Assembly (NCBI GenBank): GCA_963822075.1
Contig: CAWGGP010000009.1
Coordinates: forward strand, 72,507 to 136,506
DNA from: Candidatus Aminicenantes bacterium
GTDB taxonomy: Bacteria; Acidobacteriota; Aminicenantia; UBA2199
Direction of reading: 5' to 3'
DNA: 64,000 bases
Part shown: piece after piece, positions 1 through 64,000 of the stretch
How positions within the stretch are numbered: position 1 is the stretch's first letter
Layout: each line of letters begins with the position of its first letter
Position numbers and translations under genes: made by a program
Notes under the pieces: generated by a model
Told to the model about the DNA's origin: nothing
The model's input: the letters and a program-made list of their open reading frames with translations, nothing else
Database searches by the model: none

Positions 1-832
1 ACGGCACCGGCGAACGGGTCTTGGCGTAGCTCTTGAAATCGACTTCCGGGTAGGTGGCCGGCAGCGACCGGTACAGTTCATCCTCGTAGCCCAGGGCATC
101 GACCAGCTTGTTCTTGACGTATTCTTCCTGGGGCAGCGGCGAGCGGTCGAGAACCTTCTTGACCGCCGCGGGGTCCAGCTTGCGGTTGGCGGCGATGCCG
201 TCGATCACCGCCTGGTAGAGATCGTCGATCAGGGCCTGGGTGGATTCCCGGTGCGCCGGGGTCATGTGATCCTCGGTAAAGGTGTTGCTGGCGGTCTTGT
301 AGTCGCCGATGTGGAAAACTTCGGCCTGCACTCCCAGCTTGGACAGGGTGTTTTTCAGGAACACCGCCTCGGCGCCGATGCCGCTGAGCGACAGGCTGCC
401 GCCCTTGAACAGGATCACTTTGTCGGCGAAGGAAGCCAGGTAATATTCCTTCAAGCCGCCGTCGACGATGAAGGCCGCCACCGGCTTTTTGCTGGCCGCG
501 AATTTCTTCAGCAGGCGGCCGATCTCCTCGACCTTGGCGAATCCGGTCTCCAGGGACTGCACGCGCAGCAGCACGCCCTTGATGCGCTCGTCCTTTGCCG
601 CCCGCTCGAGGTTGTACCAGAGATCGTGGATGGACAAGGCGCCGCCGCTCATGCCCGGGAAACGCGAAGGCGCCGTCTCGGCGATGGCTCCGCCCAGCTC
701 GATCTTCAGATATGCTTTTTCGGGAACATAGGGTTCCTGGTTGAACTGCAGGTAGATGAACCCGCCCAATATGAAAAGGCCAAGCAAAATGACAATGACC
801 ACCAGCAGGGCGATCAGCGCGCCTCGTTTCAT
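1..832 (-). CDS. sppA: signal peptide peptidase SppA (36K type), N-terminal part; 3' end lies beyond the window start
   Basis: Not in the ORF track because it has no stop in the window. The reverse strand is open from ATG 832-830 to base 1. My translation is MKRGALIALLVVIVILLGLFILGGFIYLQFNQEPYVPEKAYLKIELGGAIAETAPSRF...KPVAAFIVDGGLKEYYLASFADKVILFKGGSLSLSGIGAEAVFLKNTLSKLGV, a membrane anchor followed by ClpP-fold SppA-type sequence. Confidence 0.8.
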   Translation of the reverse strand, partial: MKRGALIALLVVIVILLGLFILGGFIYLQFNQEPYVPEKAYLKIELGGAIAETAPSRFPGMSGGALSIHDLWYNLERAAKDERIKGVLLRVQSLETGFAKVEEIGRLLKKFAASKKPVAAFIVDGGLKEYYLASFADKVILFKGGSLSLSGIGAEAVFLKNTLSKLGVQAEVFHIGDYKTASNTFTEDHMTPAHRESTQALIDDLYQAVIDGIAANRKLDPAAVKKVLDRSPLPQEEYVKNKLVDALGYEDELYRSLPATYPEVDFKSYAKTRSPVP

Positions 833-990
833 GATGCGTCTCCTTGGTAACGTAATATGAATAGATTATTATACTGTTTTCTGCCCGGAAAAGTTTAAAA
901 ATCAGGTCGGCTAGGCATTTTCACATGGGAACGGGACTCGTCTGGGTCTCAACACGGGAGATCGCGAAAAGCGGAGGGAAATGGCGTGCT

Positions 991-1840
991 TCAGGCCCGG
1001 CGCTGCCGGGAGTTCATGGCCAGCCCGGCGAGGATGAGCGCTCCGCCCAGGCCCAGGCGCAGGAGGTCGGTCCGCTCCCCGAAAAAAACGAGGGAAACCA
1101 GTATCGCCAGCGGGATCTTGACGTTGTTGAAAACGGCGAGCATGCCGGGGGAGACGCTCAAGGCGCCGACGTTCCACAGGAAAAATCCCACGCCCGAAGC
1201 CAGCAGGCCGAGGTACGCCAGGACCAGCCACTGTCCCGCGTCCAGGTCCAGGCGCGGCGGCCCCGAAAACAGGAGCATGGCCAGGGCGGCGGCGGCCGCC
1301 CCGCCCAGGTAGAGCCAGGCGAACGCATCGCGGTCCTTCCACCCCCTGCCCGGCGGCGCCAGGCGCCGGTACAGGAGTTGGCCCAGGGCGAAGCACAGGT
1401 TGGAAGCCTGCACCAGCAGGAAACCGGCGAGCAGGCCGGAGCGGCCGATCCCGGAATAGACGATCACGGCGCTGCCGCCGACGGCCAGGAGGGCCGTCCA
1501 GCAATGGAGCGGCCGGAAGCGCCCCTCCAGGAGGCCGGCGGCCGCCGCCACGTAAAGGGGGGTGAGAATGGTGAAAAGGGCGACCTGGTGGGCGGCGAGG
1601 TAGCGGAAGGATTGGATATAAAAGACATACATCAGCCCGAACTGCACCGCCCCCAAGGCCAGCAGGCGCGCGGTGAGCGAGGGCGGGATCTTCCGCGGCC
1701 GGAGCAGGGGCAGGAAAAGCAGGAAGGAAAGGGCCAGGCGAACGAAGGCCACCAGGCCGGCGTCAAGGCCGCCGAGATATTTCTTGATCAGGCCGAACGA
1801 AAAGGCCCAGATGAACGGAAGCGATCAGCAGCAGAATCAT
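991..1840 (-). CDS. EamA/DMT-family transporter (frameshifted near its 5' end as assembled)
   Basis: ORF 991..1752 (253 aa) is uniformly hydrophobic with EamA-type repeats (..LASGVGFFLWNVGALSVSPGMLAVFNNVKIPLAILVSLVFFGE..). ATG 1840 gives MILLLIAS. The adjacent frame continues FIWAFSFGLIKKYLGGLDAGLVAFVRLALS into the ORF, so one indel near 1815 splits the N-terminus. Confidence 0.75.
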
Positions 1841-1903
1841 GGGCCGACTATAACAGATTAAGCGATTTTTGCAAAAAAAGACAAAATGCATTCTATTGCC
1901 CGA

Positions 1904-2600
1904 TCTCGGTCAATTGCCTTCTCCCCTTTTACCCAAGGGGGACACAGGGGGGATCTGCATATCGCATGAACTTGAAATATCGCAGATCTCCTTATCCCCC
2001 CGGCTTCGCCACCCCCCTTATGCAAAGGGGGTAAAGATAGAAGCGACATACGAAATTGAGTCTCGGTCAATTGCCTTCTCTCCCCCCTTACCCAAGGGGG
2101 GACACAGGGGGGATTTCATATCGCATGACTTGAATTCGCACCATACTCCAGGATTCTTCATTCCTTTCAGGGGGTGAAGGCACGAGTCGATAGCTCCTAT
2201 CTTTCAGCAAGGGGGACAGGGGGGATATTTTAGCGATGAAGTTGAAATATCGCAAGATCTACAATGAAACGCCCGGCTAGTACGCCAACCCCCCCTTTGT
2301 GCAACAGGGGCGTAAAGATAAAAGCGACATACGAACATTAGGAGTCTCGGTCAATATGCCGCTTCTCCCCCTTTACCCAAGGGGGGACACAGGGGGGATC
2401 TGCATCTCGCCGGAGAACTCGGAATATCTAAGATCGATATCTATTATCCCCCCGGCTTCGCCACCCCCCTTAAGCAAAGGGGGTAAAGATAGAAGCGACT
2501 ATACGAAATTAATTGCGTATCTCGGTCATTTGCCTTCTCCCCCCTTACCCAAGGGGGGGAAGGGGGGATTTGCATATCGTATGAACTTGAAATATCGCCA
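1904..2600. repeat. tandem array of a ~157-175-bp G/C-tract hairpin unit (unit starts at 1904, 2061, 2345, 2520; five copies of the core, one truncated and one diverged)
   Basis: The unit start TCTCGGTCA..TGCC recurs at 1904, 2061, 2345 and 2520. The core TCCCC(C)TT-(t)taccc-AAGGGGG-ACACA-GGGGGGAT is at 1922-1954, 2081-2114, 2366-2399 and 2538-2569, with a diverged copy at 2209-2226. The second half ATCCCCCCGGCTTCGCCACCCCCCTTA.GCAAAGGGGGTAAAGATAGAAGCGAC is at 1994-2047 and 2446-2499, diverged at 2284-2328. The track ORFs here (1869..2177+, 2299..2667+, 1858..2070-) are only translations of the repeat. Confidence 0.85.
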
Positions 2601-2629
2601 ATGCCTCCGGCCGGCGATTTCCCGCATAT

Positions 2630-2658
2630 TTGAAAACCGCGACAAACAGTGCTATAAT
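2630..2658 (+). promoter_or_regulatory. sigma70-type promoter candidate for the aminotransferase gene
   Basis: TTGAAA (2630-2635), a 17-nt spacer, then TATAAT (2653-2658). This leaves a ~150-nt leader before GTG 2819. Confidence 0.45.
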
Positions 2659-2818
2659 ATGACCTGATGGTTGTAAAGCAAGATCATCTTCCGGTTCAAG
2701 ATCATTTGATAATCCACGCTGCTTTTGCATCCGCGGGCAAATCTTGTCTCACTTTTAAATCCAGGGATTTATTTCACTTTAAATAGATTTTTCCTTTACC
2801 ATCCACAAGGAGGATGCC

Positions 2819-4053
2819 GTGGTCAACTACGATCAATTCTATTCCAATAACGCCAAGGGCATGAAGCGCTCGGAGATCCGCGAGCTGCTGAAGCTCACCG
2901 CCCGGCCGGGGATCATCTCCTTCGCCGGCGGCCTGCCCGCCCCCGACCTCTTTCCCGTCGACGACATCAAGGAGATGTCGCGCATCGTCATGGAGCGGGA
3001 GGGAAAGACCGCCCTGCAATACGGCCCCACCGAGGGGGACAACCGCCTGCGCGAGGAGCTGGCCAGGCTGATGCAGAAGGACGGCGTGAACATCACCAGC
3101 AATCACCTGCTGATCGTCACGTCGTCGCAGCAGGGACTCGACCTGGTGGGCAAGATATTCATCGATGCGGGCGACGTGGTCATGACCAGCCGCCCCACCT
3201 ACGTCGGCGCCATCCAGGCCTTCAACTCCTACGGGGCCAAGATGCTGGGCGTCGAACAGGACGATGAAGGCACGCAGACCGCCCTGCTGGAGGCGGAGAT
3301 CGAAAAGCTGGCCGCCAAGGGCAGCAAGCCGAAATTCATCTACGAGATCCCCGATTTCCAGAACCCGTCGGGCATCACCATGAGCCTGAAAAGGCGGAAG
3401 GAGCTCATCCGCATCGCTGAAAAGCACGACCTGGTCATCGTCGAGGACTCCCCCTATCGCCAGCTGCGCTTCGAGGGCAAGACCGAGCCGTCGCTGATCG
3501 GCATGAACTCGGAGCGCGTCCTGTCGCTCTTCACCTTCAGCAAGATCCTGCTGCCGGGCTTCAGGCTGGGCTGGATGGCCGGCCCCAATGAGCTGATCCA
3601 GAAGGCGGTGACGGCCAAGCAGTCGGTCGACCTGTGCTCCCCCCCTTCAACCAGGCCATTCTTTATGAGTACCTGCACCGCGGCCTGCTGGAAAAGCAGA
3701 TCACCGTGATCATCAAGGCCTACCGGGAGAAGCGCGACTTCATGCTGGCCAAGCTCTCCCAGTACATGCCCAAGCTGCCGGGGTTGAAGTGGACCCATCC
3801 CCAGGGCGGGCTGTTCCTGTGGGTCACCATGCCCGAAAGCATCGATGCCGGGGAATTGTTCCACAGCGCCATCGAAAAACAGGTGGCCTACGTCGTCGGA
3901 ACGGCTTTCTTCCCCGACGGCGGGGGACACAATTCCTTCCGCATGAATTTCTCCTATTCCAGCATGGCCGAGATCGAGGAAGGGGTCAAGCGCCTCGCCG
4001 ACGTCATCCGCAACTGGAAGGGCCGCGAGGATTCTTCGATCATCACGCCGTGA
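2819..4053 (+). CDS. PLP-dependent aminotransferase, class I/II (2-aminoadipate/aromatic aminotransferase-like); frameshifted as assembled
   Basis: ORFs 2819..3709 and 3634..4053 are two halves of one enzyme (..LFTFSKILLPGFRLGWMAGP.. with the SK PLP-lysine context; ..KQSVDLCSPP | FNQAILYEYL..). The frames switch inside a C7 run near 3640-3650. GTG 2819 follows AAGGAGG. Confidence 0.85.
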
Positions 4054-4122
4054 AGATGGGTTAAAGCGTTGGAGAGTGGAAGGAATGGCGGGCGGGGAAG
4101 ACGACGGAGACCCAAAGGCGAA

Positions 4123-5458
4123 TCAGTTCTCGGATACTTTAAAAGGGACCCAGGCGACGGGAGAGCCGCCGTTTTCGAACCAATCCGCCCCCTCGCTGAC
4201 CATGTCGAATTTCAGCCAGAAATCGCCGCGGCGGTGGACGGCGGGCAGCTCGATCTCCACCGTGGCGCCGTCCCCGGCGCCCAGGGGACGCGGCAGAAAA
4301 GCCCGGGCGTAATTCAATTCCAGCAGCCTCTTTTCGGCGTCGTGAAGCTGGGCGCCCAGCCTCACCCAGCGCCGCCCGGAAAAGGCCTGGGTTATCCAGG
4401 GTGCGCCGCCGCGGTTTTTCACCGCCACGCCCAGGACAAGCGTTTGACCCGGCTGGGCGGCCAGGCGCTTCTCCCCCACCTTGATCCCGGCGATATACCG
4501 TTTGCCCCGGAGGGCGGAGCCGATCTGGCTGGTGTCCCAGATCTGGTAAAAAATCCTTTTCCAGGCCGGGCTCCCGACCTGGTATTTCTTTGACGCCGCG
4601 GCGGCGGGGTGATCGGTGATCTCCCAGGTCAGGCGGTCGACGCCGATCTTTTTTGCCAGGCGCCGGGCCTTGGCCATGTGCCGGAACGAATCGTTCCAAC
4701 GGAACAGGATGTAGCGCCAGTTGATGAAGGGCACTTCCCGGCCCAGGCGTCGCTTCTCCCCGACCAGGGCCGCCATGTTTTTCAGCAGTTTGGCGAAATC
4801 GCCGCCCTGGCGGTAGCGGGCATACGTGCGCGGATCGGCGCCGTCGACCGAGAACGTGATCTCGTCGACCCCGGACTCCGCCAGCCGGGCGGCTTTTCCG
4901 GCGTCGAGCAGCAGGCCGTTGGTGCTGACATACAAAAACACATGGGGATATTTTTTCTTCACGTGCTCGATCATGTCCAGCGCCTGGGGGTGAGCGAACG
5001 GTTCGCCGTAGTTGAAAAAATCGAGGCGGATCAGCCCGGGGCCGATCTCCTCCAGCAGGGAGCGGAATTCCTCCTGGGGGAAAAACTTCCGTTCCCGGGT
5101 GGCGGCAAGGCCGGCCCCCGGGGCGCAGACGGCCTGAAAGCAATTCAAGTTGCAAATGACCGTGGGTTCAAAAAAGATCCGCGGCAGGATTTCCAGGTCG
5201 ACCGGCCGCTGCGGCACCGCCTCGCCTTCGCGCCAGGGGTTTCTTCAACCCGCAGTCGCGGCAAAACCCGGAAAACCCTTCGTTCAGCTCCTGCCTGATC
5301 CGCCGCACCTTGGCGCCGCGCCAGATCTCGTTCAGGCTGGATTCGCGCAAATGTCCCAGCGGCCTTTCGCCCCGGGGATCGGCGCAGCCGCAGACGACTT
5401 TGCCGTCACAAAGCACCACCAGGATATTGAAGATCCAGTCGCAGGTAAAGCGCGTCAC
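4123..5458 (-). CDS. radical SAM enzyme with an N-terminal SPASM/twitch-like Cys-rich domain and a C-terminal beta-rich domain; frameshifted as assembled
   Basis: ORF 5168..5458 (..LCDGKVVCGCADPRGERPLGHLRESSLNEIWRGAKVRRIRQELNEGFSGFCRDCGLKKP) resembles a SPASM auxiliary-cluster module. ORF 4123..5217 carries the radical SAM core (FFEPTVICNLNCFQAVC..., FFNYGEPF, STNGLLL, ITFSVDG). The junction lies at AAACCCC near 5225. The start abuts the mglA stop (5459). Confidence 0.7.
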
Positions 5459-6049
5459 TCAGCCGATCTTGTTCTTGATCTCGGACATGATCAGCCTGGA
5501 GATGGCCTTCAGGGTATCCACCACCCCGTCGCCCCTGGAAGCGACCGCTTCGAGCACCGGCTCGTCCTTCTTCCTCAGGACGCCGATCAGTTCGTTCGCC
5601 GGCGTGACGTTGGGCAGGTCGCGCTTGTTCAGCTGCAGGACGTAGGGGATGGAGGGGAAATCGATCTTGTAGTCGCGCAGGTTCTCCAGCATGTCCTGGA
5701 TGCTCTCGATGTTGGCCTCATAGCGCTCGGTCTGCGAGTCGGCCACGAAGACCAGGCCGTCCACCCCTTTCAAGATGAGTTTCCGCGAGGCGCTGTAATA
5801 GATCTGTCCGGGGACGGTGTACAGGTGGAAGCGCACCTTGTAGTCCTTGATGGTGCCGAGGTCGAGGGGGAAAAAATCGAAGAACAAGGTCCGTTCCGTC
5901 TCGGTGGCCAGGCTCACCAGCTTGCCCTTGTTGTCCTTTTTTATTTTTTCATAGATATGCTTGATATTGGTGGTCTTGCCGCTCAAGCCGGGGCCGTAAT
6001 AGACGATCTTGAAGTTGATCTCGCGGGTGGAGTAGTTTAGGAAGGACAA
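5459..6049 (-). CDS. mglA: Ras-like small GTPase MglA
   Basis: 196 aa: INFKIVYYGPGLSGKTTN (P-loop), LYTVPGQ, LQLNKRDL. This is the typical MglA length and motif set. Confidence 0.9.
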   Translation of the reverse strand: MSFLNYSTREINFKIVYYGPGLSGKTTNIKHIYEKIKKDNKGKLVSLATETERTLFFDFFPLDLGTIKDYKVRFHLYTVPGQIYYSASRKLILKGVDGLVFVADSQTERYEANIESIQDMLENLRDYKIDFPSIPYVLQLNKRDLPNVTPANELIGVLRKKDEPVLEAVASRGDGVVDTLKAISRLIMSEIKNKIG

Positions 6050-6051
6050 GG

Positions 6052-6540
6052 TCAGTCTCCAAAGATGCGATCGATGTCCTCATCGGATACCCCTTCGAAG
6101 GGGGACCCGCCGGGAATTTTATCGGTGGCTTTCAGTTTTTTATTGATGGTTTGGAATATCTTGACCAGCTCTTCCAGGGCGCTGCGCACGCGGAAACGCA
6201 CCAACCCGAGGTTGGACGTGTTGTCGAAGATGACCACCAGCATGGTCCGGTCGTTGATCAGCGAAATATGCAGGCTTTCCTTGGCGGACTCGTTGAGGAT
6301 CGCCGTGAAATTCTCTATCTTCAGCATCTGGGCGATGCTGTTGATGGCGGCGACGCTGCCGGCGATGAGGGAGGAAATGGAATTCAGGTTGACGTCGTCC
6401 ATCTCGCCGGAGGAGGCGATGCAATGGCCCTCCGAGTCGGTGATGAACACGGCCTTGGCGCTGGTATTGCCCTTCAACTTGCGAAGAACTTCCTTGATCA
6501 GGACATATTCTTCATTGTAGATGATAAAATTTTCTTGCAT
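6052..6540 (-). CDS. mglB: roadblock/LC7-domain protein MglB (MglA GAP)
   Basis: A 162-aa roadblock/LC7-like sequence (..AVFITDSEGHCIASSGE..LIAGSVAAINSIAQML..). It sits 2 nt upstream of mglA on the same strand. Confidence 0.8.
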   Translation of the reverse strand: MQENFIIYNEEYVLIKEVLRKLKGNTSAKAVFITDSEGHCIASSGEMDDVNLNSISSLIAGSVAAINSIAQMLKIENFTAILNESAKESLHISLINDRTMLVVIFDNTSNLGLVRFRVRSALEELVKIFQTINKKLKATDKIPGGSPFEGVSDEDIDRIFGD

Positions 6541-6652
6541 TGGTTATCTTTCTCTCAAATCCTTCCCTCGCGGGGAGCGCCATTTCTTTCATTCCCGCCC
6601 ATCATAGCACCGCAGAAAACAAATAACAACCATCCCCTTTCCACGTCACCTC

Positions 6653-7255
6653 CTACTTCACTTCCAGGCGACCTTCGATGGCCTTGGCGACCGTCACCTC
6701 GTCGGCGTAGTCCAGGTCGGCTCCGACCGGCAGGCCCAGGGCGATCCGCGAAATGGTAATTTTATACTGCCGGAGAATTTCTGTCAAATAATGGGCCGTG
6801 GCGCTGCCCTCGGTGGTCGGGCTGGTGGCCAGGATGATCTCCCGGAAATTCCCCTTGCGGATCCGCTCCAGCAGGCCGGCGATGCGCAGCTCGTCCGGGC
6901 CGATGCCGCGGATCGGCGAGAGGTTGCCCATCAGGACATGGTAGTAGCCGTGGAACAGCCCGGTCTTCTCGATGGAATGGATGTTGAAGGGCTCCTCGAC
7001 CACGCAGATCTTTTCCTGGTCGCGCTCGGGAGCGGAACAGATCTCGCAGGGATCGACGGCGGTGATATTGTTGCAGGCCGAGCAGTAGAATATCTTTTCG
7101 CGCGCCTGGACGATGGAATCGGCCAGCGCCAGGGCGTTCTTCTTGTCGGTGCGCAGTAGGAAGAAAGCGATCCGCTGGGCCGATTTGCGGCCGATGCCGG
7201 GGATCCGCTTCAGTTCCTCGATCAGGCGGGCCAGGGGGGGCGTGTACTCAATCAT
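6653..7255 (-). CDS. recR: recombination protein RecR
   Basis: 200 aa: LKRIPGIGRKSAQRIAFFLL (HhH), the Cys4 zinc finger CSACNNIT..CEIC, and a Toprim region. Confidence 0.93.
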   Translation of the reverse strand: MIEYTPPLARLIEELKRIPGIGRKSAQRIAFFLLRTDKKNALALADSIVQAREKIFYCSACNNITAVDPCEICSAPERDQEKICVVEEPFNIHSIEKTGLFHGYYHVLMGNLSPIRGIGPDELRIAGLLERIRKGNFREIILATSPTTEGSATAHYLTEILRQYKITISRIALGLPVGADLDYADEVTVAKAIEGRLEVK

Positions 7256-7282
7256 GCGTCGATCGCTGGCGGCGGCGGGTCA

Positions 7283-7612
7283 TCATATGCCGCCGAAGGG
7301 GAAACCGCCAGGCATGCCGCCGGCCCCTCCGGCGAGGCCTCCGAGGCTGCCTTTCAGCTTTTCCTCGACCTGGGTGCGGGCGTCGTTCACGGCGGCGAGG
7401 ATCAGGTCCTGCAGCATCTCGATATCCGCCGGATCGACCACTTCCGGGGCGATGCGCAGGGCGGTCACGTGCTTGTGGCCGTCCATGCGCACCGTGACCA
7501 TGCCGCCGCCGGCGTTGCCCTCGACGGACAGCGCGTCCATTTCCTCTTCCATGCGCTTGGCCATGGTTTGGGCCATGCCCATCATCTGGTTTATATTCGG
7601 GATTTTAGGCAT
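7283..7612 (-). CDS. ybaB: YbaB/EbfC-family nucleoid-associated protein
   Basis: 109 aa ([57 protein letters not shown]). It occupies the conserved dnaX-ybaB-recR position. Confidence 0.9.
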
Positions 7613-9179
7613 CCTTGCCTCCCTTGACGCTTTCCACGGCGATCACGCTGCCCTTGATCTTGTCCTTGAGGCTCTTGATCTTCTTGTCGTTCTTCAAGTC
7701 CTGCACGATCCGCTCGCCGCCGGTCTTGGCCGGCGCTTCCTGCAGGACGATCTCCAGCCCGACCTCCCGCCCCGCCAGCTCCTGGGCCAGCTCGTTCAGG
7801 TACGGCCTGTTTTCCTTCATCATTTTCCAGGCGTTCTCGAAATTGGCGGCCACCTCGATGAAAAGCGTGTTGCCGCGGTAAGTCAGGGACGAAGAGCTCA
7901 GCACCGACGCCATGCGGGGTTTTTCCTTTTCGATGCGCGCTTTCAGCTCCGGGATCCAATCCGCTTCCACGGGCTTGGCCGGCGGGCCCTGGACGGGCCG
8001 GGGCGGCGGCGCGGCGGGAACGGGGGCGGGGGCAGCCGCCGGCAGCGGCGGACCGTCCTTGAGCTTTTTCAGGAACTCTTCGATGCTGACCAGGGCCGAA
8101 AAGTAACTCAGCTTGAGGAACATGTACTCCAGGATGATGGAGGGGTGCTCGGTGTTGCGGATGGTCTGTTCCAGCTCCTTCACCGCGTTGAAGTAGCGGA
8201 GCAGCTCGATATCGCTGACATCCTTGACGATCTCCCTGATCCCGGCGATGTTCTCCGGGTTCAGGTTGTGCAGGCGCTCGGAGTCGGGGATGGCCTTGAT
8301 GACGATCACGTCGCGGATGAAGCGCAGGTACTCGGTATAGAAAAATCGCAGGTCGGTGCCGCGCTCGATCAGCTGGTTGATCTGCTCGATGATGCCCTTG
8401 CGGTCCTGGCTGAACACGGCGCGGGTCAGGCTGATAAAGGTCTCCTCGGCAATGATGCCCAGGATGGCCACCACGTCGTCGTCCTTGACGTCGCCGCTGG
8501 AGATGGCGATGGCCTGGTCGAGTATCTTCTTGGCGTCGCGCAGGCTGCCTTCGGCCGAGCGCGAGATCAGGTAGAGGGAGTAGTCCGAGATCTTGATCGT
8601 TTCCTTCTGGCAGATGTCCTTCAGGACCTGCTTGATCACCTCGAAGGGGATGCGCTTGAATTCGAAATGCTGGCAGCGGGAAACGATGGTGGCCGGGATC
8701 TTGTGGAAATCGGTCGTGGCCATGATGAAAATGGTATGCTCGGGCGGCTCTTCGACCGTCTTGAGCAGGGCGTTCCAGGCGGCGTTGGAGAGCATGTGCA
8801 CTTCGTCGATGACCACGATGCGGTAGCGGTTCTTCAGCGGCTTGTACTTGACCGTCTCGCGCAGGCTGCGCACTTCGTTGACGCCGTTGTTGGAAGCGCC
8901 GTCGATCTCCATGTAATCGGCGGAATTGTCGTCGGTGATCTCCAGGCAGGTCTGGCACTGGTTGCAGGGCTCGATGGCCGGCCCTTTCTCGCAGTTCAGC
9001 GCCTTGGCCAGGATGCGGGCCGAGGATGTCTTGCCGACGCCCTTCATGCCGGAAAAGATAAGCGCGGGGTAGACCTTGTTCATGGCGATGGCGTTCTGCA
9101 GGGTCTTGCTGATGCTGGCCTGGCCGATCAGGTCGGCGAATTTTTGCGGGCGGTATTTTCGGGCTAGGGCAAGGTACAT
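7605..9179 (-). CDS. dnaX: DNA polymerase III subunit gamma/tau
   Basis: 524 aa: Walker [21 protein letters not shown], Zn module [25 protein letters not shown]. Confidence 0.93.
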
Positions 9180-9198
9180 TTTATGTTCTCATTTAAAA

Positions 9199-9296
9199 GG
9201 CTCAGGAAATCCCGAACACCTGCGAAATTCTACTTATTGCTGCTACCTTTCGGTCCTGGCAAGGTTCATAGGTTCGCACCGCCGGGCTCCTGAGCC
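9199..9296 (-). ncRNA. ffs: signal recognition particle RNA (small bacterial 4.5S type)
   Basis: The reverse strand reads GGCTCAGGAGCCCGGCGGTGCGAACCTATGAACCTTGCCAGGACCGAAAGGTAGCAGCAATAAGTAGAATTTCGCAGGTGTTCGGGATTTCCTGAGCC. The ends pair (GGCTCAGGA/TCCTGAGCC). It contains the domain IV signature CCAGGaCCGaAAGGtAGCAGC with a GNRA loop. The position just upstream of dnaX is common in bacteria. Confidence 0.8.
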
Positions 9297-9345
9297 TTTT
9301 TTCCATTTTTACGGGGCCTTCCGGCCCCAGGGAAACAGGCATCAT

Positions 9346-9432
<87 letters not shown>

Positions 9433-9445
9433 AGACAAGAAGCTC

Positions 9446-9474
9446 ATTTTATAATTTATTTGCCCGGAATGCAA
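9446..9474 (-). promoter_or_regulatory. sigma70-type promoter candidate for tRNA-Ser (and possibly ffs/dnaX downstream)
   Basis: The reverse strand shows TTGCAT (9474-9469), a 17-nt spacer, then TAAAAT (9451-9446). This lies ~14 nt upstream of the tRNA 5' end. Confidence 0.45.
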
Positions 9475-9485
9475 GTGCCCGGGCC

Positions 9486-9522
9486 AAAATAAATACCCGC
9501 CGCGGCGGATCCCCGGCGGGGG
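9486..9522 (-). terminator. candidate intrinsic terminator after the alpha-amylase-family gene
   Basis: The reverse strand shows the stem CCCGCCG...CGGCGGG followed by TATTTATTTT, about 40 nt after the stop at 9559. Confidence 0.4.
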
Positions 9523-9558
9523 TACACGATCCCCGGAGCGTTCCCGGGCTATGGCCCG

Positions 9559-12500
9559 TCAGCCCCCGAGACGGGCGAGCTTTTCCAGGAATTTCTCCAG
9601 CTTGTATTCCGCCTGCGCGGCCAGGGCCGGCAGAAAATTCAACAATTCCAGGATCTCCGCTGCGGGCGGCGGCGGTCCCGGCCGGGTCCCGCCGGCCGCG
9701 AGGTAAATCTCCCATAGGATCACGACCCGCAGCCAATCACTGAACAGGGCCAAGCCTTCCCTGCTGAAGTACAGGTCCTCCCGGTAGCGGTTCACCTGGA
9801 GCAGGCCGCGGACCTGGTCGTCGGCGATCATGGCCTTGACCAGCTCCACCGTGGCGGCGGCCGTCTTCTCCCCCGCCCCGTCGAGGCGCGCAACATATTC
9901 CCCGACGCGATCGGCGAAAGCGCAGAACACGCCCAGCACGAGGCTGGACGGGCGGATCGCCTCATCCGCGATCCCCAGGCCGCGCACGATGTCATCCAGA
10001 ACGGCGGTCAATCCCCAGTCGTTGAACCGGGGCCCGGCGTCCCCTCCCCCCCCGTCCCCAGCCCCGTCACCCGGCGCAGGAGGCACCATACGAGAAAAAG
10101 TCCTTCGCCATGAAGGTGCCCAAGGAAATGCGCCCGCAGGTATTTTTTGCCGGCGGCCGTCTCGGCGCCGGGGCGGATGTTTTCCGGCAGGAACAGGGAG
10201 CGCCAGGCCATCAGGTCCCGGATGGCCGCCTCGCCCGCCTTGGCGCCGGCGGGGGCGTCGTTGGCCAGGGCGGCGGCGTGGGACATCAGGGCGGTGATCT
10301 TCGCCTCCAGCTCCAGCCAGAGGGCGTTCTCTTCCCTGCCACCCGGAAGCCCGTGGGCGACGGTCCTTTGCCTTTCCAGGAACTCCGCCCGGCAGAGTTC
10401 CCGCAGCGCGGCATGCAGCGGCCGCAGGGCCATGGCTTTTGCGGCGTTTTCCATGCCGGCGAAGCCGCGCCCCTGCTGGTAGGCCGCCAGTTGCGCCAGG
10501 CGCCCGTCGCCATCGTCGGCCAGTTCCCGGAAATCGAGGAAGACGTGGGTCTGGTAGGCATGCAATTCGACGAACAGCCCCTGTGCGCACAACTCGCCGC
10601 TGGGCCGGATGTAGTCGAGCCCGGTGACCATGTCGCGAAAGGTGACGAACCAGCCCGGCTCATTGCGCAGGCCCAGGCCCTGGCCGAGGTCCTGCCGCTT
10701 CAGGGAGCGCGGCCCGCCGGGGTGGTCCTCCTCGGCGAATGCGGCGGAGACCCGCACCCAGCCCGCCGTGTCGGCAAAGCGGTTGTGGACCACGACCAGG
10801 CAGCGTTCGCCTTCATGGCGGTTGGAGAACGCGATCACGTTCTCGTCCACCGCTCCCCCGCCCAGGAAAAAATCGTAGAGCCGGAAATCCTTCACCCCGG
10901 AGAACAGGGCCCTGTCGCGCAGCAGCGGGAATATCTGCCGCTCGTGGCGACGGAGCAGTTCCTCGTCTACGCTCTCGTCCAGGTAGGCCCGGCGGTATTC
11001 CATCCCGTATTTTTCCTTGAAACCCTCGATCTGGCCGTGGCCGAACATGGGCAGCCCCGGCAGGGCAGCCATCAGGGTGCAGGAGGCGAAATACTTGTCG
11101 CCGCTGCCAAACTGGGCGACGGCGGTATCCTCGTCCGGGTTGTTCATGAAATTGACGTAGCGCTTCAGGATCTCGGGGTTAAATTCCAGCACGTTTTTCA
11201 GCGACAGGCGGAATTTGGCGTTTTCTTCCATCTTCAGGAAGTTCATGAAGGCGCTGTTGTAGACGCGGTGCATGCCCAGGGAACGCACGAAATACGACTC
11301 CATCATCCAGAAGGCTTCGGCGAGCAGCAGCGTGTCGGGGTTCTCCCTGGCCATGCGCTCGACGATATCGCGCCAGAATTCCGTGGGCATGGCCTGGTCG
11401 AACCTCTCCTGGCTGAGCCCCTGCCCCGCCCGGGATGGGATGTCGCCCCCGCTGCCGGGGCGGGGGAACCACAGGCGCTGGTAGTGCCGGCGGGTCAGCG
11501 TCATGGCCGCGTCGAAGCGGATGATGGGGAATTTCCGGGCCACGTCCAGGATGGTCTGGGCGACCGCTTCCCGGACATCGGCGCGCAGGTAATTCAGCTG
11601 GGCGGTGTCGTTCCAGGGCATGCGCGTGCCGTCGTTGCCGTGATAGATGAAGCGCACCGAGCCGCTGCGGCGATCGACCCACTTGAAGACCACGGCGGCG
11701 TCGCTGCGGTCGTAATAATGGTCCTCGATGAAGATGCTCACCCGGGGATCGCCGGACATGTCCTCGCCCGTGAAGGTGTAGGCGGGAAACGGGCTGTGAT
11801 CCAGGGAGATGAACCATTCGGGGTGCTCCACCACCCAGGGCGAATCGATGCCCATGTGGTTGGGGACCATGTCCGAAGCCAGGCGGATGCCCCGCGACCA
11901 GGCGCGGGACTTCAGGTTCTGCAAGGCCTTCTCACCGCCCAGGTCGGCGGCGATCTCATAGCTGTACAGGGAATAAGCCGAGGCCAGCGCCTCGGGGTTG
12001 CCGCATTTCTGCTTGATGCGGCGCGAGGCGGGGCTGCGCTCCCAGATGCCGATCAGCCAGAGCCCGGTGAATCCCCAGCCGGCCAGCCGGTCCAGTTCCT
12101 CGTCCGGGATCTGGTCGAGGGCGGTCAGGGGGCGGCGGTATTTCTTGCTCAACTGGTCGAGCCAGACATACGCGGTCTTGGCCATCAGGACCAGGCGGGG
12201 CATCCATTCCCGGTCCCGGGAAAACCGTTCGCTTTCATCGGCCGGCAAGCTCTCCGCGGCGACGGCGGCGGCGGCGTCAGCGTCGAAAACCGTTGCCGGG
12301 CCGGCACCGGGGAAATATTTCTTCTCATCCTCCCTGATCAGGTCCAGCCCCGACAGCAGGCGGTCCAGGAATTTGCCCAGGAGCAAGCCCCATTTTTCGC
12401 GGATATACTGCAACTGGCCGGAGAGCGAATCGGGAAACGCCCTGGCCGGGCTGCGCAGCAGGTCGACCAGGTTCTGCCCGTCGGGGCCGAAGGGGGGCAG

Positions 12501-13160
12501 GCCGGCAAAGAATTGCTCGCTGCCGGCGATGAGGCGCAGGTAGTCCGTCTCCTTGGCCAGGTGGCTGTCATCGAACAACTCGCGGAACGGGGCGGAAGCC
12601 GGGTTGACGTTGGCCAGCCACAGCAGGAGCATCTCTTCCAGGACCGTCTCGCGGTTGAAAACGCCCTTGCTCGTCCCCAGCAGGTACTCTTCGGCGCTGA
12701 CGTGCCCGCCATAAACCGCCTGGGGCGGAAAATCGCCGCAAAAGCGGATCAGGGTCTTGCGCACCCCGCCGGCGCCCAGGTTTTTTTCCAGGTTGGCGAG
12801 CAGCATTTTGAATGCCTGCGGCTGGACCTGGGCCACGTAGAGCGAAACCACGTAGTGCAGGATCTCGTCGATCAGGCCCAGCGCGTTCAAGGACCCGGCC
12901 TGGACCGCCTTTTCAGGGAAGCGCGCGCTGTCGCGCTTCTCGTTCAGCTTCTGGGCGAACAGGCGGACGGCCTGGAAATCGGCCAGGATCACGTTGCCGG
13001 AAATGGAGAACAGGGCCTGGTTGAACTGGAAGCGGCTGCGGCTGGCCCGGGAGACATGGAATTCCCTGAGCGCGGCCGGCAATGAGCCGCGTCGCGGCCG
13101 GGCGTTCTCCAGCCTGGCGAGGCGCACGCTCAAGCGTAAGGGGCGTGATCTATGGATCAT
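9559..13160 (-). CDS. large alpha-amylase-family (GH13) glycoside hydrolase with long N- and C-terminal extensions; frameshifted as assembled
   Basis: ORF 10008..13160 carries GH13 regions I-IV: RLASDMVPNHMG, IIRFDAAMTL, LLLAEAFW, FMNNPDED. The C-terminal ~150 aa continue in ORF 9559..10590 (..GGDAGPRFNDWGLTAVLDDIVRGLG..). The frames switch in a C8 run near 10045-10055. Confidence 0.8.
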
Positions 13161-13222
13161 CTTGGTCTGGACCGACGGCCTCTCCGGGCAAAGGCGGCGG
13201 CGTCTTTTCCCGGAAACCGGCG

Positions 13223-13747
13223 TCAGTGGGGGGCCGTGTCGGCCACCTGGTCAAAATCCACTTCCCGCACCCCTTTCAGGTCGCGGCGCTGTTCCACCTG
13301 CGCGCGGATATCGTCCATCAGCTTTTGGGCATGGGGAATCGCTTTCAGCGAAAGCAGCGGGGTGGAATGGTCGGAAGTGGTCAGGTAGATGTTGCCCAGG
13401 TGGAACAGGCGGTAAAAAAAAGGCGCCTCCAGGGTGTAATCCTTGACCCGGTACAGTTCCAAGGCGCTGGTCTTCCTGAAAAAGATGCCGCTGCTGACCT
13501 TGATCCTCTCGCTCGTGATCTCATAGCGGAGCGACTTGACCACGAGCGCCTTCTCCAGGGCATACGCCAGGGGCGAAAGCAGAATGAGCAGGGCCGGGAT
13601 CTGGGCCGCCGTCCCCCAGTGCTGCAGGTCCGGCCAAAAGCGAATGACCAGGGCCAACAACAACGCGAATATCAACCCGCAAAAGACATAGAGCCAAAAA
13701 TGAATGATCTGGGAAGACGTTCCCGACCAGACCGTTTTTTCTTCCAT
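13223..13747 (-). CDS. membrane protein with bacterial PH (bPH_2/YdbS-like) domain
   Basis: 174 aa with two N-terminal TM helices, then ..RYEITSERIKVSSGIFFRKTSALELYRVKDYTLEAPFFYRLFHLGNIYL.., which is typical of bPH_2. Confidence 0.7.
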   Translation of the reverse strand: MEEKTVWSGTSSQIIHFWLYVFCGLIFALLLALVIRFWPDLQHWGTAAQIPALLILLSPLAYALEKALVVKSLRYEITSERIKVSSGIFFRKTSALELYRVKDYTLEAPFFYRLFHLGNIYLTTSDHSTPLLSLKAIPHAQKLMDDIRAQVEQRRDLKGVREVDFDQVADTAPH

Positions 13748-13837
13748 GGCCCAACCTCCTGGTTTCAGAAAAAAACCGCGATCACATGGTTTAACGATAC
13801 CATAATCCCCAAAAAATTAAAATGACACCCGGCCGCT

Positions 13838-15055
13838 TCAGGACCGGGCAGCCGCAACCGGCTCGGGCCTCCAGAAAAAGAACAGCAGCAAAGCCAGGAA
13901 GGCCATGACCGACCCGAAATAGAAGGGGGCCGTCGGCCCGAACCCGGCCCAGCCGCCGATGCCGCTCCAGAGGATGCCGGCCAGGAACGAAGCCGGCAGG
14001 TCGGTGAGGCCGAGCACGGCATTGTAGGTCCCGTAGGCCATGCCACGGGACTCGGCCGGGACCAGGTCGGCCACCAGGGCCTTGCCCGTGCCGTAACTCA
14101 GCCCGTAGTAGGCGCCGTAAACGACGTACAGGACGACGATGTGCACGCTCGAGCGGGCGACGGCCAGCCCGAGATAGGTAAAGGCATACAACGCCCAGCC
14201 GGCGAGGATGACTCGCCGCCGGCCGACCCGGTCCGAAAGTTTTCCCGATGCCAGGGAGAGCGAAGAGTAGACGAAATTGAACGCGATCAGCATGGCGAAG
14301 ATGCCGACGATCGACAGGCCCCGCTCCTGGGCGCGCAGGATGATGAAGGCGTCCGACGAATTGCCCAGCTCGAAGACGCCGACGATGACGATGAACCAGC
14401 GGAAATTCTTCCCCAGGGACTTGAAGCCGAATTTGGGTTTTTCCGCGCTACCCGCCACCGCGGTATCCTTGGAAAACAAGGCCAGGACGATCACGCCGGC
14501 GATGGCCGGCAGCAGGCTGGCCAGTACGATGATGCGGAAGGTGCCCTCCAGCAGCTCGCCGCTGCCCCCCTGGAAGAACCAGATGATGGCCAGGGCGATC
14601 ACCAGGCCGCAGAATGCGCCGGCCGTATCGGCGGCGCGATGGAAACCGAAGGCGTAACCGCGCTGCGCCGGCATCGTGGAGTCGGCCACCAGCGCGTCGC
14701 GGGGGGCGGTGCGCACGCCCTTGCCGATGCGGTCGCCCCAGCGCGCGGCGGCGACGACCTCCCAGGAATGGGCGAAATAGAACAACGGCTTGAACAGCGC
14801 CGAGATGCCGTAGCCGACGACCGCCAGCAGCTTTCGCTTTTGCAGGCGGTCCGAGAACCAGCCCGAAAAAAGCCTCAGGAAGCTGGAGGTGGATTCGGCC
14901 ACGCCTTCGATCAGGCCGATGATGCTGGTTTTCACGCCCAGGACGTTTTTCAGAAAAAGCGGCAGGGTGTTGATCACCATTTCGCTGGAGACGTCGGTAA
15001 GGAAACTGGTGAGGCCCACGATCTTGACGTTGCGCGGCAGCTTTTGTTTTTCCAT
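13838..15055 (-). CDS. MFS transporter
   Basis: 405 aa with a ~12-TM pattern. Loop motifs are SGWFSDRLQKRK and GKLSDRVGRR. Confidence 0.8.
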   Translation of the reverse strand: MEKQKLPRNVKIVGLTSFLTDVSSEMVINTLPLFLKNVLGVKTSIIGLIEGVAESTSSFLRLFSGWFSDRLQKRKLLAVVGYGISALFKPLFYFAHSWEVVAAARWGDRIGKGVRTAPRDALVADSTMPAQRGYAFGFHRAADTAGAFCGLVIALAIIWFFQGGSGELLEGTFRIIVLASLLPAIAGVIVLALFSKDTAVAGSAEKPKFGFKSLGKNFRWFIVIVGVFELGNSSDAFIILRAQERGLSIVGIFAMLIAFNFVYSSLSLASGKLSDRVGRRRVILAGWALYAFTYLGLAVARSSVHIVVLYVVYGAYYGLSYGTGKALVADLVPAESRGMAYGTYNAVLGLTDLPASFLAGILWSGIGGWAGFGPTAPFYFGSVMAFLALLLFFFWRPEPVAAARS

Positions 15056-15138
15056 GCTCCCCCTTTCCCGGATCGGAAAAAGCGATTATACATCAAATCG
15101 GCTCCGCGGCGACAGTACCGGGGCGGCCCGGGCTGAAA

Positions 15139-15179
15139 TTTACTCGCGGCCGCTAATTTGGTACAATGATCCGGATCAT
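15139..15179 (+). promoter_or_regulatory. sigma70-type promoter candidate plus perfect 14-bp palindrome (possible metalloregulator operator) at the znuA start
   Basis: TTTACT (15139-15144), a 17-nt spacer, then TACAAT (15162-15167). The palindrome ATGATCCGGATCAT (15166-15179) overlaps the -10 element and both candidate ATGs (15166, 15178). Confidence 0.35.
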
Positions 15180-16083
15180 GAAAAATCATCACGGTTTAAC
15201 GACGGCCTGGCTGCTAACGGTATGCTTTCTCTTTCCCGGGAGCGCGGCGGCCTCGGCAGCAAAGCCCCCCCTGGTGCTGGCGGCGACCATCTTCCCGGCG
15301 GCCGACATCGCCCGCCACGTCGCCGGCCCGGGCACGCGCGTCATCCAGATCCTGCCGGCGGGCGCTTCGCCCCACACCTTCGACCTCACCCCCGGCCAGC
15401 TCAGGGAACTCCAGGCCGCCCGCGTCATCTTCAAGATCGGCGGCGTCGACGACTGGATCGACGGCGTCGCCGAGAGCCTGCCGCGCGCCGCCATCGTTCC
15501 CCTGTCCAGGGGCATCGCCCTGCGGCCATCCCGGGAGCATGGCCACGACCACGCCGCGGCTCCCGGGCACGGCGAATTCGATCCCCATTACTGGCTGAGC
15601 GCGGCCAACGGCGTGATCATGGCCGGGAATATCGCCGCGGCGCTGTCCGCCGCCGACCCCTCCCGTGCCGCTTTCTACGACGGGAATTACCGCGCCTACG
15701 CCCGCGAACTGGCGGCCGTGCACGGGGAGATCAGGAAGGAGCTGTCCGCGCTGAGAAACAACAAGATGGTCGTCCTCCATGACGGCTGGCGCTATTTCGC
15801 CGCCGCCTACGGCCTGGAGATCGCCGCCGTCTTCCAATCCTCCCCGGGCCGCGAACCCACCCCCCGCGACCTGCAGGAACTGTATGCCCAGGTCAGGCGC
15901 CTGGGGATCCGGACCGTTTTTTCCGAGCCGCAGCTGTCGACCGCCAGCCTCGAGCCCCTGCTTCGGGACCTGGGCTTGAAGCTGGCCGTCCTCGACCCGC
16001 TGGGGGGATCGCTGGCCGGCGATTCGTACGCCGGGCTCCTGCGCCGCGACGCCAAGGTCATTCTCGGCGCCCTGGGACGCTGA
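15166..16083 (+). CDS. znuA: metal (probably zinc) ABC transporter substrate-binding protein, TroA/ZnuA family
   Basis: 305 aa with a signal peptide, the His-rich loop SREHGHDHAAAPGHGEFDPHYW, and cluster-9 SBP motifs. The start may be ATG 15178 (MKNHHGLT..). Confidence 0.8.
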   Translation: MIRIMKNHHGLTTAWLLTVCFLFPGSAAASAAKPPLVLAATIFPAADIARHVAGPGTRVIQILPAGASPHTFDLTPGQLRELQAARVIFKIGGVDDWIDGVAESLPRAAIVPLSRGIALRPSREHGHDHAAAPGHGEFDPHYWLSAANGVIMAGNIAAALSAADPSRAAFYDGNYRAYARELAAVHGEIRKELSALRNNKMVVLHDGWRYFAAAYGLEIAAVFQSSPGREPTPRDLQELYAQVRRLGIRTVFSEPQLSTASLEPLLRDLGLKLAVLDPLGGSLAGDSYAGLLRRDAKVILGALGR

Positions 16084-16086
16084 ACC

Positions 16087-16824
16087 ATGCCCCCGCTCCT
16101 GGAAGTCAAGGACCTCACCGTGCGCTTCGCCGGCTGCACGGCGCTCGAGCGTATCAGCTTCACCATCGATAAAGAGGCGATCATCGCCGTGATCGGGCCC
16201 AACGGCTCGGGAAAGACCACCCTGCTGAAAGCGATCCTCGGCCTGCTCCCCTTCCAGGGCGAGATCCGCCTCTTTGGCAAGCCGGTGCGCCAGGTCCTGC
16301 CGCAGGTGGGCTACGTGCCGCAGCGTTTCGCCTTCGACACCTCGTTCCCGCTGACCGTCGAGGAATTCATCAGCCTCACCTGCCGCCGCCCCGAAAAACT
16401 CCCCGCCGGCGGCGTGCTGGCGGAGACGGGGATGAAGGAATTCAAAAGCAAGCTGATCGGCGAGCTTTCCGGGGGGCAGCTGCAGCGGGTCCTGCTCGCC
16501 CACGCCCTGCTGCACCGCCCGCGCATCCTGTTTCTCGACGAGGCGACCAGCGGCATCGACATCGAGGGCCTGAGCGACTTCTATTCGACCATCCACCGCC
16601 TGAACCGCGAGCACGGCGTGACCGTCATGATGGTTTCCCACGATATCAGCATGGTCTACGAGTTCACCGACCGCATCATCTGCCTGAACCGCGACCTGAT
16701 CTCCCACGGGGAGACCCGGACGGCGCTGACCGGGGAGGTCCTGAAGAAGCTCTACGGCGACGCCGCCGGGCTGCAGGTCCACGACCACGCCTCCCCCGGC
16801 GCCGGCAAGGAGCGCCATGGCTGA
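16087..16824 (+). CDS. znuC: metal ABC transporter ATP-binding protein
   Basis: 245 aa: Walker A GPNGSGKTT, signature LSGGQLQR, Walker B ILFLDEATSGID. Confidence 0.85.
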   Translation: MPPLLEVKDLTVRFAGCTALERISFTIDKEAIIAVIGPNGSGKTTLLKAILGLLPFQGEIRLFGKPVRQVLPQVGYVPQRFAFDTSFPLTVEEFISLTCRRPEKLPAGGVLAETGMKEFKSKLIGELSGGQLQRVLLAHALLHRPRILFLDEATSGIDIEGLSDFYSTIHRLNREHGVTVMMVSHDISMVYEFTDRIICLNRDLISHGETRTALTGEVLKKLYGDAAGLQVHDHASPGAGKERHG

Positions 16825-17671
16825 GATGCTGCAGCTCCCGTTCATGCAGCGGGCCATCCTGGCCGGGCTGGTGCTGGGGGTCCTCCTGGCCTACATGGGC
16901 ATTTTCGTCGCCCTGCGCAAAATGGCTTTTTTCAGCGACGGCATCGCCCATGCCGCCCTCGCCGGCGCCGCCATCGGGCTGCTCACCCGCTTCAGCCCGC
17001 TGATCTCCGCCCTGGTCTTCAGCATGTTCCTGGCCGCCCTGATCTACTGGCTCGAAAAAAAGAGCAGCCTCTCCAGCGACGCCATCATCGGCATCCTGTT
17101 TACCAGCGGTATGGCCCTGGGTGTGGTGCTGATCAGCCTGCGCCAGGGCTACCAGCCCGAGCTGCTCGGCTATCTCTTCGGCAACATTCTGGCCATCCGC
17201 CGCCAGGACCTCGTCCTGATCATCGTCATGGCCGCCCTGATCATGGCCTTCATCCTCAGCCACAAGCGCAAGCTCACCCTGCTGGCGCTCGACCGGGAGA
17301 TGGCCTACATGGCCGGGATCAACCCCGACCTGTACCAGCTGCTGCTGTACCTCATGCTGGCTTGCGCCCTGGTGCTCGGGATCCGCGTCCTGGGAGTGGT
17401 CCTGGTCAGCGCCATCCTGATCATCCCGGTCTCGACCGCCCGGCTGCTCTGCCGCTCGTTCAGGGCGCTGACCTGGTGGACGGTCGCCATCGCCGAGTTC
17501 ACCGTCCTCGCCGGCCTGCTGCTGGCCTATTTTTTGAATTTGCCCGCCGGCGCGCTGATCGTCCTGACCGGCAGCGCGCTTTTTTCCCTGGCCTTCATCG
17601 CCAGTTCCCTGAAGCGGCGCTCAGCACAAAACAGCGGGAACGGAAAAAAGAAAATGGACACGCACCCGTGA
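16817..17671 (+). CDS. znuB: metal ABC transporter permease
   Basis: A 284-aa polytopic ABC-3 family-like sequence. It overlaps znuC by 8 nt. Confidence 0.85.
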   Translation: MAEMLQLPFMQRAILAGLVLGVLLAYMGIFVALRKMAFFSDGIAHAALAGAAIGLLTRFSPLISALVFSMFLAALIYWLEKKSSLSSDAIIGILFTSGMALGVVLISLRQGYQPELLGYLFGNILAIRRQDLVLIIVMAALIMAFILSHKRKLTLLALDREMAYMAGINPDLYQLLLYLMLACALVLGIRVLGVVLVSAILIIPVSTARLLCRSFRALTWWTVAIAEFTVLAGLLLAYFLNLPAGALIVLTGSALFSLAFIASSLKRRSAQNSGNGKKKMDTHP

Positions 17672-17769
17672 GATAAACCTCCCCGGGATCCTATTTTTGC
17701 AATGGGAACAAGGAGTGGGCGATTCACTGATTTTTGGAAGAGTCGGAATTAGGAAAGGTTAAATAAAAA

Positions 17770-17845
17770 TGGCTCCTCAGGAGGGACTTGAACCCCCAAC
17801 CTAATGGTTAACAGCCATCCGCTCTGCCGATTGAGCTACTGAGGA
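17770..17845 (-). tRNA. tRNA-Asn (anticodon GUU)
   Basis: The reverse strand reads TCCTCAGTAGCTCAATCGGCAGAGCGGATGGCTGTTAACCATTAGGTTGGGGGTTCAAGTCCCTCCTGAGGAGCCA. The anticodon loop is CTGTTAA and CCA is encoded. Confidence 0.9.
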
Positions 17846-17856
17846 ACCCGGTGATG

Positions 17857-17885
17857 ATTATAACATTCAACCAGAAAAGTGTCAA
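17857..17885 (-). promoter_or_regulatory. consensus sigma70-type promoter for tRNA-Asn
   Basis: The reverse strand shows TTGACA (17885-17880), exactly 17 nt, then TATAAT (17862-17857). This is 11 nt upstream of the tRNA 5' end. Confidence 0.6.
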
Positions 17886-17933
17886 TGTGACTTCTGGAAC
17901 CAGCGAATATTCAGTTGCACGCGGCAGGCTTGT

Positions 17934-19110
17934 TTACCCATGGACGGTCTTGGGAAATTTCAAGTGATACACCGTGCCGCCGGTACGGTCCATTTCAAGG
18001 GAGCCGCTGATCTGCTGGCTCAGCATCTTAATCAGCCGCAGTCCCAGCGTTTGCGGGTTTTCAATATTCACGCTCACGGGCTGTCCTATCCCGTTGTCGG
18101 CAACGGTCAGGGCCAGGATGTCGCCTTCATGCTTCGCCGTGACCGCGATCGCGCAATTTCCCTTGCCGGAGCTTGCTTTACCCCCGGGGAAAGCGTGCTT
18201 GTAGGCATTGACGATCATCTCGTTCAGGATCAATCCGCAGGGAATGGCGATATCCAGGCCCAATTCGATCCCGGCCGCCTGGACCTTGAAGCGGATATCG
18301 CGATCCACTCCGAATTGCGCGTAAATATGGGTGTGCAGCGACTCGATATAGTTTTGCAGATCGACGTGGGCCAGGTTTGCCGAATTGTAGAGACTCTCAT
18401 GCACCAAAGCCATGGCGCGCACCCGGCCCTCGAGTTCAAACAGCAAAGTGTTGAACATTTTATCATTGGCTTTCTTTTCCTGCATTTTGATCAAGCCGAT
18501 CATGGTCATCAGGTTGTTCTTGACCCGATGATGCACTTCTTTTAAAAGCACCTCTTTCTCTAGCAGAGAATTTTTTATCTTTTCTTCGGCCTGCTTGCGC
18601 TCGGAGATGTCTGCTTTCAGTATCTCGTTGGCTTGCGCCAACTCCACCGTTCGTTCTTGCACTTTGCATTCCATCTCATCATGGGCTTTTTGCAACAACT
18701 CTTCCGCACACTTGCGCTCATCGTCGAGTTTCTTCACTTTCAACAGTATCTTTATCCTGGCGAGCGCCTCCGCCTGGTCGAAAGGCTTTGACAGAAACTC
18801 ATCTGCCCCGGCCTCGATGCCGCGAATACGGTCTTTTTTGGCAGTCGATACCGTAATCATGCATGACCGGTATGTTCCTGAGCTTTTGGTCTTCTTTGAT
18901 CTGCCGGCACACCTCAAAGCCGTCCATCCCCGGCATGATAATGTCCAGGAGCACGAGGTCGATCGCCTGACTTTTGATCTTCCGCAAGGCGTCTTTTCCG
19001 CTTGACGGCGCTGACTACCGCGTAGCCTCTCGGAACGAGTAATTTTTCGAGTAGCTTGAGGTTCGCCTCTTCGTCGTCAACGCAGAGAATGATCGGGTTT
19101 CGTGGTTCAT
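17934..19110 (-). CDS. hybrid receiver-histidine kinase (REC + coiled coil + HisKA_2 + HATPase_c); frameshifted as assembled
   Basis: The fragments are ATG 19110 (MNHET), then PIILCVDDEEANLKLLEKLLVPRGYAVVSA (ORF 18914..19186), then KIKSQAIDLVLLDIIMPGMDGFEVCRQIKEDQKLRNIPV (ORF 18799..18987), then ORF 17934..18917 (..GADEFLSKPFD..EVHHRVKNNLMTMIGL..VADNGIGQP..). There are at least three indels. The ATGA overlaps the stop of the upstream receiver gene. Confidence 0.8.
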
Positions 19111-19477
19111 GGCTGCGTCCGAGATAGGACTTGCTTGACCAACTCCGGGAATGTCCGTGTATCGATCGGCTTGGTGACGTATTCATCGAAACCGGCCTGC
19201 AATGCCTTTTCCCTGTCGCCTTTCATGGCAAAGGACGTAACGGCGATCGCCTTGATCTTTCTGAGTTCAGGATCATTCCGCAACTCACGGATGACCATAA
19301 AACCGTTCATCACAGGCATCTGAATATCCAGCAGGATCAGAGCGGGCATGTGCGCGCGGGCCATCTCCAACCCCGATCAGCCCATCCTTCGCTTCCAGCA
19401 CTTCATAGCCGTGGCGGGTCAATATCTGGCGCATGAGTATGCGGTTTTGCTCGTTGTCTTCTATCACAAGGATTTTC

Positions 19478-19485
<8 letters not shown>
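19107..19485 (-). CDS. single-domain response regulator (CheY-like receiver); frameshifted as assembled
   Basis: ORF 19285..19485 ([35 protein letters not shown]) plus ORF 19107..19370 ([62 protein letters not shown]). The junction is near 19335. Confidence 0.8.
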
Positions 19486-22120
<2,635 letters not shown>

Positions 22121-22173
22121 TCGTTTTTCTCTCGTCCCCATGTCCGGCCGGAGCCGGCACTGATCATGTATTA

Positions 22174-22202
22174 AGCATACGCAGTAATGATTTTAATGTC
22201 AA
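22174..22202 (-). promoter_or_regulatory. sigma70-type promoter candidate for the multi-PAS kinase operon
   Basis: The reverse strand shows TTGACA (22202-22197), a 17-nt spacer, then TATGCT (22179-22174). This is ~55 nt upstream of ATG 22120. Confidence 0.4.
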
Positions 22203-22230
22203 GCCGGGACGAAAAACGCAGAAATTTATT

Positions 22231-23267
22231 TTACAAATCCTGTCCCGAATCCAATTTCAGGAACATTTCGACCACCTTGGGATCGAAATGGGTCCCCGCC
22301 AGTGAACGGATCTGATCGCGTGCTTTTTCCTCCGCCCAGGCGGCGCGATACGGGCGGTCGGAGCGCATGGCGTCCCACACATCCACCACGGCGAAGATGC
22401 GCGCCGCCAGCGGAATTTGCTCGCCCTGCAGGCCCAGCGGGTAGCCCGTGCCGTCCCACTTCTCGTGGTGGCGGTACGGGATGTCCAGCGCCGGGCGCAG
22501 GTAGCGGATGGGCAGAGCAGCTCGTAGGCAATGGCCGGGTGCCGTTTCATCAGCACCCATTCCTCGGCCGTCAGCGGGCCGGGCTTGAGCAGGATGCCAT
22601 CGGGGATGCCCATCTTGCCGATGTCATGCAGCAGCGCCCCCCAGCGCACCTGCACCAGTTCCGCTTCAGCGAGGCCGAAGGCGCGCGCCAGTTTCACGGT
22701 CATCTCCGTCACCCGCTGGGTATGGCCTTCGGTCTCCTTGTCGCGCAGGTCGAGGGCGCGCGACCAGCCTTCGATCGTGGCATCGTAGGCCTGGGCGAGT
22801 TCCGCGGTGCGTTCCCGCACCTTGATTTCCAACTCGTCATGGGATCTTTGCAGGGCTTCCTCGGCCCGCTTGCGCTCGTCGCTGAGGTCCTTCAGCTTCA
22901 GCAGCAACTTGATCCTGGCCAGCGCCACCGTCTTTTCGATGGGCTTGGCCAGAAACTCCTCCGCCCCGGCTTCGATGCCGCGAACATGGTCCTGCCTGGC
23001 GGTCAACGCCGTGATCATGATGATGGGGATGTCCCTGAGCTTTGGGTCATCCTTGATCAGCCGGCATACTTCGAAGCCGTCCATCCCCGGCATGATCACG
23101 TCCAGGAGCACCAGGTCGATCGCCCGGCTTTGGATCTCCCGCAGGGCCTCCTTGCCGCTGGTGGCAATGACCACCGTGTAGCCCCGCGGGGCGAGCATGT
23201 TTTCCAGCAGCTTGAGATTGGCGACCTCATCGTCCACGCATAGAATGACCGGTTTTTGCTGGTTCAT
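22231..23267 (-). CDS. response regulator with HD-GYP phosphodiesterase output (RpfG-like); frameshifted as assembled
   Basis: ORF 22257..23267 holds the REC domain (VILCVDDEVANLKLLE..LVLLDVIMPGMDG..) plus a coiled coil plus ..GALLHDIGKMGIPD... ORF 22231..22560 continues with ..YRHHEKWDGTGYPLGL..RPYR... The junction is near 22520-22540. Confidence 0.85.
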
Positions 23268-23317
23268 GGTCGATCCGCTGTCATGGGTCCTTCACAAACG
23301 CCCTCCTTTGCCCAATT

Positions 23318-24937
23318 TCAGCCCGCAGCCGGGGAGTAGGCAAAGTGCAAATGAAAAGCGGTGCCCAGGGTCCGATCCAGTTCGAGCGAACCATTGAGCT
23401 GCCGGCTCAGCATCTTGATCAGTTTCAAGCCCAGCGTTTCGGGATTTTCCCAATCGCTCCCCCCGGGCAACCCGATGCCGTTGTCGGCCACGGTCAGGTC
23501 GATGAAGCCTCCGTCCCGCCGCACCTCGACGGTGATCTCGCGGTTGACCGCCCCGGCGCGCGGTTTGTTCCCGGGAAAGGCGTGCTTGTAGGCGTTGACG
23601 ATCAATTCGTTCAGGATCAGCCCGATGGGAACGGCGAAATCGAGGCCCACCTCCACCTGGCCCGCCCGCACAAGGAAGCGGATATCGCGCTCCGCCCCGA
23701 ATTGGGCATAGATATGGGCGGTCAGCGTTTCGATATAGCTTTGCAGGGGGATGCGGGCGAGGTTCCCTGACTTGTATAGGCTCTCATGCACGAGGGCCAT
23801 GGAGCGGACCCGGCCCTCGAGCTCATCCAGCAGGGCGTGGAGCGATCCGTCCTTGGCCTTGGTCTCCTCCATTTTGATCAGGCCGATCACCGACATCAAA
23901 TTGTTTTTGACGCGGTGATGCACTTCCTTTAGAAGTATTTCCTTTTCCAGCAGGGAAGCGCGGATCGTCTCCTCGGCCCGCTTGCGCTCGCTGATGTCGG
24001 TGATGGTGCCGATATAGCCGACGATCTTTCCTTGCGAGTCCAATTCCGGGGTGGCCTGCCCCATCACCCAGGCGACCGTGCCGTCGGGGCGCAGGAAGCG
24101 GTAATCGGCAAAAGAAGGCCTTTCCAGCCGGATCGTCTCCTGCCAGCCCCGGTCCAGGAAACCCCTGTCCTCGGGGTGAACCGCGGCCAGCCAGCCGTCC
24201 CCCAGCGCCTGCGCCTCGGTCAATCCGGATATGCGGCACCACATGGGATTCACGTAGGTGGTGGCTCCGCTTTCATCGGCGCGGAAGATGCCGACCGGGG
24301 CGATCCTGGCGAGGTTCTGGTACCGTTCTTCGCTTTCGCGCAGCGCCTGCTTCGTCTTTTCGCGCTTCAGTTGGCCGGCCAGCAGCATGCCCAGCAGGGC
24401 AGTCACCACCGGGTAGACCAGCAGCACCGGCAGGTAGATATTGGCCAGCACATGCCAGCGGACCGCGGCGGGCAGGAAGATCGTGCAGCCCAGCATGGTC
24501 AGGTGGATGAGCCATCCGAACAAATAGAGCTCCAGCCAGGTGATATCCGCCAAAAAAGACCGGCGCGCGCGCCGCCAGGCCATGCCGATCGCCCCAGAGG
24601 AGACGATCACGGCGATGCCCATGCCCACGGCGGCGCCGCCGATGCTGGCCCGGAAGGCGGCCGCGATGACCATGGCCACAAGGGTCGGAGCGGTCCCGAA
24701 ATAAAGCCCGGAAACGCCGATCAGGATCGAGCGCGTATCGAAAACGATCCCCGGATCCAGTCTCCAGGACACCAGCATGATGATCACGCCCACGATGCCG
24801 ATGACGACGCCGGCGGGCACCTGCCGCAGCGACGCCCGCCCGATCCGCCACTGGACGGCGAGCAGGTCGTAGATGAGCGCCAGGGTCAGCAGGAGCGAGG
24901 CGTTGAAGACCAACTGCAAGAAAAAGGCCTTGTTCAT
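23318..24937 (-). CDS. sensor histidine kinase (5TM LytS-type membrane receptor domain + PAS + HisKA_2 + HATPase_c)
   Basis: ORF 23318..25063. The likely start is the internal ATG 24937 (MNKAFFLQLVFNASLLLTLALIYDLL..), which heads five TM helices. These are followed by a PAS domain (..GIFRADESGATTYVNPMW..), then EVHHRVKNNLMSVIGL and VADNGIGLP. Confidence 0.85.
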   Translation of the reverse strand: MNKAFFLQLVFNASLLLTLALIYDLLAVQWRIGRASLRQVPAGVVIGIVGVIIMLVSWRLDPGIVFDTRSILIGVSGLYFGTAPTLVAMVIAAAFRASIGGAAVGMGIAVIVSSGAIGMAWRRARRSFLADITWLELYLFGWLIHLTMLGCTIFLPAAVRWHVLANIYLPVLLVYPVVTALLGMLLAGQLKREKTKQALRESEERYQNLARIAPVGIFRADESGATTYVNPMWCRISGLTEAQALGDGWLAAVHPEDRGFLDRGWQETIRLERPSFADYRFLRPDGTVAWVMGQATPELDSQGKIVGYIGTITDISERKRAEETIRASLLEKEILLKEVHHRVKNNLMSVIGLIKMEETKAKDGSLHALLDELEGRVRSMALVHESLYKSGNLARIPLQSYIETLTAHIYAQFGAERDIRFLVRAGQVEVGLDFAVPIGLILNELIVNAYKHAFPGNKPRAGAVNREITVEVRRDGGFIDLTVADNGIGLPGGSDWENPETLGLKLIKMLSRQLNGSLELDRTLGTAFHLHFAYSPAAG

Positions 24938-25040
24938 TCGGAATTGGATCAAGGGTAGCACGGACGGCCCGAAAAAGTCAATGCGACTTTGCTCCCCGGT
25001 ATCCCGCGCCAGGGCATGAAGTGAAAGCGGAGCGGGCGGT

Positions 25041-25068
25041 TTGCAAGAACCAGGAAATCGCATATAAT
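25041..25068 (+). promoter_or_regulatory. sigma70-type promoter candidate directly abutting the rlmI-like start (possible leaderless transcript)
   Basis: TTGCAA (25041-25046), a 16-nt spacer, then TATAAT (25063-25068). The in-frame GTG at 25075 lies 7 nt after the -10 element. Confidence 0.4.
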
Positions 25069-25074
25069 GAACCC

Positions 25075-26265
25075 GTGGCCGCTGAATACAATAAACTGGT
25101 CCTGAAGGCGCACGAGGAGAACCGAATTCTCGGCGGCGAATTCTGGGCCTACGACAACGAGATCCGCGGCAGCTTGAAGGGCTTCCGCCCCGGTGAACTG
25201 TGCCGCCTCTATTCGTCGGCGGGCATGTACATCGCCACCGGCTACGTCAACCCCGCCTCGACCATCGCCTTCCGGGTGTTGAGCTACGAGCCGGAAGCCG
25301 AGATCGACCGCGATTTCCTGCGCCGGCGCGTCCGCGAGGCCGACCGCCAGCGCCTGGGGCTACGCCCGGAGAATGCCTGCTACCGGATGGTCTACGGCGA
25401 GGCCGATTTCCTGCCCGGCCTGGTCGTCGACCGCTTCGACGATTATTTTATCGTCCAGATCACGACCGCCGGCATGGAAAACTTCAAGGAGGACATCTTC
25501 GCCATCGTGGCCGAAATGTACCCGGGCGCGGTCCTGGTCGAAAAATCGCTGGCCGCAATTCGTGAAAAAGAGGGGCTGCCCCCGCTCAACCGCGTGCTGA
25601 CGCCGGGACGGGAAGCGGAAAAGGTCATCGCGGTCAACGGCCTGAAATTCAAGGTCGATTTCCTCAAGAGCCAGAAAACGGGCTTCTTCCTCGACCAGCG
25701 CGACAACTACCTCCTGCTCAAGCCCATCGCCGCCGGCCGCGAGGTGCTGGACGCCTTTTCCTACGCCGGGGCCTGGGGCCTGCACGCGCGCCTGTTCGGG
25801 GCCCGGCACGTCGAATTCCTCGAAATTTCGGGCGAATACATGAAGCAGGCGCGGGAAAACGCGGAGCTGAACGGGTTCGGCCCCGACGGCTTCGCCTTCG
25901 TCCAGGAAGACGCCATCCAGATGCTCAAGGAGATGAGCAAGGCCGGCGTCGGCAAGGACGTCGTCATCCTCGACCCGCCGGCGTTCGTCAAGTCGCGCGC
26001 CAAGCTGAACGAGGCTCTGCGCGGCTACAAGGAGATCAACCTGCGCGCCCTGAAAATGCTGCGCCCGGGAGGGCACCTGGTCAGTTGCTCCTGCTCCCAC
26101 TTCCTGGGCCGGGACGATTTCATCGCCGTCATCCAGGACGCCGCCCGGGACGCCGGCCGCCGCGTCAAGCTGATCGAGATGAAAAGCCAACCCTACGACC
26201 ACGCCGTGCTCCTGCCCCTCTTCCAATCCGAATACCTGAAGTGCGCGCTTTTTTATGTCTATTGA
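25075..26265 (+). CDS. rlmI: class I SAM-dependent rRNA (cytosine-C5) methyltransferase, RlmI-like (PUA + MTase)
   Basis: This is ORF 25021..26265. The N-terminus KLVLKAHEENRILGGEFWAYDNEI.. is PUA-like. It also has FLPGLVVDRFDDYFIVQ, VLDAFSYAGAWG and VILDPPAFVKS. The start is set at GTG 25075 because the 5' 54 nt overlap the promoter and the upstream kinase ORF. The exact start is uncertain. Confidence 0.8.
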   Translation: MAAEYNKLVLKAHEENRILGGEFWAYDNEIRGSLKGFRPGELCRLYSSAGMYIATGYVNPASTIAFRVLSYEPEAEIDRDFLRRRVREADRQRLGLRPENACYRMVYGEADFLPGLVVDRFDDYFIVQITTAGMENFKEDIFAIVAEMYPGAVLVEKSLAAIREKEGLPPLNRVLTPGREAEKVIAVNGLKFKVDFLKSQKTGFFLDQRDNYLLLKPIAAGREVLDAFSYAGAWGLHARLFGARHVEFLEISGEYMKQARENAELNGFGPDGFAFVQEDAIQMLKEMSKAGVGKDVVILDPPAFVKSRAKLNEALRGYKEINLRALKMLRPGGHLVSCSCSHFLGRDDFIAVIQDAARDAGRRVKLIEMKSQPYDHAVLLPLFQSEYLKCALFYVY

Positions 26266-27241
26266 GGACAACATGAGCGAAACGTCCGCGAAAAACAGGC
26301 ATATTTTCGGACCCGTCCCTTCCCGGCGCCTGGGCATATCACTGGGAGTGGATATCATCCCCTTCAAGACCTGCAGCCTGGATTGCCTGTATTGCGAATG
26401 CGGGCGCACCACCCGCCTGACCTGCCAGCGGCAGCGCTTCTTTCCGCCGCAACCGTTGCTGGAGGAGCTCGCCGCAACGCTGCCCGGCATCCCCCACCTC
26501 GACTTCATCACCTTCTCCGGCTCCGGGGAACCCACGCTGAATTCCGACCTGGGTTTTTTCATCAGCGAGATCAAGAAGATGAGCGCCGTGCCGCTGGCGG
26601 TGCTGACCAACGGCACCCTCCTCTTCCGCCCGGACGTCCGCCGCGACCTGCTGGCGGCCGACGTGGTCCTGCCATCGCTCGACGCCGCCGCGCCGGGTAG
26701 CTTCGCCCGCATCAACCAGCCCGGACCCGGCCTGGACCTGGAACGCATCATCGCCGGCATGGAAACCTTCCGCGGGGAATATGCCGGGAAGATCTGGCTG
26801 GAAGTATTCATCCTGGAAGGGGTCAACGACAACGCCGCGGACATCGAGGCGCTGCGCCGGGCGCTGCAGCGCATCCGGCCCGACAAGGTCCAGTTGAACA
26901 CCCTCGACCGCCCCCCCGCTTATCCCGGCGTGGCCTCGGCGGATTTCGCCCACCTGGAAAGGATCCGCGACCAATGGTCGGGCATGGCGGTGGAGATCAT
27001 CAAGCGCGCCGGCCGCCGCGAGGAGATCGCCGCCTTCAGCTCCAACCTGGAGAACAGCCTGCTGAACACCATCCGCCGCCGGCCGCTGACCCTGGAAGAC
27101 CTGGTCGCCCTGACCACCAAGGATGAAAGCGAGCTCCGCCGCTACCTGGACATCCTGGAAAAAGAGAAGAAGATCCGGCCGGTGATCCAGGGGAATAAAA
27201 TATTCTACCGCGAATGGCCTGGGCGCGACCCGGGACGCTAG
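26255..27241 (+). CDS. radical SAM protein (COG0731-like) with C-terminal winged-helix-like tail
   Basis: 328 aa: GPVPSRRLGISLGVDIIPFKTCSLDCLYCECG (CX3CX2C) and FSGSGEPTL. Confidence 0.8.
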   Translation: MSIEDNMSETSAKNRHIFGPVPSRRLGISLGVDIIPFKTCSLDCLYCECGRTTRLTCQRQRFFPPQPLLEELAATLPGIPHLDFITFSGSGEPTLNSDLGFFISEIKKMSAVPLAVLTNGTLLFRPDVRRDLLAADVVLPSLDAAAPGSFARINQPGPGLDLERIIAGMETFRGEYAGKIWLEVFILEGVNDNAADIEALRRALQRIRPDKVQLNTLDRPPAYPGVASADFAHLERIRDQWSGMAVEIIKRAGRREEIAAFSSNLENSLLNTIRRRPLTLEDLVALTTKDESELRRYLDILEKEKKIRPVIQGNKIFYREWPGRDPGR

Positions 27242-29242
27242 TCGATCCTTTCCTTGATGCGGCCGTTGCGCATGATGATGAATTTGTCGTGGAACAGCTC
27301 CAGCAGTTTGTATTTCAAATTCAGCAATTCCGGGTCCTTGATCGCTTCCCGGGGCACCGGTTTCTCGGCCAGGTACCATTCTTCCTTGAAGCCGCGGTCG
27401 CCCGGCATGTAGATGTATTTTTTTTCGTTCAGCTGGATGCCGCGGTACTTGGCCTGGATCATGACGTCCTTGAATTCTTTTTTCAGGACGATCTCCCCCG
27501 TTCCCGGGACCAGTTCGATGACCTTCATGATGCCCGGGTAGGCCATGCGCACCCGGTCCTTGATGTAGGGTGTCTCGGGGGTGTACCACAGCTCGGTCTC
27601 CATGTAGGCCGGGTAGCCGCCGAACCCGGCGCCGCGCATGATGGGCAGCAGCGTATGGCCCTTGAAGGAAGGCGGCGGCGGGACCCCGACCAGGTCGAGG
27701 AGCGTGGGCGCGATGTCGATGTCGCGGACGGTGGGGACGATGCGCCGGCCGCCGAAGCTCTCGAACGGCGAGCAGACGCCGAAGGTCATGTTGTTGGAAT
27801 AGGGGCCGCGCAGGTGGTCGCCGTGGCCGCTGCCGTAGCCGTTCTCGTACAGGCTCTCGCCGTGGTCGGAGAAAAGCACGACGATGGTGTTCTTGTCCAG
27901 GCCGCTTTTCTTCAGGAAGGCGAGCATCTCGCCCACCTGGTCGTCGAACATGCGCACCGCCCCGTCGTACAGGGCGACGATCTGTTCCTTGTCCGCCGGG
28001 TCGAGGTCGAACCCGGAATAGGTCTTCATCATGTCCACCTTACGGTACTTGTGCGGGCCGCGGTACGATTTTTTCGCGTAGAACTGGTAGTAGGGGTATT
28101 GGCTGCCGTAAGGGAAATGGCTGTTGGAGCCGAAATAGACCATGAAGAAGGGCTTGCCGGCCTTGACGGAGTTGCGGATGAAGCGCTTGCTGGTATTGGT
28201 CACGTAATAGGGGTCGATGTTCAGCGGCATCAGCCACATCACCGGGAAGATATCCCGCCCGACCGGGTTGATGAGGAAGCTGAGGAGCATGTAATGGAAT
28301 TCCAGGCAGCGCTGCTTGATCAGGTTCTGCAGGGTCAGGTGGGGCGCCTGGATATGGTCGAAGCCGTAGCCGATGCGGGCGAAGATGTCGCCGGCGAAAT
28401 CGCTGATCATGCCGGTGTCGTAGCCGCGTTCGTTCAGGGATTGGACCAGCGTCGGCAGCCTCAGTTGCAGTTCCTCGGGACGGGGGAACATGTGGCGGAT
28501 CCGGTGGTCGGGAGGGAAGGTGGAGGTGAGCACCGAGGTAAATGAGGAGAACGTGCGGGCCAGCGACGACTTGGCGTTCAGGAAATTGGCGCCGCGCGCC
28601 AGCAGCTTGTCGATGTTGGGCGTCGGCCGCGAATAGCCGTTGTACGACAGGTGGTCGGGACGCAGCGAGTCGCTGCCCAGGACCAGGATGTTGGGGAGGC
28701 CGCCGTCGGGCCGCGCCTTGATGGCCGGGGTTTTGAACGGGAAGATCGAAGGCCGCTACCAGGGCGACCACGGCCACGCCGTACGGCAGCCGCTTTTTCC
28801 GCCAGGCGATCAGCATGACCGCCAGCGGGAAAACGGCATAGATGGCCCACAAGGGCAGCGAATCGGTGATGAAGACCTGCAGGTCGCGCAGCAGCGCCCC
28901 CTTCATGTACAGGGGCTCCACGAAAAGCTGCGGCGAGATCTTGACCGCCCGCAGCAGGAACCAGAGCCAGACGAAAAGCTGGAAGAGGAAGATGCTTCTC
29001 CGGCGCTCGAGGCGCAGCGCCAGGGAAAAGAGGGCGATGAACATGGCGACCAGCCCGTAAACCAGCAGGATCTTCAGGTTGAACAGGACGATGATGGCCT
29101 TGAAACTGCCGGTGATGATCTTTTCGGCCGCCGGATCGCGCACGCCCATGTAGGAAAAATTGAAAAACAGGACAAAGGAAAGAACGAACAGCAAAGCGGC
29201 GAGAGAAAGGCCGATCCAGATGTTTTTTTTGATTTGCGCCAT
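27238..29242 (-). CDS. membrane-anchored sulfatase / alkaline-phosphatase-superfamily (LTA-synthase-like) protein; frameshifted as assembled
   Basis: The N-terminal polytopic part comes from ATG 29242 (MAQIKKNIWIGLSLAALLFVLSF..). The catalytic part is ..PNILVLGSDSLRPDHLSYNGYSRPTPNIDKL.. and ..VVLFSDHGESL.. (ORF 27238..28533 and its upstream extension). The frames switch at CAAAACCCC near 28725. Confidence 0.8.
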
Positions 29243-29256
29243 GGGTTTTAAGGCCC

Positions 29257-29285
29257 ATGATAGCCAAAAACGCCCTGTCTGTCAA
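29257..29285 (-). promoter_or_regulatory. sigma70-type promoter candidate for the sulfatase gene
   Basis: The reverse strand shows TTGACA (29285-29280), a 17-nt spacer, then TATCAT (29262-29257). The ATG at 29242 lies 14 nt downstream. Confidence 0.45.
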
Positions 29286-29385
29286 TCATTCGGCGCCCAG
29301 GCCCGCGTCCGTGCCGGCAGGCAAGCGAATTGGATTTTCTCCTTGCCGGGGACTTTCAGGGTTGCACTGGCGCAGGTCCCGGGGA

Positions 29386-30860
29386 TCAGCGGGCCGGCGG
29401 CAGGCCGCGGCCGCGGACCCATTCGGCGAGGCGCGCCCGCAGGCCCGCGTCGCCGGCGCTCAGCAAGTTCAGGAATTCTTCCGTGTCCACGTTGCAGCAG
29501 CGGCGGTCCTTCAGGATCCCCTGCAGGCGCAGGCTCAGTTCGGCCTCGCCAAGGGTGTCGGCAAGCTCCGCCAGCATCAGCGCCGGCTTGACATAGACCA
29601 GGGTCTGGTAAACCCGCTGGTCGCGGTTCCTCAGTTTCAGCTTGAACCCGTCGGCGCAAACCCCGTTCGACCTGAATTTCTTCACCCAATATCTCAGGCT
29701 CGCAAGGGCTTTGCGGTAGGCCTTCTCCCCTGGCGTTCGCGCAGCAAAAGCAAGGTGGCATACGTGGCCAGGCCCTCGGTGATCCAATTATCCGAAGCGG
29801 CTTTCCAGGACAGGAGGCCTCCCCACCATTGGTGAGCCATCTCGTGGGCCAGCAGGTCGAATTTGCTGTCGATCAGCGACAAGGGCGATCCCCTGAGCTG
29901 CGCGCTGCGGGCTTCGGGGCTGCGGCTCGCCCAGAACTCATCGACGTTCAGGACGATGAGGCCGTTATAGCTGACGCCGCCGAAGTTTTTCCCGCGCTTG
30001 AACAAGACATTCAATTCCGGGACATGGAGCGGGCCGAAACGCTCGCGGAAGAATGCGATCACCCCGGCCAAGTCCGCATCCGAGAAGAAGCGTTGATACC
30101 TGAACCCGGGCCCGCCATGGAGCTTGATGGGGATGGCCCCGTCCACGAAACCGACCTGGGAGAAGCGCCCGCAGACCAGGGCCATGCCCTTGGCTTCGCT
30201 GTTGTCGAACTGATAGGTGTTGGTCGCCTGCTCCGAGCGCACGGAGCGCAATCGGCCGCTGCCCAGGCAATTCCAGCCGCTGGGAACGCTGAACGTCATG
30301 TTCAGCGGCGTGAAATCGATGCGCGGATTGGGGTAGAAATCCTTGACATAGGAAAGGAAGCGGAAATCATCGACAGGGGCCTGCCCCGAGAGGCTTCTTC
30401 CACCGCCGGCGGCCTCGAAGGGGTCCAGGTAGGGCTGCAGGCGGCCGCTGTAGCTGAGTTCCAGGTCTTTTTCCCCGGGGCTCAGCACCAGGAACTGGCC
30501 GCTTTCGCGCGTGAAACTCAGGGCGGGCCGGGCGCCGCAGCGCACGGATCTCAGGTCCAGTTCCTCGGCCAGCCACAAGCGGCGCTCGTCGGCCATGATG
30601 GCAAAATTCAGCTTCGCGGTCGCGTTCAGGAAATTGCGCTCCGGGTCGAAATAACCGTCGATGCTGAGCGATCGCAGCTCGTCGCTTGCCGGCGACGGGG
30701 CCCCCGGGTCCGCCGCGAACCCGCTTAGGGAAAACAAAAGGACCATCCATAAAAAAACGCCTAATTGGCGGACCGTCCCGGCTTCATCCTCGCCCGGCGA
30801 CCCGCGACCGACCTTGCTTCCCATTTTTTCCTCCCGGCCATGACCGGCGGCCCGATTCAA
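29386..30860 (-). CDS. M1-family zinc metallopeptidase (aminopeptidase N-like), secreted; frameshifted as assembled
   Basis: ORF 29694..30860 has HEMAHQWWG plus NWITEGLATY (HEXXH-X18-E). The C-terminus continues in ORF 29386..29787 (EKAYRKALASLRYW..). The junction is at a G run near 29730. The start is uncertain (30860, 30824 or 30743). Confidence 0.8.
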
Positions 30861-31113
30861 AAACCCGAAAGCATTTACCCTTCCGGGTTTCAGAGCCTCT
30901 GTCCACTTGCTTGACGCTGGATCGCGAGGCGGTATCGTAGGGAAATAGTCATATTTCCTTATTTAGAACCGGGGTACTATCTACAGCCCCCGGCGGAGCC
31001 GCCAGGCGCCGGCTACACCCCTGGTACTATTTCCACGCCGCGGCGCCGCGGCATTCCCGATCGGAAGTGAATGGATTCACTTTATTGAATGGATTCGCTT
31101 TGCGGCTGCCGCG

Positions 31114-31140
31114 TTGACTTGGGGGGTCAAAAGATATAAT
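31114..31140 (+). promoter_or_regulatory. possible sigma70-type promoter for hslVU (short spacer)
   Basis: TTGACT (31114-31119) and TATAAT (31135-31140) are separated by only 15 nt, or by 17 nt to TAATAT. The ATG at 31149 lies 8 nt after the -10 element. Confidence 0.3.
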
Positions 31141-31148
31141 ATTTGTTG

Positions 31149-31685
31149 ATGAAAGAAAAAATGCATGCCACCACCGTGCTGTGCGTCCGCCAGGACGGCA
31201 AGCTGGTCATGGGCGCCGACGGCCAGGTGACATTCCAAAACACGGTCCTGAAGCACAAAACGAAAAAGATCCGCCGCCTTTACAACGACAAGATCCTGGC
31301 GGGGTTCGCCGGGGCCACCTCGGACGCCTTCGCGCTGTTCCAGCGCTTCGAGGCCAAGCTGGAGGAATACAACGGCAACATCTCCCGCGCCGCCGTCGAG
31401 CTTTCCAAGGACTGGCGCACCGACAAGATCCTGCGCCGCCTGGAGGCCATGCTCATCGTGGCCAACGAGGAGAAGATGTACATCCTCTCGGGCACCGGCG
31501 ACATCATCGAACCCGACGAGAACGTCCTGGCCATCGGCTCGGGCGGCCCCTACGCCCAGGCGGTGGCGCTGGCGCTGAGCCGCGAGACCAAGCTGGGAGC
31601 CCGCGCCATCGTCGAAAAAGCCCTGGACATCGCCTCCGACATCTGCATCTATACCAACAAGAACTTTACCGTCGAGGAACTCTGA
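31149..31685 (+). CDS. hslV: ATP-dependent protease subunit HslV
   Basis: This is ORF 31143..31685: [43 protein letters not shown]. The short propeptide before the catalytic Thr resembles CodW-type HslV. ATG 31149 is preferred over TTG 31143. Confidence 0.9.
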
Positions 31686-31687
31686 CC

Positions 31688-33061
31688 ATGGGCGACGCCA
31701 TCATCAACAAGGGTGACGAGCTGACCCCCAAGGAGATCGTCAGGGAGCTGGACAAGTACATCATCGGCCAGAAAAACGCCAAGAAATCGGTCAGCATCGC
31801 CCTGCGCAACCGCTTCCGCCGCCAGAAGCTCCCCCCCGAGATCGCCGACGACATCATCCCCAAGAACATCCTGATGATCGGGCCCACCGGCGTCGGCAAG
31901 ACCGAGATCGCCCGGCGCCTGGCCAAGCTCACGCGCTCCCCTTTCCTCAAGGTGGAGGCTTCGAAATTCACCGAGGTGGGCTACGTCGGCCGTGACGTGG
32001 AATCGCTGGTCCGCGACCTGGTGCGCATCGCCGTCGACCTGGTCAAGGCCGAGAACATGGCGGAGAACAATGAAAAGGCGCAACGCAACACCGAGGAAAA
32101 AATACTCTCCATCCTGTTGCCGCCCAGGACCCCGAGCGACCCGGGCGCGGACGCCGAAAAGGACGCCAAGAACTTCGCCAAGACCAGGGAGAAGCTGCGC
32201 AAGCTGCTGCGCGACGGCAAGCTGAACGACCGCATCGTCGAAGTCGAGGTCAAGACCAACCCCTTCACCCCCTTCGAGATCTTTTCCTCTTCCGGCGTCG
32301 AGGAGATCGGCATCCAGATCAGCGAGATGGTGCCCAACCTTCTCGGGAACCGCGGTTCCAAGAAGCGCAAGATGACCCTGGAAGAGGCCTATAACCATAT
32401 GCTCCAGGAAGAGCAGAACCGCCTGCTGGACATGGACCAGGTGGCCAAGATCGCCATCGCCCGCACCGAGCAGATGGGCATCGTCTTTCTCGATGAGATC
32501 GACAAGATCGCCGGCCGCGAAAGCGGCGGCCACGGCCCCATGGTCTCGCGCGAGGGGGTGCAGCGCGACCTGCTGCCCATCATCGAGGGCACGACGGTCA
32601 ACACCAAGTACGGCATGGTCAAAACCGACCATATCCTGTTCATCGGCGCCGGCGCCTTCCACGTGGCCAAGCCCTCCGACATGATCCCCGAGCTGCAGGG
32701 GCGCTTTCCCATCCGCGTCGAGCTGGAATCCCTCGGCCGCGAGGACTTCGTCCGCATCCTCACCGAACCGCAGAACGCGCTGGTCAAGCAGTACCAGAAC
32801 CTCCTGGGCACCGAGGGGCTGGACATCCTTTTCACTCCCGACGCCATCGAGGAGATCGCCACCATGGCCGTGGAGATCAACACCGCTTCGGAGAACATCG
32901 GCGCGCGCCGCCTGCATACCATCATGGAAAAGGTGATGGAGGACATCTCCTACGAGGCCTCCGACCTGGAGCACGGCCAGGTGCGCATCGACCGCGAATA
33001 CGTGCGCCGCAAGGTCCAGAACATCATCAAGGACGGCGACTTGAGCAAATATATCCTGTGA
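31688..33061 (+). CDS. hslU: ATP-dependent protease ATPase subunit HslU
   Basis: ATG 31688 lies inside track ORF 31181..33061: [31 protein letters not shown], Walker [27 protein letters not shown]. Confidence 0.93.
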
Positions 33062-33066
33062 GCCCC

Positions 33067-34114
33067 ATGAAAAAAAACATCATGACCCTGTTGGCGATCG
33101 CATTGAGTCTTGCCGGTTGCGGCAAAAAGGGGCCCCTGGTCCTGGAACCGGAAAAGCTCCCCCTGGCCGTGACCGAGCTGCGGCTGCGCCAGGTCGGACA
33201 CCCAGGTCGAACTCAGCTGGAAGTTCCCCACCCTGCTTTCCGACAAGAAAACGCCCCTGCAGCCGGCCCAGATCCGCGGCATCGCCGTCTACCACCTGGC
33301 CAAGCCTTTCAACCCGGAGACCTTCCGCAAAAAAAGCGAGATCCTGGCCAGGCCCAAGGCCGGCGAGCTCCAACGCCGCGCCGACGGCATCTACGCCTTC
33401 GGCTTGCCCTTCAAGGCCAAGACGCTCAAGGACAAGGAACACTCTTTCGCCCTGACCTACGAATACGGCCGGAGCCATTCGGACTTGAGCGCCGTCGAGA
33501 AGATCACGACGCGCACGCCTCCCGAACCTGTGCGCGACCTGAAGGCCAGCCGCGAAGGCAAGGTGGTCGTCCTCAAATGGAGCCGCCCGCAGGCCGACAG
33601 CGAGGGCCAGCCCCTGCAGGCGCTCGCCGGCTACACCGTCTACCGCCGCATCCAGCAGGGCAAGAACCCGGGCGCATTCGCCGCCATCAACGAGAAACCC
33701 GTCCAGGGGGAGTATTACGAGGACCACGACACCGGGGCCGATGGCGACTATGAATACCAGGTGGCGAGCCTTCTCGACGAACGCAGCGAAAGCGCCCCGT
33801 CGGCCGCCGTCAGGATCAAGATCCTGGACACGTTCGCCCCCGACATCCCCGCCAACCTGGTCGCCTTTTCCGCCAAGGACCATGTCTTCCTGACCTGGGA
33901 AGCCGTGCGCGACCGCGACCTCGGCCATTATAACGTCTACCGCAAATCGTCCAAGGAGGAGGATTTCAAGCTCCTGGACGCGACGGTGACCGATAATTTT
34001 TTCCGCGACCGCCAGGTCGTCAAGGGCCAGATGTATATTTACATCGTGGTCGCGGTCGACAAGAAGGGCAACGAAAGCGAACCCAGCCGCGCCGTGCGCC
34101 AGCTGTTCGAATGA
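33067..34114 (+). CDS. lipoprotein with fibronectin type III-like domains; frameshifted as assembled
   Basis: It starts MKKNIMTLLAIALSLAGCGKKG (lipobox LAGC). After an indel near 33197 the adjacent frame continues TQVELSWKFPTLL..GIAVYHLAKPF.. into ORF 33404..34114 (..GYTVYRR..YEYQVASL..; ..LGHYNVYRK..YIYIVVAVDKKGNES). Confidence 0.7.
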
Positions 34115-34123
34115 GCGGGCGGC

Positions 34124-35290
34124 ATGACCGGCGGCGAAAATAAGCGGGGCGCCAAGGCGGCCGTCGCCCTCGTCGCCTGCCCCGATTACGACGACGCCCG
34201 CGTCCTGGAAGCGCTACGGCGCGGCATCGGCCTGCTGGGGGGCATCCGCCGTTTCGCCCGGCGCTCCGAGAAGATCCTGCTCAAACCCAACCTGCTGATC
34301 GGCGCTGTTCCGGAAAAGAACGTCACCACCCACCCTTCCGTGCTGAAAGCCGTGGGCACCCTGTGCCAGGAGGCGGGGGCCACCGCCGCCTTCGGGGATT
34401 CCCCCGGTTTCGGCACCGCGGCGGCAGCGGCGGGCAAAGCGGGCCTGGCGGCGGCGGCACGCGCCATCGGCATGGAACAGGCCGATTTCTCCACTGCGGT
34501 GCAGGTGCGTTTCAACGAGGCCATGATCGCCAAGCAGCTGGTCCTGGCCAAGGGCGCCCTGGAGACCGACGGCATCATCAGCCTGGCCAAGATGAAGACC
34601 CATGGCTTCATGCGCATCACCGGCGCAATCAAGAACCAGTTCGGCTGCGTGCCCGGGATGCGCAAGGGAGAGTATCACGTCAAGATGCCGCGCGCCGAGC
34701 ATTTCGCCGCCATGCTGGTCGACATCAACCGCTTCCTGCGCCCCCGGCTGTACGTCCTGGACGGCATCGTGGCCATGGAGGGCAACGGCCCGGGCTCTGG
34801 GCGGCCCCGGCGCATGAACGTCCTGCTGCTCGCGAGCGACCCGGCCGCCCTGGACGCGGTTTTCTGCCGGCTGATCCACCTGCCGCCCCGGTATGTCCCG
34901 ACCATGGTGCCCGCCGCCGAAGGCGGATTGGGCACCTGGGACGAGAACGAGATCGAGATCCGCGGCGACGATCTATCCCGATTGGCCTGCCCCGATTTCC
35001 AGGTCGTCCGCGAGCCGGCCGAACTTTTCGACCGCTCGTTCCCCTATTACCTGAAAAAATGGATCACGCCGCGGCCGGCGATCGCCTACCCACGCTGCCT
35101 GAACTGCGGGGTGTGTACCGCCGTCTGCCCGCTGGAACCCAAGGCGGTGCGCCCGCCGGCGTCACGCCCGGACGCCAAGCCGGTCTACGATTACCAGCGT
35201 TGCATCCGCTGCTATTGCTGCCAGGAGATGTGCCCACACGGGGCTATCTTCATCCGCCGGCCGCTCCTGAGCCGGATCATCCACCGCTGA
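34124..35290 (+). CDS. DUF362-domain protein with C-terminal 2x[4Fe-4S] ferredoxin motif
   Basis: 388 aa: ..ILLKPNLL..THPSVLKAV..MKTHGF..GNGPG.. (DUF362-like), followed by CLNCGVCTAVCP and CIRCYCCQEMCP. Confidence 0.75.
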   Translation: MTGGENKRGAKAAVALVACPDYDDARVLEALRRGIGLLGGIRRFARRSEKILLKPNLLIGAVPEKNVTTHPSVLKAVGTLCQEAGATAAFGDSPGFGTAAAAAGKAGLAAAARAIGMEQADFSTAVQVRFNEAMIAKQLVLAKGALETDGIISLAKMKTHGFMRITGAIKNQFGCVPGMRKGEYHVKMPRAEHFAAMLVDINRFLRPRLYVLDGIVAMEGNGPGSGRPRRMNVLLLASDPAALDAVFCRLIHLPPRYVPTMVPAAEGGLGTWDENEIEIRGDDLSRLACPDFQVVREPAELFDRSFPYYLKKWITPRPAIAYPRCLNCGVCTAVCPLEPKAVRPPASRPDAKPVYDYQRCIRCYCCQEMCPHGAIFIRRPLLSRIIHR

Positions 35291-35293
35291 AGT

Positions 35294-37996
35294 TCAAACG
35301 GACCGGGGTGGAAGCTCCTTGACCGCTTCGATCACCGATCCGTCGGCCGACGGCGAGGTGGCGAAACCCAGTCGTTGGAATAGCGCCAGCATGCGTGCGT
35401 TGTCGCTGCCGGTCTGGGCGACGACGCGCTTCAGGCCCCAGTGGCCGGCGATCTCCAGGCAGCACTCGGTCAGGACGCTGCCCACCCCCTTGTTCTGCCA
35501 CTTGTCCCCGACCAGCACGGCGTATTCCACGCTTTCATGGTCGGGATCGGCGACCAGCCGCCCCACGCCCAGCAATTCACGGCGCCCGTCCCGGGTCCGC
35601 TCCGCCACCATGGCGATCTCCCGGTCATAATCGATGAAGCAGTAGCGGATCGCGGCCTGGTGCGATTGCCACTGGAAAAAATGGCGGAAACGGGCATAGA
35701 TGGATTCGCGCGAGCAGCCGGCGAGCAGGTCCATCCACATGGGCTCGTCCTCGGGCCGGATCGGCCGGAGCAGCAGCTCGGTGGCGTCGGGCAGGCGCGC
35801 CGGCCGGATGTATTCCTCGGGATACGGGCGCAGCGCCAGGTGGGCGTAGGGCCGCGAGCCGGCGGCAGGCAGGGGCCCTTCGACGACCAGGCGCGCGTCC
35901 AGGGCGATCACCCGCGAGGGGCTGGCCAGCAAGGGGTTGATGTCCAGCTCGGCGATCTCGGGATAATCGGCGGCGAAATAGGAAAGGCGGATCAGGACTT
36001 CAAGCAGGCGGTCGAGGCCGACCGCCGGCCGGCCGCGGTAGCCGTTGAGCAGCGGCCAGATCTTGAGCGACTCGAGCATGCGCCTGGCCAGGCGCTCGTT
36101 CAGCGGCGGAAAGCCCAGGCTGCGGTCGGCGAACAGCTCGGCGTTGGTGCCGCCCATGCCGGCCAGGACCACGGTGCCGAAGACGGGGTCCTTCTTGATG
36201 CCGAGGATCAGCTCCACCCCATGGGGGTCCTGGACCATCGGCTGCACGGTCACCCCCTCCAGCCTGGCCGCCGGCCTTTTCCGTTGCGCCCGCTGCCATG
36301 ATCGCCGCGAACGCCCGGCGCACCTCGGCCTCGCTGCCCAGGTCGAGGGCCACGCCGCCCACGTCGCTCTTGTGGGTGATGTCCGGGGAGAGGATCTTCA
36401 GGACGACGGGAAAGCCGATCGCGGCCGCCGCTGCGGCGGCGGCTTGCGGGTCGGCGGCCGCCCGCGGCAGGGCGGTGGGAATGCCGTACGCCTCGAGCAG
36501 GCGCTTGGAATCGCCTTCGGAGAGCACCCGTTTTTCGCCCCCCGCCAGCGCCTTGAATTCGGCGCTGCAGTTTCCGGCGGTCGGGAGTGAAGGACAGCGG
36601 GATGTCCATGGGCGTTTCGTAGAGGCTGGCCAGGTTGCGGGAATAGGCCACCAGGGTCATGAAGGCCCGCACCGCCTGCTCGGGGGTGCGGTAGCTGGCG
36701 ATGCCGGCTTCGGCGAGCAGGCGCCTGCCGTCCCCCATGCTGCTCCCGCCGAGCCAGGCGGCCAGGATCGGCTTCGCCGACAGGTCCTTGAGCTGGGCCA
36801 GCGCCTGGGCCATCGCCGTCGGGTTGGTCATGGCCTGGGGAGTGACGATCACCAGGACCGCGTCGGACGCGGAGTCCTGGAGGACGATCTCCACCGCCCT
36901 GGCCAGGCGCTTGGAGCGGGCATCGCCCAGGACGTCGACCGGGTTGCCGTGCGACCAGCAGGGAGGCAGCACCTCGTCCAGGCGCGCCAGCGTCTCCGGC
37001 GCCAGCGCCGCCAGCACTCCATTGGCGGCGATCAGGGCGTCGACGGCCATCACCCCGGGGCCGCCGGCGTTGGTCACGATGGCCAGGCGGGGCCCCGGGG
37101 GATCTTCTGGCGGCCGATCAGCTCGGCGCAGTCGAAGATCTCGCCGATGTCGCAGCACGCGGGCCAGGCCGGCGCGCTGGAACGCGGCGTCATAGATCGC
37201 GTCCTCGGCGGCCAGCGCCCCGGTGTGCGAGGCGGCCACCTGGGCCGACTCCGGGAAGCGGCCGGCCTTGTAGGCCACGATGGGCTTGCCGCGGGCGAAG
37301 GCGCGGGCGGCGGTCATGAACTTGCGCGCCTGGCCGATCGACTCCACGTACATGATGATGGAGCGGGTCTTCTCGTCTTCGCCCAGGTAATCGATCAGGT
37401 CGCCGAAATCCACGTCCAGGGCGTTGCCGATCGAGGCCACGCAGGAAAAGCCGATGTTCTCCTCCATGGCCCAGTCCAGCACCGCGGCGCACAACGCCCC
37501 CGACTGGGAAATGAAGGCGATGTGGCCGCTCTTGGGCAAGGCGCCGGCGAAGCTCATGTTGAGCTGGCGGCCGGGGACGATGACTCCCAGGCAGTTGGGG
37601 CCGAGGATGCGCATGCCGCCGAAGCGCTTCGCCTCCGCCTGGATCTCCTTTTCCAGCGCCAGGCCGGCCGGGCCGGTCTCGCGGAACCCGGCCGACACGA
37701 TGACCACTCCCGGGATGCCGGCTTCGCCGCAGGAGCGCACCAGGGCGGGGACCTGGGCCGCCGGCGCGCAGATCACCCCCACGTCGACGCGGCGCGGCAG
37801 CTTCGCCAGCTCCGGGAAGCAGGGAATGCCCATCACGGCCTCGAAGTCGGGATTGACGGGATAGACCACGCCGCGGAAGCCGCTGCCGACCAGGTTGCTC
37901 AAGACCTTGCCGCCGACGCTTTTCGGGTTGGCGCGTGACCCCGATCAGGGCGATTCGCTGCGGGTTGAAAATGTTCTCAAGACTGTGGATCGCCAT
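35294..37996 (-). CDS. ADP-forming acetyl/acyl-CoA synthetase fused to a GNAT acetyltransferase domain (Pat-like); multiple frameshifts as assembled
   Basis: The N-terminus is MAIHSLENIFNPQ.IALIGV / SRANPKSVGGKVLSNLVGSGFRGVVYPVNP (CoA-binding), followed by the succinyl-CoA-synthetase-like flavodoxin and ATP-grasp parts (ORFs 36250..37902, 36000..36527). The intact C-terminal ORF 35294..36253 ends in a GNAT domain (..YAVLVGDKWQNKGVGSVL..). The indels include a compensating pair at ~37095/37155. Confidence 0.8.
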
Positions 37997-38888
37997 GCCC
38001 CTTTTTCCTTTGCTCGTCCAGCACCCGGCGCATCGCCCGCGTGTGCTCGGGAGTCGTGCCGCAGCAGCCGCCGAGCACCGACACCCCCGCCGCCAGCAAT
38101 TCCCCGCCCTTTGCCGCCATGAACTCCGGCGTCTCGGGATAGTGGACCTTTCCCTGGCGCGATTCGGGCAGGCCGGCGTTGGGCTGGATCACCAGCGGCA
38201 GCGTGCTGGTCTGCTTGAATTCGCGGGCGATCGCGAGCATGTGCTCGCTGCCGTTGCCGCAGTTGGAGCCGACGAGGTCGGCGCCCGCCTTGGCGAGCTC
38301 GCGCAGGCCGCCGCGACCGACACGCCCATGACGGTGAAGTAGCCCCGCGGCGTGGCTCGAAGGTCATGGTGGCCATGACCGGGATGGTGGCGGAGACGCT
38401 GCGCGCGGCCTGGATGGCCAGCCGCGCCTCGGTGATGTCGGTCATGGTCTCGATGCAGACGAGGTCGGCCCCGGCGCCGATCACGGCCCGCATCTGCGCG
38501 CGGAAGCTTGCATCGAGCGTTTCCGCGTCCGTGTCCCCGAAGGGCTTGAGTATCCTGCCGCTGGGGCCGCACGAGGCGGAAACGTAGGCCCGCTCCCCGA
38601 CCGCCCGGCGCACCGCCTCGACCGCGCTCGGTTGATGCGCCGCCTCGCCGGCCAGCCCGTAGTTGGCCAGCTTCAGGGGCGAGGCCGCCGAAGGTGTTGG
38701 TCTGGATGATCTCGGCGCCGGCGTCGAAGTAGAGTCGGGCGATCTCCTCGAGCACCTGCGGCTGGGTCAGGTTGAGCCTCTCCGGAGCCGCGCCCCGGGG
38801 CAAGCCCGCGCGCCATGAGCAGCGTGCCCCAGGCCCCGTCGCCGACCAGGACCTCGCCGCGCCCCACCCGGGCCTTGAAGGATTCCAT
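37977..38888 (-). CDS. homocysteine S-methyltransferase-domain protein (MetH N-terminal/BHMT-like); multiple frameshifts as assembled
   Basis: It begins at ATG 38888 (MESFKARVGRGEVLVGDGAWGTLLMARGL). It continues ..LNLTQPQVLEEIARLYFDAGAEIIQTNTFG.., ..ADLVCIETMTDITEARLAIQAA.., ..LPLVIQPNAGLP.. and the Zn-site motif VLGGCCGTTPEH (ORF 37977..38240). Confidence 0.8.
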
Positions 38889-38889
38889 T

Positions 38890-39525
38890 TTAACCGGCCG
38901 CCGCCAGCTTTTTCACGCTCTCGACCGCCTGGGCGCAATCGTAGCCGTAGGCGTCGGCGCCGATCTCGGCGGCGTAGTCGCCGGAGACGGGGGCGCCGCC
39001 GACGATGGTCTTGATGCGGCCGGCGAGGTCTCCTTCTTGAGCAGGTCGACGACCTCCTTCATCACCGGCATGGTGGTGGTCAGCAGCGCCGACATGCCGA
39101 TGACCCGCGCCTCGCGGCTTTTCGCCGCGGCCACGAACGTCGGCGGCGGCACGTCGTTGCCTAGATCGATCACCTCGAAGCCGGCGCCCTTCAGCATGAT
39201 GGCGACCAGGTTCTTGCCGATGTCGTGCAGGTCGCCCTGGACCGAGCCGAGCACGACCCGGCCGCGGCTGGAGACGCCGCGCTGGCCAGCAGCGGCTTGA
39301 GGAGGTCGAGGCCGGCGTACATGGCCCGGGCGGCCAGCAGCACGTCGGGCAGGAAGATCTCGCGCTCGCGGAATTTTTCGCCCACCACGTTCATGCCGGC
39401 GATCAGGCCGTCGTCCAGGATCGACTGGGGTCGATGCCCTCCGCGAGGGCCTGGCGGGTCAACCGGGCGGCGCTGGCGTCATCGCCCTCTTCGAGGCTCA
39501 GGGCGATCGATTTCAGGATTTCCAT
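38890..39525 (-). CDS. cobalamin-binding corrinoid protein (B12-binding cap + Rossmann domains); frameshifted as assembled
   Basis: ATG 39525 follows GGAGGA. Traceable segments are ..GMNVVGEKFREREIFLPDVLLAARAM.. (cap), the DxHxxG motif VQGDLHDIGKNLV, ..VIGMSALLTTTMP.. and the C-terminus ..GGAPVSGDYAAEIGADAYGYD... The stop lies 2 nt before the next ATG. Confidence 0.8.
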
Positions 39526-39540
39526 GTTTTTCCTCCGTTG

Positions 39541-40244
39541 TTATGCGGACTTGCCCAAGTCCCTTTCCCGGCAGGCCGGGCTCTTGCACAGGGCGCAAAA
39601 TGGGAAGTTTCAGAAACCTGGTGGATCGGCGCCGGGCCGGCGACCAGCACCCCCGAAACCGATTTGAGCGGCGTCATCAGGAAACGTTCGTTCGAGCGTA
39701 CGCCGATCTCCTCCGGCTGCAGGGCCGCGAAAAGCGTTCGCTGGCCGCTGATATGCCAGCCGCAGTAGCCGGGGCTGTATAAAAAAGCCCGAGGGCGGGC
39801 CCCGTTGCCCCGGACTTGGCCCGCCGGTCCTCCGCCCAGGCCTCGGCGACGCGCCCGGCCTGGTCGGCCGCTGGCGAGGCGACGGCGTCGAGGATCGAGC
39901 CCAGGGCGAAATCCACGCCGGCGAACAGGCGCTGGATCTCGGCGCTGATCCCCTCCCCGAGGGTCGAAAACGAAAAGATGCAACTGGTCGGCGCGGGGAA
40001 ATATTTTTTCCAGCGGCGTCTCCGGCTGCGTTCAGCCCGCGGCCGCGAAAATAGGCCGCGAACTCTACCGCGCTGACCGGCCGGCTCAAGGCGCGGGGCT
40101 CTCCGGCGCAGTCGAAAATTTCCAGTGCCCGCTCGCAGCAACGCGGCGGAAGCGCGGGGAAGGCGCGGCGGCCGCTTTTCAGCCCCAGGGCGGCAGCACG
40201 TCGGCGGGGTCGGGCCGCAGCCGAGCCAGCGGGAAATCGATCAT
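39541..40244 (-). CDS. protein resembling the MetH reactivation (AdoMet-binding, Met_synt_B12) domain; frameshifted as assembled
   Basis: Traceable segments are ..FSTLGEGISAEIQRLFAGVDFALGSILDAVAS.. and ..YSPGYCGWHISGQRTLFAALQPEEIGVRSNERFLMTPLKSVSGVLVAGP.., the conserved core of the B12-dependent methionine synthase activation domain. Both ends are uncertain. Confidence 0.6.
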
Positions 40245-40302
40245 GCCTCGACCGGGCGGGCGGGAAGCGCGTCCATGCCGCGGCGCCGCGCTTCTTTGTC
40301 CA

Positions 40303-41713
40303 TCAGCGCGCATAATCCTTCTTGCGCTCGTCGGCGAGGCGCGAGGGCCGCCAGGCGCCGACCAGCCGCTCCACCTCGCGCCGGGCCCGCTGCCCGAGCG
40401 TCAGGCTGCCCTCCTCCCGCCAGCGCGAGAGATTGGCCCGGTCGATGACCGGCCCGGGAAATAAAGCTCATTCTTCAGATGTCGGCGCGTGTGCGGGGAG
40501 ATCAGCAGGTGGCCCTCGCGCAGCAACTCCTCGAATAGCGGCCGGGCGGGGAAGTCCTCGCGCGGCTCGATGCCGCGCGGCAGGCGCAGCGTCATGCCGC
40601 AGATCTCGTCGTCCAGGACCAGCTTCTCCAGGCTCTGGCAGCTCTCGAAATCGAGCATGCCGGGGCCGGAAACGCTGTTGATCCCGGAGAGGGCGGCGAG
40701 CGTGGCCCCCATGCCGGTCTCCAGCCCGGCCTGGGCGTCGAGCGTCTTGGCGTCGCTCAGCGCGATGTAGGCCTGGGTGGGCAGGCCGAGATGCTTGCCG
40801 ATCTCGTTGTAGGCGCAGTCGACCATCATGCGTCTCGATCGCGCCCATGGGCGTGGTCTCGTAGCGGATGTCGAAAATGGCCGGCGAGCCGCCGTAGAGC
40901 ACCGGGGTCCCGGGATGGCTGGCCTGGCTGATGACGACGCCGCTCAATGTTTCCGCCGCGTGCTGCACCAGGGTGCCCACCAGGGTCACCGGGGCCATGA
41001 AGCCGGAGAGCGGCATGGAGATGAATTCGACCGGGATGCCGGCGGCGGCGCAGTCGACCACGTTCTGCGACGTGATCTCGCTCCATTTCAGCGGCGCGGT
41101 CGGGCAGCAGGAAAAGATCGTCAGCGGCCTGGCGCGCAGCTCCTGCTCGCTGCCGCGCACGGCCAGCTGCATGTCGCGCATCACCTGGAAGGACTCGATG
41201 GTGAAGGCGCCGGTGACCACCGGCTTCTCGCCGTAGAGCAGGCTGAAGAAAAGCCGGTAGCTGTCCGAGACGAGGTCGGCCACGTCGGCCGGGATGAAGG
41301 CGGTGCTCTGCGCGGCGATATGGCCGCAGGCCGGTAAGGAGCTGGACGTAGCGGACATAGTCCGCGGTATCGGGCTTGCGGATCTGCTGGGTCCGGTGGT
41401 CGAGGATGTGCAGGGCCGCCGAGCCCGGGGTGAAATGGACATTGGCGCCGGAGAAATCGTGGGTCTCCTCGCCCATCACGTTAAAAAGCTTGAACGAGTG
41501 CGGAACCGTCGCCAGAGCGCGGTCCAGCACCGGGCCGGGAAACCAGGCGTGGCTTTTTCCCAGGTCCACCCGGGCGCCGAAGTCGCCCAGGAGCTTAAGG
41601 ACGCGCGGGTTCTGCACCTTGGTCCCCAGGTGACCCAGGATATCCCGGGCTTCGCCGACGATCCGTTCGAGCAGGTCCGCGCTCAGGAGTTTGAATTGCG
41701 GTCTCAAGGCCAT
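40303..41713 (-). CDS. MttB-superfamily (trimethylamine methyltransferase-like, non-pyrrolysine) methyltransferase; frameshifted as assembled
   Basis: ATG 41713 follows GGAGG. The sequence reads MALRPQFKLLSADLLERIVGEARDILGHLGTKVQNPRVLKLLGDFGARVD.., ..IFSCCPTAPLKWSEITSQNVVDCAAAGIPVEFISMPLSGFMAPVTL.., ..PMGAIET | MMVDCAYNEIGKHLGLPTQAYIALSDAKTLDAQAGLE... The frames are joined at ~41335 and ~40830, and again near 40460. No in-frame TAG is needed in the frames I traced. Confidence 0.8.
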
Positions 41714-41841
41714 GGCTTCGCCTCCTTTTTGATCCGATGAACTTCCCACGGCGCCCATTGGGGGTCAACCGCCGATGCCGGGGAAAAATTATATGGGAAG
41801 CCGCGGCGGTTGTCAATCGCACCCGTCAACCCCGCCACGGA

Positions 41842-41869
41842 TTGACATATTGAAAATTTGGCATAAAAT
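41842..41869 (+). promoter_or_regulatory. sigma70-type promoter candidate for the sigma54-activator gene
   Basis: TTGACA (41842-41847), a 16-nt spacer, then TAAAAT (41864-41869). The ATG at 41914 lies 45 nt downstream and is preceded by GGAG. Confidence 0.5.
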
Positions 41870-41913
41870 TTATCCGGCCGGGCGCGTCGGCGCGAGCAGG
41901 CCAGGGATAGGAG

Positions 41914-43281
41914 ATGAGCGAAGACAATAAAAAACCGGGGGGGCGACCGGGGCTGAATGTGCTGGTCGTCGACGATGAAACGAACATCCGCAAGACCATC
42001 TCCCTCTGCCTCGAGATCGAAGGCTGCCTGGTCCGGGCGGTCAGCAATTTCGCTGACGCCTTGAGCGAGATCAAGCAGAACGTTTTCGACGTGGCCTTTC
42101 TGGACCTGCGCCTGGGGACCCAGAACGGGTTGGACCTGATCCCCTACCTTCAATTTCACTCGCCGCGGGCCAAGATCGTCATCATCACCGCCTACGCATC
42201 CATCGACTCGGCCATCGAGGCGATCCGCAAGGGGGCGACCGATTATATCCCCAAGCCCTTTACGCCCGCCCAGATCAAGGTGGTCATCGGCAAGATCAGG
42301 GAGATCGGCGACATGCAGCGGCAGATCGAAGACCTCAAATTCAGCTTGACCGTCAGCGTGCCGGAGATCGATTTCTCTTCAAAGAATGCGGCCATGCAAA
42401 AGGTCTTCGCCGTCGCCCGGGAAGCCGCCGCCTCCAGCGCGACCATTCTGCTCAAGGGGGAAAGCGGCAGCGGCAAATCCATCCTGGCCAAAGCCATCCA
42501 TGACTGGAGCCCGAGGTCGGGCAAGCCGTTCTTGAGCGTCTCCTGCCCATCGCTTTCCGCCGAGCTCCTGGAAAGCGAACTCTTCGGCCACGCCAGGGGA
42601 TCGTTCACCGGCGCGCTCAGGGACTTCCCGGGACGGATCTCGCTGGCACAGGAAGGCACGCTGTTTTTGGATGAGATCGGCGACCTGCCCCTGTCGATCC
42701 AGCCCAAGCTCCTGCGCTTCATCCAGGATAAAAAATACGAGCGGCTGGGGGAAAATATAACCCGGAACGCCGATGTGCGGATCATCGCGGCATCCAACCT
42801 CGACCTGGGAAAAGCGGTCGCCGAGGGAAGGTTTCGCGAGGACCTTTACTATCGTTTGAACGTCGTGGAGATCGAGATCCCGCCGTTGCGGGAAAGAAAG
42901 GAAGATATCGCAGCCAGCGCCGACAACATGCTGCTTTTTTTCGGTCGCAATAACCACAGGGCATACAAGGGGTTCAGCCCCGAGGCATTGGCGGCGCTGA
43001 ACAACTATTCCTGGCCGGGAAACCTGCGCGAACTCCGCAACACCATAGAACGCATCGCCATTTTCTGCAAGACGGAAATCGTCGGCCAGGAATGCCTTCC
43101 CGATAAGATCAGCGGCAGCGAGGGCATGCCTTGCCTGGGAGATGCGGTCAACCTTGACAAGATCGAGGAGATCCACATTCGCCGCGTCCTGGCCAGCGCG
43201 GCCTCCATGCAGCAGGCCGCCGAAACTCTGGGCATCGACTCGGCCACCCTGTGGCGCAAAAGGAAAAAGTACGGCATTTGA
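41914..43281 (+). CDS. sigma54-dependent response regulator (NtrC family: REC + AAA+ + Fis-type HTH)
   Basis: 455 aa: the REC domain (VLVVDDE..AFLDLRL..PKPF), Walker A GESGSGKS, the sigma54-contact loop GSFTGA, ..RFREDLYYRLNV.., and the C-terminal HTH ..AAETLGIDSATLWRKRKKYGI. Confidence 0.9.
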   Translation: MSEDNKKPGGRPGLNVLVVDDETNIRKTISLCLEIEGCLVRAVSNFADALSEIKQNVFDVAFLDLRLGTQNGLDLIPYLQFHSPRAKIVIITAYASIDSAIEAIRKGATDYIPKPFTPAQIKVVIGKIREIGDMQRQIEDLKFSLTVSVPEIDFSSKNAAMQKVFAVAREAAASSATILLKGESGSGKSILAKAIHDWSPRSGKPFLSVSCPSLSAELLESELFGHARGSFTGALRDFPGRISLAQEGTLFLDEIGDLPLSIQPKLLRFIQDKKYERLGENITRNADVRIIAASNLDLGKAVAEGRFREDLYYRLNVVEIEIPPLRERKEDIAASADNMLLFFGRNNHRAYKGFSPEALAALNNYSWPGNLRELRNTIERIAIFCKTEIVGQECLPDKISGSEGMPCLGDAVNLDKIEEIHIRRVLASAASMQQAAETLGIDSATLWRKRKKYGI

Positions 43282-43307
43282 GCCGCCCGCATGGCTGAAG
43301 GATCGTC

Positions 43308-43351
43308 TTGCAAAATGCAATGCGGAAAGGAGCCAAGTTTGCATAATTCAA
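43308..43351 (+). promoter_or_regulatory. two TTGCA-N3/4-TGCAA-type palindromes (candidate enhancer/UAS sites)
   Basis: TTGCAAAATGCAA (43308-43320, perfect 5-bp arms) and TTGCATAATTCAA (43339-43351, 4/5). They lie about 90 and 60 bp upstream of the -24 element. Confidence 0.3.
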
Positions 43352-43404
43352 TCCGGGAAACAAGAAAAAGCCTGAAAACCCCAATCATAGAGCCACTCCC
43401 ACTT

Positions 43405-43420
43405 TGGCAAGATTCATGCT
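43405..43420 (+). promoter_or_regulatory. sigma54 (-24/-12) promoter candidate in front of the kinase-kdp genes
   Basis: TGGCAAG-attc-ATGCT compares with the consensus TGGCACG-N4-TTGCW. GG is at 43406-43407 and GC at 43418-43419, which is the correct spacing. GGAG (43432-43435) and ATG 43442 follow. Confidence 0.55.
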
Positions 43421-43441
43421 TTGTATTTTGTGGAGTCGAGC

Positions 43442-45277
43442 ATGAATTTCACTTTGAGACAAAAAATATTCGTTGTGTTCGCCATGCTTTTGCTGATCGC
43501 GGCCCTGATCTCCCTGCAGAGCATCCGGCGCTTCAACCAGCTGGGCCGATCAATCGACGTGATCCTGAAGGAAAACTATCGCAGCGTCATCGCCTGCCAG
43601 CAGATGAAGGAAGCCCTGGAACGGATGGACAGCGGGCTGCTTTTCATTCTCTCGGGCTTCGCCAAGGAAGGGATCGGCCAGATCGCAGCCAACCAAGGAC
43701 GTTTCCAGGAGGCCCTGGGAACGGAATTGCACAACCTGACCCTGCCCGAGGAATCGGCCCGGGCTTTTGAATTGCGATCCCTTTTCGGACTTTATCGCCG
43801 CGGGGTCGAGGATTTCCTGAAAAGCCCTGCGCAAGACTCTTCACGGGTCTATTTTGAGCGACTGTTCCCACTTTTCAAGGAAATCAAGGGCAAGGCCGAA
43901 TCCATCCTGCAGCTGAACCAAAACAACATGAATGCGGCCAATGACCGCGCCAGGCGCAAGGCGGCCCAGGCCCGCCGCGACATGTATCTATTCCTGGTCT
44001 TCTCCGCTTGCATCGCCCTGCTGTTCATGGTTTTCAGCAACCATTGGATCCTGAAGCCCATCCAGCGCCTGATCGCCTCCACCCGGGAGATCCGCAAGGG
44101 GAATTTGAACCTGGTGATCCAGGTGGATACCCGAGACGAGATCGGCCAGCTTTCCGAAGCCTTCAATGACATGGTGGCCAGCCTGCGCCTTTTCCGCCAT
44201 TCCGACCAGGCGAAACTCGTGCGCATCCAGAGTTCCACGCAGGAGGCGTTCAAAAACCTGCCGACGGCCATCGCCATCGTCGCCGCCGACGGCGTGATCG
44301 AGCTCGCCACGGCGTCGGCGCGCAGCGATTTCGGGCTGGCGCCCAATACCTCGATCGAGCAGTCACCTTATCCCTGGCTGGCGAATATCCAGCGCCGGAT
44401 CTTGAAAAATCCCGCCGGGCCCGCCCTCGAGAATAAACATGAAATCATCCAGAAATTCAGCTCCAACCAGGAGCGATTCTACGAGCTGCGGGTCATCCCC
44501 ATCTTCGCTGACAAAAAAGAGTTCAGCGGCTCGATCATCATCCTGGAGGACGTCACCCAGTTGCTGCAGAACGATGAGATCAAGAAGGACCTGTTTTCCA
44601 CGATCTCGCACCAATTGAAAACACCCCTGACCTCCATCCGCATGGCGCTGCACCTGCTGCTCGAGGAAAATGTCGGCAGCGTGAACGAAAAGCAGGCCGA
44701 TCTCCTCGTCTCGGCGCGCGACGAGAGCGACCGGCTCAATGCCATCATCGAGGACCTCCTCGATATCCGGCGCTTGGAAGGGGGAAGCGTCAGGCTGGAA
44801 CTGGCCGCGGTTTCACCCTACCAGCTGGCGCGGGACGCCGCCGGCCCGTTTTCCCGCCAGGCCCGGGAAAAGGGCATCCGCCTGGAGATCGACCTGCCGG
44901 CCGACTTGCCCGACGTACGCGCCGACCGTGCACGCATATTGTACGTGTTCGCCAACCTGATCGCCAATGCCATCAAGTACTCCCCGGTCGGCGGCGTGGT
45001 GCGGCTGACGGCAAAAATGGAAGGGGACAAGATCCTGTTCTCGATCGCGGACAACGGCCGCGGCATTCCCCAGCAATACCAAAAACGGATCTTCGAGAAG
45101 TTCTTCAGGGTGCCGGGGCAGAATGCGGACGCCGGGGTCGGCTTGGGACTGAGCATCGCCAAGGAGATCGTCACGGCCCATGGGGGCCAGATCACGTTCG
45201 CGAGCGTCGAAGGCCAGGGCGCGACGTTCACCTTCAGCCTGGGACCAGGGGAGATCCCGGCAAAAGGAGGTTCATGA
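43442..45277 (+). CDS. sensor histidine kinase (N-terminal four-helix-bundle sensor between two TMs, HAMP, HisKA, HATPase_c)
   Basis: This is ORF 43421..45277. It begins MNFTLRQKIFVVFAMLLLIAALISL. It has a HAMP domain (..IRKGNLNLVIQVDTRDEIGQLSEAFNDM..), the H-box FSTISHQLKTPLTSI, and ..IADNGRGIP..GVGLGLSIAKE... ATG 43442 is preferred because TTG 43421 abuts the -12 promoter element (43418-43420) and would lie upstream of the predicted TSS (~43431). Confidence 0.85.
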   Translation: MNFTLRQKIFVVFAMLLLIAALISLQSIRRFNQLGRSIDVILKENYRSVIACQQMKEALERMDSGLLFILSGFAKEGIGQIAANQGRFQEALGTELHNLTLPEESARAFELRSLFGLYRRGVEDFLKSPAQDSSRVYFERLFPLFKEIKGKAESILQLNQNNMNAANDRARRKAAQARRDMYLFLVFSACIALLFMVFSNHWILKPIQRLIASTREIRKGNLNLVIQVDTRDEIGQLSEAFNDMVASLRLFRHSDQAKLVRIQSSTQEAFKNLPTAIAIVAADGVIELATASARSDFGLAPNTSIEQSPYPWLANIQRRILKNPAGPALENKHEIIQKFSSNQERFYELRVIPIFADKKEFSGSIIILEDVTQLLQNDEIKKDLFSTISHQLKTPLTSIRMALHLLLEENVGSVNEKQADLLVSARDESDRLNAIIEDLLDIRRLEGGSVRLELAAVSPYQLARDAAGPFSRQAREKGIRLEIDLPADLPDVRADRARILYVFANLIANAIKYSPVGGVVRLTAKMEGDKILFSIADNGRGIPQQYQKRIFEKFFRVPGQNADAGVGLGLSIAKEIVTAHGGQITFASVEGQGATFTFSLGPGEIPAKGGS

Positions 45278-45366
45278 TGCCGGACGTGATCCATGTCTTT
45301 TTGATGGCGGGATTCCTGTTCCTCTGCCTGCGCTTGGGAAAATTCCTTGAGAAGGTCGCGAAATGA
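45274..45366 (+). CDS. 30-codon hydrophobic peptide ORF between the kinase gene and kdpF (unassigned)
   Basis: It is below the ORF-track size cut-off. AAGGAGG (45264-45270) precedes ATGATG at 45274. My translation is MMPDVIHVFLMAGFLFLCLRLGKFLEKVAK. The start overlaps the kinase stop (ATGA) and the stop overlaps the kdpF start (ATGATG). Confidence 0.4.
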   Translation: MMPDVIHVFLMAGFLFLCLRLGKFLEKVAK

Positions 45367-45446
45367 TGGAAATCATCACCGGCATCGTCGCCCTGGCATT
45401 GATCGTCTACCTTTTCTTTTCCATAATCAAGCCGGAGAAATTTTAA
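45363..45446 (+). CDS. kdpF: K+-transporting ATPase subunit F
   Basis: My translation is MMEIITGIVALALIVYLFFSIIKPEKF (27 aa). It is a single TM helix with the KdpF-like ..Y(L/V)..(A/S)(L/I)(I/L)(K/R)PE.F ending, located 13 nt before kdpA. Confidence 0.75.
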   Translation: MMEIITGIVALALIVYLFFSIIKPEKF

Positions 45447-45459
45447 ACAAGGGGAACCC

Positions 45460-47190
45460 ATGGAAACAGCCAGCTGGATCCAACTGCTTTTGTTCGTCGG
45501 CCTGCTCCTGTTGCTGACCCGGCCGCTGGGCGCCTACCTTTATCGGGTCCTGGAGTCCAGGCAAAAAACGTTTTTTTCGCCTGTTATAGGCGGCTGCGAA
45601 AAATGGCTGCTCAAGGCCCTTGGCCGGGGAAGCGAAAAAGAGCAGAGCTGGAAGCAATACGGGGCGGCGCTGGCTTGTTTCAGCCTGGCCGGCATGCTGC
45701 TGACCTATTTCATCCTGCGCCTGCAGCACTTCCTGCCTTTGAATCCCCAGCATCTTCGCCGGCTTGATCCGTCCCTGGCCTTCAACACCGCGGCCAGCTT
45801 CGCCAGCAACACCAACTGGCAGAATTATGCCGGCGAAAGCACGATGTCCCATTTTTCGCAGATGGTCGGGCTGACGTTTCAGAATTTCGTCTCGGCCGCC
45901 GCCGGGATCGCGGTCGCCGCCGCCCTGGTGCGGGGGATCGTCAGGAAAACCGCCCGCACGATCGGCAATTTCTGGGTCGACCTCGTCCGCGTCACCCTGC
46001 ACGTCCTTTTGCCCGTTGTCGTTCCTCCTGGCTCTCTTTTTCATCTCCCAGGGCGTGATCCAGAATTTCCGGCCGGATGCCAGCGCGTCCTGCCTGGAAA
46101 CATCCGCGAGCCGGGGGCGTGTCCAGCGCATCCCCCAGGGGCCCGTTGCCTCCCAGGAGGCGATCAAGGTCCTGGGCACCAACGGCGGGGGCTTTTTCAA
46201 CGCCAATTCGGCCCACCCTTTCGAAAACCCGACCCCGTTGAGCAATTTTGTCCAGATGCTGGCCATCCTCGCTGATCCCCTCCGCCTTGACCCGCTACCT
46301 GGGCCTGATGGCCGGGAACAAGAAGCACGGCTGGGCGGTCTGGAGCGCCATGGCCCTCCTTTTCATGGCCAGCCTGCTGGTCTGCTGGAGAGCCGAAAGC
46401 GGGGGGAATCCCCGGGTGCAAGCCCTGGCCGCGGTTGCGGGCGGCAACATGGAAGGCAAGGAGGTCCGCTTCGGGGTTTTCAATTCGGCCTTGTACGCCA
46501 CGGTCACGACCTCGGCCTCCTGCGGCGCCGTCAATGCCATGCATGACTCGTTCACCCCGCTGGGGGGGCTGATGCCCATGCTCAACATCCAGCTCGGCGA
46601 GGTCGTATTCGGCGGCGTCGGATCGGGCCTTTACGGCATGCTGGTCTTCGTCATCCTGGCCGTGTTCATCGCCGGCCTGATGGTCGGCCGCACCCCGGAA
46701 TACCTCGGCAAGAAGATCGAGGCCGCCGAAGTCAAGCTCTGCGCTTTCTATGTCCTGGTCTCGGCCATCATCATCCTCGCTCCGGCCGCCTGGGCGGCGG
46801 TCGGCCGCTGGGGGGCGGCGGCGCTGGGCAACCATGGCCCGCACGGCTTGAGCGAGATCCTCTACGCCTTCTCCTCGACCGCCGGCAACAACGGCAGCGC
46901 GTTTGCCGGCTTCGCGGCCGCCTCGACCCTGGCCAACATCCTGCTCGGCCTGGTCATGCTGGCCGGCCGTTTTCTCCTTTTCGTCCCGGTCCTGGCCCTG
47001 GCCGGGAACCTGGCCGCGAAAAAAGTCGATCCCGGCCGGCAGCGGCAGTTTCCCGGTCCACGGCTTGACGTTCATCGCGCTGCTGGTGGCCACGATCATC
47101 ATCGTCGGCCTGCTGACGTTTTTTCCCGCCCTGGCCTTGGGACCGGTCGCCGAACAATTCATCATGGCCCGCTCCACCAAGCTGTTTTAG
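45460..47190 (+). CDS. kdpA: K+-transporting ATPase subunit A; frameshifted as assembled
   Basis: The fragments are ORFs 45460..46275, 46016..46546, 46248..47579 and 46903..47190. Conserved segments include ..[21 protein letters not shown].., ..[37 protein letters not shown].., ..[12 protein letters not shown].., ..[23 protein letters not shown]... There are at least three indels. Confidence 0.9.
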
Positions 47191-47201
47191 GAGGCTTGCC
47201 A

Positions 47202-49223
47202 ATGAGAAATGCCGCGACGTCCATTTTCCAGAAAGACATTCTCAAGCAGGCCGCCTTGGATGCGCTCAAGAAACTCGATCCCCGTTCCCTCGCCAGGAAC
47301 CCGGTCATGTTCGTTACCGAGTGCTGCGCGTTGCTGACCACGGTCGCCATTTTTCAAAAAAACCGGGGCGAACCGCTGGGATTCACGATTCAGATCTCGT
47401 TTTGGCTGTGGTTCACCGTGCTGTTCGCCAATTTCGCCGAGGCCGTCGCCGAAGGCCGCGGCAAAGCCCAGGCCAACTCCCTGCGCCAGACAAGGTCCCA
47501 TACCCTGGCCAATCGCCTGCAAGCGGCCAAGACCTGCCGTCTCGCGCCGGCGGAAAGCCTGCGAAAAACGACCTGGTAGCGGTCAGCGCCGGCGAGACCA
47601 TCCCGGCGGACGGCGAAGTGGTCTCGGGCATCGCCACCGTCGACGAATCGGCGATCACCGGGGAATCGGCGCCGGTCATCCGCGAATCCGGGGGCGACCG
47701 CAGCGCCGTGACCGGCGGCACCCGCGTGCTTTCCGACCGGATCATCGTCCGCGTCACCGCCGATCCCGGCGAAAGCTTCCTGGACCGCATGATCGGCCTG
47801 ATCGAGGGGGCGAACCGCCAGAAGACCCCGAACGAGATCGCCCTGACCATCCTGTTGTCCGCGCTCAGCGTGATTTTCCTGGTGGCGATCTGCACCCTGA
47901 AATTTTTCGGGATCTACTCCGGGGTGTCGTTCAGCGTCACCGTGCTGGTGTCGCTGCTGGTCTGTCTCCTGCCGACGACCATCGGCGGCCTGCTGAGCGC
48001 CATCGGCATCGCCGGCATCGACCGCCTGGTGCAGAAGAACGTCCTGGCCATGAGCGGCCGGGCGGTGGAGGCGGCGGGCGACATCGACGTGCTCCTGCTG
48101 GACAAGACCGGCACCATCACCCTGGGCGACCGCCAGGCGGTGCGCTTCATCCCGGCGCCGGGGGTCACCCTGGAAACCCTGGCCGACCTCGCCCAGTTGG
48201 CGTCCTTGGCCGACGAGACCCCGGAAGGGCGGAGCATCGTCATCCTGGCCAAAAAGCACGGCTTGCGCGGCCGCTCGATCGCGGAGATCCCCGACGCCAG
48301 GTTCGTCTCCTTTTCGGCGCAGACGCGGATGAGCGGCATCGACATCGGCCGGCACCGGTTCCGCAAGGGCTCGCCCGACGCCATCGCGGCATTCATCGCC
48401 GGCGCGTTCCCGGAAGAGATGAAGCGGGTCATCGAAGAGATCTCGCCGAGCGGGCGGCACGGCGCTGGCCGTCGCCGAGGAAACGGAGGCCCTGGGCGTC
48501 ATCCATCTCAAGGATATCGTCAAGGGCGGGCTCAAGGACCGTTTCACCCGGCTGCGGGCCATGGGCATCCGCACCGTCATGATCACCGGCGACAACCGGC
48601 TCACCGCGGCCACGATCGCCCGGGAAGCGGGCGTGGACGATTTCCTGGCCGAAGCCCGCCCGGAAGACAAGATGGCGCTGATCCGCAAGGAGCAGCGGAA
48701 CGGCTACCTGGTGGCCATGACCGGCGACGGCACCAACGATGCGCCGGCGCTGGCCCAGGCGGACGTCGGGGTGGCGATGAACACGGGCACCCAGGCCGCC
48801 AAGGAGGCGGGCAACATGGTCGACCTGGACTCCAACCCGACCAAGCTCATTGAGATCATCGAGACCGGCAAGCAGATGCTGATGACGCGGGGCGCCCTGA
48901 CCACCTTCAGCATCGCCAACGACATCGCGAAATATTTCGCCATCCTGCCGGCCATGCTCATCGCCCTTTTTCCGGAGATCGCCCCGCTGAACGTCATGAA
49001 GCTGGGCTCGCCCCTCAGCGCCATTCTCAGCGCCGTGGTGTTCAACGCCCTGATCATCTTCCTGCTCATTCCCCTGGCCCTCAAGGGCGTCAAATTCAAG
49101 CCCATGAAGGCCATGGCCCTGCTGCGGCGCAATCTCGCGGTCTACGGGCTGGGCGGCCTCGCCGTTCCTTTCATCGGCATCAAGGCCATCGATATCGCGG
49201 TCAATTTTTTCCACCTTGCCTGA
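47202..49223 (+). CDS. kdpB: K+-transporting P-type ATPase subunit B; frameshifted as assembled
   Basis: ATG 47202 gives [38 protein letters not shown]. It also has ..[13 protein letters not shown].., the phosphorylation motif [12 protein letters not shown], ..MITGDN.. and ..[20 protein letters not shown]... Indels lie near 47560 and 48450. Confidence 0.92.
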
Positions 49224-49236
49224 GGAGAAGACGAAA

Positions 49237-49818
49237 ATGAAGACGCTGCTGAAAGAATGCGGCCGGGCGGTCCTGGCCGTCATCCTGCTGTCGTTCCTGC
49301 TCGGCGGGATCTATCCGCTGGCGGTCTGGGGCCTCGGCCAATTGCTTTTTCCGCAAAAAGCCAACGGTTCCCTCCTGCATGGGGAAAAGGGAATCATCGG
49401 CTCCGTCCTGATCGCCCAGCCTTTCAGCTCACCCGCCTATTTCCATCCCCGCCCCTCGGCGGTCGACTACTCATGCTCCCGCGCCGCTTCAGGCGGCAGC
49501 AACCTCGGCCCCTTGTCCGGAACGCTCCATGAACAGGAGAGGGCCCGGATATTGAATTACCGGGAGTTGAACGGGTTGCCCGCCGCCTTCCCGATCGCGG
49601 CGGATGCGATCAGCGCTTCCGCCAGCGGCCTGGACCCCCATATCAGCCCCGCCGACGCGAGCGCCCAGGCGGCCAGGGTCGCGCGGGCCAGGGGAATGGC
49701 AGAGGCGCAGGTCAGGCGCTTGATCCGGCGCCACCTGGAGGGCAGGCAACTGGGGATTTTCGGTGAAGAAAGGGTCAACGTGCTGCTGCTGAACCTGGCA
49801 TTGGACGGCCGGAAGTGA
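49237..49818 (+). CDS. kdpC: K+-transporting ATPase subunit C
   Basis: This is ORF 49216..49818. ATG 49237 follows GAGGAG and gives MKTLLKECGRAVLAVILLSFLLGGIYPLAVWGLGQLLFPQKANGSL... It also has ..SGGSNLGP.. and ..ASASGLDPHISP... Confidence 0.9.
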   Translation: MKTLLKECGRAVLAVILLSFLLGGIYPLAVWGLGQLLFPQKANGSLLHGEKGIIGSVLIAQPFSSPAYFHPRPSAVDYSCSRAASGGSNLGPLSGTLHEQERARILNYRELNGLPAAFPIAADAISASASGLDPHISPADASAQAARVARARGMAEAQVRRLIRRHLEGRQLGIFGEERVNVLLLNLALDGRK

Positions 49819-49837
49819 TACGCTGAGCATCGCGAAC

Positions 49838-51029
49838 ATGGACCAGGAAAAAGCGAACCAATTTCTGCATATGATCCAGCGCTCCGCCCGCGGCGGCTGA
49901 AGATCTACCTCGGCTATTGCGCCGGGGTCGGGAAGACCTACCGCATGCTCCAGGAAGGGCACGCGCTCAAGGCCGACGGGATCGACGTGGTGGTCGGCTA
50001 CGTCGAAACCCATGGCCGCGCCGACATCGCCAAGCTCCTGGAAGGGCTGGAGATCATTCCCCGGATGAGCCGGGAATACAAGGGAATGCAAGTCGAGGAA
50101 ATGGACGTGGACGCCGTGCTGGCCAGGAAAGCCGCCGTGGCGCTGATCGACGAGCTCGCCCACAACAATGTTCCGGAAAGCCGCAACGGCAAGCGCTACC
50201 AGGACGTCCAGGAAATCCTCGCCGCCGGCATCCACGTGATCACGACCTTGAACGTCCAGCACCTGGAAAGCCTCTATGACACGGTCGAAAAGCTCGTCAG
50301 GCGTCAAAGTGCGGGAAAGGCTTCCCGACTCGGTGCTCAGCCGAGGCCGACCAGATCGTCAATGTCGACCTGACTCCCGAGGACCTGAGAAAAAGGCTCC
50401 AGGAAGGCAAGATATACAAGGAGGACAAGATCCAGACCGCCTTGGAGAACTTTTTTTCCCAGGCCAATCTGGAAAACCTCAGGGAACTGACGCTGCGGGA
50501 GCTGGCCGCCCAGATCGACACCCACCGCAAGGAGCTGGATAACGAGGGCAGCACGGTCATGCCCGATCAGATCATGGTATGCCTGAGTTCGCGCGGCCCG
50601 AACAGCGATTTCTTGCTCCGCTATGCCTCGCGCTTCGCCGGCCGTTTGAACAAGAACTGGTATGCGCTGTATGTCCAGACGGCGGCGGAGGATCCCCTGC
50701 AGATCGATATCCAGACGCAGAACGCCCTGGCCCGCACCTTGACCCTGGCCAAGCAGCTGGGAGCCATCGTTTTCACCTACAAGGGCGAGGACCTGGCCAG
50801 CACGATCATCCGCTTTGCCCGGGAATACCACATCGGGCACATCATCATCGGGTCTCCCAGCCGGTTCTCCTTCTTCCAAAAAGTACGGTTCAAAAAGACC
50901 CTTGCGGAACGGTTGATCCAGGAAGCCGGGGGGATCAATATCGTCGTGGTGGATACCCATCCCCGGCACTCCGCCCCGCAAGGAGCGGAGCCGGAGACCG
51001 CGGCGCGCCGTCAGAAAAGATCGGCTTGA
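49838..51029 (+). CDS. kdpD: KdpD N-terminal sensor module only (KdpD P-loop domain + Usp domain; no TM or kinase part); frameshifted as assembled
   Basis: ATG 49838 is followed by ..RGRLKIYLGYCAGVGKTYRMLQEGHALKADGIDVVVGYVETHGR.., ..LDELAHNNVPESRNGKRYQDVQEILAAGIHVITTLNVQHLESL.. and ..DLTPEDLRKRLQEGKIY... The Usp-like part is ..IMVCLSSRGPNSDFLLRYASRFAGRLNKNWYALYVQT... The ORF stops at 51029 with no membrane or HisKA region following. Confidence 0.85.
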
Positions 51030-51479
51030 GCGACTTCCTCGCAGCGAACCATATCCTGATCTGGAAGAATGCGGCGATGAAAGAGGAAGTCCTGCGCGGA
51101 CCTGGCCCGGGCCGCGTATAGCGCCGAGCAGGATTATCAGGATATTTTCTCCCGTTTGCTGCAGAGGGAAAAAGAGAGCTCGACATTTTTCAACGAAGGA
51201 GTGGCGTTCCCGCACCTGCGGCTGGACGATGATTCCCCGCCCACCATCGCCCTGGGGATCATCCCCAAGGGCATCGCCGACATGGCCACGCTTGAGCCGA
51301 TCCGCCTGGTCTTTCTCATCGTGACTTCGCTGAGCCAGAGCGATGTCCAGGCAAAACTGCTGGCCGCCGCCAGCCGGATCGCCAGCAACAAACATCTGGT
51401 GGACATCCTGCTCGCCGCGAAAAACCCCGAAAAGGTCATCCGTGAAATAAGCCAGTGGACGGCCGCGAATTATTCGTGA
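51026..51479 (+). CDS. PTS EIIA type-2 (EIIA-Ntr/PtsN-like) domain protein; frameshifted as assembled
   Basis: TTG 51026 gives LSDFLAANHILIWKNAAMKEEVLR.. (the end of ORF 50579..51121). ORF 51156..51479 then gives ..LLQREKESSTFFNEGVAFPHLRLDDDSPPTIALGI..IRLVFLIV... GVAFPH is the EIIA-2 active-site His context. The junction is near 51095. Confidence 0.7.
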
Positions 51480-51599
51480 TGCCCGCCGGCCATGGGAAAA
51501 CGCGCAATGAACAATGATGTTTCAAGGGCATTGATTTTGGCTGGGGTTGCGGCTATGATCGCAGCAAGGGAAAATTTGGACTTGGCTTCAGGAGGGAAC

Positions 51600-52368
51600 A
51601 TGGTCGTGAAGAAAAAACTTTCGTTGGGATTGGGCTTTTTGTTTTTCATCATTTTTGTCCTGACCATCTTCTGTTCTTACTACATCGGGAAATTATCCCA
51701 GGAAGCCGGCAATATCCTGAAGGATAATTACAATTCCCTGGTTTATTCGAGGAATATGACTTCCGCGCTCGAGAATCTGCGGACTGCCGTCAGCAGCATT
51801 ATCTTCAACCAGACGGAGAACCGGAAAACGACCGATTATTTCTGGCAGCTTTTCGAAAAGGACAAGGCCGAGTTTGAAAAAAACCTGGCAGCGGAAGATC
51901 AAGAACATAACGGAGATCCATGAAAGCGTATATGTGGAGGCGATCCAAAAGGACTATGCCATATTTTTGCGACTCTGCACGCCAATCAAAACCGGGGCAG
52001 GGAACGCCGCCATGTACTTCAACGAATTCCAGCCCGCTTTCGAGCAGCTCAAGCGATCCATCGACAGCATCCATGACATCAATATGCAGGCGGTGGTGCG
52101 CAAAAGCCGCAAAACCCGCCAGGATGCGCAGAAGACGATCGACGCCATGGCCGGCATCGGCGTGTTTTGCCTGATCCTGGCGTTCGCTTATTTCTGGTAT
52201 TTTCCCTTGTATATTTCCAATTCGATCTCCTACCTGGCGGAAAAAATGAGGCAACTTTTGAAAAAATTGGGAATCACCATGGATAGCAAGGCCGAAGACG
52301 AATTCCATGTCATTTTGCAGTCGATCAACCTGATCGAAAACAAATTCAGCGGGAAAAACGAAACGTAA
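51600..52368 (+). CDS. membrane sensor protein: four-helix-bundle periplasmic domain + TM + HAMP-like tail, no output domain; frameshifted as assembled
   Basis: ATG 51600 follows GGAGGG and gives MVVKKKLSLGLGFLFFIIFVLTIFCSYYIGKLSQEAGNILKDNYNSLVYSRNMTSALE... This resembles the N-terminus of the kinase at 43442 (..LGRSIDVILKENYRSVIACQQMKEALE..). It continues in ORF 51874..52368 (second TM, ISNSISYLAEKMRQL..). The junction is near 51880-51900. Confidence 0.6.
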
Positions 52369-52449
52369 GATCCGCCCGGGACGAAATTGATCCCGCCAAT
52401 CGAAAAACCGGTCCCTGGAACAGCCGGCTGAACGGCGGCAGCGTCCTTT

Positions 52450-53679
52450 TCAGCGGGCTCCGCGGGCGATGCTCCGCAAGGCTTCCAGAAAGCGGTCGAC
52501 CTCGCTCTCGCTGTTGTACAGGCTGAGGCCCGCCCGCACCGCGCCGCCCTTTTCCTCGAGGCCCAGGAACTTCATGGGCTCCCAGGCATAGTAGTTGCCG
52601 TCCCAGACCTGGATGCCTGCCTGTCCCAGCATTTCCGCGATCGCCGCCGGGCCCATGCCCTCGATGGTGAAGCAGGCGGTAGGCGTCCGCCAGGCGAGGC
52701 GCCCGGGATCGGTTATGCCGTAGACGCGCAAGCCGGGGATGGCGAGCAGGCCGGGCAGCAGGCGCGAGAAAAGCAGGGTCTCGTGCGCCTGGATCGCCGC
52801 CAGCGCCAGCTTGAGCCGGGCGCGCCGGCCGGTGTAGGAAGCCGCGATCCCGGGATCCGGGGCCGGCGCATTTTCCCCGAGCCAGGCCAGGAAATCGACC
52901 GCCGCCGCCACGCCGGCGATGCCCTCGTGGTTCTTGGTCCCGGTCTCGAAGCAGTCGGGAATGGCGTCGAGGGCGGGCCGCACCTTGTAGGGCCGCAGGC
53001 GCTCCAGCGCTTCCCGCTTCCCGTACAGCACGCCGGAGTGCGGCCCGTAGAATTTATAGGGGGAGCAGGCCAGGAAATCGCAGTCCAGGAGCTGGACGTC
53101 GATGGCGCGGTGCGGCGCGAAATGGACGGCGTCGACGAAGGTCGCGGCCCCGGCTTTTTTGGCCGCGGCGATGATCCGCGGAATTTCGTTGATGGTGCCG
53201 AAGGCGTTGGAGGCGTAGCCCACGGCGACGACACGGGTCCGGGGATTGATCGTTTTTTCCAGGGCCCCCAGGTCCAGGGTGCAATCCGCGGGGTGGATCT
53301 CCAGCCAGCGGATCACGGCCCCGCATTCCTGCAGGAAGAGCCAGGGGGCGATGTTGGCGTCGTGGTCCAGCCGGGTGACCACGACCTCGTCTCCCGGGTT
53401 CAGGGTCTTGCCCAGGGCGCGGGCCAGGTGCATGGTCAGGGTGGTCATGTTGGCGCCGAAGATGATCTCGTCCGCCGAACGGGCGTTGACCAGGTCGGCC
53501 ATGGCGGCGCGGCCGAGGCCGACGATACCGTCGCTGCGCCGCGAGGTGGCGAAAAGGCCGTGCTCGTTGGCGTTGGCCTCGCGGTAGTAGGCGGCGACGG
53601 CGTCGCAGACCGCCTGCGGCACCTGCGTCCCGCCCGGGCCGTCGAAAAAGACCGCTCCAGACTCCAGTGCCGGGAACAT
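52450..53679 (-). CDS. cysteine desulfurase-like, class V aminotransferase-fold PLP enzyme
   Basis: 409 aa: ..FFDGPGGTQVP.., ..TRLDHDANIAPW.., ..VDAVHFAPH.., ..ACSPYKFYGPHSG... The N-terminus may extend about 10 codons upstream (..PIERIRA before MFPAL) if another indel is present. Confidence 0.8.
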   Translation of the reverse strand: MFPALESGAVFFDGPGGTQVPQAVCDAVAAYYREANANEHGLFATSRRSDGIVGLGRAAMADLVNARSADEIIFGANMTTLTMHLARALGKTLNPGDEVVVTRLDHDANIAPWLFLQECGAVIRWLEIHPADCTLDLGALEKTINPRTRVVAVGYASNAFGTINEIPRIIAAAKKAGAATFVDAVHFAPHRAIDVQLLDCDFLACSPYKFYGPHSGVLYGKREALERLRPYKVRPALDAIPDCFETGTKNHEGIAGVAAAVDFLAWLGENAPAPDPGIAASYTGRRARLKLALAAIQAHETLLFSRLLPGLLAIPGLRVYGITDPGRLAWRTPTACFTIEGMGPAAIAEMLGQAGIQVWDGNYYAWEPMKFLGLEEKGGAVRAGLSLYNSESEVDRFLEALRSIARGAR

Positions 53680-53712
53680 GGCCCGGATACGTTCAATGGG
53701 ATAACTCCATGC

Positions 53713-55007
53713 TCACTCCTGCGGCTTCAGCGGCGCGGCGCCGGGCGCGGTCCCCTTGGGGGACCAGCGTCCCGACCCGGGCGCGGTCTCCTTGGGGGAA
53801 AGGGAGAAATTTTTCAGGGCCAGGGCGGCGATGGATTCGCCGATGCTGATCGAAGCCGTGGCGGCCGGCGACGGGGCGTTCAGCACGTGGACCATGCGCT
53901 CGGCTTCGCGGATGCGGAAATCGTCGACCAGGAAACCGTTGGCCTCCAGCGCCTGGGCGCGGACGCCGGCGCCGCCGGGCGACCAGGTCGCCGGCCTGGA
54001 TCTCGGGGACCAGCCGCTGCAGCGCCCGGACAAACGCCTTCTTGGAAAAGGAACGGTAGAATTCGCCGAGGCCCATTTTCCAGAATTTCAGGCCCATGGC
54101 CCAGAACCCCGGGTACAGGGCGAATTGGGCGGCGTCGCGCAGGGAAAAGCTGGTCTTGGTGTAGCCGTGGCGCTTGAAGGCCAGGACGGCGTTGGGGCCG
54201 GCTTCGACGCCGCCGGCGATCATGCGCGTGAAATGCACGCCCAGGAAGGGGAACTGCGGGTCGGGGACCGGGTAGATCAGGTTGCGCACCAGGTCGCGGC
54301 GCCCGGGGACCAGTTCGTAGTATTCGCCGCGGAAAGGGATGATCTGCAAGCCGGGCTTGACGCCGCACAGGCGGGCGACGCGGTCGGACTGCAGGCCGGC
54401 GCAGTTGACCAGGTTGCGGCAGCGTACGTCGCCGTTCCGGTCGGAAAGGATCAGCTCCCGGCCGTCCTTTTTCACCCGCCGCACCTGGAAATTCAAGCGG
54501 ATCTCGCCGCCGCCGGCGCGGATGATCCGCGGCGTATTTCTCGCATACCTGGCGGTAATCGACGATGCCCGTCTCCCCCACCCAAAGCCCGGCGATGCCG
54601 GCGACGTGCGGCTCGAATTCCTTCAGCTCCTCCGCGCCGAGGCGGCGCAGCTTTTTCAGGCCGTTCGCCGCCCCTTTCTTTTCCAGTTCGTCCAGGGCGG
54701 CGATCTCGCCCGGCGTGGTCGCCACCACCAGCTTGCCGCAGGCCTGGTGGGCGATCCCCTGCTCACGGCAGAAGCGGTACAGGGCTTCGCGGCCGGCGAC
54801 GCAGTTCCTGGCCTTCAGCGAACCCGGCTTGTAATAGAGCCCGGAATGGATCACGCCGCTGTTGTTGCCGGTCTGGTGGGCGGCCAGCTGGCCTTCGGCC
54901 TCGAGCACGGCGATGGAGTTCACCCCGGACTTGACCAGGGCCATCGCCGTCGCCAAACCGACGATGCCGCCGCCGATGATGCCCACGTCGTAAATGCGCT
55001 CGCCCAT
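53713..55007 (-). CDS. lhgO: L-2-hydroxyglutarate oxidase/dehydrogenase-type FAD oxidoreductase; frameshifted as assembled
   Basis: ATG 55007 follows GGAGGGA and gives [24 protein letters not shown] (dinucleotide fold). It also has ..[23 protein letters not shown].., ..[11 protein letters not shown].., ..IIPFRGEYY.. and ..[19 protein letters not shown]... Indels lie near 54540 and 53990. The last ~25 codons as read translate a REP-like repeat and are doubtful. Confidence 0.8.
53728..53800. repeat. REP-like hairpin repeat, two 37-bp-period units (same family as 57446-57530)
   Basis: CAGCG starts units at 53728 and 53765. Each unit contains CGGGCGCGGTC(C/T)CC-TTG-GGGGA(C/A), a 6-7-bp stem with loop TTG. 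Confidence 0.7.
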
Positions 55008-55109
55008 GAAGTTCCCTCCTGTCGGATTCCGGCACGCGATGTCGATTGGAGGAGGAAATATAGCAGATGCTCCGGTGTTAGTCAAACAAGACAGCGTGAT
55101 TGGTGAATA

Positions 55110-55195
55110 GTGATTAGTGATTGGTGAGCCGCAATTTCAAGAAATATCTCGTTTCTTTGCCTTTCAAATTACCAATTACTGATCACTAATCACTG
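55110..55195. repeat. 13-bp perfect inverted repeat flanking a 60-bp AT-rich spacer in the lhgO/phosphomannomutase divergent intergenic region
   Basis: AGTGATTAGTGAT (55110-55122) pairs with ATCACTAATCACT (55183-55195). The left side also carries iterated GTGATT(G/A) words from 55097. Confidence 0.8.
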
Positions 55196-55251
55196 AGCCT
55201 TGGCCTCCGTTTGCCCGGCAACGGCGTTCTGCGGTATAATGGGCGCTCCAC

Positions 55252-56763
55252 TTGGAGGTGATCCGGATGATCAACGAAGCGATGTTCAGGGAATACGATA
55301 TCCGCGGCCTGGCCGATAGCGAGCTGACCGACCCGGTGGTGGAGCGGGTCGCCATGGCCGCCGCCGCGGTCTACGTGCGCGAGGGGAAGAAAGAGATCGC
55401 CATGGGCATGGACGGCCGCCCCAGCTCGCCGCGCATCAAGGAGCTGTTCAGCCGCACCCTGGCCCGCTACGGCCTGCGGGTGACCGACTTCGGGCTGGTG
55501 CCGACTCCTGTCGTCTATTTCGCCTGCTTCCAGCACAAGATGGGGGGCGCGGTCATCATCACCGCCTCGCACAACCCCAGCGAATACAACGGCTTGAAGA
55601 TCCTGCTCGGCAATGCGGCGCTGTACGGGGACCAGATCAAGGAGATCTACCGGCTCGCCGTCGACGGGCCCTTCCCCGCCGAAAAGAAAGGCACGATATC
55701 CCAAAAAGACATCCTGCCGGAATACCTGGCCTACATTGAAAAGAACATCACCCTGAAAAAGAAGATCCGCGTGGTCGTCGACGCCGGCAACGGCACCGGA
55801 GGCATCACCGCCCCCGAGTTGTACCGCCGCCTGGGCGCCGAGGTCATCCCCCTTTTCTGCGACGTGGACGGGCGCTTCCCCAACCACCATCCCGACCCCA
55901 CGGTGGAGAAGAACCTGCAGGACCTGATCGCCAAGGTGCGCGAGACCGGGGCCGACCTGGGCATCGGCCTCGACGGCGACGCCGACCGCATCGGCGTCGT
56001 GGACGGCCGGGGACGAATCCTCTGGGGGGACCAGCTGCTGGTCATTTACGCCCGCGACATCCTCAAGAGCCATCCCGGCGCCACCATCATCTCCGAGGTC
56101 AAGGCCTCGGAGGTCCTCTACGCCGAGATCCGGAAGTACGGCGGCGTGCCCATCATGTGGCAGGCCGGCCACTCGCTGATCAAGAAGAAGCTTTTCGAAG
56201 TGAACGCGCTGCTCGCCGGCGAGGTCAGCGGCCACGTCTTCTTCCACGATAAGTGGTTCGGCTTCGACGATGCCGTCTACGCCGGGGCGCGGCTGCTGGA
56301 GATCCTGGGCGCGACCGCCGACAGCCTGGGCACGATATTCGATTCCATCCCCCACGTCTTCAACACGCCCGAGCTCCGCGTCGACTGCCCCGACGACGTC
56401 AAGTTCAAGGTCGTCGACGCCATCCGCGAGTATTACAAGAAGATACTGCCGGTGATTGATATCGACGGCGCCCGCGTGAAATTCCCCCACGGCTGGGCCC
56501 TGGTCCGGGCCTCGAACACCCAGCCGTCGCTCGTGGTCCGCTACGAAGCCGACACCGAAGAGGAGCTGCAGAAGATCCAGGACCAGGTGGACGAGGTCAT
56601 CCGCCGCTTCCAGGCCGAGAGCCGCGTCGCCGCGCGGCGCTGCGGCCCGGAACTGACTTGCCGCTCGCGCTCAAGATCGTCCTGCTGGCCCTGGTCCAGG
56701 GGTTCAGCGAGTTCTTCCCGGTCAGTTCCAGCGGCCACCTGCTCGTTTTCCAGAAGCTGCTGA
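55252..56763 (+). CDS. phosphomannomutase/phosphoglucomutase
   Basis: The motifs are the active-site loop TASHNPSEYNG, the Mg loop GLDGDADR, and ..GEVSGH... The last ~35 codons (RVAARRCGPELTCRSRSRS..) overlap uppP and look non-native, so the true stop probably lies near 56650. Confidence 0.85.
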   Translation: MEVIRMINEAMFREYDIRGLADSELTDPVVERVAMAAAAVYVREGKKEIAMGMDGRPSSPRIKELFSRTLARYGLRVTDFGLVPTPVVYFACFQHKMGGAVIITASHNPSEYNGLKILLGNAALYGDQIKEIYRLAVDGPFPAEKKGTISQKDILPEYLAYIEKNITLKKKIRVVVDAGNGTGGITAPELYRRLGAEVIPLFCDVDGRFPNHHPDPTVEKNLQDLIAKVRETGADLGIGLDGDADRIGVVDGRGRILWGDQLLVIYARDILKSHPGATIISEVKASEVLYAEIRKYGGVPIMWQAGHSLIKKKLFEVNALLAGEVSGHVFFHDKWFGFDDAVYAGARLLEILGATADSLGTIFDSIPHVFNTPELRVDCPDDVKFKVVDAIREYYKKILPVIDIDGARVKFPHGWALVRASNTQPSLVVRYEADTEEELQKIQDQVDEVIRRFQAESRVAARRCGPELTCRSRSRSSCWPWSRGSASSSRSVPAATCSFSRSC

Positions 56764-57417
56764 ACTTCACCACCCTGCCCCTGGTCTACGACATCTTCTT
56801 CCACCTGGGCACCCTGCTGGCGGTGGCGGCCTATTTTTTCAGGGACCTGAAGCCGCTGGCCCTGCGCTTCTACGAAAGGGAGAATTTCCGCCTGCTGCTG
56901 CTTCTGCTCACCGCTTCCCTGCCCACCGCCCTGATCGGCTTCCTGTTCAAGGATTTTTTCGAATCCCTGTTCGCCAAGACGGCGTACCTCGGGTTCTGCT
57001 TCATTTTCACCGCGTTCGTCCTGCTGGCCTCGCGCTTCCGGCGCCGGAAAACGACTCCCGCCTTCCCGGCCGCGTTCATCATCGGCGTCGCCCAGGGGCT
57101 GGCCATCGTTCCCGGCATCTCCCGCTCCGGCATGACCATCGCGGCGGCGCTGATCCTCGGCCTGGGCTTTGAATTTTCCTTCCGCTTTTCCTTCCTCTTG
57201 TCCATCCCGGCCGTCCTGGGCGCGGTCATACTCGAATGGGACAAGATCCCCTGGCAGGGCGGGCACTGGCCGCAGCTGGCGCTGGCGGTCCTGGTTTCGG
57301 CGCCTGGCGGGGTTCCTGGCCCTGGGACTCCTGAAAAGGATCATGATCAGGGAAAAATTCCACCGCTTCGGGATCTATCTCCTGGTCCTGGGCGTCCTGG
57401 TCTTGCTTTTCCTCTGA
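56658..57417 (+). CDS. uppP: undecaprenyl-diphosphate phosphatase (BacA/UppP); frameshifted as assembled
   Basis: ORF 56658..57560 gives ..LVQGFSEFFPVSSSGHLLVF.. and ..PGISRSGMTIAAAL... After an indel near 57300 the C-terminus continues in ORF 57169..57417 (..AGFLALGLLKRIMIREKFHRFGIYLLVLGVLVLLFL). Confidence 0.88.
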
Positions 57418-57445
57418 GCGGGCCTACGCCTTTCGCGTGCCGGGA

Positions 57446-57530
57446 TCAGCGTCCCGGAATCGGGCGCGACCCCCTTGGGGGGTCAGCGTCCCGGAATCGG
57501 GCGCGACCCCCTTGGGGGGTCAGCGATTCC
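57446..57530. repeat. REP-like hairpin repeat, two full 37-bp units plus a partial third, between convergent genes
   Basis: TCAGCGTCCCGGAATCGGGCGCGACCCCCTTGGGGGG is present at 57446 and 57483, and a partial unit begins at 57520. Each unit holds GACCCCC-TTG-GGGGGTC (a perfect 7-bp stem). It probably also acts as a bidirectional terminator for uppP and the AMP-ligase gene. Confidence 0.8.
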
Positions 57531-59043
57531 CCTGCAGCTGCTGGCGCACCGTCTCGGTGATGCTGCGGAAATCGATCTTGCCGCTGCCCATCTTGGGAAA
57601 CTCCCCCAGGACCAGGAACTGCTTGGGCAGGGCGATGGCGGGAAGTTCTTCGGCCATGAGCTTCAGCGTTTTCTTCTCATTGATCCCGTGGGTCACGGCG
57701 GCGACGATCCTGGCCCCCTTCAGGGAATCGGGAACTTCCACCACGCAGCAGTCGACGCCCTCGGGGAGCAGCCCCAGCAGCACGCTCTCGACCCGGACCA
57801 GCGAGACCATTTCGCCGCCGATCTTGACGAAGCGCTTCAGGCGGCCGCGGTGCCACAGGAAGCCTTCCTCGTCCAGGACGCCCATGTCCCCGGTCTCGTA
57901 CCAGCCGTCCTTGATGCGCAGCGAAGTCTCTTCCAGGTCGTCGAAATACCCCTTCATGACCAGGTCGCCCTTGACCAGGATCTTTCCCTCCCCGCCGGCA
58001 GGCAGCGTTTCGCCGCTGTTGATGTCCACGATCTTCACCCGCACGCTGGGCAGCACCTTGCCGACGCTGCCCGGCTTGTTGGCGCCGGGCAGGTTGGTGG
58101 CAACGACCGGGCTGGTCTCGGTCGCGCCGTAGCCCTCGCACAATTCGAGGCCGTGCTTCTCCAGGAACCCCGCGCGCAGGGAATCGGGGGTCTTGTCGGC
58201 GCCGGCGACGGCGACGCGCAGCGAGGAGAAATCGCCCGCTTCCGACTGGCGCAGGTAGCCGGAAAAGAAGCTGGGCGTGCCGACCATCAGCGAGACCTTC
58301 TCCTCGCGCACGATGGCGCAGACCTTCTTGTATTCCAGGGGATTGGCGTAGGAAACGATGGTCATGCCGAAAAGCAGCGGCAGCCAGAAATCGACGTTGT
58401 GGCCGAAAACGTGGAAAAGGGGGAGGTTGGCCAGCATGACGTCCTCGCTGGTCACGGTCAGGACCTTGCCGATGTCCATGACGTTCGAGCCGATGTTGCG
58501 GTGGGTCAACTGCACCGCCTTGGGGTCCTTCTCGCTGCCGGAGGTGAAGAGGATGACCAGGTTGTCGTCGGGCTCGCCCTGGTGGACCGCTTTCAGCAGG
58601 AAGCTGGTGGGCAGCTTGGACTTGAGCAGCGCCTTCAGCTTGTCCGCCGCCCCCACTTCCTGAAGGATGTCCTCGATGAAAACCATGCCCGAGACCACGC
58701 GGCAGCCGATCTTTTCCAGCAGGGCCCGCGAGGCGATGATGGTCCTGAAGCCGCATTTCCTCTGGGCGTACTCGGCGTTGTTCGCCGCCCCGGTGGAATA
58801 GTTGATCATCACCGGCACCTTGCCGGCCATGAGCACGCCCAGGATCGAGAGCATGCAACCGGCGGAAGTGGGGACCATGATGCCGATGAAGCCGTCGTGG
58901 TATTTCTTGACCTTGGCGGACAGGATCAGCGAGGCGATCAGCGCCTTGCCGTAGGTGAAGTTCTTGTCGAGGGTGCGGTCGATGATGGCCGTTTTTTCGC
59001 CGTACTTCTTGGCGTTCTTGATGAATTCGTGGTGCAGGAGCAT
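57520..59043 (-). CDS. AMP-dependent synthetase/ligase (acyl-CoA or acyl-ACP synthetase family)
   Basis: 507 aa: the AMP motif LFTSGSEKDPKAV, ..EGYGATE.., ..GWYETGD.. and ..GKID... Confidence 0.85.
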   Translation of the reverse strand: MLLHHEFIKNAKKYGEKTAIIDRTLDKNFTYGKALIASLILSAKVKKYHDGFIGIMVPTSAGCMLSILGVLMAGKVPVMINYSTGAANNAEYAQRKCGFRTIIASRALLEKIGCRVVSGMVFIEDILQEVGAADKLKALLKSKLPTSFLLKAVHQGEPDDNLVILFTSGSEKDPKAVQLTHRNIGSNVMDIGKVLTVTSEDVMLANLPLFHVFGHNVDFWLPLLFGMTIVSYANPLEYKKVCAIVREEKVSLMVGTPSFFSGYLRQSEAGDFSSLRVAVAGADKTPDSLRAGFLEKHGLELCEGYGATETSPVVATNLPGANKPGSVGKVLPSVRVKIVDINSGETLPAGGEGKILVKGDLVMKGYFDDLEETSLRIKDGWYETGDMGVLDEEGFLWHRGRLKRFVKIGGEMVSLVRVESVLLGLLPEGVDCCVVEVPDSLKGARIVAAVTHGINEKKTLKLMAEELPAIALPKQFLVLGEFPKMGSGKIDFRSITETVRQQLQGNR

Positions 59044-59141
59044 GGGCGGGCCTCCGGAAAATTTAATTTTAACGAATCCTTATATCACAATTCCAGCGCC
59101 GGGTAAACCGGGGGGCAGGAAAAGAGCGGCGCGGCCGGGAA

Positions 59142-59417
59142 CTATTTGCTTTTGACCTTCTTTTCCTTGATCTTCAGCTTTTTCATCTTCTTGGCGATGG
59201 TGTTCCGGTGCAATTTGACGCTGGCCGACATTTTCAGGACGTTGTGGTCATGCTTTTCCAGCAGGGCCTGCAGCAGGGTCTTTTCGAATTCCTCGGTGAT
59301 CTCCTTGTAAAACAGGTAGCGGGAATTCACCGCCTTGCCCGCCAGGATCTTCATCTGGTTCTTGATGGTCAGGGCTTCAAATTGTTCGGCGATCTCGGTT
59401 ATCTTTTTGGTTGTCAT
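59142..59417 (-). CDS. Fis-family helix-turn-helix DNA-binding protein
   Basis: 91 aa with the C-terminal ..HDHNVLKMSASVKLHRNTIAKKMKKL.. Fis-type HTH and a lysine-rich tail. Confidence 0.7.
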   Translation of the reverse strand: MTTKKITEIAEQFEALTIKNQMKILAGKAVNSRYLFYKEITEEFEKTLLQALLEKHDHNVLKMSASVKLHRNTIAKKMKKLKIKEKKVKSK

Positions 59418-59922
59418 GGATCTTGATCAATGTCAGCCTGTCCCGCAGCGAGGGGGGCAGCACGCGGATGCCGGCGACGATCACCCGCGTCAGGACGGGC
59501 GCCAGTTGCGAATGGTCGAGGAGCTCCTGGTTCAGGGGGAACGCCAGGAAACTGTAGATGACCAGCCCGGAGAGCAGCAAGCCCCGCAGCAGGCCGAAAA
59601 CGGCTCCCAGCAGGCGGTCGACGGCCTTGAGCGGCCCGACCACCAGGTGCGTGCCGATAAAGCCGGTGACCATGGAGCCGAGGGCGGCGGCCAGCGCCAG
59701 GATCAGCAGGAAGCCTGCGAAATTGGCCAGGTCGCGGTTATCGATGAAGCCGTGCAGCAGCAGGCCGGCCTCCCGGTAGTAGATGAAGGCGACGACCAGG
59801 GCGGCGACCAGGAAGAACAGGGAGAGCAGTTCCCGCACCAGGCCGCGAAAAAGGCCGAAAAAGATGGAGAAGAACAGCAGGGCGATGAAAAGGAGGTCCA
59901 GGATATTCAGTTCCCCGTTCAT
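59377..59922 (-). CDS. cvpA: CvpA-family membrane protein
   Basis: ATG 59922 overlaps the purC stop as ATGA. The sequence is MNGELNILDLLFIALLFFSIFFGLFRGLVRELLSLFFLVAALVVAFIYY.., with four TM segments. Confidence 0.75.
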   Translation of the reverse strand: MNGELNILDLLFIALLFFSIFFGLFRGLVRELLSLFFLVAALVVAFIYYREAGLLLHGFIDNRDLANFAGFLLILALAAALGSMVTGFIGTHLVVGPLKAVDRLLGAVFGLLRGLLLSGLVIYSFLAFPLNQELLDHSQLAPVLTRVIVAGIRVLPPSLRDRLTLIKIHDNQKDNRDRRTI

Positions 59923-60801
59923 GCTTCCTGGCCGGTCAGGATGCGGAAGATCTCCCGGTATTTCTCGCTCGTGGCGGCGATCACCTCGTCGGGCAGCGCC
60001 GGCGGCGGCGACTTCCTGTCCCAGGGCGAGGCCAGCAGGTAATTGCGCACGAATTGCTTGTCGAAGGGTGGAGGTTCCTGGCCCGGGCGGTAGTCGTCGC
60101 GCTTCCAGAACCGCGAGGAATCGGGGGTGAATATTTCGTCGATGAGCACGATGTTTCCTTGGTCGTCCCGGCCGAATTCGAACTTGGAATCGGCGATGAT
60201 GATGCCGCGTTCCAGGGCGTAGGCGCTCGCCGCCGCGAACAGCCGCAGCGAAAGTTCCCGCAGCCGCTCGCGCCGTATCGCTCCCCAACTTGCCGGCCAG
60301 CTGCGCGAAGGTCATGTTCTCGTCATGGCCCTTTTCGGCCTTGGTGGTGGGCGTAAAGATCGGCTCGGGCAGCCGGTCGGCGAACGCCAACCCCTTGGGC
60401 AGCGTGATGCCGCACACCGTCCCGTCTTTCTGGTAGGTGTTCCAGCCCGAACCCACGATGTAACCGCGGACGATGGCCTCGATGGGAAAAGCGTCCAGCT
60501 TGCGCGCGAGCAGGGAGCGCTTTTCCAGGAACGGGGCCTGGTCGCGGAATTCGTCCAGCGTTTCCGGCCGGGAGTTGAGCACGTGGTTGGGGATCAGCTC
60601 CCGGGTGCGGTCGAACCAGAAGGCGGCGATGCGGTTCAGCACCTGGCCCTTGCCGGGTATGAGCGACGGCAGCACGTAATCGAACGCCGATATGCGGTCG
60701 CTGGACACGATCAGCAGGCGGCCGTCCACGTCGAAGACATCGCGGACCTTCCCCCTTTTAAACAGTTTGAAAGGCAGTTCTGCCCTGTCCAGGGTTTTCA
60801 A
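59919..60801 (-). CDS. purC: phosphoribosylaminoimidazole-succinocarboxamide synthase; frameshifted as assembled
   Basis: TTG 60801 follows AGGAG and gives (M)KTLDRAELPFKLFKRGKVRDVFDV..LLIVSSDRISAFD..VRGYIVGSGW... After an indel near 60270 it continues ..IIADSKFEFG..LIDEIFTPDSSRFW.. (ORF 59919..60149). Confidence 0.88.
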
Positions 60802-60841
60802 TTTTCCTCTCCTCGTCGCGGCTCGCAAAATGGAAAGATGT

Positions 60842-60870
60842 ATTTTATTGAAGTCAAGTTCGTTTGTCAA
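60842..60870 (-). promoter_or_regulatory. sigma70-type promoter candidate for purC-cvpA-fis
   Basis: The reverse strand shows TTGACA (60870-60865), a 17-nt spacer, then TAAAAT (60847-60842). Confidence 0.5.
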
Positions 60871-61000
60871 TCGATGAAAACCAAAGGAAAAGTGAAGAAG
60901 TAGAAAGGTTAAAGTGAACAGCATTTTTCCGATATTCTTTGCTTACTTTTTCCTTTTACCGTTTACCTTTTTCCTTACAAGAGATGTCTTTTATACGATC

Positions 61001-62014
61001 AACATCGCGTCGCCGTAGGAAAAAAACCGATAGCCCTCCGGCGATGGCTTCCCGGTACGTCTCCTGCAGCAGGTCCAGGCCGGCGAAGGCGCTGGCCAGG
61101 ATGAAGAGCGAGGACTTCGGCAGGTGAAAATTGGTGAGCAGCTTGTCCACCATGCGGAAACGGAAACCCGGGCTTATGAAAATATCCGTGCTGAACTCCT
61201 CGAGCGGCTCCGGCAGCAGGGCGTAGCTCTCCAGGGAGCGCACCGAGGTGGTGCCCACGGCCAGGAGCCCGGCGCCCTGCTTTTTCAGCTCCCGGATGCG
61301 CCGGGCCACCTCCGCCTCGATCCGGATCCTTTCGCTGCCCATCCGGTGCCGGCCGATGTCCTCCACCTCGATATTCTGGAACGTGGCCTCGCCGACCTCC
61401 AGGGTGATCTCCAGCAGGGGATGTTCCCGGCGCACGCGCTCCAGTATCTCGGGGGTGAAATGCAGCCCCGCCGTCGGCGCGGCGATCGAGCCCGGGCGCC
61501 GCGCATAGACCGTCTGGTAGCGCTCGAGATCGAAACTCCGCCGCTCGGCCGCCTCCCCCGCCCTGCGCTTGATATAGGGGGGCAGCGGGGCGAATCCCAG
61601 CTCGAGCACTTGCGGGTATGCGCGGTCGAAGAGCAGCCGGCGCCGGCCGCGCTCGCCCACGGCGATCACCTTGGCCTGCAACCCGTCCACGGCGCGGAAC
61701 ACGGCCCCGGGCTTGAAATGGGCCGCCGGCCGGCAAAGGACCTCGAGCGTTTTATCTCCGAGGTCCCTGACCACCAGCATCTCCGCCGCCTTGCCGTCGA
61801 TGCGGCCGAACAGGCGGGCCGGCAGCACGCGCGAATCGTTCATGACCAGGAAATCCCCGGCGGCGAGCAGGTCGGGAAGGTCATGGAAGGCGTGGTGGGA
61901 GACACGGCCGCTGCGGCGGTCGAGCCGCAGCAGCCTGGAATGGTCGCGGCGCTCGGCCGGGAAGCGGGCGATCCGTTCCTGGGGCAGCGCAAAATCAAAA
62001 TCGGCAAGCCTCAT
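61001..62014 (-). CDS. queA: S-adenosylmethionine:tRNA ribosyltransferase-isomerase; frameshifted at the extreme 3' end as assembled
   Basis: ORF 60956..62014 gives MRLADFDFALPQERIA..PLPPYIKR..APTAGLHFT..GTTSVRSLE..TNFHLPKSSL... The expected ending EGYRFFSYGDAMLIV-stop is in the adjacent frame (stop at 61001-61003) after an indel near 61045. Confidence 0.9.
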
Positions 62015-62137
62015 GGGAGCCGCATCTTATCGGCCGGGGATGGCGGGCGCCATCCAGAAAAACGATCCTGATGTTTTCATCCCGTTCCATTTATAGCAAA
62101 TCTTCTCCCAATGTCAAATGACATCCGCGCCGCCGGG

Positions 62138-62165
62138 TTGAAATATTTTTTTTCTTTCCTATAAT
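62138..62165 (+). promoter_or_regulatory. sigma70-type promoter candidate abutting the sensor gene start (possible leaderless mRNA)
   Basis: TTGAAA (62138-62143), a 16-nt spacer, then TATAAT (62160-62165). The ATG at 62172 lies only 6 nt after the -10 element and no SD sequence is present. Confidence 0.45.
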
Positions 62166-62171
62166 TAACCC

Positions 62172-64000
62172 ATGGGTCGCGGCCGGCACATCTATCTCTC
62201 GCTCCTGCTGACGGGGACCGCCCTCCTGTCGCTCCCGGCCGGCGGCGAAGCCGCCGAGGAGCTCGGGACGCCCTATATCCGGAATTTCGCCCCGGAAGAG
62301 TACGGCGCCCCGGCCCAGAATACGGCCGTCGTACAGAGCCCGAGCGGGATCACCTATTTCGGCAATGAGAACGGCGTGTTGGAATTCGACGGCCGCAATT
62401 GGGCGCTGGTGCCGTTGCCCAACGGCTCATACGTGCGCTCCCTGGCCGTCGCCGCCGGCGGGACGGTCTACGTCGGCGGCGTCGGCGAATTCGGATTCCT
62501 CGCGGCGGATGCCTCCGGCAAGACCTGTTACGTCTCCCTGCTGCCCGGGTTGAAGAAAGAAGACCGGGCGTTCAACGACATCTGGAAGATCCACGCCACT
62601 TCGCGGGGGATCTATTTCCTGACCATAAAGAAGATCTTCCATGTGCGGGACGGCCGGATCGCCGTGATCCCCGTCGATCTCGCCAGCCGCTACGGCTTCG
62701 CCATCGGCGACGAATTGTTCATCGTCCAGAAAGGCAAGGGCATCTTCCACGTCGGTGACGGCCCCCCCGGCTGCTGCCGCAAACCGAAGCGCTCGCCGCT
62801 CCCGAAGCCGGCTTCGTCTACATGCTGCCGTATCGCGAGCAGCAGCCGCTCATCATCGACGGCCAGGGGCGCTTCCGCGTCTATGACCTGAGCGCCTTCC
62901 GCGTTCCCGGGGGCGAAGGATACGATTTCGCCCGCCGGGTGAAACCGGGTTCGCTCATGAAGCCTTTTCCGACAGAGGTTTCCGCCTTGATCAGCGAGAG
63001 CGGCAACATCCTGTACAACGGCATCCCGATTCCCGGCCACCGCTACGCCCTGGCCACGCTGAAAGGGGGCATCGTCATCATGGATGAGCGGGGGAGGCTG
63101 GAGAGGCGGATCACCCGCAAGCACGGCCTGGGCGACAACCTGGTCGGCGGTCTTTGCCTTGACCGCGAGCAGAACCTCTGGTTGGCCCTCAATACCGGCA
63201 TCGCCTACGTCGCCATCAGCTCGCCGATCTCCATTTTCGACGAAGCCAACGGCCTGGAGGGATACCTGATCGCCGTCCGCCATTTCCGGGACAGGCTGTT
63301 CGTGGGCTCATTCGACGGCGTATTCGTCCTGGATGAACGCCGCCAGGGTCCCAAGGGAGAGAGGCCGTTGTTTGCGAACATCTCCCCGCTGGTGCGCGAA
63401 GGTTGCGATTTCCTCCCCTTGGGAGACCACCTGCTGGTGGCCGCCGCTCCCAGTCTCCTGCTCGTTGACCCGGAGTTGCGCACGCGGACCTTCGGCGACG
63501 ACACCTTCCTGGCGCTCTGCCGCTCGCCGCGCTTCCCGGACACGATCTTCACCGGCCTGGCGGACGGGCTGGGCGCCTGCCGGGTACAGCGCGGCGGCGA
63601 CGGCAAGCCGACGCTGGCGTTTTACAAGGATCCCTTCCCCGCCATCAACGATTCCATCCGCCTCATCAACTGCGACGCCAACGGCAATCTCTGGCTCACC
63701 ACGGCTTTCAACGGGCTGATCCATATCCGTTTTCGCGGCCGCGACATCCGGGACTACGAGCTGACCCGCTACGGGCTCGGCGACGGCCTGCCGGGGTTGG
63801 ACTGGAACTACGTGGCGTTCATCGACGGCCGCCTGCTGGTCTGCACGCAAAAGGGGATCTACGAAGGCATTCCCGCCTCCCCGCTTCTCCCGGGCGCTCC
63901 CCGGACCCGCTTCCGGCCGGAGCGGACATTCGGAAAAACGTATCTCGACCCCCCCGCCCGCATGTCGGGGATCATCAAGGATGGACAGGGCCGCTGGTGG
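62172..64000 (+). CDS. periplasmic sensor protein with two-component-regulator beta-propeller (Reg_prop) repeats, N-terminal part; frameshifted as assembled; runs off the window end
   Basis: ORF 62172..62891 has a signal peptide, then ..GITYFGNENGVLEFDG..VYVGGVGEFGF... After a C7 run (62762-62768) the adjacent frame stays open to base 64000 (..NLWLALNTGIAYV..NGNLWLTTAFNGLIHI..). That frame is absent from the track because it has no stop in the window. Confidence 0.7.

Follow-up and report, generated by a model that had tools for sequence, protein, structure and literature searches.

A BIME-like cluster of G6AT-tagged palindromic repeats in an Aminicenantes genome, and the positional association of repeats of this build with DUF559 nuclease genes

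The non-coding stretch at positions 1895-2600 of the window (the whole 64,000-nt stretch of Candidatus Aminicenantes DNA that was analysed) is a BIME-like cluster of REP-like PUs, and the elements that make it up belong to a family of dispersed extragenic DNA that holds orthologous positions in related genomes and shows fast turnover of copy number. DUF559 genes and repeats with the same hairpin/spacer/G-tail build are associated across phyla, a link that is positional alone. We consider it probable that one account covers the whole, in which a BIME-like PU cluster grew by local tandem events, its repeats are associated with DUF559 genes, and the PU is a site for the DUF559 nuclease. Taken alone, the array is ordinary, adding a further REP/BIME-like cluster from a little-studied lineage (Aminicenantes/Acidobacteriota), and its interest lies in the proposed partner enzyme. 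The preliminary description of this DNA had offered four roles for the array, namely a tandem family of structured small RNAs, a protein-binding array controlling both flanking genes, a REP/BIME-like element, and a G-quadruplex- or i-motif-prone tract; the third of these is borne out by the dispersal of the unit and by the build of its PUs. As for the fourth, the potential for G-quadruplexes or i-motifs is present in the letters of the array, and such structures may form.

The anatomy of the element was derived from an alignment of 22 copies with their flanks. Stand-alone copies at other loci start with ATCCCCCC, finish with GGGGGGAT and measure 83-145 nt, and in 44 distinct full elements the ends are conserved and the middle is hypervariable. 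A PU consists of a C5-7TT / 3-5 nt loop / AAG5-7 hairpin, a spacer and the GGGGGGAT tag. In the type-D PU, which forms the 3' side of the element, the loop is ACCC and the spacer has 5 nt; in the type-B PU, which forms the 5' side and lies on the opposite strand, the loop is variable and the spacer is the 10-nt TGGCGMAGCC. One element is therefore B(-) plus D(+), two similar PUs in inverted arrangement that read ATC6...G6AT, and elements are placed head to tail with linkers of ~40 nt between them, which are conserved across loci. The unit had initially been cut in another phase, and its G6AT...ATC6 tracts had been described as a long-range pairing that encloses 25-45 nt. As a single stand-alone element opens with ATC6 and closes with G6AT, this stem is reread as the junction of two adjacent elements, and the nucleotides it seemed to enclose are the linker. 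The extra pairing GATCTGC/GCAGATC, put forward for every unit, occurs in unit 1 only.

In the window and 55 other loci, 150 PUs of 28-39 nt were found, all of them intergenic or within spurious ORFs. The tag (GGGGGGAT, or ATCCCCCC on the other strand) is present in all copies, and the GTAG/CGTC tetranucleotide of enterobacterial REPs is absent. PU orientation alternates within arrays (D+, B-, D+, B-), as seen in the window and in loci L003, L010, L013, L046 and L051. The pattern used for finding loci was drawn from the type-D PU, with the type-B PU and ATC6 lying outside it, so that the conservation of the type-D PU is partly a matter of ascertainment. Each element is predicted to fold either as a closed three-hairpin multiloop or as one long minus-strand hairpin joining both PUs, with z between -3.2 and -5.2 (element 1, z = -3.3 as RNA and -4.6 as DNA; element 3, z = -3.5 on the plus strand and -5.2 on the minus strand).

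The array itself is a genuine head-to-tail repeat, and the copy starts first reported (1904, 2061, a diverged copy from ~2190, 2345 and 2520) were confirmed by inspection of the repeats and by nhmmer with a two-unit profile, which returned 1904-2059, 2061-2179, 2200-2337, 2345-2518 and 2520-2601 with E-values of 1e-14 to 1e-62. When the profile was re-phased to the element described above, the complete and diverged elements of the window scored 6e-46, 1e-24 and 1e-45. A strict PU regex finds six units within the 700-bp array and none in the remaining 63 kb, and neither blastn-short nor this regex gives any further copy of the unit elsewhere in the 64-kb window, which has only one locus of the G6AT-tagged element family. 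The irregular period of the array explains why TRF, run on the window, missed it. The setting of the array proved to be as first described: it lies between divergent genes for an EamA transporter and an aminotransferase (Pfam 5e-19 and 4e-23); the ORFs of 100-122 aa in this gap are read-through of the repeat, leaving no credible ORF; and the proposed TTGAAA-N17-TATAAT promoter is indeed a strong candidate site. The features of the locus are as follows.

991..1840, minus strand: EamA-family transporter gene, left flank (Pfam EamA, 5.1e-19)
1847..1875, minus strand: sigma-70-like promoter site for the EamA gene, outside the array (9/12 positions, TG extension)
1895..1975, plus strand: 3' half of an element, made up of middle segment, type-D PU and the right end ...ATATCG (nhmmer model positions 80-154, E = 3.7e-17; PU regex), with its type-D PU at 1923-1954, CCCCTTT-TACCC-AAGGGGG-ACACA-GGGGGGAT
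1955..1993, plus strand: linker 1, inter-element, CTGCATATCGCATGAACTTGAAATATCGCAGATCTCCTT, homologous to the other linkers and to the right flank of the array
1994..2114, plus strand: complete element 1, ATC6...G6AT (nhmmer E = 6.1e-46; PU regex), with type-B PU at 1994-2031 (in minus-strand reading, hairpin-TGGCGAAGCC-G6AT), variable middle at 2032-2081 and type-D PU at 2082-2114
2115..2207, plus strand: irregular segment, a cut-down linker (to ~2139) and then sequence that has no counterpart in the other units
2208..2226, plus strand: degenerate type-D PU, CAAGGGGGACAGGGGGGAT, whose C-rich arm is lost
2264..2399, plus strand: diverged element 2 (nhmmer 2270-2410, E = 1.1e-24; PU regex), with degenerate type-B PU at ~2264-2312 (ATGAAACGCCC replaces ATC6), middle, and intact type-D PU at 2367-2399
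2400..2445, plus strand: linker 3, a diverged copy of linker 1
2446..2569, plus strand: complete element 3 (nhmmer E = 1.3e-45; PU regex), with type-B PU at 2446-2483 (minus-strand reading), middle, and type-D PU at 2539-2569
2570..2600, plus strand: right end of the array and flank, TTGCATATCGTATGAACTTGAAATATCGCC, homologous to the internal linkers
2630..2658, plus strand: strong sigma-70-like promoter site for the aminotransferase gene, outside the array (TTGAAA-N17-TATAAT, 11/12 positions, TG extension)
2819..4053, plus strand: class I/II aminotransferase gene, right flank (Pfam 4e-23)

The sequence around the EamA promoter site is conserved in L053 and L010. Both flanking genes carry a frame change: in the EamA gene the N-terminal ~8 codons are in another frame owing to a 1-nt indel near 1815-1822 (the orthologues in L010 and L053 are intact), and the aminotransferase gene changes frame at ~3640 in a C7 run, where the 423-aa orthologue of L053 (95.7% identity) matches the window in two different frames. 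Relative to orthologues, at least four genes of the window are affected in this way: EamA at ~1815, the aminotransferase at ~3640, a PAS-repeat gene, and, at ~5234-5277, a radical-SAM gene. One of the changes falls in a homopolymer. This marks the assembly as indel-prone and makes the lengths of the G and C runs in the array doubtful to the base.

Outside the window, an exact-pattern scan with one genome per species gave 18 loci and a metagenome scan 37 further ones. In the MAG KR13_N1.mb.47, to which the syntenic EamA/aminotransferase locus L010 belongs, the exact pattern occurs at least 11 times, spread over at least 7 contigs. Other sites in Aminicenantes/Acidobacteria-type genomes are non-orthologous, and include the PFK/DUF374 gap, a thioredoxin locus and a mutM locus. 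Within the EamA/aminotransferase gap, the 12 related loci sampled hold 1-5 elements, and L053, the closest relative sampled (95.7% amino acid identity in the aminotransferase), has ~2.5 shorter units. That PUs hold orthologous positions across genomes points to low mobility at present. The apparent cross-phylum spread in the first 18 genome hits was set aside as largely an effect of labelling, since MAGs labelled Chrysiogenia, Acidobacteria and Aminicenantes share syntenic flanks. Copies within the window are 78-88% identical to one another and 62-76% identical to those of L010, and the linkers inside the array repeat its right flank; for these reasons the window array probably grew by local tandem duplication or unequal recombination, with the duplicated unit taking in the flank now seen at 2570..2600.

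Several other readings of the array were weighed against this one. If the units were tandem genes for structured small RNAs, or one long structured transcript that is processed to units, then the stable closed multiloop predicted for each element on either strand and the highly conserved stem arms (92.5% of cells paired at the ends of 30 distinct elements) would be expected, and tandem sRNA families exist in other bacteria. This reading is highly improbable, as the units have neither promoters nor terminators of their own, match no Rfam family and show no compensatory changes. The only good promoter-like sites stand at the edges of the array and point outward; sigma-54 or per-unit sigma-70 promoters and intrinsic terminators were looked for and none was found in intact units, promoter-like sites being absent from the degenerate ones as well. 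A permissive Rfam scan of 1500-3200 gave miRNA models as its best hits (E = 0.5-9, far below gathering scores) and a scan of the whole window at gathering thresholds gave two tRNAs and the SRP RNA only. None of 27 pairs shows a compensatory change among 30 copies and shuffled pairs equal real ones, a comparison that is uninformative for or against pairing because the arms are invariant; it is as sequence that the arms are conserved, which fits recognition by a protein. Copies also lie in both orientations relative to neighbouring genes at many unrelated loci, their number differs between close relatives, and a protein gene is tolerated inside the array. Somewhat less improbable, yet still unlikely, is the idea that proteins bind the array as an operator or an architectural site and so control transcription from the divergent EamA and aminotransferase promoters. 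In its favour, the array has one of the two divergent promoter-like sites directly on each side, 12 related loci carry elements in the same gap, and in some elements there is a short palindrome without mismatch, AGGCAATATTGCCT, of which variants such as AAGCAATATTGCTC look compensated. Against it, elements are also found among other genes at loci unrelated to this one, the locus can have anything from 1 to 5 units with a nuclease gene sitting between them, the elements of the window lack the AGGCAAT palindrome, and no regulator gene is linked to the locus. The preliminary description had itself proposed that both the structured-RNA and the regulatory-array ideas would fall if the unit were scattered genome-wide, and by that rule, with copies on at least seven contigs of the related MAG and at several unrelated loci, they do.

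It is very unlikely that the elements are MITEs, that is non-autonomous derivatives of an insertion sequence with a DDE transposase that have piled up at one site. The 8-bp inverted termini ATCCCCCC/GGGGGGAT, the length of 83-145 nt, the variable middle and the dispersal are what such an origin would give, and an IS630-like HTH ORF lies near one copy in L006, but no consistent target-site duplication is seen at stand-alone copies, and the 55 loci contain neither a recurrent neighbouring transposase nor a parent insertion sequence with the same ends, DUF559 being the only gene bounded by units. Single PUs and half elements are common across the loci, and head-to-tail arrays with conserved linkers are BIME-like. 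Finally, the frame changes in at least four window genes, one at a homopolymer, could make one suspect that an indel-prone assembly had collapsed or inflated the repeat. This is extremely unlikely, as independent assemblies show like arrays at the same locus (L010/L021, L013+L014, L029, L040 and L053), and the units differ by 12-22% and contain unique segments, so that they are separable during assembly. Two further candidates were rejected: a CRISPR-like repeat/spacer array, as the 'spacers' are the mutually homologous linkers; and an integron attC array, as there are no RYYYAAC/GTTRRRY core sites and no integrase, the termini are ATC6/G6AT, and the flanks are the EamA and aminotransferase genes.

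The reading of the array as a BIME-like PU cluster gains its wider interest from a gene found inside arrays of the same family. The array of L010 contains a 132-aa ORF (L010 2571-2969) that encodes a DUF559 protein (PF04480, E = 7.8e-27; PDB 3HRL, E = 1e-13). A DUF559 gene is embedded at the syntenic EamA locus in L010/L021, L013+L014, L024, L029 and L040, and at other loci in L006, L030 and L039, which gives at least 3-4 independent (non-orthologous) loci with DUF559 inside arrays. The copies in L006, L014, L024, L029, L030, L039 and L040 are 69-95% identical to that of L010 and all are intact. Where it is embedded in an array, the gene always lies between direct copies of the type-D PU, with an orientation relative to the elements that varies by subfamily (L010 versus L030/L057), and across the 55 loci no non-syntenic gene other than DUF559 recurs beside the elements. 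Neither a DUF559 gene nor a remnant of one is found in the window (tblastn; hmmsearch --max), and the association is invisible from the window alone.

The association extends to other lineages. Eight DUF559 homologues with 55-67% identity were found in lineages that include Chloroflexi, a Chloroherpetonaceae MAG, Calothrix and a Gloeocapsa-like cyanobacterium, and all eight (one weakly) have C5-6TT..AAG5-6 hairpins and G5-6AT/ATC5-6 tags within ~300 nt; elsewhere in the 5.4-kb loci of these homologues no hairpin/tag units were found, the only exceptions being L063 and L064, with three detector hits apiece. In the Chloroherpetonaceae MAG, the DUF559 gene lies inside a type I-C cas operon. Another example is provided by the YcjD-like PLSDB loci (Azospirillum, Picosynechococcus, N. 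gonorrhoeae, Deinococcus, S. meliloti, Klebsiella, Pseudanabaena and Photobacterium), where 8 of 8 have a lineage-specific hairpin-(T/C)TA-G tail beside the gene, often on both sides. In total, a hairpin, short spacer and G-rich tail flank DUF559 in the 17 other taxa examined, among them E. coli, Neisseria, Sinorhizobium, Deinococcus, cyanobacteria and Chloroflexi. The build proposed for the whole repeat group is a C-rich arm, a loop, a G-rich arm, a spacer of 1-10 nt (often TTA) and a G-rich tail whose complement is a C-rich head lying upstream, and the PUs of the window fit it. With a generic detector, the motif was found at most 300 nt from the gene in 20 of 21 DUF559 loci. Its density was 5.23 per kb near DUF559 and fell to 0.30 per kb at a distance from the gene; the part of the window that lies outside the array gave 0.032 per kb.

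The E. coli member of this set is ycjD, which is followed by ccctcgcccctctggggagagggTTAgggtgagggg in the ycjD-fabI gap; a partial duplicate of the 3' end of ycjD itself also lies downstream of the gene. The repeat beside ycjD occurs at a median of 16 places per E. coli genome, and is probably Box C. Bergler and colleagues reportedly discovered Box C next to envM/fabI in 1992. In E. coli K-12, Box C measures 56 bp and has 33 annotated copies (PMC5172473, table 1). A search of the open-access literature found no paper that ties DUF559 or ycjD to repeats.

By analogy with RAYT and REP/REPIN, the PU would be a DNA site recognised by the DUF559 protein, a Vsr-like PD-(D/E)xK nuclease, and the two together would constitute a selfish or semi-domesticated system of two components. 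If the nuclease nicks or cuts DNA at PUs, this could lead to gene conversion and to homing of the nuclease gene into PU sites, and it could equally lead to unequal recombination, by which arrays would expand and contract. The reason for taking the PU as the DUF559 site is that only a trans-acting partner that moves along with the repeats would explain why non-coding repeats of fixed architecture accompany a gene diverged to 40-60% identity, in a comparison whose hosts span 47-67% G+C. Under this mechanism, any effect of the array on EamA or aminotransferase expression would be a by-product, and the window array is best seen as a partner-less (non-autonomous), passive cluster. Alternatively, the PU could rely on some factor other than DUF559, whose genes might simply prefer landing or surviving in such repeats: PUs are far commoner than DUF559 genes, and a DUF559 gene is found near the PU in none of 18 PU-bearing IMG/VR contigs, just as it is lacking in the window. 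A DUF559 protein has been reported to cause DNA damage in vivo in Caulobacter (PMC12907096).

Beyond the mechanism proposed for the Aminicenantes elements, we suggest tentatively, as a possibility that falls somewhat short of even chances, that DUF559 proteins including YcjD are the cognate enzymes of a new superfamily of extragenic palindromic repeats with a hairpin, a TTA-like spacer and a G-rich tail. To our knowledge, a partner enzyme (RAYT) is known solely for GTAG-tagged REPs, and none for Box C and many other palindromic repeats; similarly, we know of no function for DUF559, a very large family of Vsr-like nucleases. If the proposal is true, E. coli Box C would be one member of the superfamily and the G6AT-tagged units of the window another, and bacterial phyla, as well as phage genomes, would share a second repeat-plus-nuclease system that works independently of RAYT, in which the nuclease gene homes into, or moves with, the repeats and drives their duplication. 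If the link is functional, it would give a testable role for an E. coli K-12 protein and a mechanism for a repeat class known since 1992. On a more practical level, the repeats are often translated as spurious peptides or N-terminal extensions, such as 'SPLAPLYKGGG' in L064, so that recognising them would improve annotation.

Among known repeat systems, the E. coli REP/BIME elements described by Gilson, Bachellier and Hofnung (PMC3184786) are likewise short, G+C-rich, imperfect palindromes that are extragenic, dispersed, and single or clustered; in their clusters, too, two PU types alternate with conserved linker motifs between them, copy number varies between strains, and the units are not independent genes. 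The elements described here differ in that they carry a 3' GGGGGGAT tag (a 5' ATCCCCCC on the other strand) in place of GTAG, have homopolymeric arms of C6/G6 and include a long middle that varies; no adjoining RAYT is seen, and the copies number tens, not hundreds, in the one MAG sampled. With the REPIN-RAYT system (Bertels & Rainey, PMC3116915; Nunvar et al., 2010), they share the inverted PU doublet that forms a long hairpin and a small, usually single-copy, nuclease-type gene flanked by lineage-specific units. As opposed to the HUH/Y1 tyrosine transposase of that system, the gene here encodes a DUF559 Vsr-like PD-(D/E)xK protein, whose action on the repeats is only a candidate one, and the unit copies on its two sides are direct, not inverted; neither a RAYT nor a recurrent transposase is found among the neighbours of the elements in the 55 loci, where DUF559 occupies the analogous position. 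Box C, taken as the repeat beside ycjD, which it probably is, shares with them the C-rich head, the hairpin, the TTA, the G-rich tail, the dispersal, and one copy directly downstream of a DUF559 gene, ycjD; its arms are CCCTCT/AGAGGG, as opposed to C6TT/AAG6 here, and it is mostly single rather than in long arrays. MITEs such as the Neisseria Correia element, ERIC/IRU and RUP are also non-coding, intergenic and dispersed sequences of ~100-150 nt with inverted termini, whereas the elements here show neither a consistent target-site duplication nor, in the 55 loci, a parent with a DDE transposase; they are assembled from PU modules and lined up head to tail in arrays, and half elements are frequent. 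The family does not fit the definition of MITEs, and has the structure by which REP/BIME elements are defined, with a tag other than GTAG.

The generalised palindromic unit (PU) C6TTNNNNAAG6-N1-6-G6AT was found in 18 IMG/VR viral contigs (L067-L084), where it lies within the short gaps separating phage-like genes and its copies give the consensus C6TTTGCAAAG6-TTA-G6ATTT. The G+C content of these contigs ranges from 47 to 67%. The motif therefore has a range far wider than the Aminicenantes lineage. No DUF559 gene was found near the motif in any of the 18.

In a Chloroherpetonaceae MAG (GCA_046719425.1, L061/L062), a DUF559 gene (2501-2902) and its palindromic units split a type I-C CRISPR-Cas operon between cas7 and cas5d, a location where a housekeeping gene would be unusual, and one that is consistent with selfish insertion. 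The gap between the EamA and aminotransferase genes looks like a hot spot for insertions. At L005 6255-7604, in one relative (the LacPavin Aminicenantes MAG), two additional ORFs separate the aminotransferase gene from the element, which is an inverted pair of one B and one D PU; one of these ORFs has a weak, sub-threshold match to DUF4760 (E 2.5e-4, 21.6 bits; cut-off 25).

Within the window, the EamA, aminotransferase, radical-SAM and PAS-repeat genes each match orthologues in at least two reading frames. The frame changes, placed by alignment to orthologues, are listed here with the repeats and structural RNAs of the window:

~1815-1822, frame change, EamA gene
~3640, frame change at a C7 run, aminotransferase gene
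~5234-5277, frame change, radical-SAM gene
9197-9295, minus, bacterial small SRP RNA
9345-9433, minus, tRNA-Ser(GGA)
17770-17845, minus, tRNA-Asn(GTT)
20200-21950, frame changes, PAS-repeat gene
20274-21914, tandem repeat, 427-bp period, 3.8 copies, 89% identity
53750-53800 (~53.75 kb), related copy of the repeat at 57442-57525
57442-57525, small G/C-rich palindromic repeat GACCCCCTTGGGGGGTC-AGCGTCCCGG..GGGCGCG, 37 nt, 2.3 tandem copies

The 427-bp repeat codes on the minus strand for near-identical tandem PAS-like domains, with the frame shifting from copy to copy. The changes in the four genes reflect either an indel-prone assembly, with errors of the long-read style, or several pseudogenes. 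Possibly terminator-like, the GGGCGCG repeat is a second palindromic repeat of the window, distinct from the G6AT-tagged family.

Gene callers render the palindromic units as spurious peptides or N-terminal extensions, such as SPLAPLYKGGG and LPKGGHRGD (L064, a sampled locus, 2501-2614; window ORFs 1869-2177 and 2299-2667), an annotation artefact that was met repeatedly.

In E. coli K-12, where ycjD is a DUF559 gene, the ycjD-fabI gap (L056 5150-5420) holds, downstream of ycjD, a partial duplicate of the last ~60 nt of that gene (ggagacggtgctggagaatattc...), followed by a dispersed G/C-rich palindrome, an arrangement that looks like the trace left when an insertion or a conversion took place here in the past.

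Follow-up and report, generated by a model that had tools for sequence, protein, structure and literature searches.

A conserved four-gene operon combining a non-pyrrolysine MttB homologue with a stand-alone homocysteine S-methyltransferase, and its possible role in methionine synthesis

Operon layout and integrity of the reading frames

The window is a stretch of 64,000 nucleotides from a Candidatus Aminicenantes bacterium. Its minus strand carries four abutting genes between positions 41713 and 37977, encoding an MttB homologue, a reactivation protein, a corrinoid protein and a homocysteine (Hcy) S-methyltransferase (Table 1). Four tightly spaced genes had been placed at exactly these coordinates by the original prediction, made from the sequence alone. 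An AAGGAGG-like ribosome-binding site was found immediately 5' of the ATG at 41713, which starts the MttB homologue. The start codon of the reactivation protein (40244) overlaps the MttB stop codon as ATGA, and the Hcy S-methyltransferase gene starts (38888) one base past the stop of the corrinoid-protein gene. Upstream of the operon, neither the window nor any of 11 loci showed a SAM or B12 riboswitch, and no transporter or catabolic gene was conserved near the cassette.

Table 1. Features of the operon (positions within the window)
Feature	Position	Strand	Remarks
MttB-superfamily methyltransferase, non-pyrrolysine	40241..41713	-	~491 aa after indel correction; presumed MT1 (methyl donor:corrinoid methyltransferase)
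TM0269/MetH-activation-domain-like protein	39541..40244	-	~233 aa; presumed reductive reactivation partner
Corrinoid protein	38890..39525	-	~212 aa; B12-binding_2 cap and B12-binding Rossmann domain
Stand-alone homocysteine S-methyltransferase	37977..38888	-	~303 aa; presumed MT2 (methylcorrinoid:homocysteine methyltransferase)
Leu codon CTG at the pyrrolysine-equivalent position of the MttB homologue	40758..40760	-	7xcl alignment and codon survey

The suspicion of frameshifts voiced in the original prediction was justified. Comparison with six intact relatives revealed ~21 one- or two-base indels in 3.7 kb, all specific to the window; 4-5 single-base indels break the frame of the MttB homologue and at least 7 indels affect the reactivation protein. 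Such a density of frame-breaking lesions might suggest a decayed pseudogene cluster in the source organism. However, the lesions are exclusively 1-2-base indels, and no nonsense substitution and no in-frame stop remained after indel correction. The dN/dS ratio between the window and the orthologous locus L001 was 0.16-0.30, indicating purifying selection, and similar breaks also affect a Pat-like gene nearby and the metH gene, which lies on a different contig of the genome. The assembly is made of 14 contigs with an estimated completeness of 79%, a pattern typical of unpolished long-read assemblies that also argues against decay. Because breaks of the same kind occur elsewhere in the genome, no in-frame stops are left and dN/dS is low, the frame breaks are very probably assembly errors, and we regard gene decay as most improbable.

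Family assignment of the four proteins

Pfam searches with the frame-joined proteins matched all the profiles expected from the original prediction (MTTB, Met_synt_B12, B12-binding_2, B12-binding and S-methyl_trans), and the motifs quoted in it, YSPGYCGWHISGQRTLF, ERFLMTPLKSVSG, GDLHDIGKN and GGCCGTTPEH, were all found.

The MttB homologue matched MTTB with 227.4 bits (E 2.7e-67, cut-off 25) over profile positions 29-493 of 500. Intact 490-aa relatives are 89-90% identical to it, and its matches in the PDB were MttB (7xcl, E 1.7e-53) and MtgB (2qne, E 5e-51). The gene is single-copy and unusually conserved, with 65-89% identity across phyla. Pyl334 of Methanosarcina barkeri MttB aligns with the Leu codon CTG, in agreement with the earlier claim that no amber codon is needed. 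Among 69 codon-survey matches from orthologous loci, 64 had a Leu codon at this site (CTC, CTG, TTG and others) and none had TAG. An assignment to MttB proper (TIGR02369) was rejected both on this codon and because a close relative (P0002, 88% identical) scored 341.5 bits, below the cut-off of 525 bits. MtgB, to which the homologue is about one third identical, was also rejected: the glycine-betaine-binding residues Y97, R312, H348 and F356 (Picking et al. 2026, PMC13080624) are not conserved and correspond to S98, Q313, S348 and E356 in the 2qne alignment, the last two assignments being less certain owing to a one-residue gap near 348-356, with F355 adjacent. In the tree, a placement that the original prediction had proposed, all 152 cassette-family sequences fell outside the MttB and MtgB clades, the branch that divides them from the references of both being supported at 100%.

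The second protein scored 27.6 bits against Met_synt_B12 (cut-off 25), and its family profile matched Thermotoga maritima TM0269 (1J6R, E 1.9e-10). For the L001 orthologue, modelled with AF2 (pLDDT 88), the top Foldseek match was again 1J6R (E 3.9e-10, TMt 0.72), followed by the MetH activation domains 1MSK, 6BM5 and 8SSE. As modelled, the reactivation protein adopts the activation fold of TM0269 and MetH. Its orthologues share an invariant SPGYCGW motif, and the protein carries a C-terminal CxxCxxxxC motif. The RxxxGY motif of the MetH activation domain binds AdoMet. The window copy reads FLYSPGY at this site, with Leu in place of Arg and P-G-Y invariant; the Arg is kept in just 22 of 57 orthologues and is present in T. 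thermophilus MetH, in sister-clade proteins and in TM0269, which, opposite to the window copy, lacks the CxxCxxxxC motif. The original prediction of a dedicated reactivation subunit needs a qualification here, as the window copy has no Arg in the AdoMet motif.

The corrinoid protein matched B12-binding_2 (82.5 bits) and B12-binding (101.7 bits), and its His-on DxHxxG motif reads GDLHDIGKN. The best NCBIfam models for the L001 orthologue were MtgC-type (212 bits) and pyl_corrinoid (200 bits), as compared with 131 bits for metH, every named equivalog remaining below threshold (MtgC_2, 212 against a cut-off of 370). By profile ranking, this is a methylamine-type (MtgC/MttC) and not a MetH-derived protein, at a level short of specific orthology; the cassette is therefore a chimera rather than a dismantled MetH. 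The split-MetH picture drawn from the sequence was accurate for the modules described and for the absence of the pterin module, but not for the origin of the corrinoid part.

The Hcy S-methyltransferase matched S-methyl_trans with 220.5 bits and is up to 83% identical to intact 304-aa homologues. Among solved structures, the Hcy domain of T. maritima MetH comes closest (1Q7M, E 1.4e-50), with BHMT at 1e-15 and MmuM at 9e-13 far behind. The Zn-ligand Cys residues of GSNCGNG and GGCCGTTPEH correspond in the alignment to C207, C272 and C273 in T. maritima MetH, and the DGAxG, NTFGA, E-T-x-x-D and GGCCGTTP motifs are conserved. NCBIfam places YitJ-type and 'BHMT'-type models ahead of metH for this protein.

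Distribution of the cassette and of other methionine synthases

The clade that includes the window spans more than 15 phyla. A neighbourhood survey for MttB and S-methyl_trans, as suggested in the original prediction, revealed an arrangement far from chance: of the 74 species-level orthologous loci of this clade with at least 2.6 kb of downstream flank, 64 have all three partners adjoining the MttB gene. At L001, L002 and L003 the operon is intact, with the same gene order as in the window. Sister clades with 43-51% identity, including Asgard archaea, have MttB together with corrinoid-protein and Hcy methyltransferase genes, arranged in different orders.

The original prediction had allowed for two other outcomes, namely that the genes were pieces of an ordinary full-length metH or that a pterin-binding gene of the MtgA/MtqA type was the real partner. 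The source genome was found to carry a separate full-length metH on contig C11, plus metF. Canonical MetH (TIGR02082) was rejected as an identity for the operon, which is made of four separate genes and has no Pterin_bind domain. Since MetH and metF are both present, the cassette is not essential in this genome. No linked pterin-binding partner was found either, a tblastn query of limited reach detecting no such gene within 6 kb in 160 loci. The source genome does contain one unlinked, distant Pterin_bind homologue (282 aa, 35 bits) on contig C2, next to an ABC transporter and with no corrinoid gene nearby.

Fifteen cassette genomes lack MetH. None of them holds a Pterin_bind match beyond FolP strength; 14 contain a single match of that strength and the remaining one, a SAG, contains none. 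MTHFR is absent from 8 of the 15, among them a closed WOR-3 chromosome (CP070802), and many encode a YitJ-like Hcy-MT/MTHFR fusion. Five of 50 cassette genomes have no MetH, MetE/core-MetE or MTHFR, yet make homocysteine. CP070802 is one of these five and encodes AhcY and two strong Cys_Met_Meta_PP enzymes; the other four are incomplete MAGs or a SAG. By gene content, the cassette is the sole candidate methionine synthase in the five genomes, and methyl-THF is an unlikely donor there. These genomes add genomic support for folate-independent methionine synthesis.

Comparison with known systems and the proposed methyl relay

The cluster and the proposed route to methionine have both been published before. 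Williams et al. 2022 (Environ Microbiol 24:2576, PMC9324843) described a cluster of the same four gene types, in a genome that also encodes canonical MetH, and hypothesised a corrinoid-dependent methionine synthesis with an unknown methyl donor. The window shares with that cluster the four adjacent gene types, the absence of pyrrolysine and an MttB clade apart from MttB and MtgB; it differs in nothing essential, coming from an Aminicenantes-like genome with assembly indels. What the present analysis adds is the 64/74 tally, the sister clades, among them Asgard archaea, the set of genomes devoid of MetH, MetE and MTHFR, and the Cys motif seen in the activation protein. The literature yielded no biochemical or genetic study that tests the cassette.

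Genetic work by Mausz et al. 2025 (PMC12478193) showed that a single corrinoid protein can serve both an MttB-family enzyme and an Hcy module. Ruegeria pomeroyi MtgB/MtgC/MtgD/MtgE and Phaeobacter inhibens MetH, which is split into three parts, resemble the cassette in their stand-alone MttB-family, corrinoid and Hcy parts, and one cobalamin carrier links methylamine demethylation to methionine synthesis. In these aerobes, however, the pterin-binding MtgD is essential, the methyl group passes via THF, the genes are scattered and reactivation relies on RamA/DUF1638, whereas the window has a tight operon that contains no pterin gene and encodes a reactivation protein of the TM0269 type. The glycine betaine:THF system MtgB/MtgC/MtgA of Desulfitobacterium hafniense and Eubacterium limosum MtcB/MtpB/MtyB/MthB are alike in combining a non-Pyl MT1 with an MtgC-type corrinoid protein, but their MT2 is a pterin-binding methyltransferase acting on THF, with activation by RamA/RACo. 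T. maritima has a split MetH, made of TM0268 and the stand-alone reactivation protein TM0269 (PDB 1J6R; Huang et al. 2007). It provides an activation protein of the same fold and the closest solved Hcy module, but the pterin and B12 modules of TM0268 stay fused to that module. The core methionine synthases MesA/MesB/MesC of anaerobes (Price & Arkin 2021, PMC7857596) follow the same concept, a methyl-corrinoid serving homocysteine and bypassing folate; they are MetE-type (Meth_synt_2) rather than S-methyl_trans proteins, and the corrinoid donor predicted for them is MtrA or CoFeSP instead of a protein loaded by MttB.

We think it probable that the conserved operon is a corrinoid-dependent methyl relay making methionine without methyl-tetrahydrofolate, each step being predicted from the gene families involved. 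The substrate bound by the MttB-superfamily enzyme would be N-methylated; the enzyme's family makes a quaternary amine the likeliest candidate, though one bound otherwise than glycine betaine in MtgB. A methyl group would pass from this donor to the corrinoid protein, whose cob(I)amide would accept it. The resulting methyl-Co(III) protein would dock on the MetH-type Hcy module, where a Zn-activated homocysteine thiolate would accept the methyl group, releasing methionine and regenerating Co(I). Cofactor oxidised to Co(II) would be restored by the TM0269-type protein through reductive remethylation, the methyl source probably being AdoMet. The operon would work beside canonical MetH in the source genome and apparently as the sole methionine synthase in some lineages.

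The operon could instead belong to a shared-corrinoid network like Ruegeria MtgBCDE, in which MttB mainly feeds THF via an unlinked pterin-binding methyltransferase and the Hcy module uses methyl-THF by way of the same corrinoid protein, making the cassette a catabolic and anabolic hub and not a folate-independent synthase. Mausz et al. 2025 demonstrated this logic with an unlinked pterin gene, mtgD, and the distant homologue on C2 is a conceivable counterpart. This explanation appears unlikely given the genomic setting of the C2 gene, the lack of a pterin gene around the 160 loci examined with the tblastn query, the FolP-strength matches that are all the MetH-less genomes offer and the absence of MTHFR from about half of these. 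The same missing MTHFR genes leave no evident supply of methyl-THF for another possibility, namely that the MttB homologue has taken the place of the pterin module by non-orthologous replacement and uses methyl-THF or another methylated pterin in an ordinary folate-dependent synthase. Its single copy and high identity across phyla do look housekeeping-like, structural likeness links MttB, MeTr and the folate module of MetH, each of them a TIM barrel (PMC9842639), and the YitJ-like fusions of many MetH-less genomes also speak for folate. Characterised MttB-superfamily members all use methylamines or quaternary amines, however, and we judge a pterin donor to be decidedly improbable.

It is also very unlikely that the acceptor is a thiol or selenol other than homocysteine, or that the relay runs in reverse, from a sulfonium methyl to an amine through MttB. 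The S-methyl_trans family does hold BHMT and SMM/AdoMet:Hcy enzymes, and the NCBIfam ranking given above fits such a role. The structural kinship with the MetH Hcy domain and the retained motifs argue against it and, to our knowledge, every characterised member of the family takes Zn-activated homocysteine as acceptor. Methionine demethylation is thermodynamically unfavourable, as established for MetH.

Folate-independent methionine synthesis by the cassette remains the reading that we prefer, and a broader version of it can be offered tentatively. In WOR-3, Cloacimonadota and Zixibacteria the cassette might be the sole methionine synthase, an external or endogenous N-methyl donor replacing folate; the reactivation protein might represent a novel form of the activation domain that binds metal (Cys3-4), and the pairing of MttB with an Hcy module might be ancient and common to Asgard archaea. 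If so, methionine supply would be tied to an N-methyl donor instead of folate in several uncultured lineages.

Layout and reading frames of the cassette

The operon is made of four minus-strand genes arranged head-to-tail. The ATG of the activation-like gene shares bases with the MttB stop codon (ATGA) and the homocysteine S-methyltransferase gene starts 1 base past the corrinoid stop. The gene calls reproduced the coordinates of the original prediction exactly, and all the motifs it quoted were found in the frame-joined proteins. Its suspicion of frameshifts was also borne out; alignment of the operon with six intact relatives revealed approximately 21 indels of one or two bases found only in the window. 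When these were neutralised, every gene was full-length and free of in-frame stops. The dN/dS values measured against the orthologues of L001, a relative with an intact cassette, were 0.16 (MttB), 0.17 (corrinoid protein) and 0.30 (Hcy module). The same kind of frame breaks was found in the adjoining gene encoding a Pat-like acyl-CoA synthetase and in metH on another contig, and the genome is made of only 14 contigs, yet has an estimated completeness of 79%. On the six-relative comparison and the dN/dS values, the pattern fits an unpolished long-read assembly without gene decay, the frame breaks in the cassette being very probably assembly errors.

Features of the cassette region (positions in the window; profile scores are those of the frame-joined proteins)
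Feature	Position	Strand	Match
MttB-superfamily methyltransferase (MttB)	41713->40241	-	Pfam MTTB, 227 bits
MetH-activation-like protein (Act)	40244->39541	-	Met_synt_B12, 27.6 bits (cut-off 25)
Corrinoid protein (Cor)	39525->38890	-	B12-binding_2, 82.5 bits; B12-binding, 101.7 bits
Homocysteine S-methyltransferase (Hcy)	38888->37977	-	S-methyl_trans, 220.5 bits
PYLIS_3 match	40661-40760	-	Rfam PYLIS_3, 26 bits
C-terminal CxxCxxxxC-x2-R motif site	39541-39640
Pat-like acyl-CoA synthetase/GNAT gene	35294-37996	-

The first 20 nt of the indel-broken Pat-like gene overlap the 3' end of Hcy. The syntenic relatives L002 and L003 lack this gene and have a DUF362 gene directly after the cassette, so that it is a lineage-specific insertion outside the cassette.

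A methylamine-type front end and a MetH-type back end

The MttB homologue shares approximately a third of its residues with each of the two solved relatives (MttB 7xcl, E 1.7e-53; MtgB 2qne, E 5e-51) and scored 341 bits against the TIGR02369 equivalog, under its 525-bit cut-off. The pyrrolysine position is occupied by a Leu codon in 64 of the 69 matches that the codon survey gave over the orthologous loci, CTG in the window. Rfam PYLIS_3, the pyrrolysine insertion sequence of mttB, matched the window, L004 and L011 (6952-7051) and L032 (6948-7045); the match begins precisely at the Leu codon that corresponds to pyrrolysine and exceeds the gathering score in three loci. We read these matches as coding-sequence similarity to mttB, without a functional element. 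In the alignment, the window homologue has S, Q, S and E at the MtgB positions shown to bind glycine betaine (Y97, R312, H348 and F356; PMC13080624). Binding of glycine betaine in the MtgB fashion is therefore improbable.

The corrinoid protein carries the His-on DxHxxG motif and was best matched by the MtgC-type (212 bits) and methylamine corrinoid (200 bits) models, the metH model scoring lower (131 bits). The closest solved relative of the Hcy protein is the homocysteine domain of T. maritima MetH (1Q7M, E 1.4e-50), matches to BHMT (1e-15) and MmuM (9e-13) being far weaker; its three Zn cysteines and the surrounding motifs are kept.

The activation-like protein is related to TM0269, the stand-alone reactivation partner of the split MetH of T. 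maritima. The family profile matched the TM0269 structure (1J6R) with an E value of 1.9e-10, and the AlphaFold model of the L001 orthologue (pLDDT 88) had 1J6R as its top structural match (TMt 0.72), followed by MetH activation domains. The Arg of RxxxGY, which we take to be the AdoMet motif of the MetH activation domain, is retained in TM0269, MetH and the sister-clade proteins, whereas it is replaced by Leu in the window copy and present in only 22 of 57 orthologues. The alignment of this protein indicated that the Cys of SPGYCGW is invariant and that a C-terminal CxxCxxxxC motif, absent from TM0269, is conserved. The latter motif is also found in the sister clades tied to Hcy genes, including Asgard archaea, and is missing in the Hcy-less Eubacteriales group. 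Together, these cysteines suggest a predicted metal site with three to four Cys ligands. Since a methylamine-type corrinoid protein is joined to MetH-type Hcy and activation parts, the cassette is a chimera of a methylamine-type front end and a MetH-type back end rather than a disassembled MetH.

Distribution of the cassette and its sister clades

Intact homologues of the MttB (490 aa, up to 89% identity) and Hcy (304 aa, up to 83%) proteins were found on the same contigs. The gene order MTTB, Met_synt_B12, B12-binding, S-methyl_trans was repeated in three fetched contexts, neighbouring genes either overlapping or touching. One genome per species was scanned, which gave 80 loci with MttB identities of 65-89%. 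At least 15 bacterial phyla, mostly uncultured, carry the cassette, with related forms in Asgard archaea; the bacterial taxa include Aminicenantes, Acidobacteriota, WOR-3, Planctomycetota, Ignavibacteria, Bacteroidota, Zixibacteria, Cloacimonadota, Fermentibacteria, Aegiribacteria, Gemmatimonadota, Marinimicrobia, Lentisphaeria, Calditrichia and others. All three partners were present in 64 of the 74 unique loci of the window's clade that had 2.6 kb or more of downstream sequence, the activation gene lying upstream in Bacteroidota. The flank survey of orthologous loci identified no conserved transporter, catabolic or pterin-binding neighbour beyond the four genes. The WOR-3 neighbours (an aldo-keto reductase, a PEMT-like protein, an EamA transporter and others) gave no pointer to the donor. 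Rfam searches of window 30-50 kb and 11 loci detected no riboswitch linked to methionine or B12, PYLIS_3 being the only match. At one locus (L072 7436-10661), the place of the Act and Hcy genes after MttB and Cor is taken by an 855-aa gene that, on reading of its sequence, resembles dimethylglycine/sarcosine dehydrogenase (FAD and GcvT-like parts). Only this locus hints at an MttB reaction product of the methylglycine (glycine betaine) series.

In a search of 1.84 billion representative proteins, relatives of the MttB homologue (50%-identity representatives) formed a continuum of 64, 57, 55, 52, 48...% identity instead of one isolated clade. A tree with M. barkeri MttB and D. hafniense MtgB as its only references (sequences from PDB alignments) placed all 152 sequences in one group separate from both. 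The window's clade (90 rows) had 100% support, and the closest relatives of the window copy are Aminicenantes MAGs. Many of the 80 sister-group loci fetched join an MttB homologue, a corrinoid protein and an S-methyl_trans gene in other orders: Cor-Hcy-Act-MttB in several bacterial phyla and Cor-Hcy-MttB in Thor-, Heimdall-, Prometh- and Hodarchaeota. As sister clades also pair the MttB family with a Hcy module, this pairing is older and broader than the tight cassette. Asgard MAG clusters of either order were seen among L085-L164 (for example L104, L132, L135, L138, L141, L142 and L156; L087, L090 and L099 were noted alongside them), with MttB homologues 43-47% identical to the bacterial cassette enzyme. 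No mention of Asgard Cor-Hcy-MttB clusters was found in the literature. A sister group from Eubacteriales and Aminicenantes lacks the Hcy gene and has Cor(-Act)-MttB near an amino-acid permease or a RACo-type activase. Examples are an APC-family permease in Aminicenantes JdFR-78 (L101 7455-8825) and a RACo/RamA-type activase with an amidohydrolase in Clostridiales (L125 3509-5272); these loci look like ordinary catabolic MttB modules.

Methionine synthesis in cassette-bearing genomes

The window's own genome encodes a single MttB homologue, and its contig C11 carries a full-length metH that adjoins metF. This metH (approximately 140500-143800, minus strand, outside the window) is split by frameshifts and has Hcy, pterin, B12 and activation modules, the latter with RxxxGY. 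The cassette is accessory in this genome. On contig C2 (164552-165430, plus strand; L084 6583-7431), an unlinked gene encodes a distant 282-aa Pterin_bind member (35 bits, full-length profile match); it adjoins an ABC exporter gene, with no corrinoid gene near. This protein could be a candidate methyl-pterin methyltransferase-like enzyme.

A search of 50 cassette-bearing species genomes with a metH model detected a pterin-containing MetH in 35 and none in 15. Ten of the latter have MetE or an approximately 330-aa core-MetE and five have neither, although this Pfam-based search could miss very distant core synthases. Fourteen of the 15 have exactly one Pterin_bind match, with a score typical of FolP; the SAG is without a match. 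MTHFR is missing in 8 of the 15, including all five without MetE. One of these five, the closed 2.37-Mb WOR-3 chromosome CP070802.1 (G040, locus L069), carries the cassette together with genes for AdoHcy hydrolase and two strong Cys/Met-metabolism PLP enzymes (O-acetylhomoserine-sulfhydrylase-like). With MetH, MetE/core-MetE and MTHFR all missing, the homocysteine it is predicted to make would thus have no other recognisable route for methylation, and a methyl-THF source is not evident. The other four (G028, G033, G039 and G046: two Cloacimonadota, one Marinimicrobia SAG and one Zixibacteria) are incomplete genomes; two of them yielded AdoHcy hydrolase and two a strong PLP enzyme. The gene content of CP070802 supports the folate-independent reading and counts against a methyl-THF donor.

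We lean towards methionine synthesis in which a non-folate N-methyl donor would feed an MtgC-type corrinoid protein, with TM0269-type repair. Folate-independent synthesis, as originally predicted, appears reasonable and has genomic support, but it was already published: Williams et al. (2022, PMC9324843) reported the cluster from Ca. Electryoneota and 'diverse bacteria'. With the hypothesis in print since 2022, the window is a further member that adds little alone. No biochemical study of the cassette was found in the literature. That corrinoid proteins can feed synthases independently of folate was established as a concept with MetE-type enzymes (Price and Arkin 2021, PMC7857596), whereas the cassette enzyme is of the S-methyl_trans type.

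In Ruegeria, genetics placed the MttB-family MtgB, corrinoid MtgC, pterin-binding MtgD and Hcy-binding MtgE in one network with an essential pterin protein and RamA-type reactivation (Mausz et al. 2025, PMC12478193). We consider a similar network with a hidden pterin partner unlikely; the cassette is a tight operon with a TM0269-type protein and no pterin gene. Use of a pterin by the MttB homologue itself, with methyl-THF as the donor, would agree with its housekeeping-like conservation; we rank it lower, given the lack of MTHFR in over half of the MetH-less cassette genomes. Slightly less probable again, for an Hcy protein with intact Zn cysteines, is an acceptor other than homocysteine or a reaction running in the opposite direction. 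A pseudogene cluster is very improbable in view of the open frames, the low dN/dS values and the breaks found elsewhere in the genome.

If the favoured chemistry of a non-folate donor is true, the folate-dependent MetH/MetE and the core-MetE enzymes would be joined by a third methionine route, in which vitamin B12 links the methionine/AdoMet cycle directly to methylated amines, for example osmolytes and the products of their breakdown. This would matter for auxotrophy prediction, for the cross-feeding of B12 and osmolytes in sediments and for the design of media for uncultured groups, and genomes seemingly without any methionine synthase would need reinterpretation.

Follow-up and report, generated by a model that had tools for sequence, protein, structure and literature searches.

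The kdp locus of this indel-laden Aminicenantes assembly probably encodes a regulon module which combines sigma-54-dependent transcription with a PTS-tuned brake on the pump, formed by the N-terminal part of KdpD (KdpD-N). The window, the 64 kb of Acidobacteriota DNA analyzed here, carries all genes of the locus on the plus strand. The gene order and the main domain calls of the first-pass annotation were confirmed by Pfam. The first gene (41914..43281) is an intact ORF of 455 aa for an NtrC-family sigma-54-dependent response regulator (RR) with Response_reg, Sigma54_activat, AAA_lid_14 and HTH_8 domains. Its translation shows the GSFTGA loop in the AAA+ domain, and it is 85-89% identical to its orthologs in two related loci (L006 and L016). 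The next gene (43442..45277), also intact (611 aa), encodes a membrane sensor histidine kinase (HK) with two TM segments and a helical periplasmic domain, followed by HAMP, PAS_4, HisKA and HATPase_c. The PAS domain had been missed in the first-pass annotation, and the 4HB domain which it had placed in the kinase gave no Pfam match at E<=0.01. The position of the HK gene 5′ of kdp is kept in 21 loci of the genome scan and in Desulfomonile tiedjei.

Between HK and kdpF lies a conserved hydrophobic ORF of 30 codons (45274..45366, plus strand). Its ATG overlaps the HK stop codon and its stop codon overlaps the kdpF ATG, which bears out the tight gene packing noted earlier. This ORF has no match in Pfam or NCBIfam, and homologous small ORFs occupy the same position across phyla. 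It is followed, all on the plus strand, by kdpF (45363..45446; Potass_KdpF, 3.9e-10), kdpA (45460..47187), kdpB (47202..49223) and an intact kdpC (49237..49818; KdpC, 6e-64). The stitched KdpA protein gives a full-length KdpA match (1e-232). KdpB carries DKTGT and keeps the serine target motif ITGES. The last gene (51600..52368, plus strand) encodes a membrane protein consisting of a TM segment, a helical domain, a second TM segment and a short tail. It is a paralog of the periplasmic sensor region of the kinase, since BLASTP aligns it co-linearly with the HK N-terminus (24% identity, E 1e-7). The first-pass annotation had described it as an output-less 4HB/HAMP protein. The lack of an output domain stood, whereas 4HB_MCP_1 reached only 24 bits, under the cut-off of 27, and Pfam gave no HAMP match. 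Homologs of this gene lie downstream in L006, L007, L009 and L016, and between RR and HK in L020.

A consensus scan detected a sigma-70-like element, TTGACA-N16-TAAAAT (11/12 matches), at 41842..41869 (plus strand), 5′ of the RR gene, and this is presumably the promoter of that gene. The interval between the RR and HK genes contains a pair of candidate activating palindromes (43308..43351, plus strand), TTGCAAAATGCAA at 43308-43320 and TTGCATAATTCAA at 43339-43351. Their design, TTGCA-N3-TGCAA, is matched just three times in the 64 kb, twice by this pair, and the same pair was found in deltaproteobacterial loci and in D. tiedjei. A predicted sigma-54 -24/-12 element, TGGCAAGATTCATGC, follows at 43405..43419 (plus strand), 22 nt before the kinase ATG. 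No other stretch of the 64 kb matches TGGCA-N7-TGC exactly, and the same position in relatives is occupied by TGGCA-N7-TGC, TGGCGC-N5-TTGC or, in D. tiedjei, TGGCAT-N5-TTGC. The promoter and the paired palindromes occupy this RR-HK interval in the window as well as across phyla. This conservation bears out the sigma-54-type promoter proposed earlier, and it supports the view that kdp is wired to a sigma-54 enhancer-binding RR and not to KdpE. The predicted element leaves a leader of just about 11 nt ahead of the kinase ATG, which counts against the sigma-54 reading. The statement that there is no KdpE holds at the scale of the locus, where the regulator is the sigma-54 RR. These elements suggest that kdp in this organism is sigma-54 dependent. 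Since neither the window nor the DNA up to 10 kb from the related loci yielded an rpoN signature, sigma-54 itself is assumed.

The window contains at least 11 single-base indels. They break kdpA, kdpB, the KdpD-N/EIIA region and the last gene, in which 3, 2, 5 and at least 1 frame changes are needed, respectively; the first-pass annotation had listed these genes at coordinates which are not open reading frames, with no mention of frame changes. There are three +1 insertions in kdpA (~46012-46015, ~46271 and ~47027), a -1 deletion (~47563, in an A-run) and a +1 insertion (~48445) in kdpB, and at least one +1 insertion (~51899) in the last gene. As judged by comparison with relatives, the frameshifts are assembly artefacts and not signs of pseudogenes. 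The alternative, that they are real and that the kdp operon except for the regulator and the kinase is a decaying pseudogene cluster, is very improbable. It draws on the distribution of the indels, because RR and HK carry none against at least 11 in the rest of the operon (Poisson P about 0.006 at a uniform rate). However, four related long-read contigs each carry private 1-nt indels at differing sites, and the window indels are private to the window when compared with four cleaner relatives. Relatives in the same ENA project (ERZ250395xx), among them an MFD MAG, have other private indels, and those of L002 reach RR and HK too. Decay is also contradicted by the flanking genes of unrelated function (MttB-like, corrinoid protein, Pat-like, DAO and SAICAR synthetase), which are broken as well, and by the indels themselves, which are isolated single bases with no common motif. 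Furthermore, substitutions in kdpB relative to L001 are most frequent at codon position 3, then 1, then 2 (0.209, 0.079 and 0.050), and the codon-position pattern across the broken genes shows the signature of purifying selection. We attribute the indel-free RR and HK genes to patchy assembly quality, although this attribution is unproved.

The first-pass annotation had placed two genes downstream of kdpC, KdpD-N (49838-51029) and a separate EIIA partner (51026-51479). According to the frame map, the bodies of both share one phase, and the stretch 49838..51479 (plus strand) is a single gene for a KdpD-N, Usp and EIIA(Ntr-like) fusion. The indels in it are at ~49893 (-1), ~50298-50302 (+1), ~50339 (+1), ~51014 (-1) and ~51097-51100 (+1). 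The TGA at 51027 is inside an 83-nt out-of-frame patch, from the -1 indel in an A-run at ~51014 to the +1 indel at ~51097. In Pfam, the region matches KdpD (1e-93), Usp (weakly) and the whole of PTS_EIIA_2 (3e-20). In 31 of 35 related loci the two parts form a single ORF of 540-575 aa, and in the short-read contigs L004 and L005 the fusion is open in one frame throughout. Pfam domain calls on the proteins P0016 and P0378 back the fusion, and 116 of the best 120 database relatives carry PF02702 together with PF00359. The finished genome of D. tiedjei DSM 6799 encodes a 551-aa protein with both domains (I4C4T7) in the same gene order. Taken with the frame map, these relatives indicate that KdpD-N and EIIA are one gene, with EIIA covalently joined to KdpD-N/Usp. 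The fusion is widespread and is present in a cultured bacterium. The first-pass annotation had held that its circuit would fail if sequence correction revealed a fusion of the two ORFs to other domains; they turned out to be fused with each other, and the link between KdpD and EIIA was strengthened rather than broken by this.

Fold matches of the fusion protein are 2r8r, 7ji4 and 1a6j, and AlphaFold modeled the KdpD-N part with low confidence. Neither Walker A (G-x5-GKT) nor Walker B (DE) varies among 29 aligned fusions (the stitched window and 28 relatives) or among the 36 proteins of alignment A3. In close relatives that lack EIIA, the HK-kdp-KdpD/Usp layout is unchanged and a sigma-54 RR lies close by. 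Thus, EIIA appears to be an add-on input.

A kdp operon with a split KdpD and under sigma-54 control has been published for Desulfovibrio vulgaris, and the circuit that had been proposed as a different one is therefore not novel in its wiring. Rajeev et al. 2011 (PMC3333781) showed that the sigma-54 RR DVU3334 binds to, and controls, the kdpFABC operon to which it belongs. In D. vulgaris Hildenborough (DVU3334-DVU3339; PMC3333781, PMC4641369), as here, a sigma-54 RR stands over kdpFABC, and KdpD is divided between a KdpD+Usp ORF and a separate kinase of the PAS type. DVU3334 and the window RR are alike as sigma-54 RRs and in the design of their sites: the D. vulgaris palindrome GTTACATTTTGTAAC follows the same design as TTGCAAAATGCAA, and the validated DVU3334 and DVU3305 sites equal the window palindromes in design. 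For the S. fumaroxidans ortholog, the RR site is 5′ of the kinase gene beside the RR gene, as in the window. The gene order differs, being kdpFABC, KdpD/Usp, HK, RR in D. vulgaris Hildenborough and RR, HK, small ORF, kdpFABC, fusion here. Furthermore, the D. vulgaris KdpD protein was described with KdpD and Usp alone and EIIA was not mentioned, whereas EIIA is fused here.

Silberberg 2024 (PMC11018627) showed that KdpD carries, in its N-terminal domain, an atypical serine kinase that acts on KdpB, and that KdpB phosphorylation is all that short KdpD/Usp proteins perform. One of these, DgKdpD of Deinococcus geothermalis, is a soluble KdpD-N and Usp protein without TM, GAF and DHp-CA, encoded with kdpFABC. 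It shares the Walker A (G-x5-GKT) and Walker B motifs with the fusion, and the KdpB TGES serine is conserved; however, the fusion possesses an additional C-terminal EIIA(Ntr)-like domain. The species studied here also has its own dedicated sigma-54 two-component system, whereas short KdpDs are mostly from species without KdpE-type control (PMC11018627). The table in that report gives D. tiedjei I4C4T7 as 'KdpD domain, Usp domain', with EIIA unnoted. No published description of a covalent KdpD-N/EIIA fusion was found in the literature, and the fusion is apparently undescribed.

An Ntr-type EIIA is tied to KdpD and potassium homeostasis in E. coli (PtsN) and in rhizobia, where a ptsN paralog (ptsN2) is encoded within the kdpDE cluster. 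In those bacteria, a free EIIA of ~160 aa binds the full-length membrane KdpD, and the OmpR-family KdpE acts at a sigma-70 promoter. In contrast, EIIA is here joined covalently to a KdpD-N/Usp that has no kinase part, and a sigma-54 activator would drive transcription. Cyanobacteria such as Anabaena carry, as here, KdpD-N/Usp without a transmitter domain at the end of the kdp operon; we know of no EIIA domain or adjacent sigma-54 regulator in these cases.

The EIIA domain is Ntr-like and probably phosphorylatable. Its GVAFPH histidine context was confirmed, and E. coli PtsN, its best PDB sequence match, aligns with it at the histidine. The best NCBIfam model is also PtsN, and the top fold matches are PtsN structures (TM about 0.8). 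The predicted structure places a confidently folded EIIA domain after a disordered, flexible linker of about 20 residues. RE-ESSTFFNEGVAFPH is invariant in the fusion proteins, and so is the Arg-Glu...His active-site pattern common to PtsN and EIIA-Mtl. These features suggest that the histidine is phosphorylated. On the other hand, the domain might stand outside any phosphorelay and serve the serine kinase in ligand binding, dimerisation or autoinhibition, with the conserved histidine in a structural or binding role. In accordance with this, its score is far below the PtsN family cut-off (42.5 bits against 138.7), it forms its own small clade with the unusually rigid motif ESSTFFNEGVAFPH, and neither an HPr/NPr nor an EI signature was detected in the window or in the DNA up to 10 kb from the related loci. 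Thus, the phosphodonor is assumed. A diadenylate-cyclase signature was likewise absent from this DNA. PTS(Ntr) genes are usually encoded elsewhere, typically in the rpoN operon, and their absence near the locus therefore says little. Together with the invariant Arg-Glu...His pattern and the PtsN fold match, this makes a role outside a relay unlikely.

The first-pass annotation had proposed that KdpD-N plus EIIA feed the separate kinase. Essentially the same idea, adapted to the fusion, is that it acts mainly on transcription: EIIA would dock onto the kinase as PtsN docks onto KdpD and bring KdpD-N/Usp to it, so that a KdpD-like sensor is rebuilt from two polypeptides. In E. coli, P. putida and rhizobia, PtsN binds KdpD and alters its kinase output, and its action on the transmitter or GAF domain of KdpD in E. 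coli and rhizobia would favor a link from EIIA to the kinase. The flexible linker would suit docking in trans, and the fusion gene accompanies the RR-HK pair wherever upstream DNA suffices (21 loci and D. tiedjei). However, the kinase here possesses PAS and not the GAF domain bound by rhizobial PtsN, and the one demonstrated activity of a stand-alone KdpD/Usp is KdpB phosphorylation. Moreover, EIIA seems dispensable for coupling, since EIIA-less relatives and D. vulgaris Hildenborough keep the layout. Because KdpD-N acts on KdpB and the layout persists without EIIA, a fusion that feeds the kinase is less likely, and we regard it as a tentative alternative. This docking model and the brake model described next are compatible with each other.

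KdpD-N is now recognized as a serine kinase which inactivates KdpB. The fusion therefore most likely serves as a post-translational brake on the pump, with a phospho-histidine input of the PTS type, and not as a sensor feeding the kinase. In the model that we favor, RR would be expressed from its own sigma-70-type promoter and phosphorylated by the adjacent membrane kinase, presumably in response to K+. It would then bind the two TTGCA-N3-TGCAA palindromes and activate sigma-54 RNA polymerase at the -24/-12 promoter 5′ of the kinase gene. A single transcript would encode the kinase, the 30-codon membrane peptide, kdpFABC, the fusion and possibly the sensor-domain paralog. Since the kinase gene is within the kdp transcript, the kinase would be positively autoregulated together with the pump. 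The fusion would be a soluble protein of three modules, the KdpD N-terminal domain, Usp, and EIIA(Ntr)-like on its flexible linker. As in E. coli KdpD and the short KdpD/Usp protein of Deinococcus, KdpD-N may act as an atypical serine kinase and phosphorylate the conserved serine of the KdpB TGES motif, which would turn the pump off. EIIA most likely adjusts this brake in response to how a PTS(Ntr)-type relay is phosphorylated, and this input would act alongside, or in place of, nucleotide sensing by Usp.

To determine the gene structure behind the KdpD homolog and the EIIA-like protein of the kdp locus, we compared the window with related sequences. The first-pass annotation had placed EIIA in a separate gene (51026-51479) beside a truncated KdpD (49838-51029). 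The EIIA-like sequence had few relatives (15 matches). Two of them lie on contigs assembled from short reads (L004, JGI; L005, MEGAHIT), in which a single frame runs from the C-terminus of KdpD/Usp into the EIIA domain. The EIIA alignment was scanned against one genome per GTDB species, and 40 loci were obtained, 35 of which hold both domains. A single uninterrupted ORF of 540-575 aa covers KdpD-N, Usp and EIIA in 31 of these 35 loci; of the other four, three come from MFD assemblies. When the fusion protein of L006, a clean short-read relative, was used as the query of a database search, both Pfam domains were found in 116 of the best 120 clusters. The search seeded with the Desulfomonile protein gave the same outcome, with both domains in the relatives.

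The frames of the window itself were then mapped. The C-terminus of KdpD-N and the body of EIIA share one phase. The TGA at 51027 lies inside an 83-nt out-of-frame patch between a -1 indel (~51014, in an A-run) and a +1 indel (~51097), and the addition of one A restores ...RRQKKIGLSDFL..., in agreement with the family consensus GKKIG-SDFL. Furthermore, the cultured Desulfomonile tiedjei DSM 6799 encodes the fusion in a finished genome (I4C4T7 in UniProt / WP_014809723.1; 551 aa; KdpD 19-228, PTS_EIIA_2 407-548). Its locus (L046, CP003360.1 2237893-2259548) has the layout of the window: sigma-54 response regulator (RR), histidine kinase (HK), kdpF, kdpA, kdpB, kdpC and the fusion gene. Thus, the 31 loci, D. 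tiedjei and the frame map of the window show that KdpD-N and EIIA are encoded by one gene (49838-51479, plus strand) and not by two.

The fusion occurs in Aminicenantes and other Acidobacteriota, Desulfomonile, Syntrophaceae, Omnitrophota, Hydrogenedentes and Chrysiogenales. No paper describing a KdpD-EIIA fusion was found in the open-access literature. The KdpD-N/Usp/EIIA(Ntr-like) fusion is therefore a widespread and conserved variant that has apparently been described nowhere, and this is the novelty that remains. Public annotation of the family varies between "PTS sugar transporter subunit IIA" and "sensor histidine kinase KdpD".

The frames of several other genes at the locus are also interrupted. 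Indels were mapped in two ways, by placing the proteins of L006 onto the window and by aligning the window to four cleaner relatives. Single-base indels were located in kdpA (~46012, ~46271 and ~47027), kdpB (~47563 and ~48445), the KdpD-N/EIIA region (~49893, ~50300, ~50340, ~51014 and ~51100) and the last gene (~51899), all on the plus strand. Only RR, HK, the small ORF between HK and kdpF, kdpF and kdpC are intact ORFs.

These interruptions could be read as decay of the kdp genes into pseudogenes, and four observations led us to reject this reading. Three related loci from one ENA project (L001-L003) have the gene order of the window, yet each carries private 1-nt insertions at other positions. 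Once the private indels had been removed, the window was found to differ from its relatives by substitutions most often at the third codon position, then at the first and least at the second (kdpB against L001: third 0.209, first 0.079, second 0.050). This bias shows that the kdp genes evolved under purifying selection. Unrelated neighbors are broken as well. At 37.9-41.8 kb, three genes are frameshifted (MttB-like methyltransferase, corrinoid protein, methyltransferase), a Pat-like acetyltransferase is split at 36253, a DAO oxidoreductase is partial, and a SAICAR synthetase runs into a Colicin_V gene. Finally, "MFD..." MAGs of Candidatus Aminicenantes, which we take to be long-read assemblies, are among the closest reference genomes; one of them has the same contig as L003. 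We therefore judge the frame interruptions, those in kdpA and kdpB included, to be errors of the assembly.

The indel sites have no common motif or homopolymer context, as examined for a methylation-type systematic error; two of the four deletions (~47563 and ~51014) fall in A-runs. RR and HK (3.2 kb) contain no indel, whereas the local rate predicts about five (P about 0.006). We attribute this indel-free stretch to uneven assembly quality, because L003 is similarly patchy (RR, HK and KdpA intact, the remainder broken) and L002 is broken throughout. In the window, indel damage hits many unrelated genes between ~35000 and ~62000 with a patchy distribution. L001 was considered as a counter-example without RR and HK, and this was rejected: at ~3978-4300, a truncated 5' end of ftsK (88 aa) directly abuts an internal part of the small ORF, which removes RR and HK, and the contig join appears to be chimeric or rearranged. 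In indel-rich long-read metagenome assemblies, frames should be checked before novelty is claimed at the level of genes.

All four pump subunits, KdpF, KdpA, KdpB and KdpC, are encoded side by side on the plus strand, as found by Pfam searches on stitched sequences. KdpA (1e-232, full profile covered; three indels in the assembly) and KdpB (E1-E2_ATPase and Hydrolase; two indels) were stitched. kdpF lies between the small ORF and kdpA (Potass_KdpF, 3.9e-10), and kdpC follows kdpB (KdpC, 6e-64). The KdpB translation holds the catalytic DKTGT and AITGESAPV, the TGES loop with the regulatory serine; TGES is also present in D. tiedjei. RR (41914-43281, plus strand) has the domains Response_reg (3e-25), Sigma54_activat (4e-63), AAA_lid and HTH_8 (8e-08). 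Its sigma-54 interaction loop reads GSFTGA in the translation, a GAFTGA-type loop, and this variant is also listed for DVU3220. HK (43442-45277, plus strand) consists of HAMP, PAS_4, HisKA and HATPase_c. For RR, HK and the small ORF, no named NCBIfam family reaches its cut-off. The domain calls of the first-pass annotation were thus confirmed by Pfam, with 4HB_MCP_1 in the last gene only sub-threshold. Its genes, domains and promoter are real; several of the ORFs that it quoted are interrupted, and two belong to a single gene.

The last gene (51600-52368, plus strand) encodes a membrane protein that has two TM segments and lacks an output domain. The protein stands alone, is paralogous to the periplasmic sensor region of HK (24% identity, co-linear, E 1e-7) and may modulate the HK sensor. 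The gene lies 3' of the fusion gene only in Aminicenantes-type loci (L006, L007, L009 and L016); in L020, it is located between RR and HK.

The small ORF (30 codons, 45274-45366, plus strand) starts with an ATG that overlaps the HK stop codon, and its stop codon overlaps the ATG of kdpF. Since no intergenic space is left, no promoter can sit between HK and kdpF. A hydrophobic ORF of 26-30 codons is kept at this position across phyla in many loci, in two sub-types: MMPDVIHVFLMAGFLFLCLRLGKFLEKVAK in the window and MDVVYILILLIFFGLSVLYCLAWERI in D. tiedjei (L046 5398-5478), where it is absent from the called genes. The small ORF has neither a Pfam nor an NCBIfam match. Its product may be an additional small subunit of Kdp or a peptide with a coupling role.

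A predicted sigma-54 promoter of the -24/-12 type is located in the RR-HK spacer at 43405-43419 on the plus strand (TGGCAAGATTCATGC, TGGCA-N7-TGC), and it is the sole exact match in the window. The same spacer contains two of the three TTGCA-N3-TGCAA-type palindromes of the window (43308-43320 and 43339-43351), 55-100 nt 5' of the promoter; these are the predicted RR sites. This arrangement was also found in Aminicenantes/Acidobacteria loci and in deltaproteobacterial loci (TGGCGC-N5-TTGC with paired TTGCA-N3-TGCAA), and the control region of D. tiedjei has TTGCAGAATGCAA palindromes and TGGCAT-N5-TTGC. In every such locus, promoter and palindromes are directly 5' of the HK gene. No sigma-54 promoter was found directly before kdpF or before RR. 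For RR, a sigma-70-like promoter is predicted at 41842-41869 on the plus strand (TTGACA-N16-TAAAAT). It forms part of a pair of back-to-back sigma-70 consensus promoters (41788-41869), in which the minus-strand promoter, a perfect TTGACA-17-TATAAT, faces the MttB-like gene. The minus-strand cluster beyond it (37900-41760) encodes an MttB-family methyltransferase, a B12/corrinoid-binding protein and a homocysteine-S-methyltransferase-like protein, as read from the translations of three frameshifted genes. Its content points to the demethylation of methylated amines or of glycine betaine.

Control of kdp by a riboswitch, such as one for c-di-AMP, was rejected, because Rfam gives only two tRNAs and the SRP RNA in the window. 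The SRP RNA (9197-9295) and tRNA-Ser (9345-9433) lie further upstream of tRNA-Asn (17770-17845, minus strand). A stretch of lower G+C content (0.52-0.54, against about 0.62 elsewhere) follows at tRNA-Asn (17770-22000), and it may be an integrated element. A motif search of the window and the related loci for HPr/NPr, EI, RpoN and diadenylate cyclase gave no match in those sequences.

A sigma-54 RR that controls its own kdpFABC operon is known from Desulfovibrio vulgaris Hildenborough (DvH), where DAP-chip and EMSA were used for DVU3334 (Rajeev et al. 2011, PMC3333781); the same kdp regulon is listed by Kazakov et al. 2015 (PMC4641369). Sites have been validated in DvH (GTTACATTTTGTAAC) and 5' of the kinase gene of S. 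fumaroxidans (GTTTCATTTTGAAAT), and their palindromic design is the same as that in the window. Both systems have a sigma-54 RR, a separate kinase, a KdpD/Usp protein and kdpFABC in one locus; the RRs were compared by layout and site design. The sigma-54 wiring of kdp proposed earlier is supported by the RR domains and the conserved promoter and palindromes, and it is not new. The canonical system differs, in that a full-length membrane KdpD acts with an adjacent OmpR-family KdpE, and neither is present at the window locus. The KdpD homolog covers only positions 11-378 of the 895-position model of full-length KdpD (KdpD-N, Usp, 4 TM, GAF, DHp, CA), and no OmpR-type regulator is encoded at the locus. 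Transcription is most likely controlled as in the DVU3334 system. HK would phosphorylate RR, and phosphorylated RR would bind the palindromes and activate the sigma-54 polymerase. The transcript would then extend from the HK gene through kdpFABC and the fusion gene.

The window fusion matches the KdpD N-terminal domain (Pfam, 1e-93), Usp weakly and PTS_EIIA_2 over its full length (3e-20). As in the short non-kinase KdpD proteins (KdpD-N/Usp atypical serine kinase; NCBIfam NF038185), the transmitter domain is absent; I4C4T7 scores 349.6 bits on NF038185, below the curated cut-off of 550 bits. Walker A G-x5-GKT (GYCAGVGKT) and Walker B (LIDELAH) are invariant in alignments of 29 and 36 sequences. 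The EIIA motif RE-ESSTFFNEGVAFPH is also invariant, and its histidine, in a G-[IV]-A-x-P-H context within a PTS_EIIA_2 fold, aligns with the phospho-histidine of E. coli PtsN (1a6j). With the curated PtsN models, the domain scored 42.5 bits (TIGR01419, cut-off 138.7) and 38.4 bits (NF008145, cut-off 221), below both cut-offs. EIIA-Ntr (PtsN) is a free-standing protein of ~155-165 aa whose gene usually lies in the rpoN operon, whereas here the domain is the C-terminal part of a ~550-aa protein of the kdp operon. Foldseek recognized three modules, namely the KdpD N-terminal region (2r8r), the c-di-AMP-bound KdpD Usp domain (7ji4, TM 0.87) and PtsN structures; the latter (1a6j, 2a0j, 3urr and 4gqx; TM about 0.8) rank above sugar-type EIIAs. 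In the AlphaFold model, the EIIA domain is confident (pLDDT 82-95) and follows a disordered linker. The whole fusion has a pTM of 0.33 from a shallow alignment, and its inter-domain arrangement gives no information on EIIA/KdpD-N contacts.

Silberberg et al. 2024 (PMC11018627) identified the N-terminal domain of KdpD as an atypical serine kinase, which phosphorylates Ser162 of KdpB and inhibits the pump. According to the same report, short KdpD/Usp proteins perform only KdpB phosphorylation, and in Deinococcus this is controlled by c-di-AMP via Usp; its supplementary table lists I4C4T7 as "KdpD domain, Usp domain" and does not note the EIIA domain. From this work, we infer that fusions of the window and D. 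tiedjei type would phosphorylate the TGES serine of KdpB. Because Walker A and B are invariant, the ITGES target is kept in KdpB and the EIIA motif is invariant with a PtsN-aligned histidine, we favor a role of the fusion protein as a post-translational brake on the pump.

The EIIA domain could also act on transcription, by docking onto HK as PtsN does on KdpD. A 2026 review describes PtsN binding to KdpD in several proteobacteria and a second ptsN within the kdpDE cluster of rhizobia. Such docking is possible, and it would not exclude the inhibition of KdpB. The earlier proposal of a separate EIIA partner that feeds a kinase is not favored by the evidence. In close relatives that lack EIIA (Desulforhabdus amnigena, 394 aa), the HK-kdpFABC-KdpD/Usp layout is kept with a sigma-54 RR nearby; thus, EIIA is an added input and not the part that couples the modules. 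At the Desulforhabdus amnigena locus (L047 11298-15400), a second kinase (612 aa), a REC-TPR protein and the sigma-54 RR are encoded downstream on the opposite strand, which indicates that the regulatory module was rearranged between lineages.

Within the favored role as a brake on the pump, the EIIA(Ntr-like) domain may directly gate the serine kinase of KdpD-N, so that a PTS(Ntr)-type relay, through its phosphorylation and hence carbon, nitrogen or energy status, would switch KdpFABC on or off post-translationally; we propose this tentatively and give it somewhat less than even weight. Two questions in the field are how the serine-kinase brake is controlled in short KdpD proteins without K+-sensing domains, and why so many bacteria couple EIIA-Ntr to KdpD. 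With the brake module and an Ntr-type EIIA joined in one natural protein, both questions can be approached directly, and the fusion is open to testing since D. tiedjei is cultured and has a finished genome. If the proposed gating is true, EIIA would be a third class of input for the KdpD serine kinase, beside K+ via TM/GAF in E. coli and c-di-AMP via Usp in Deinococcus. The fusion would then be natural "Rosetta-stone" evidence that the long-known link between PtsN and KdpD originally concerned the N-terminal kinase module.
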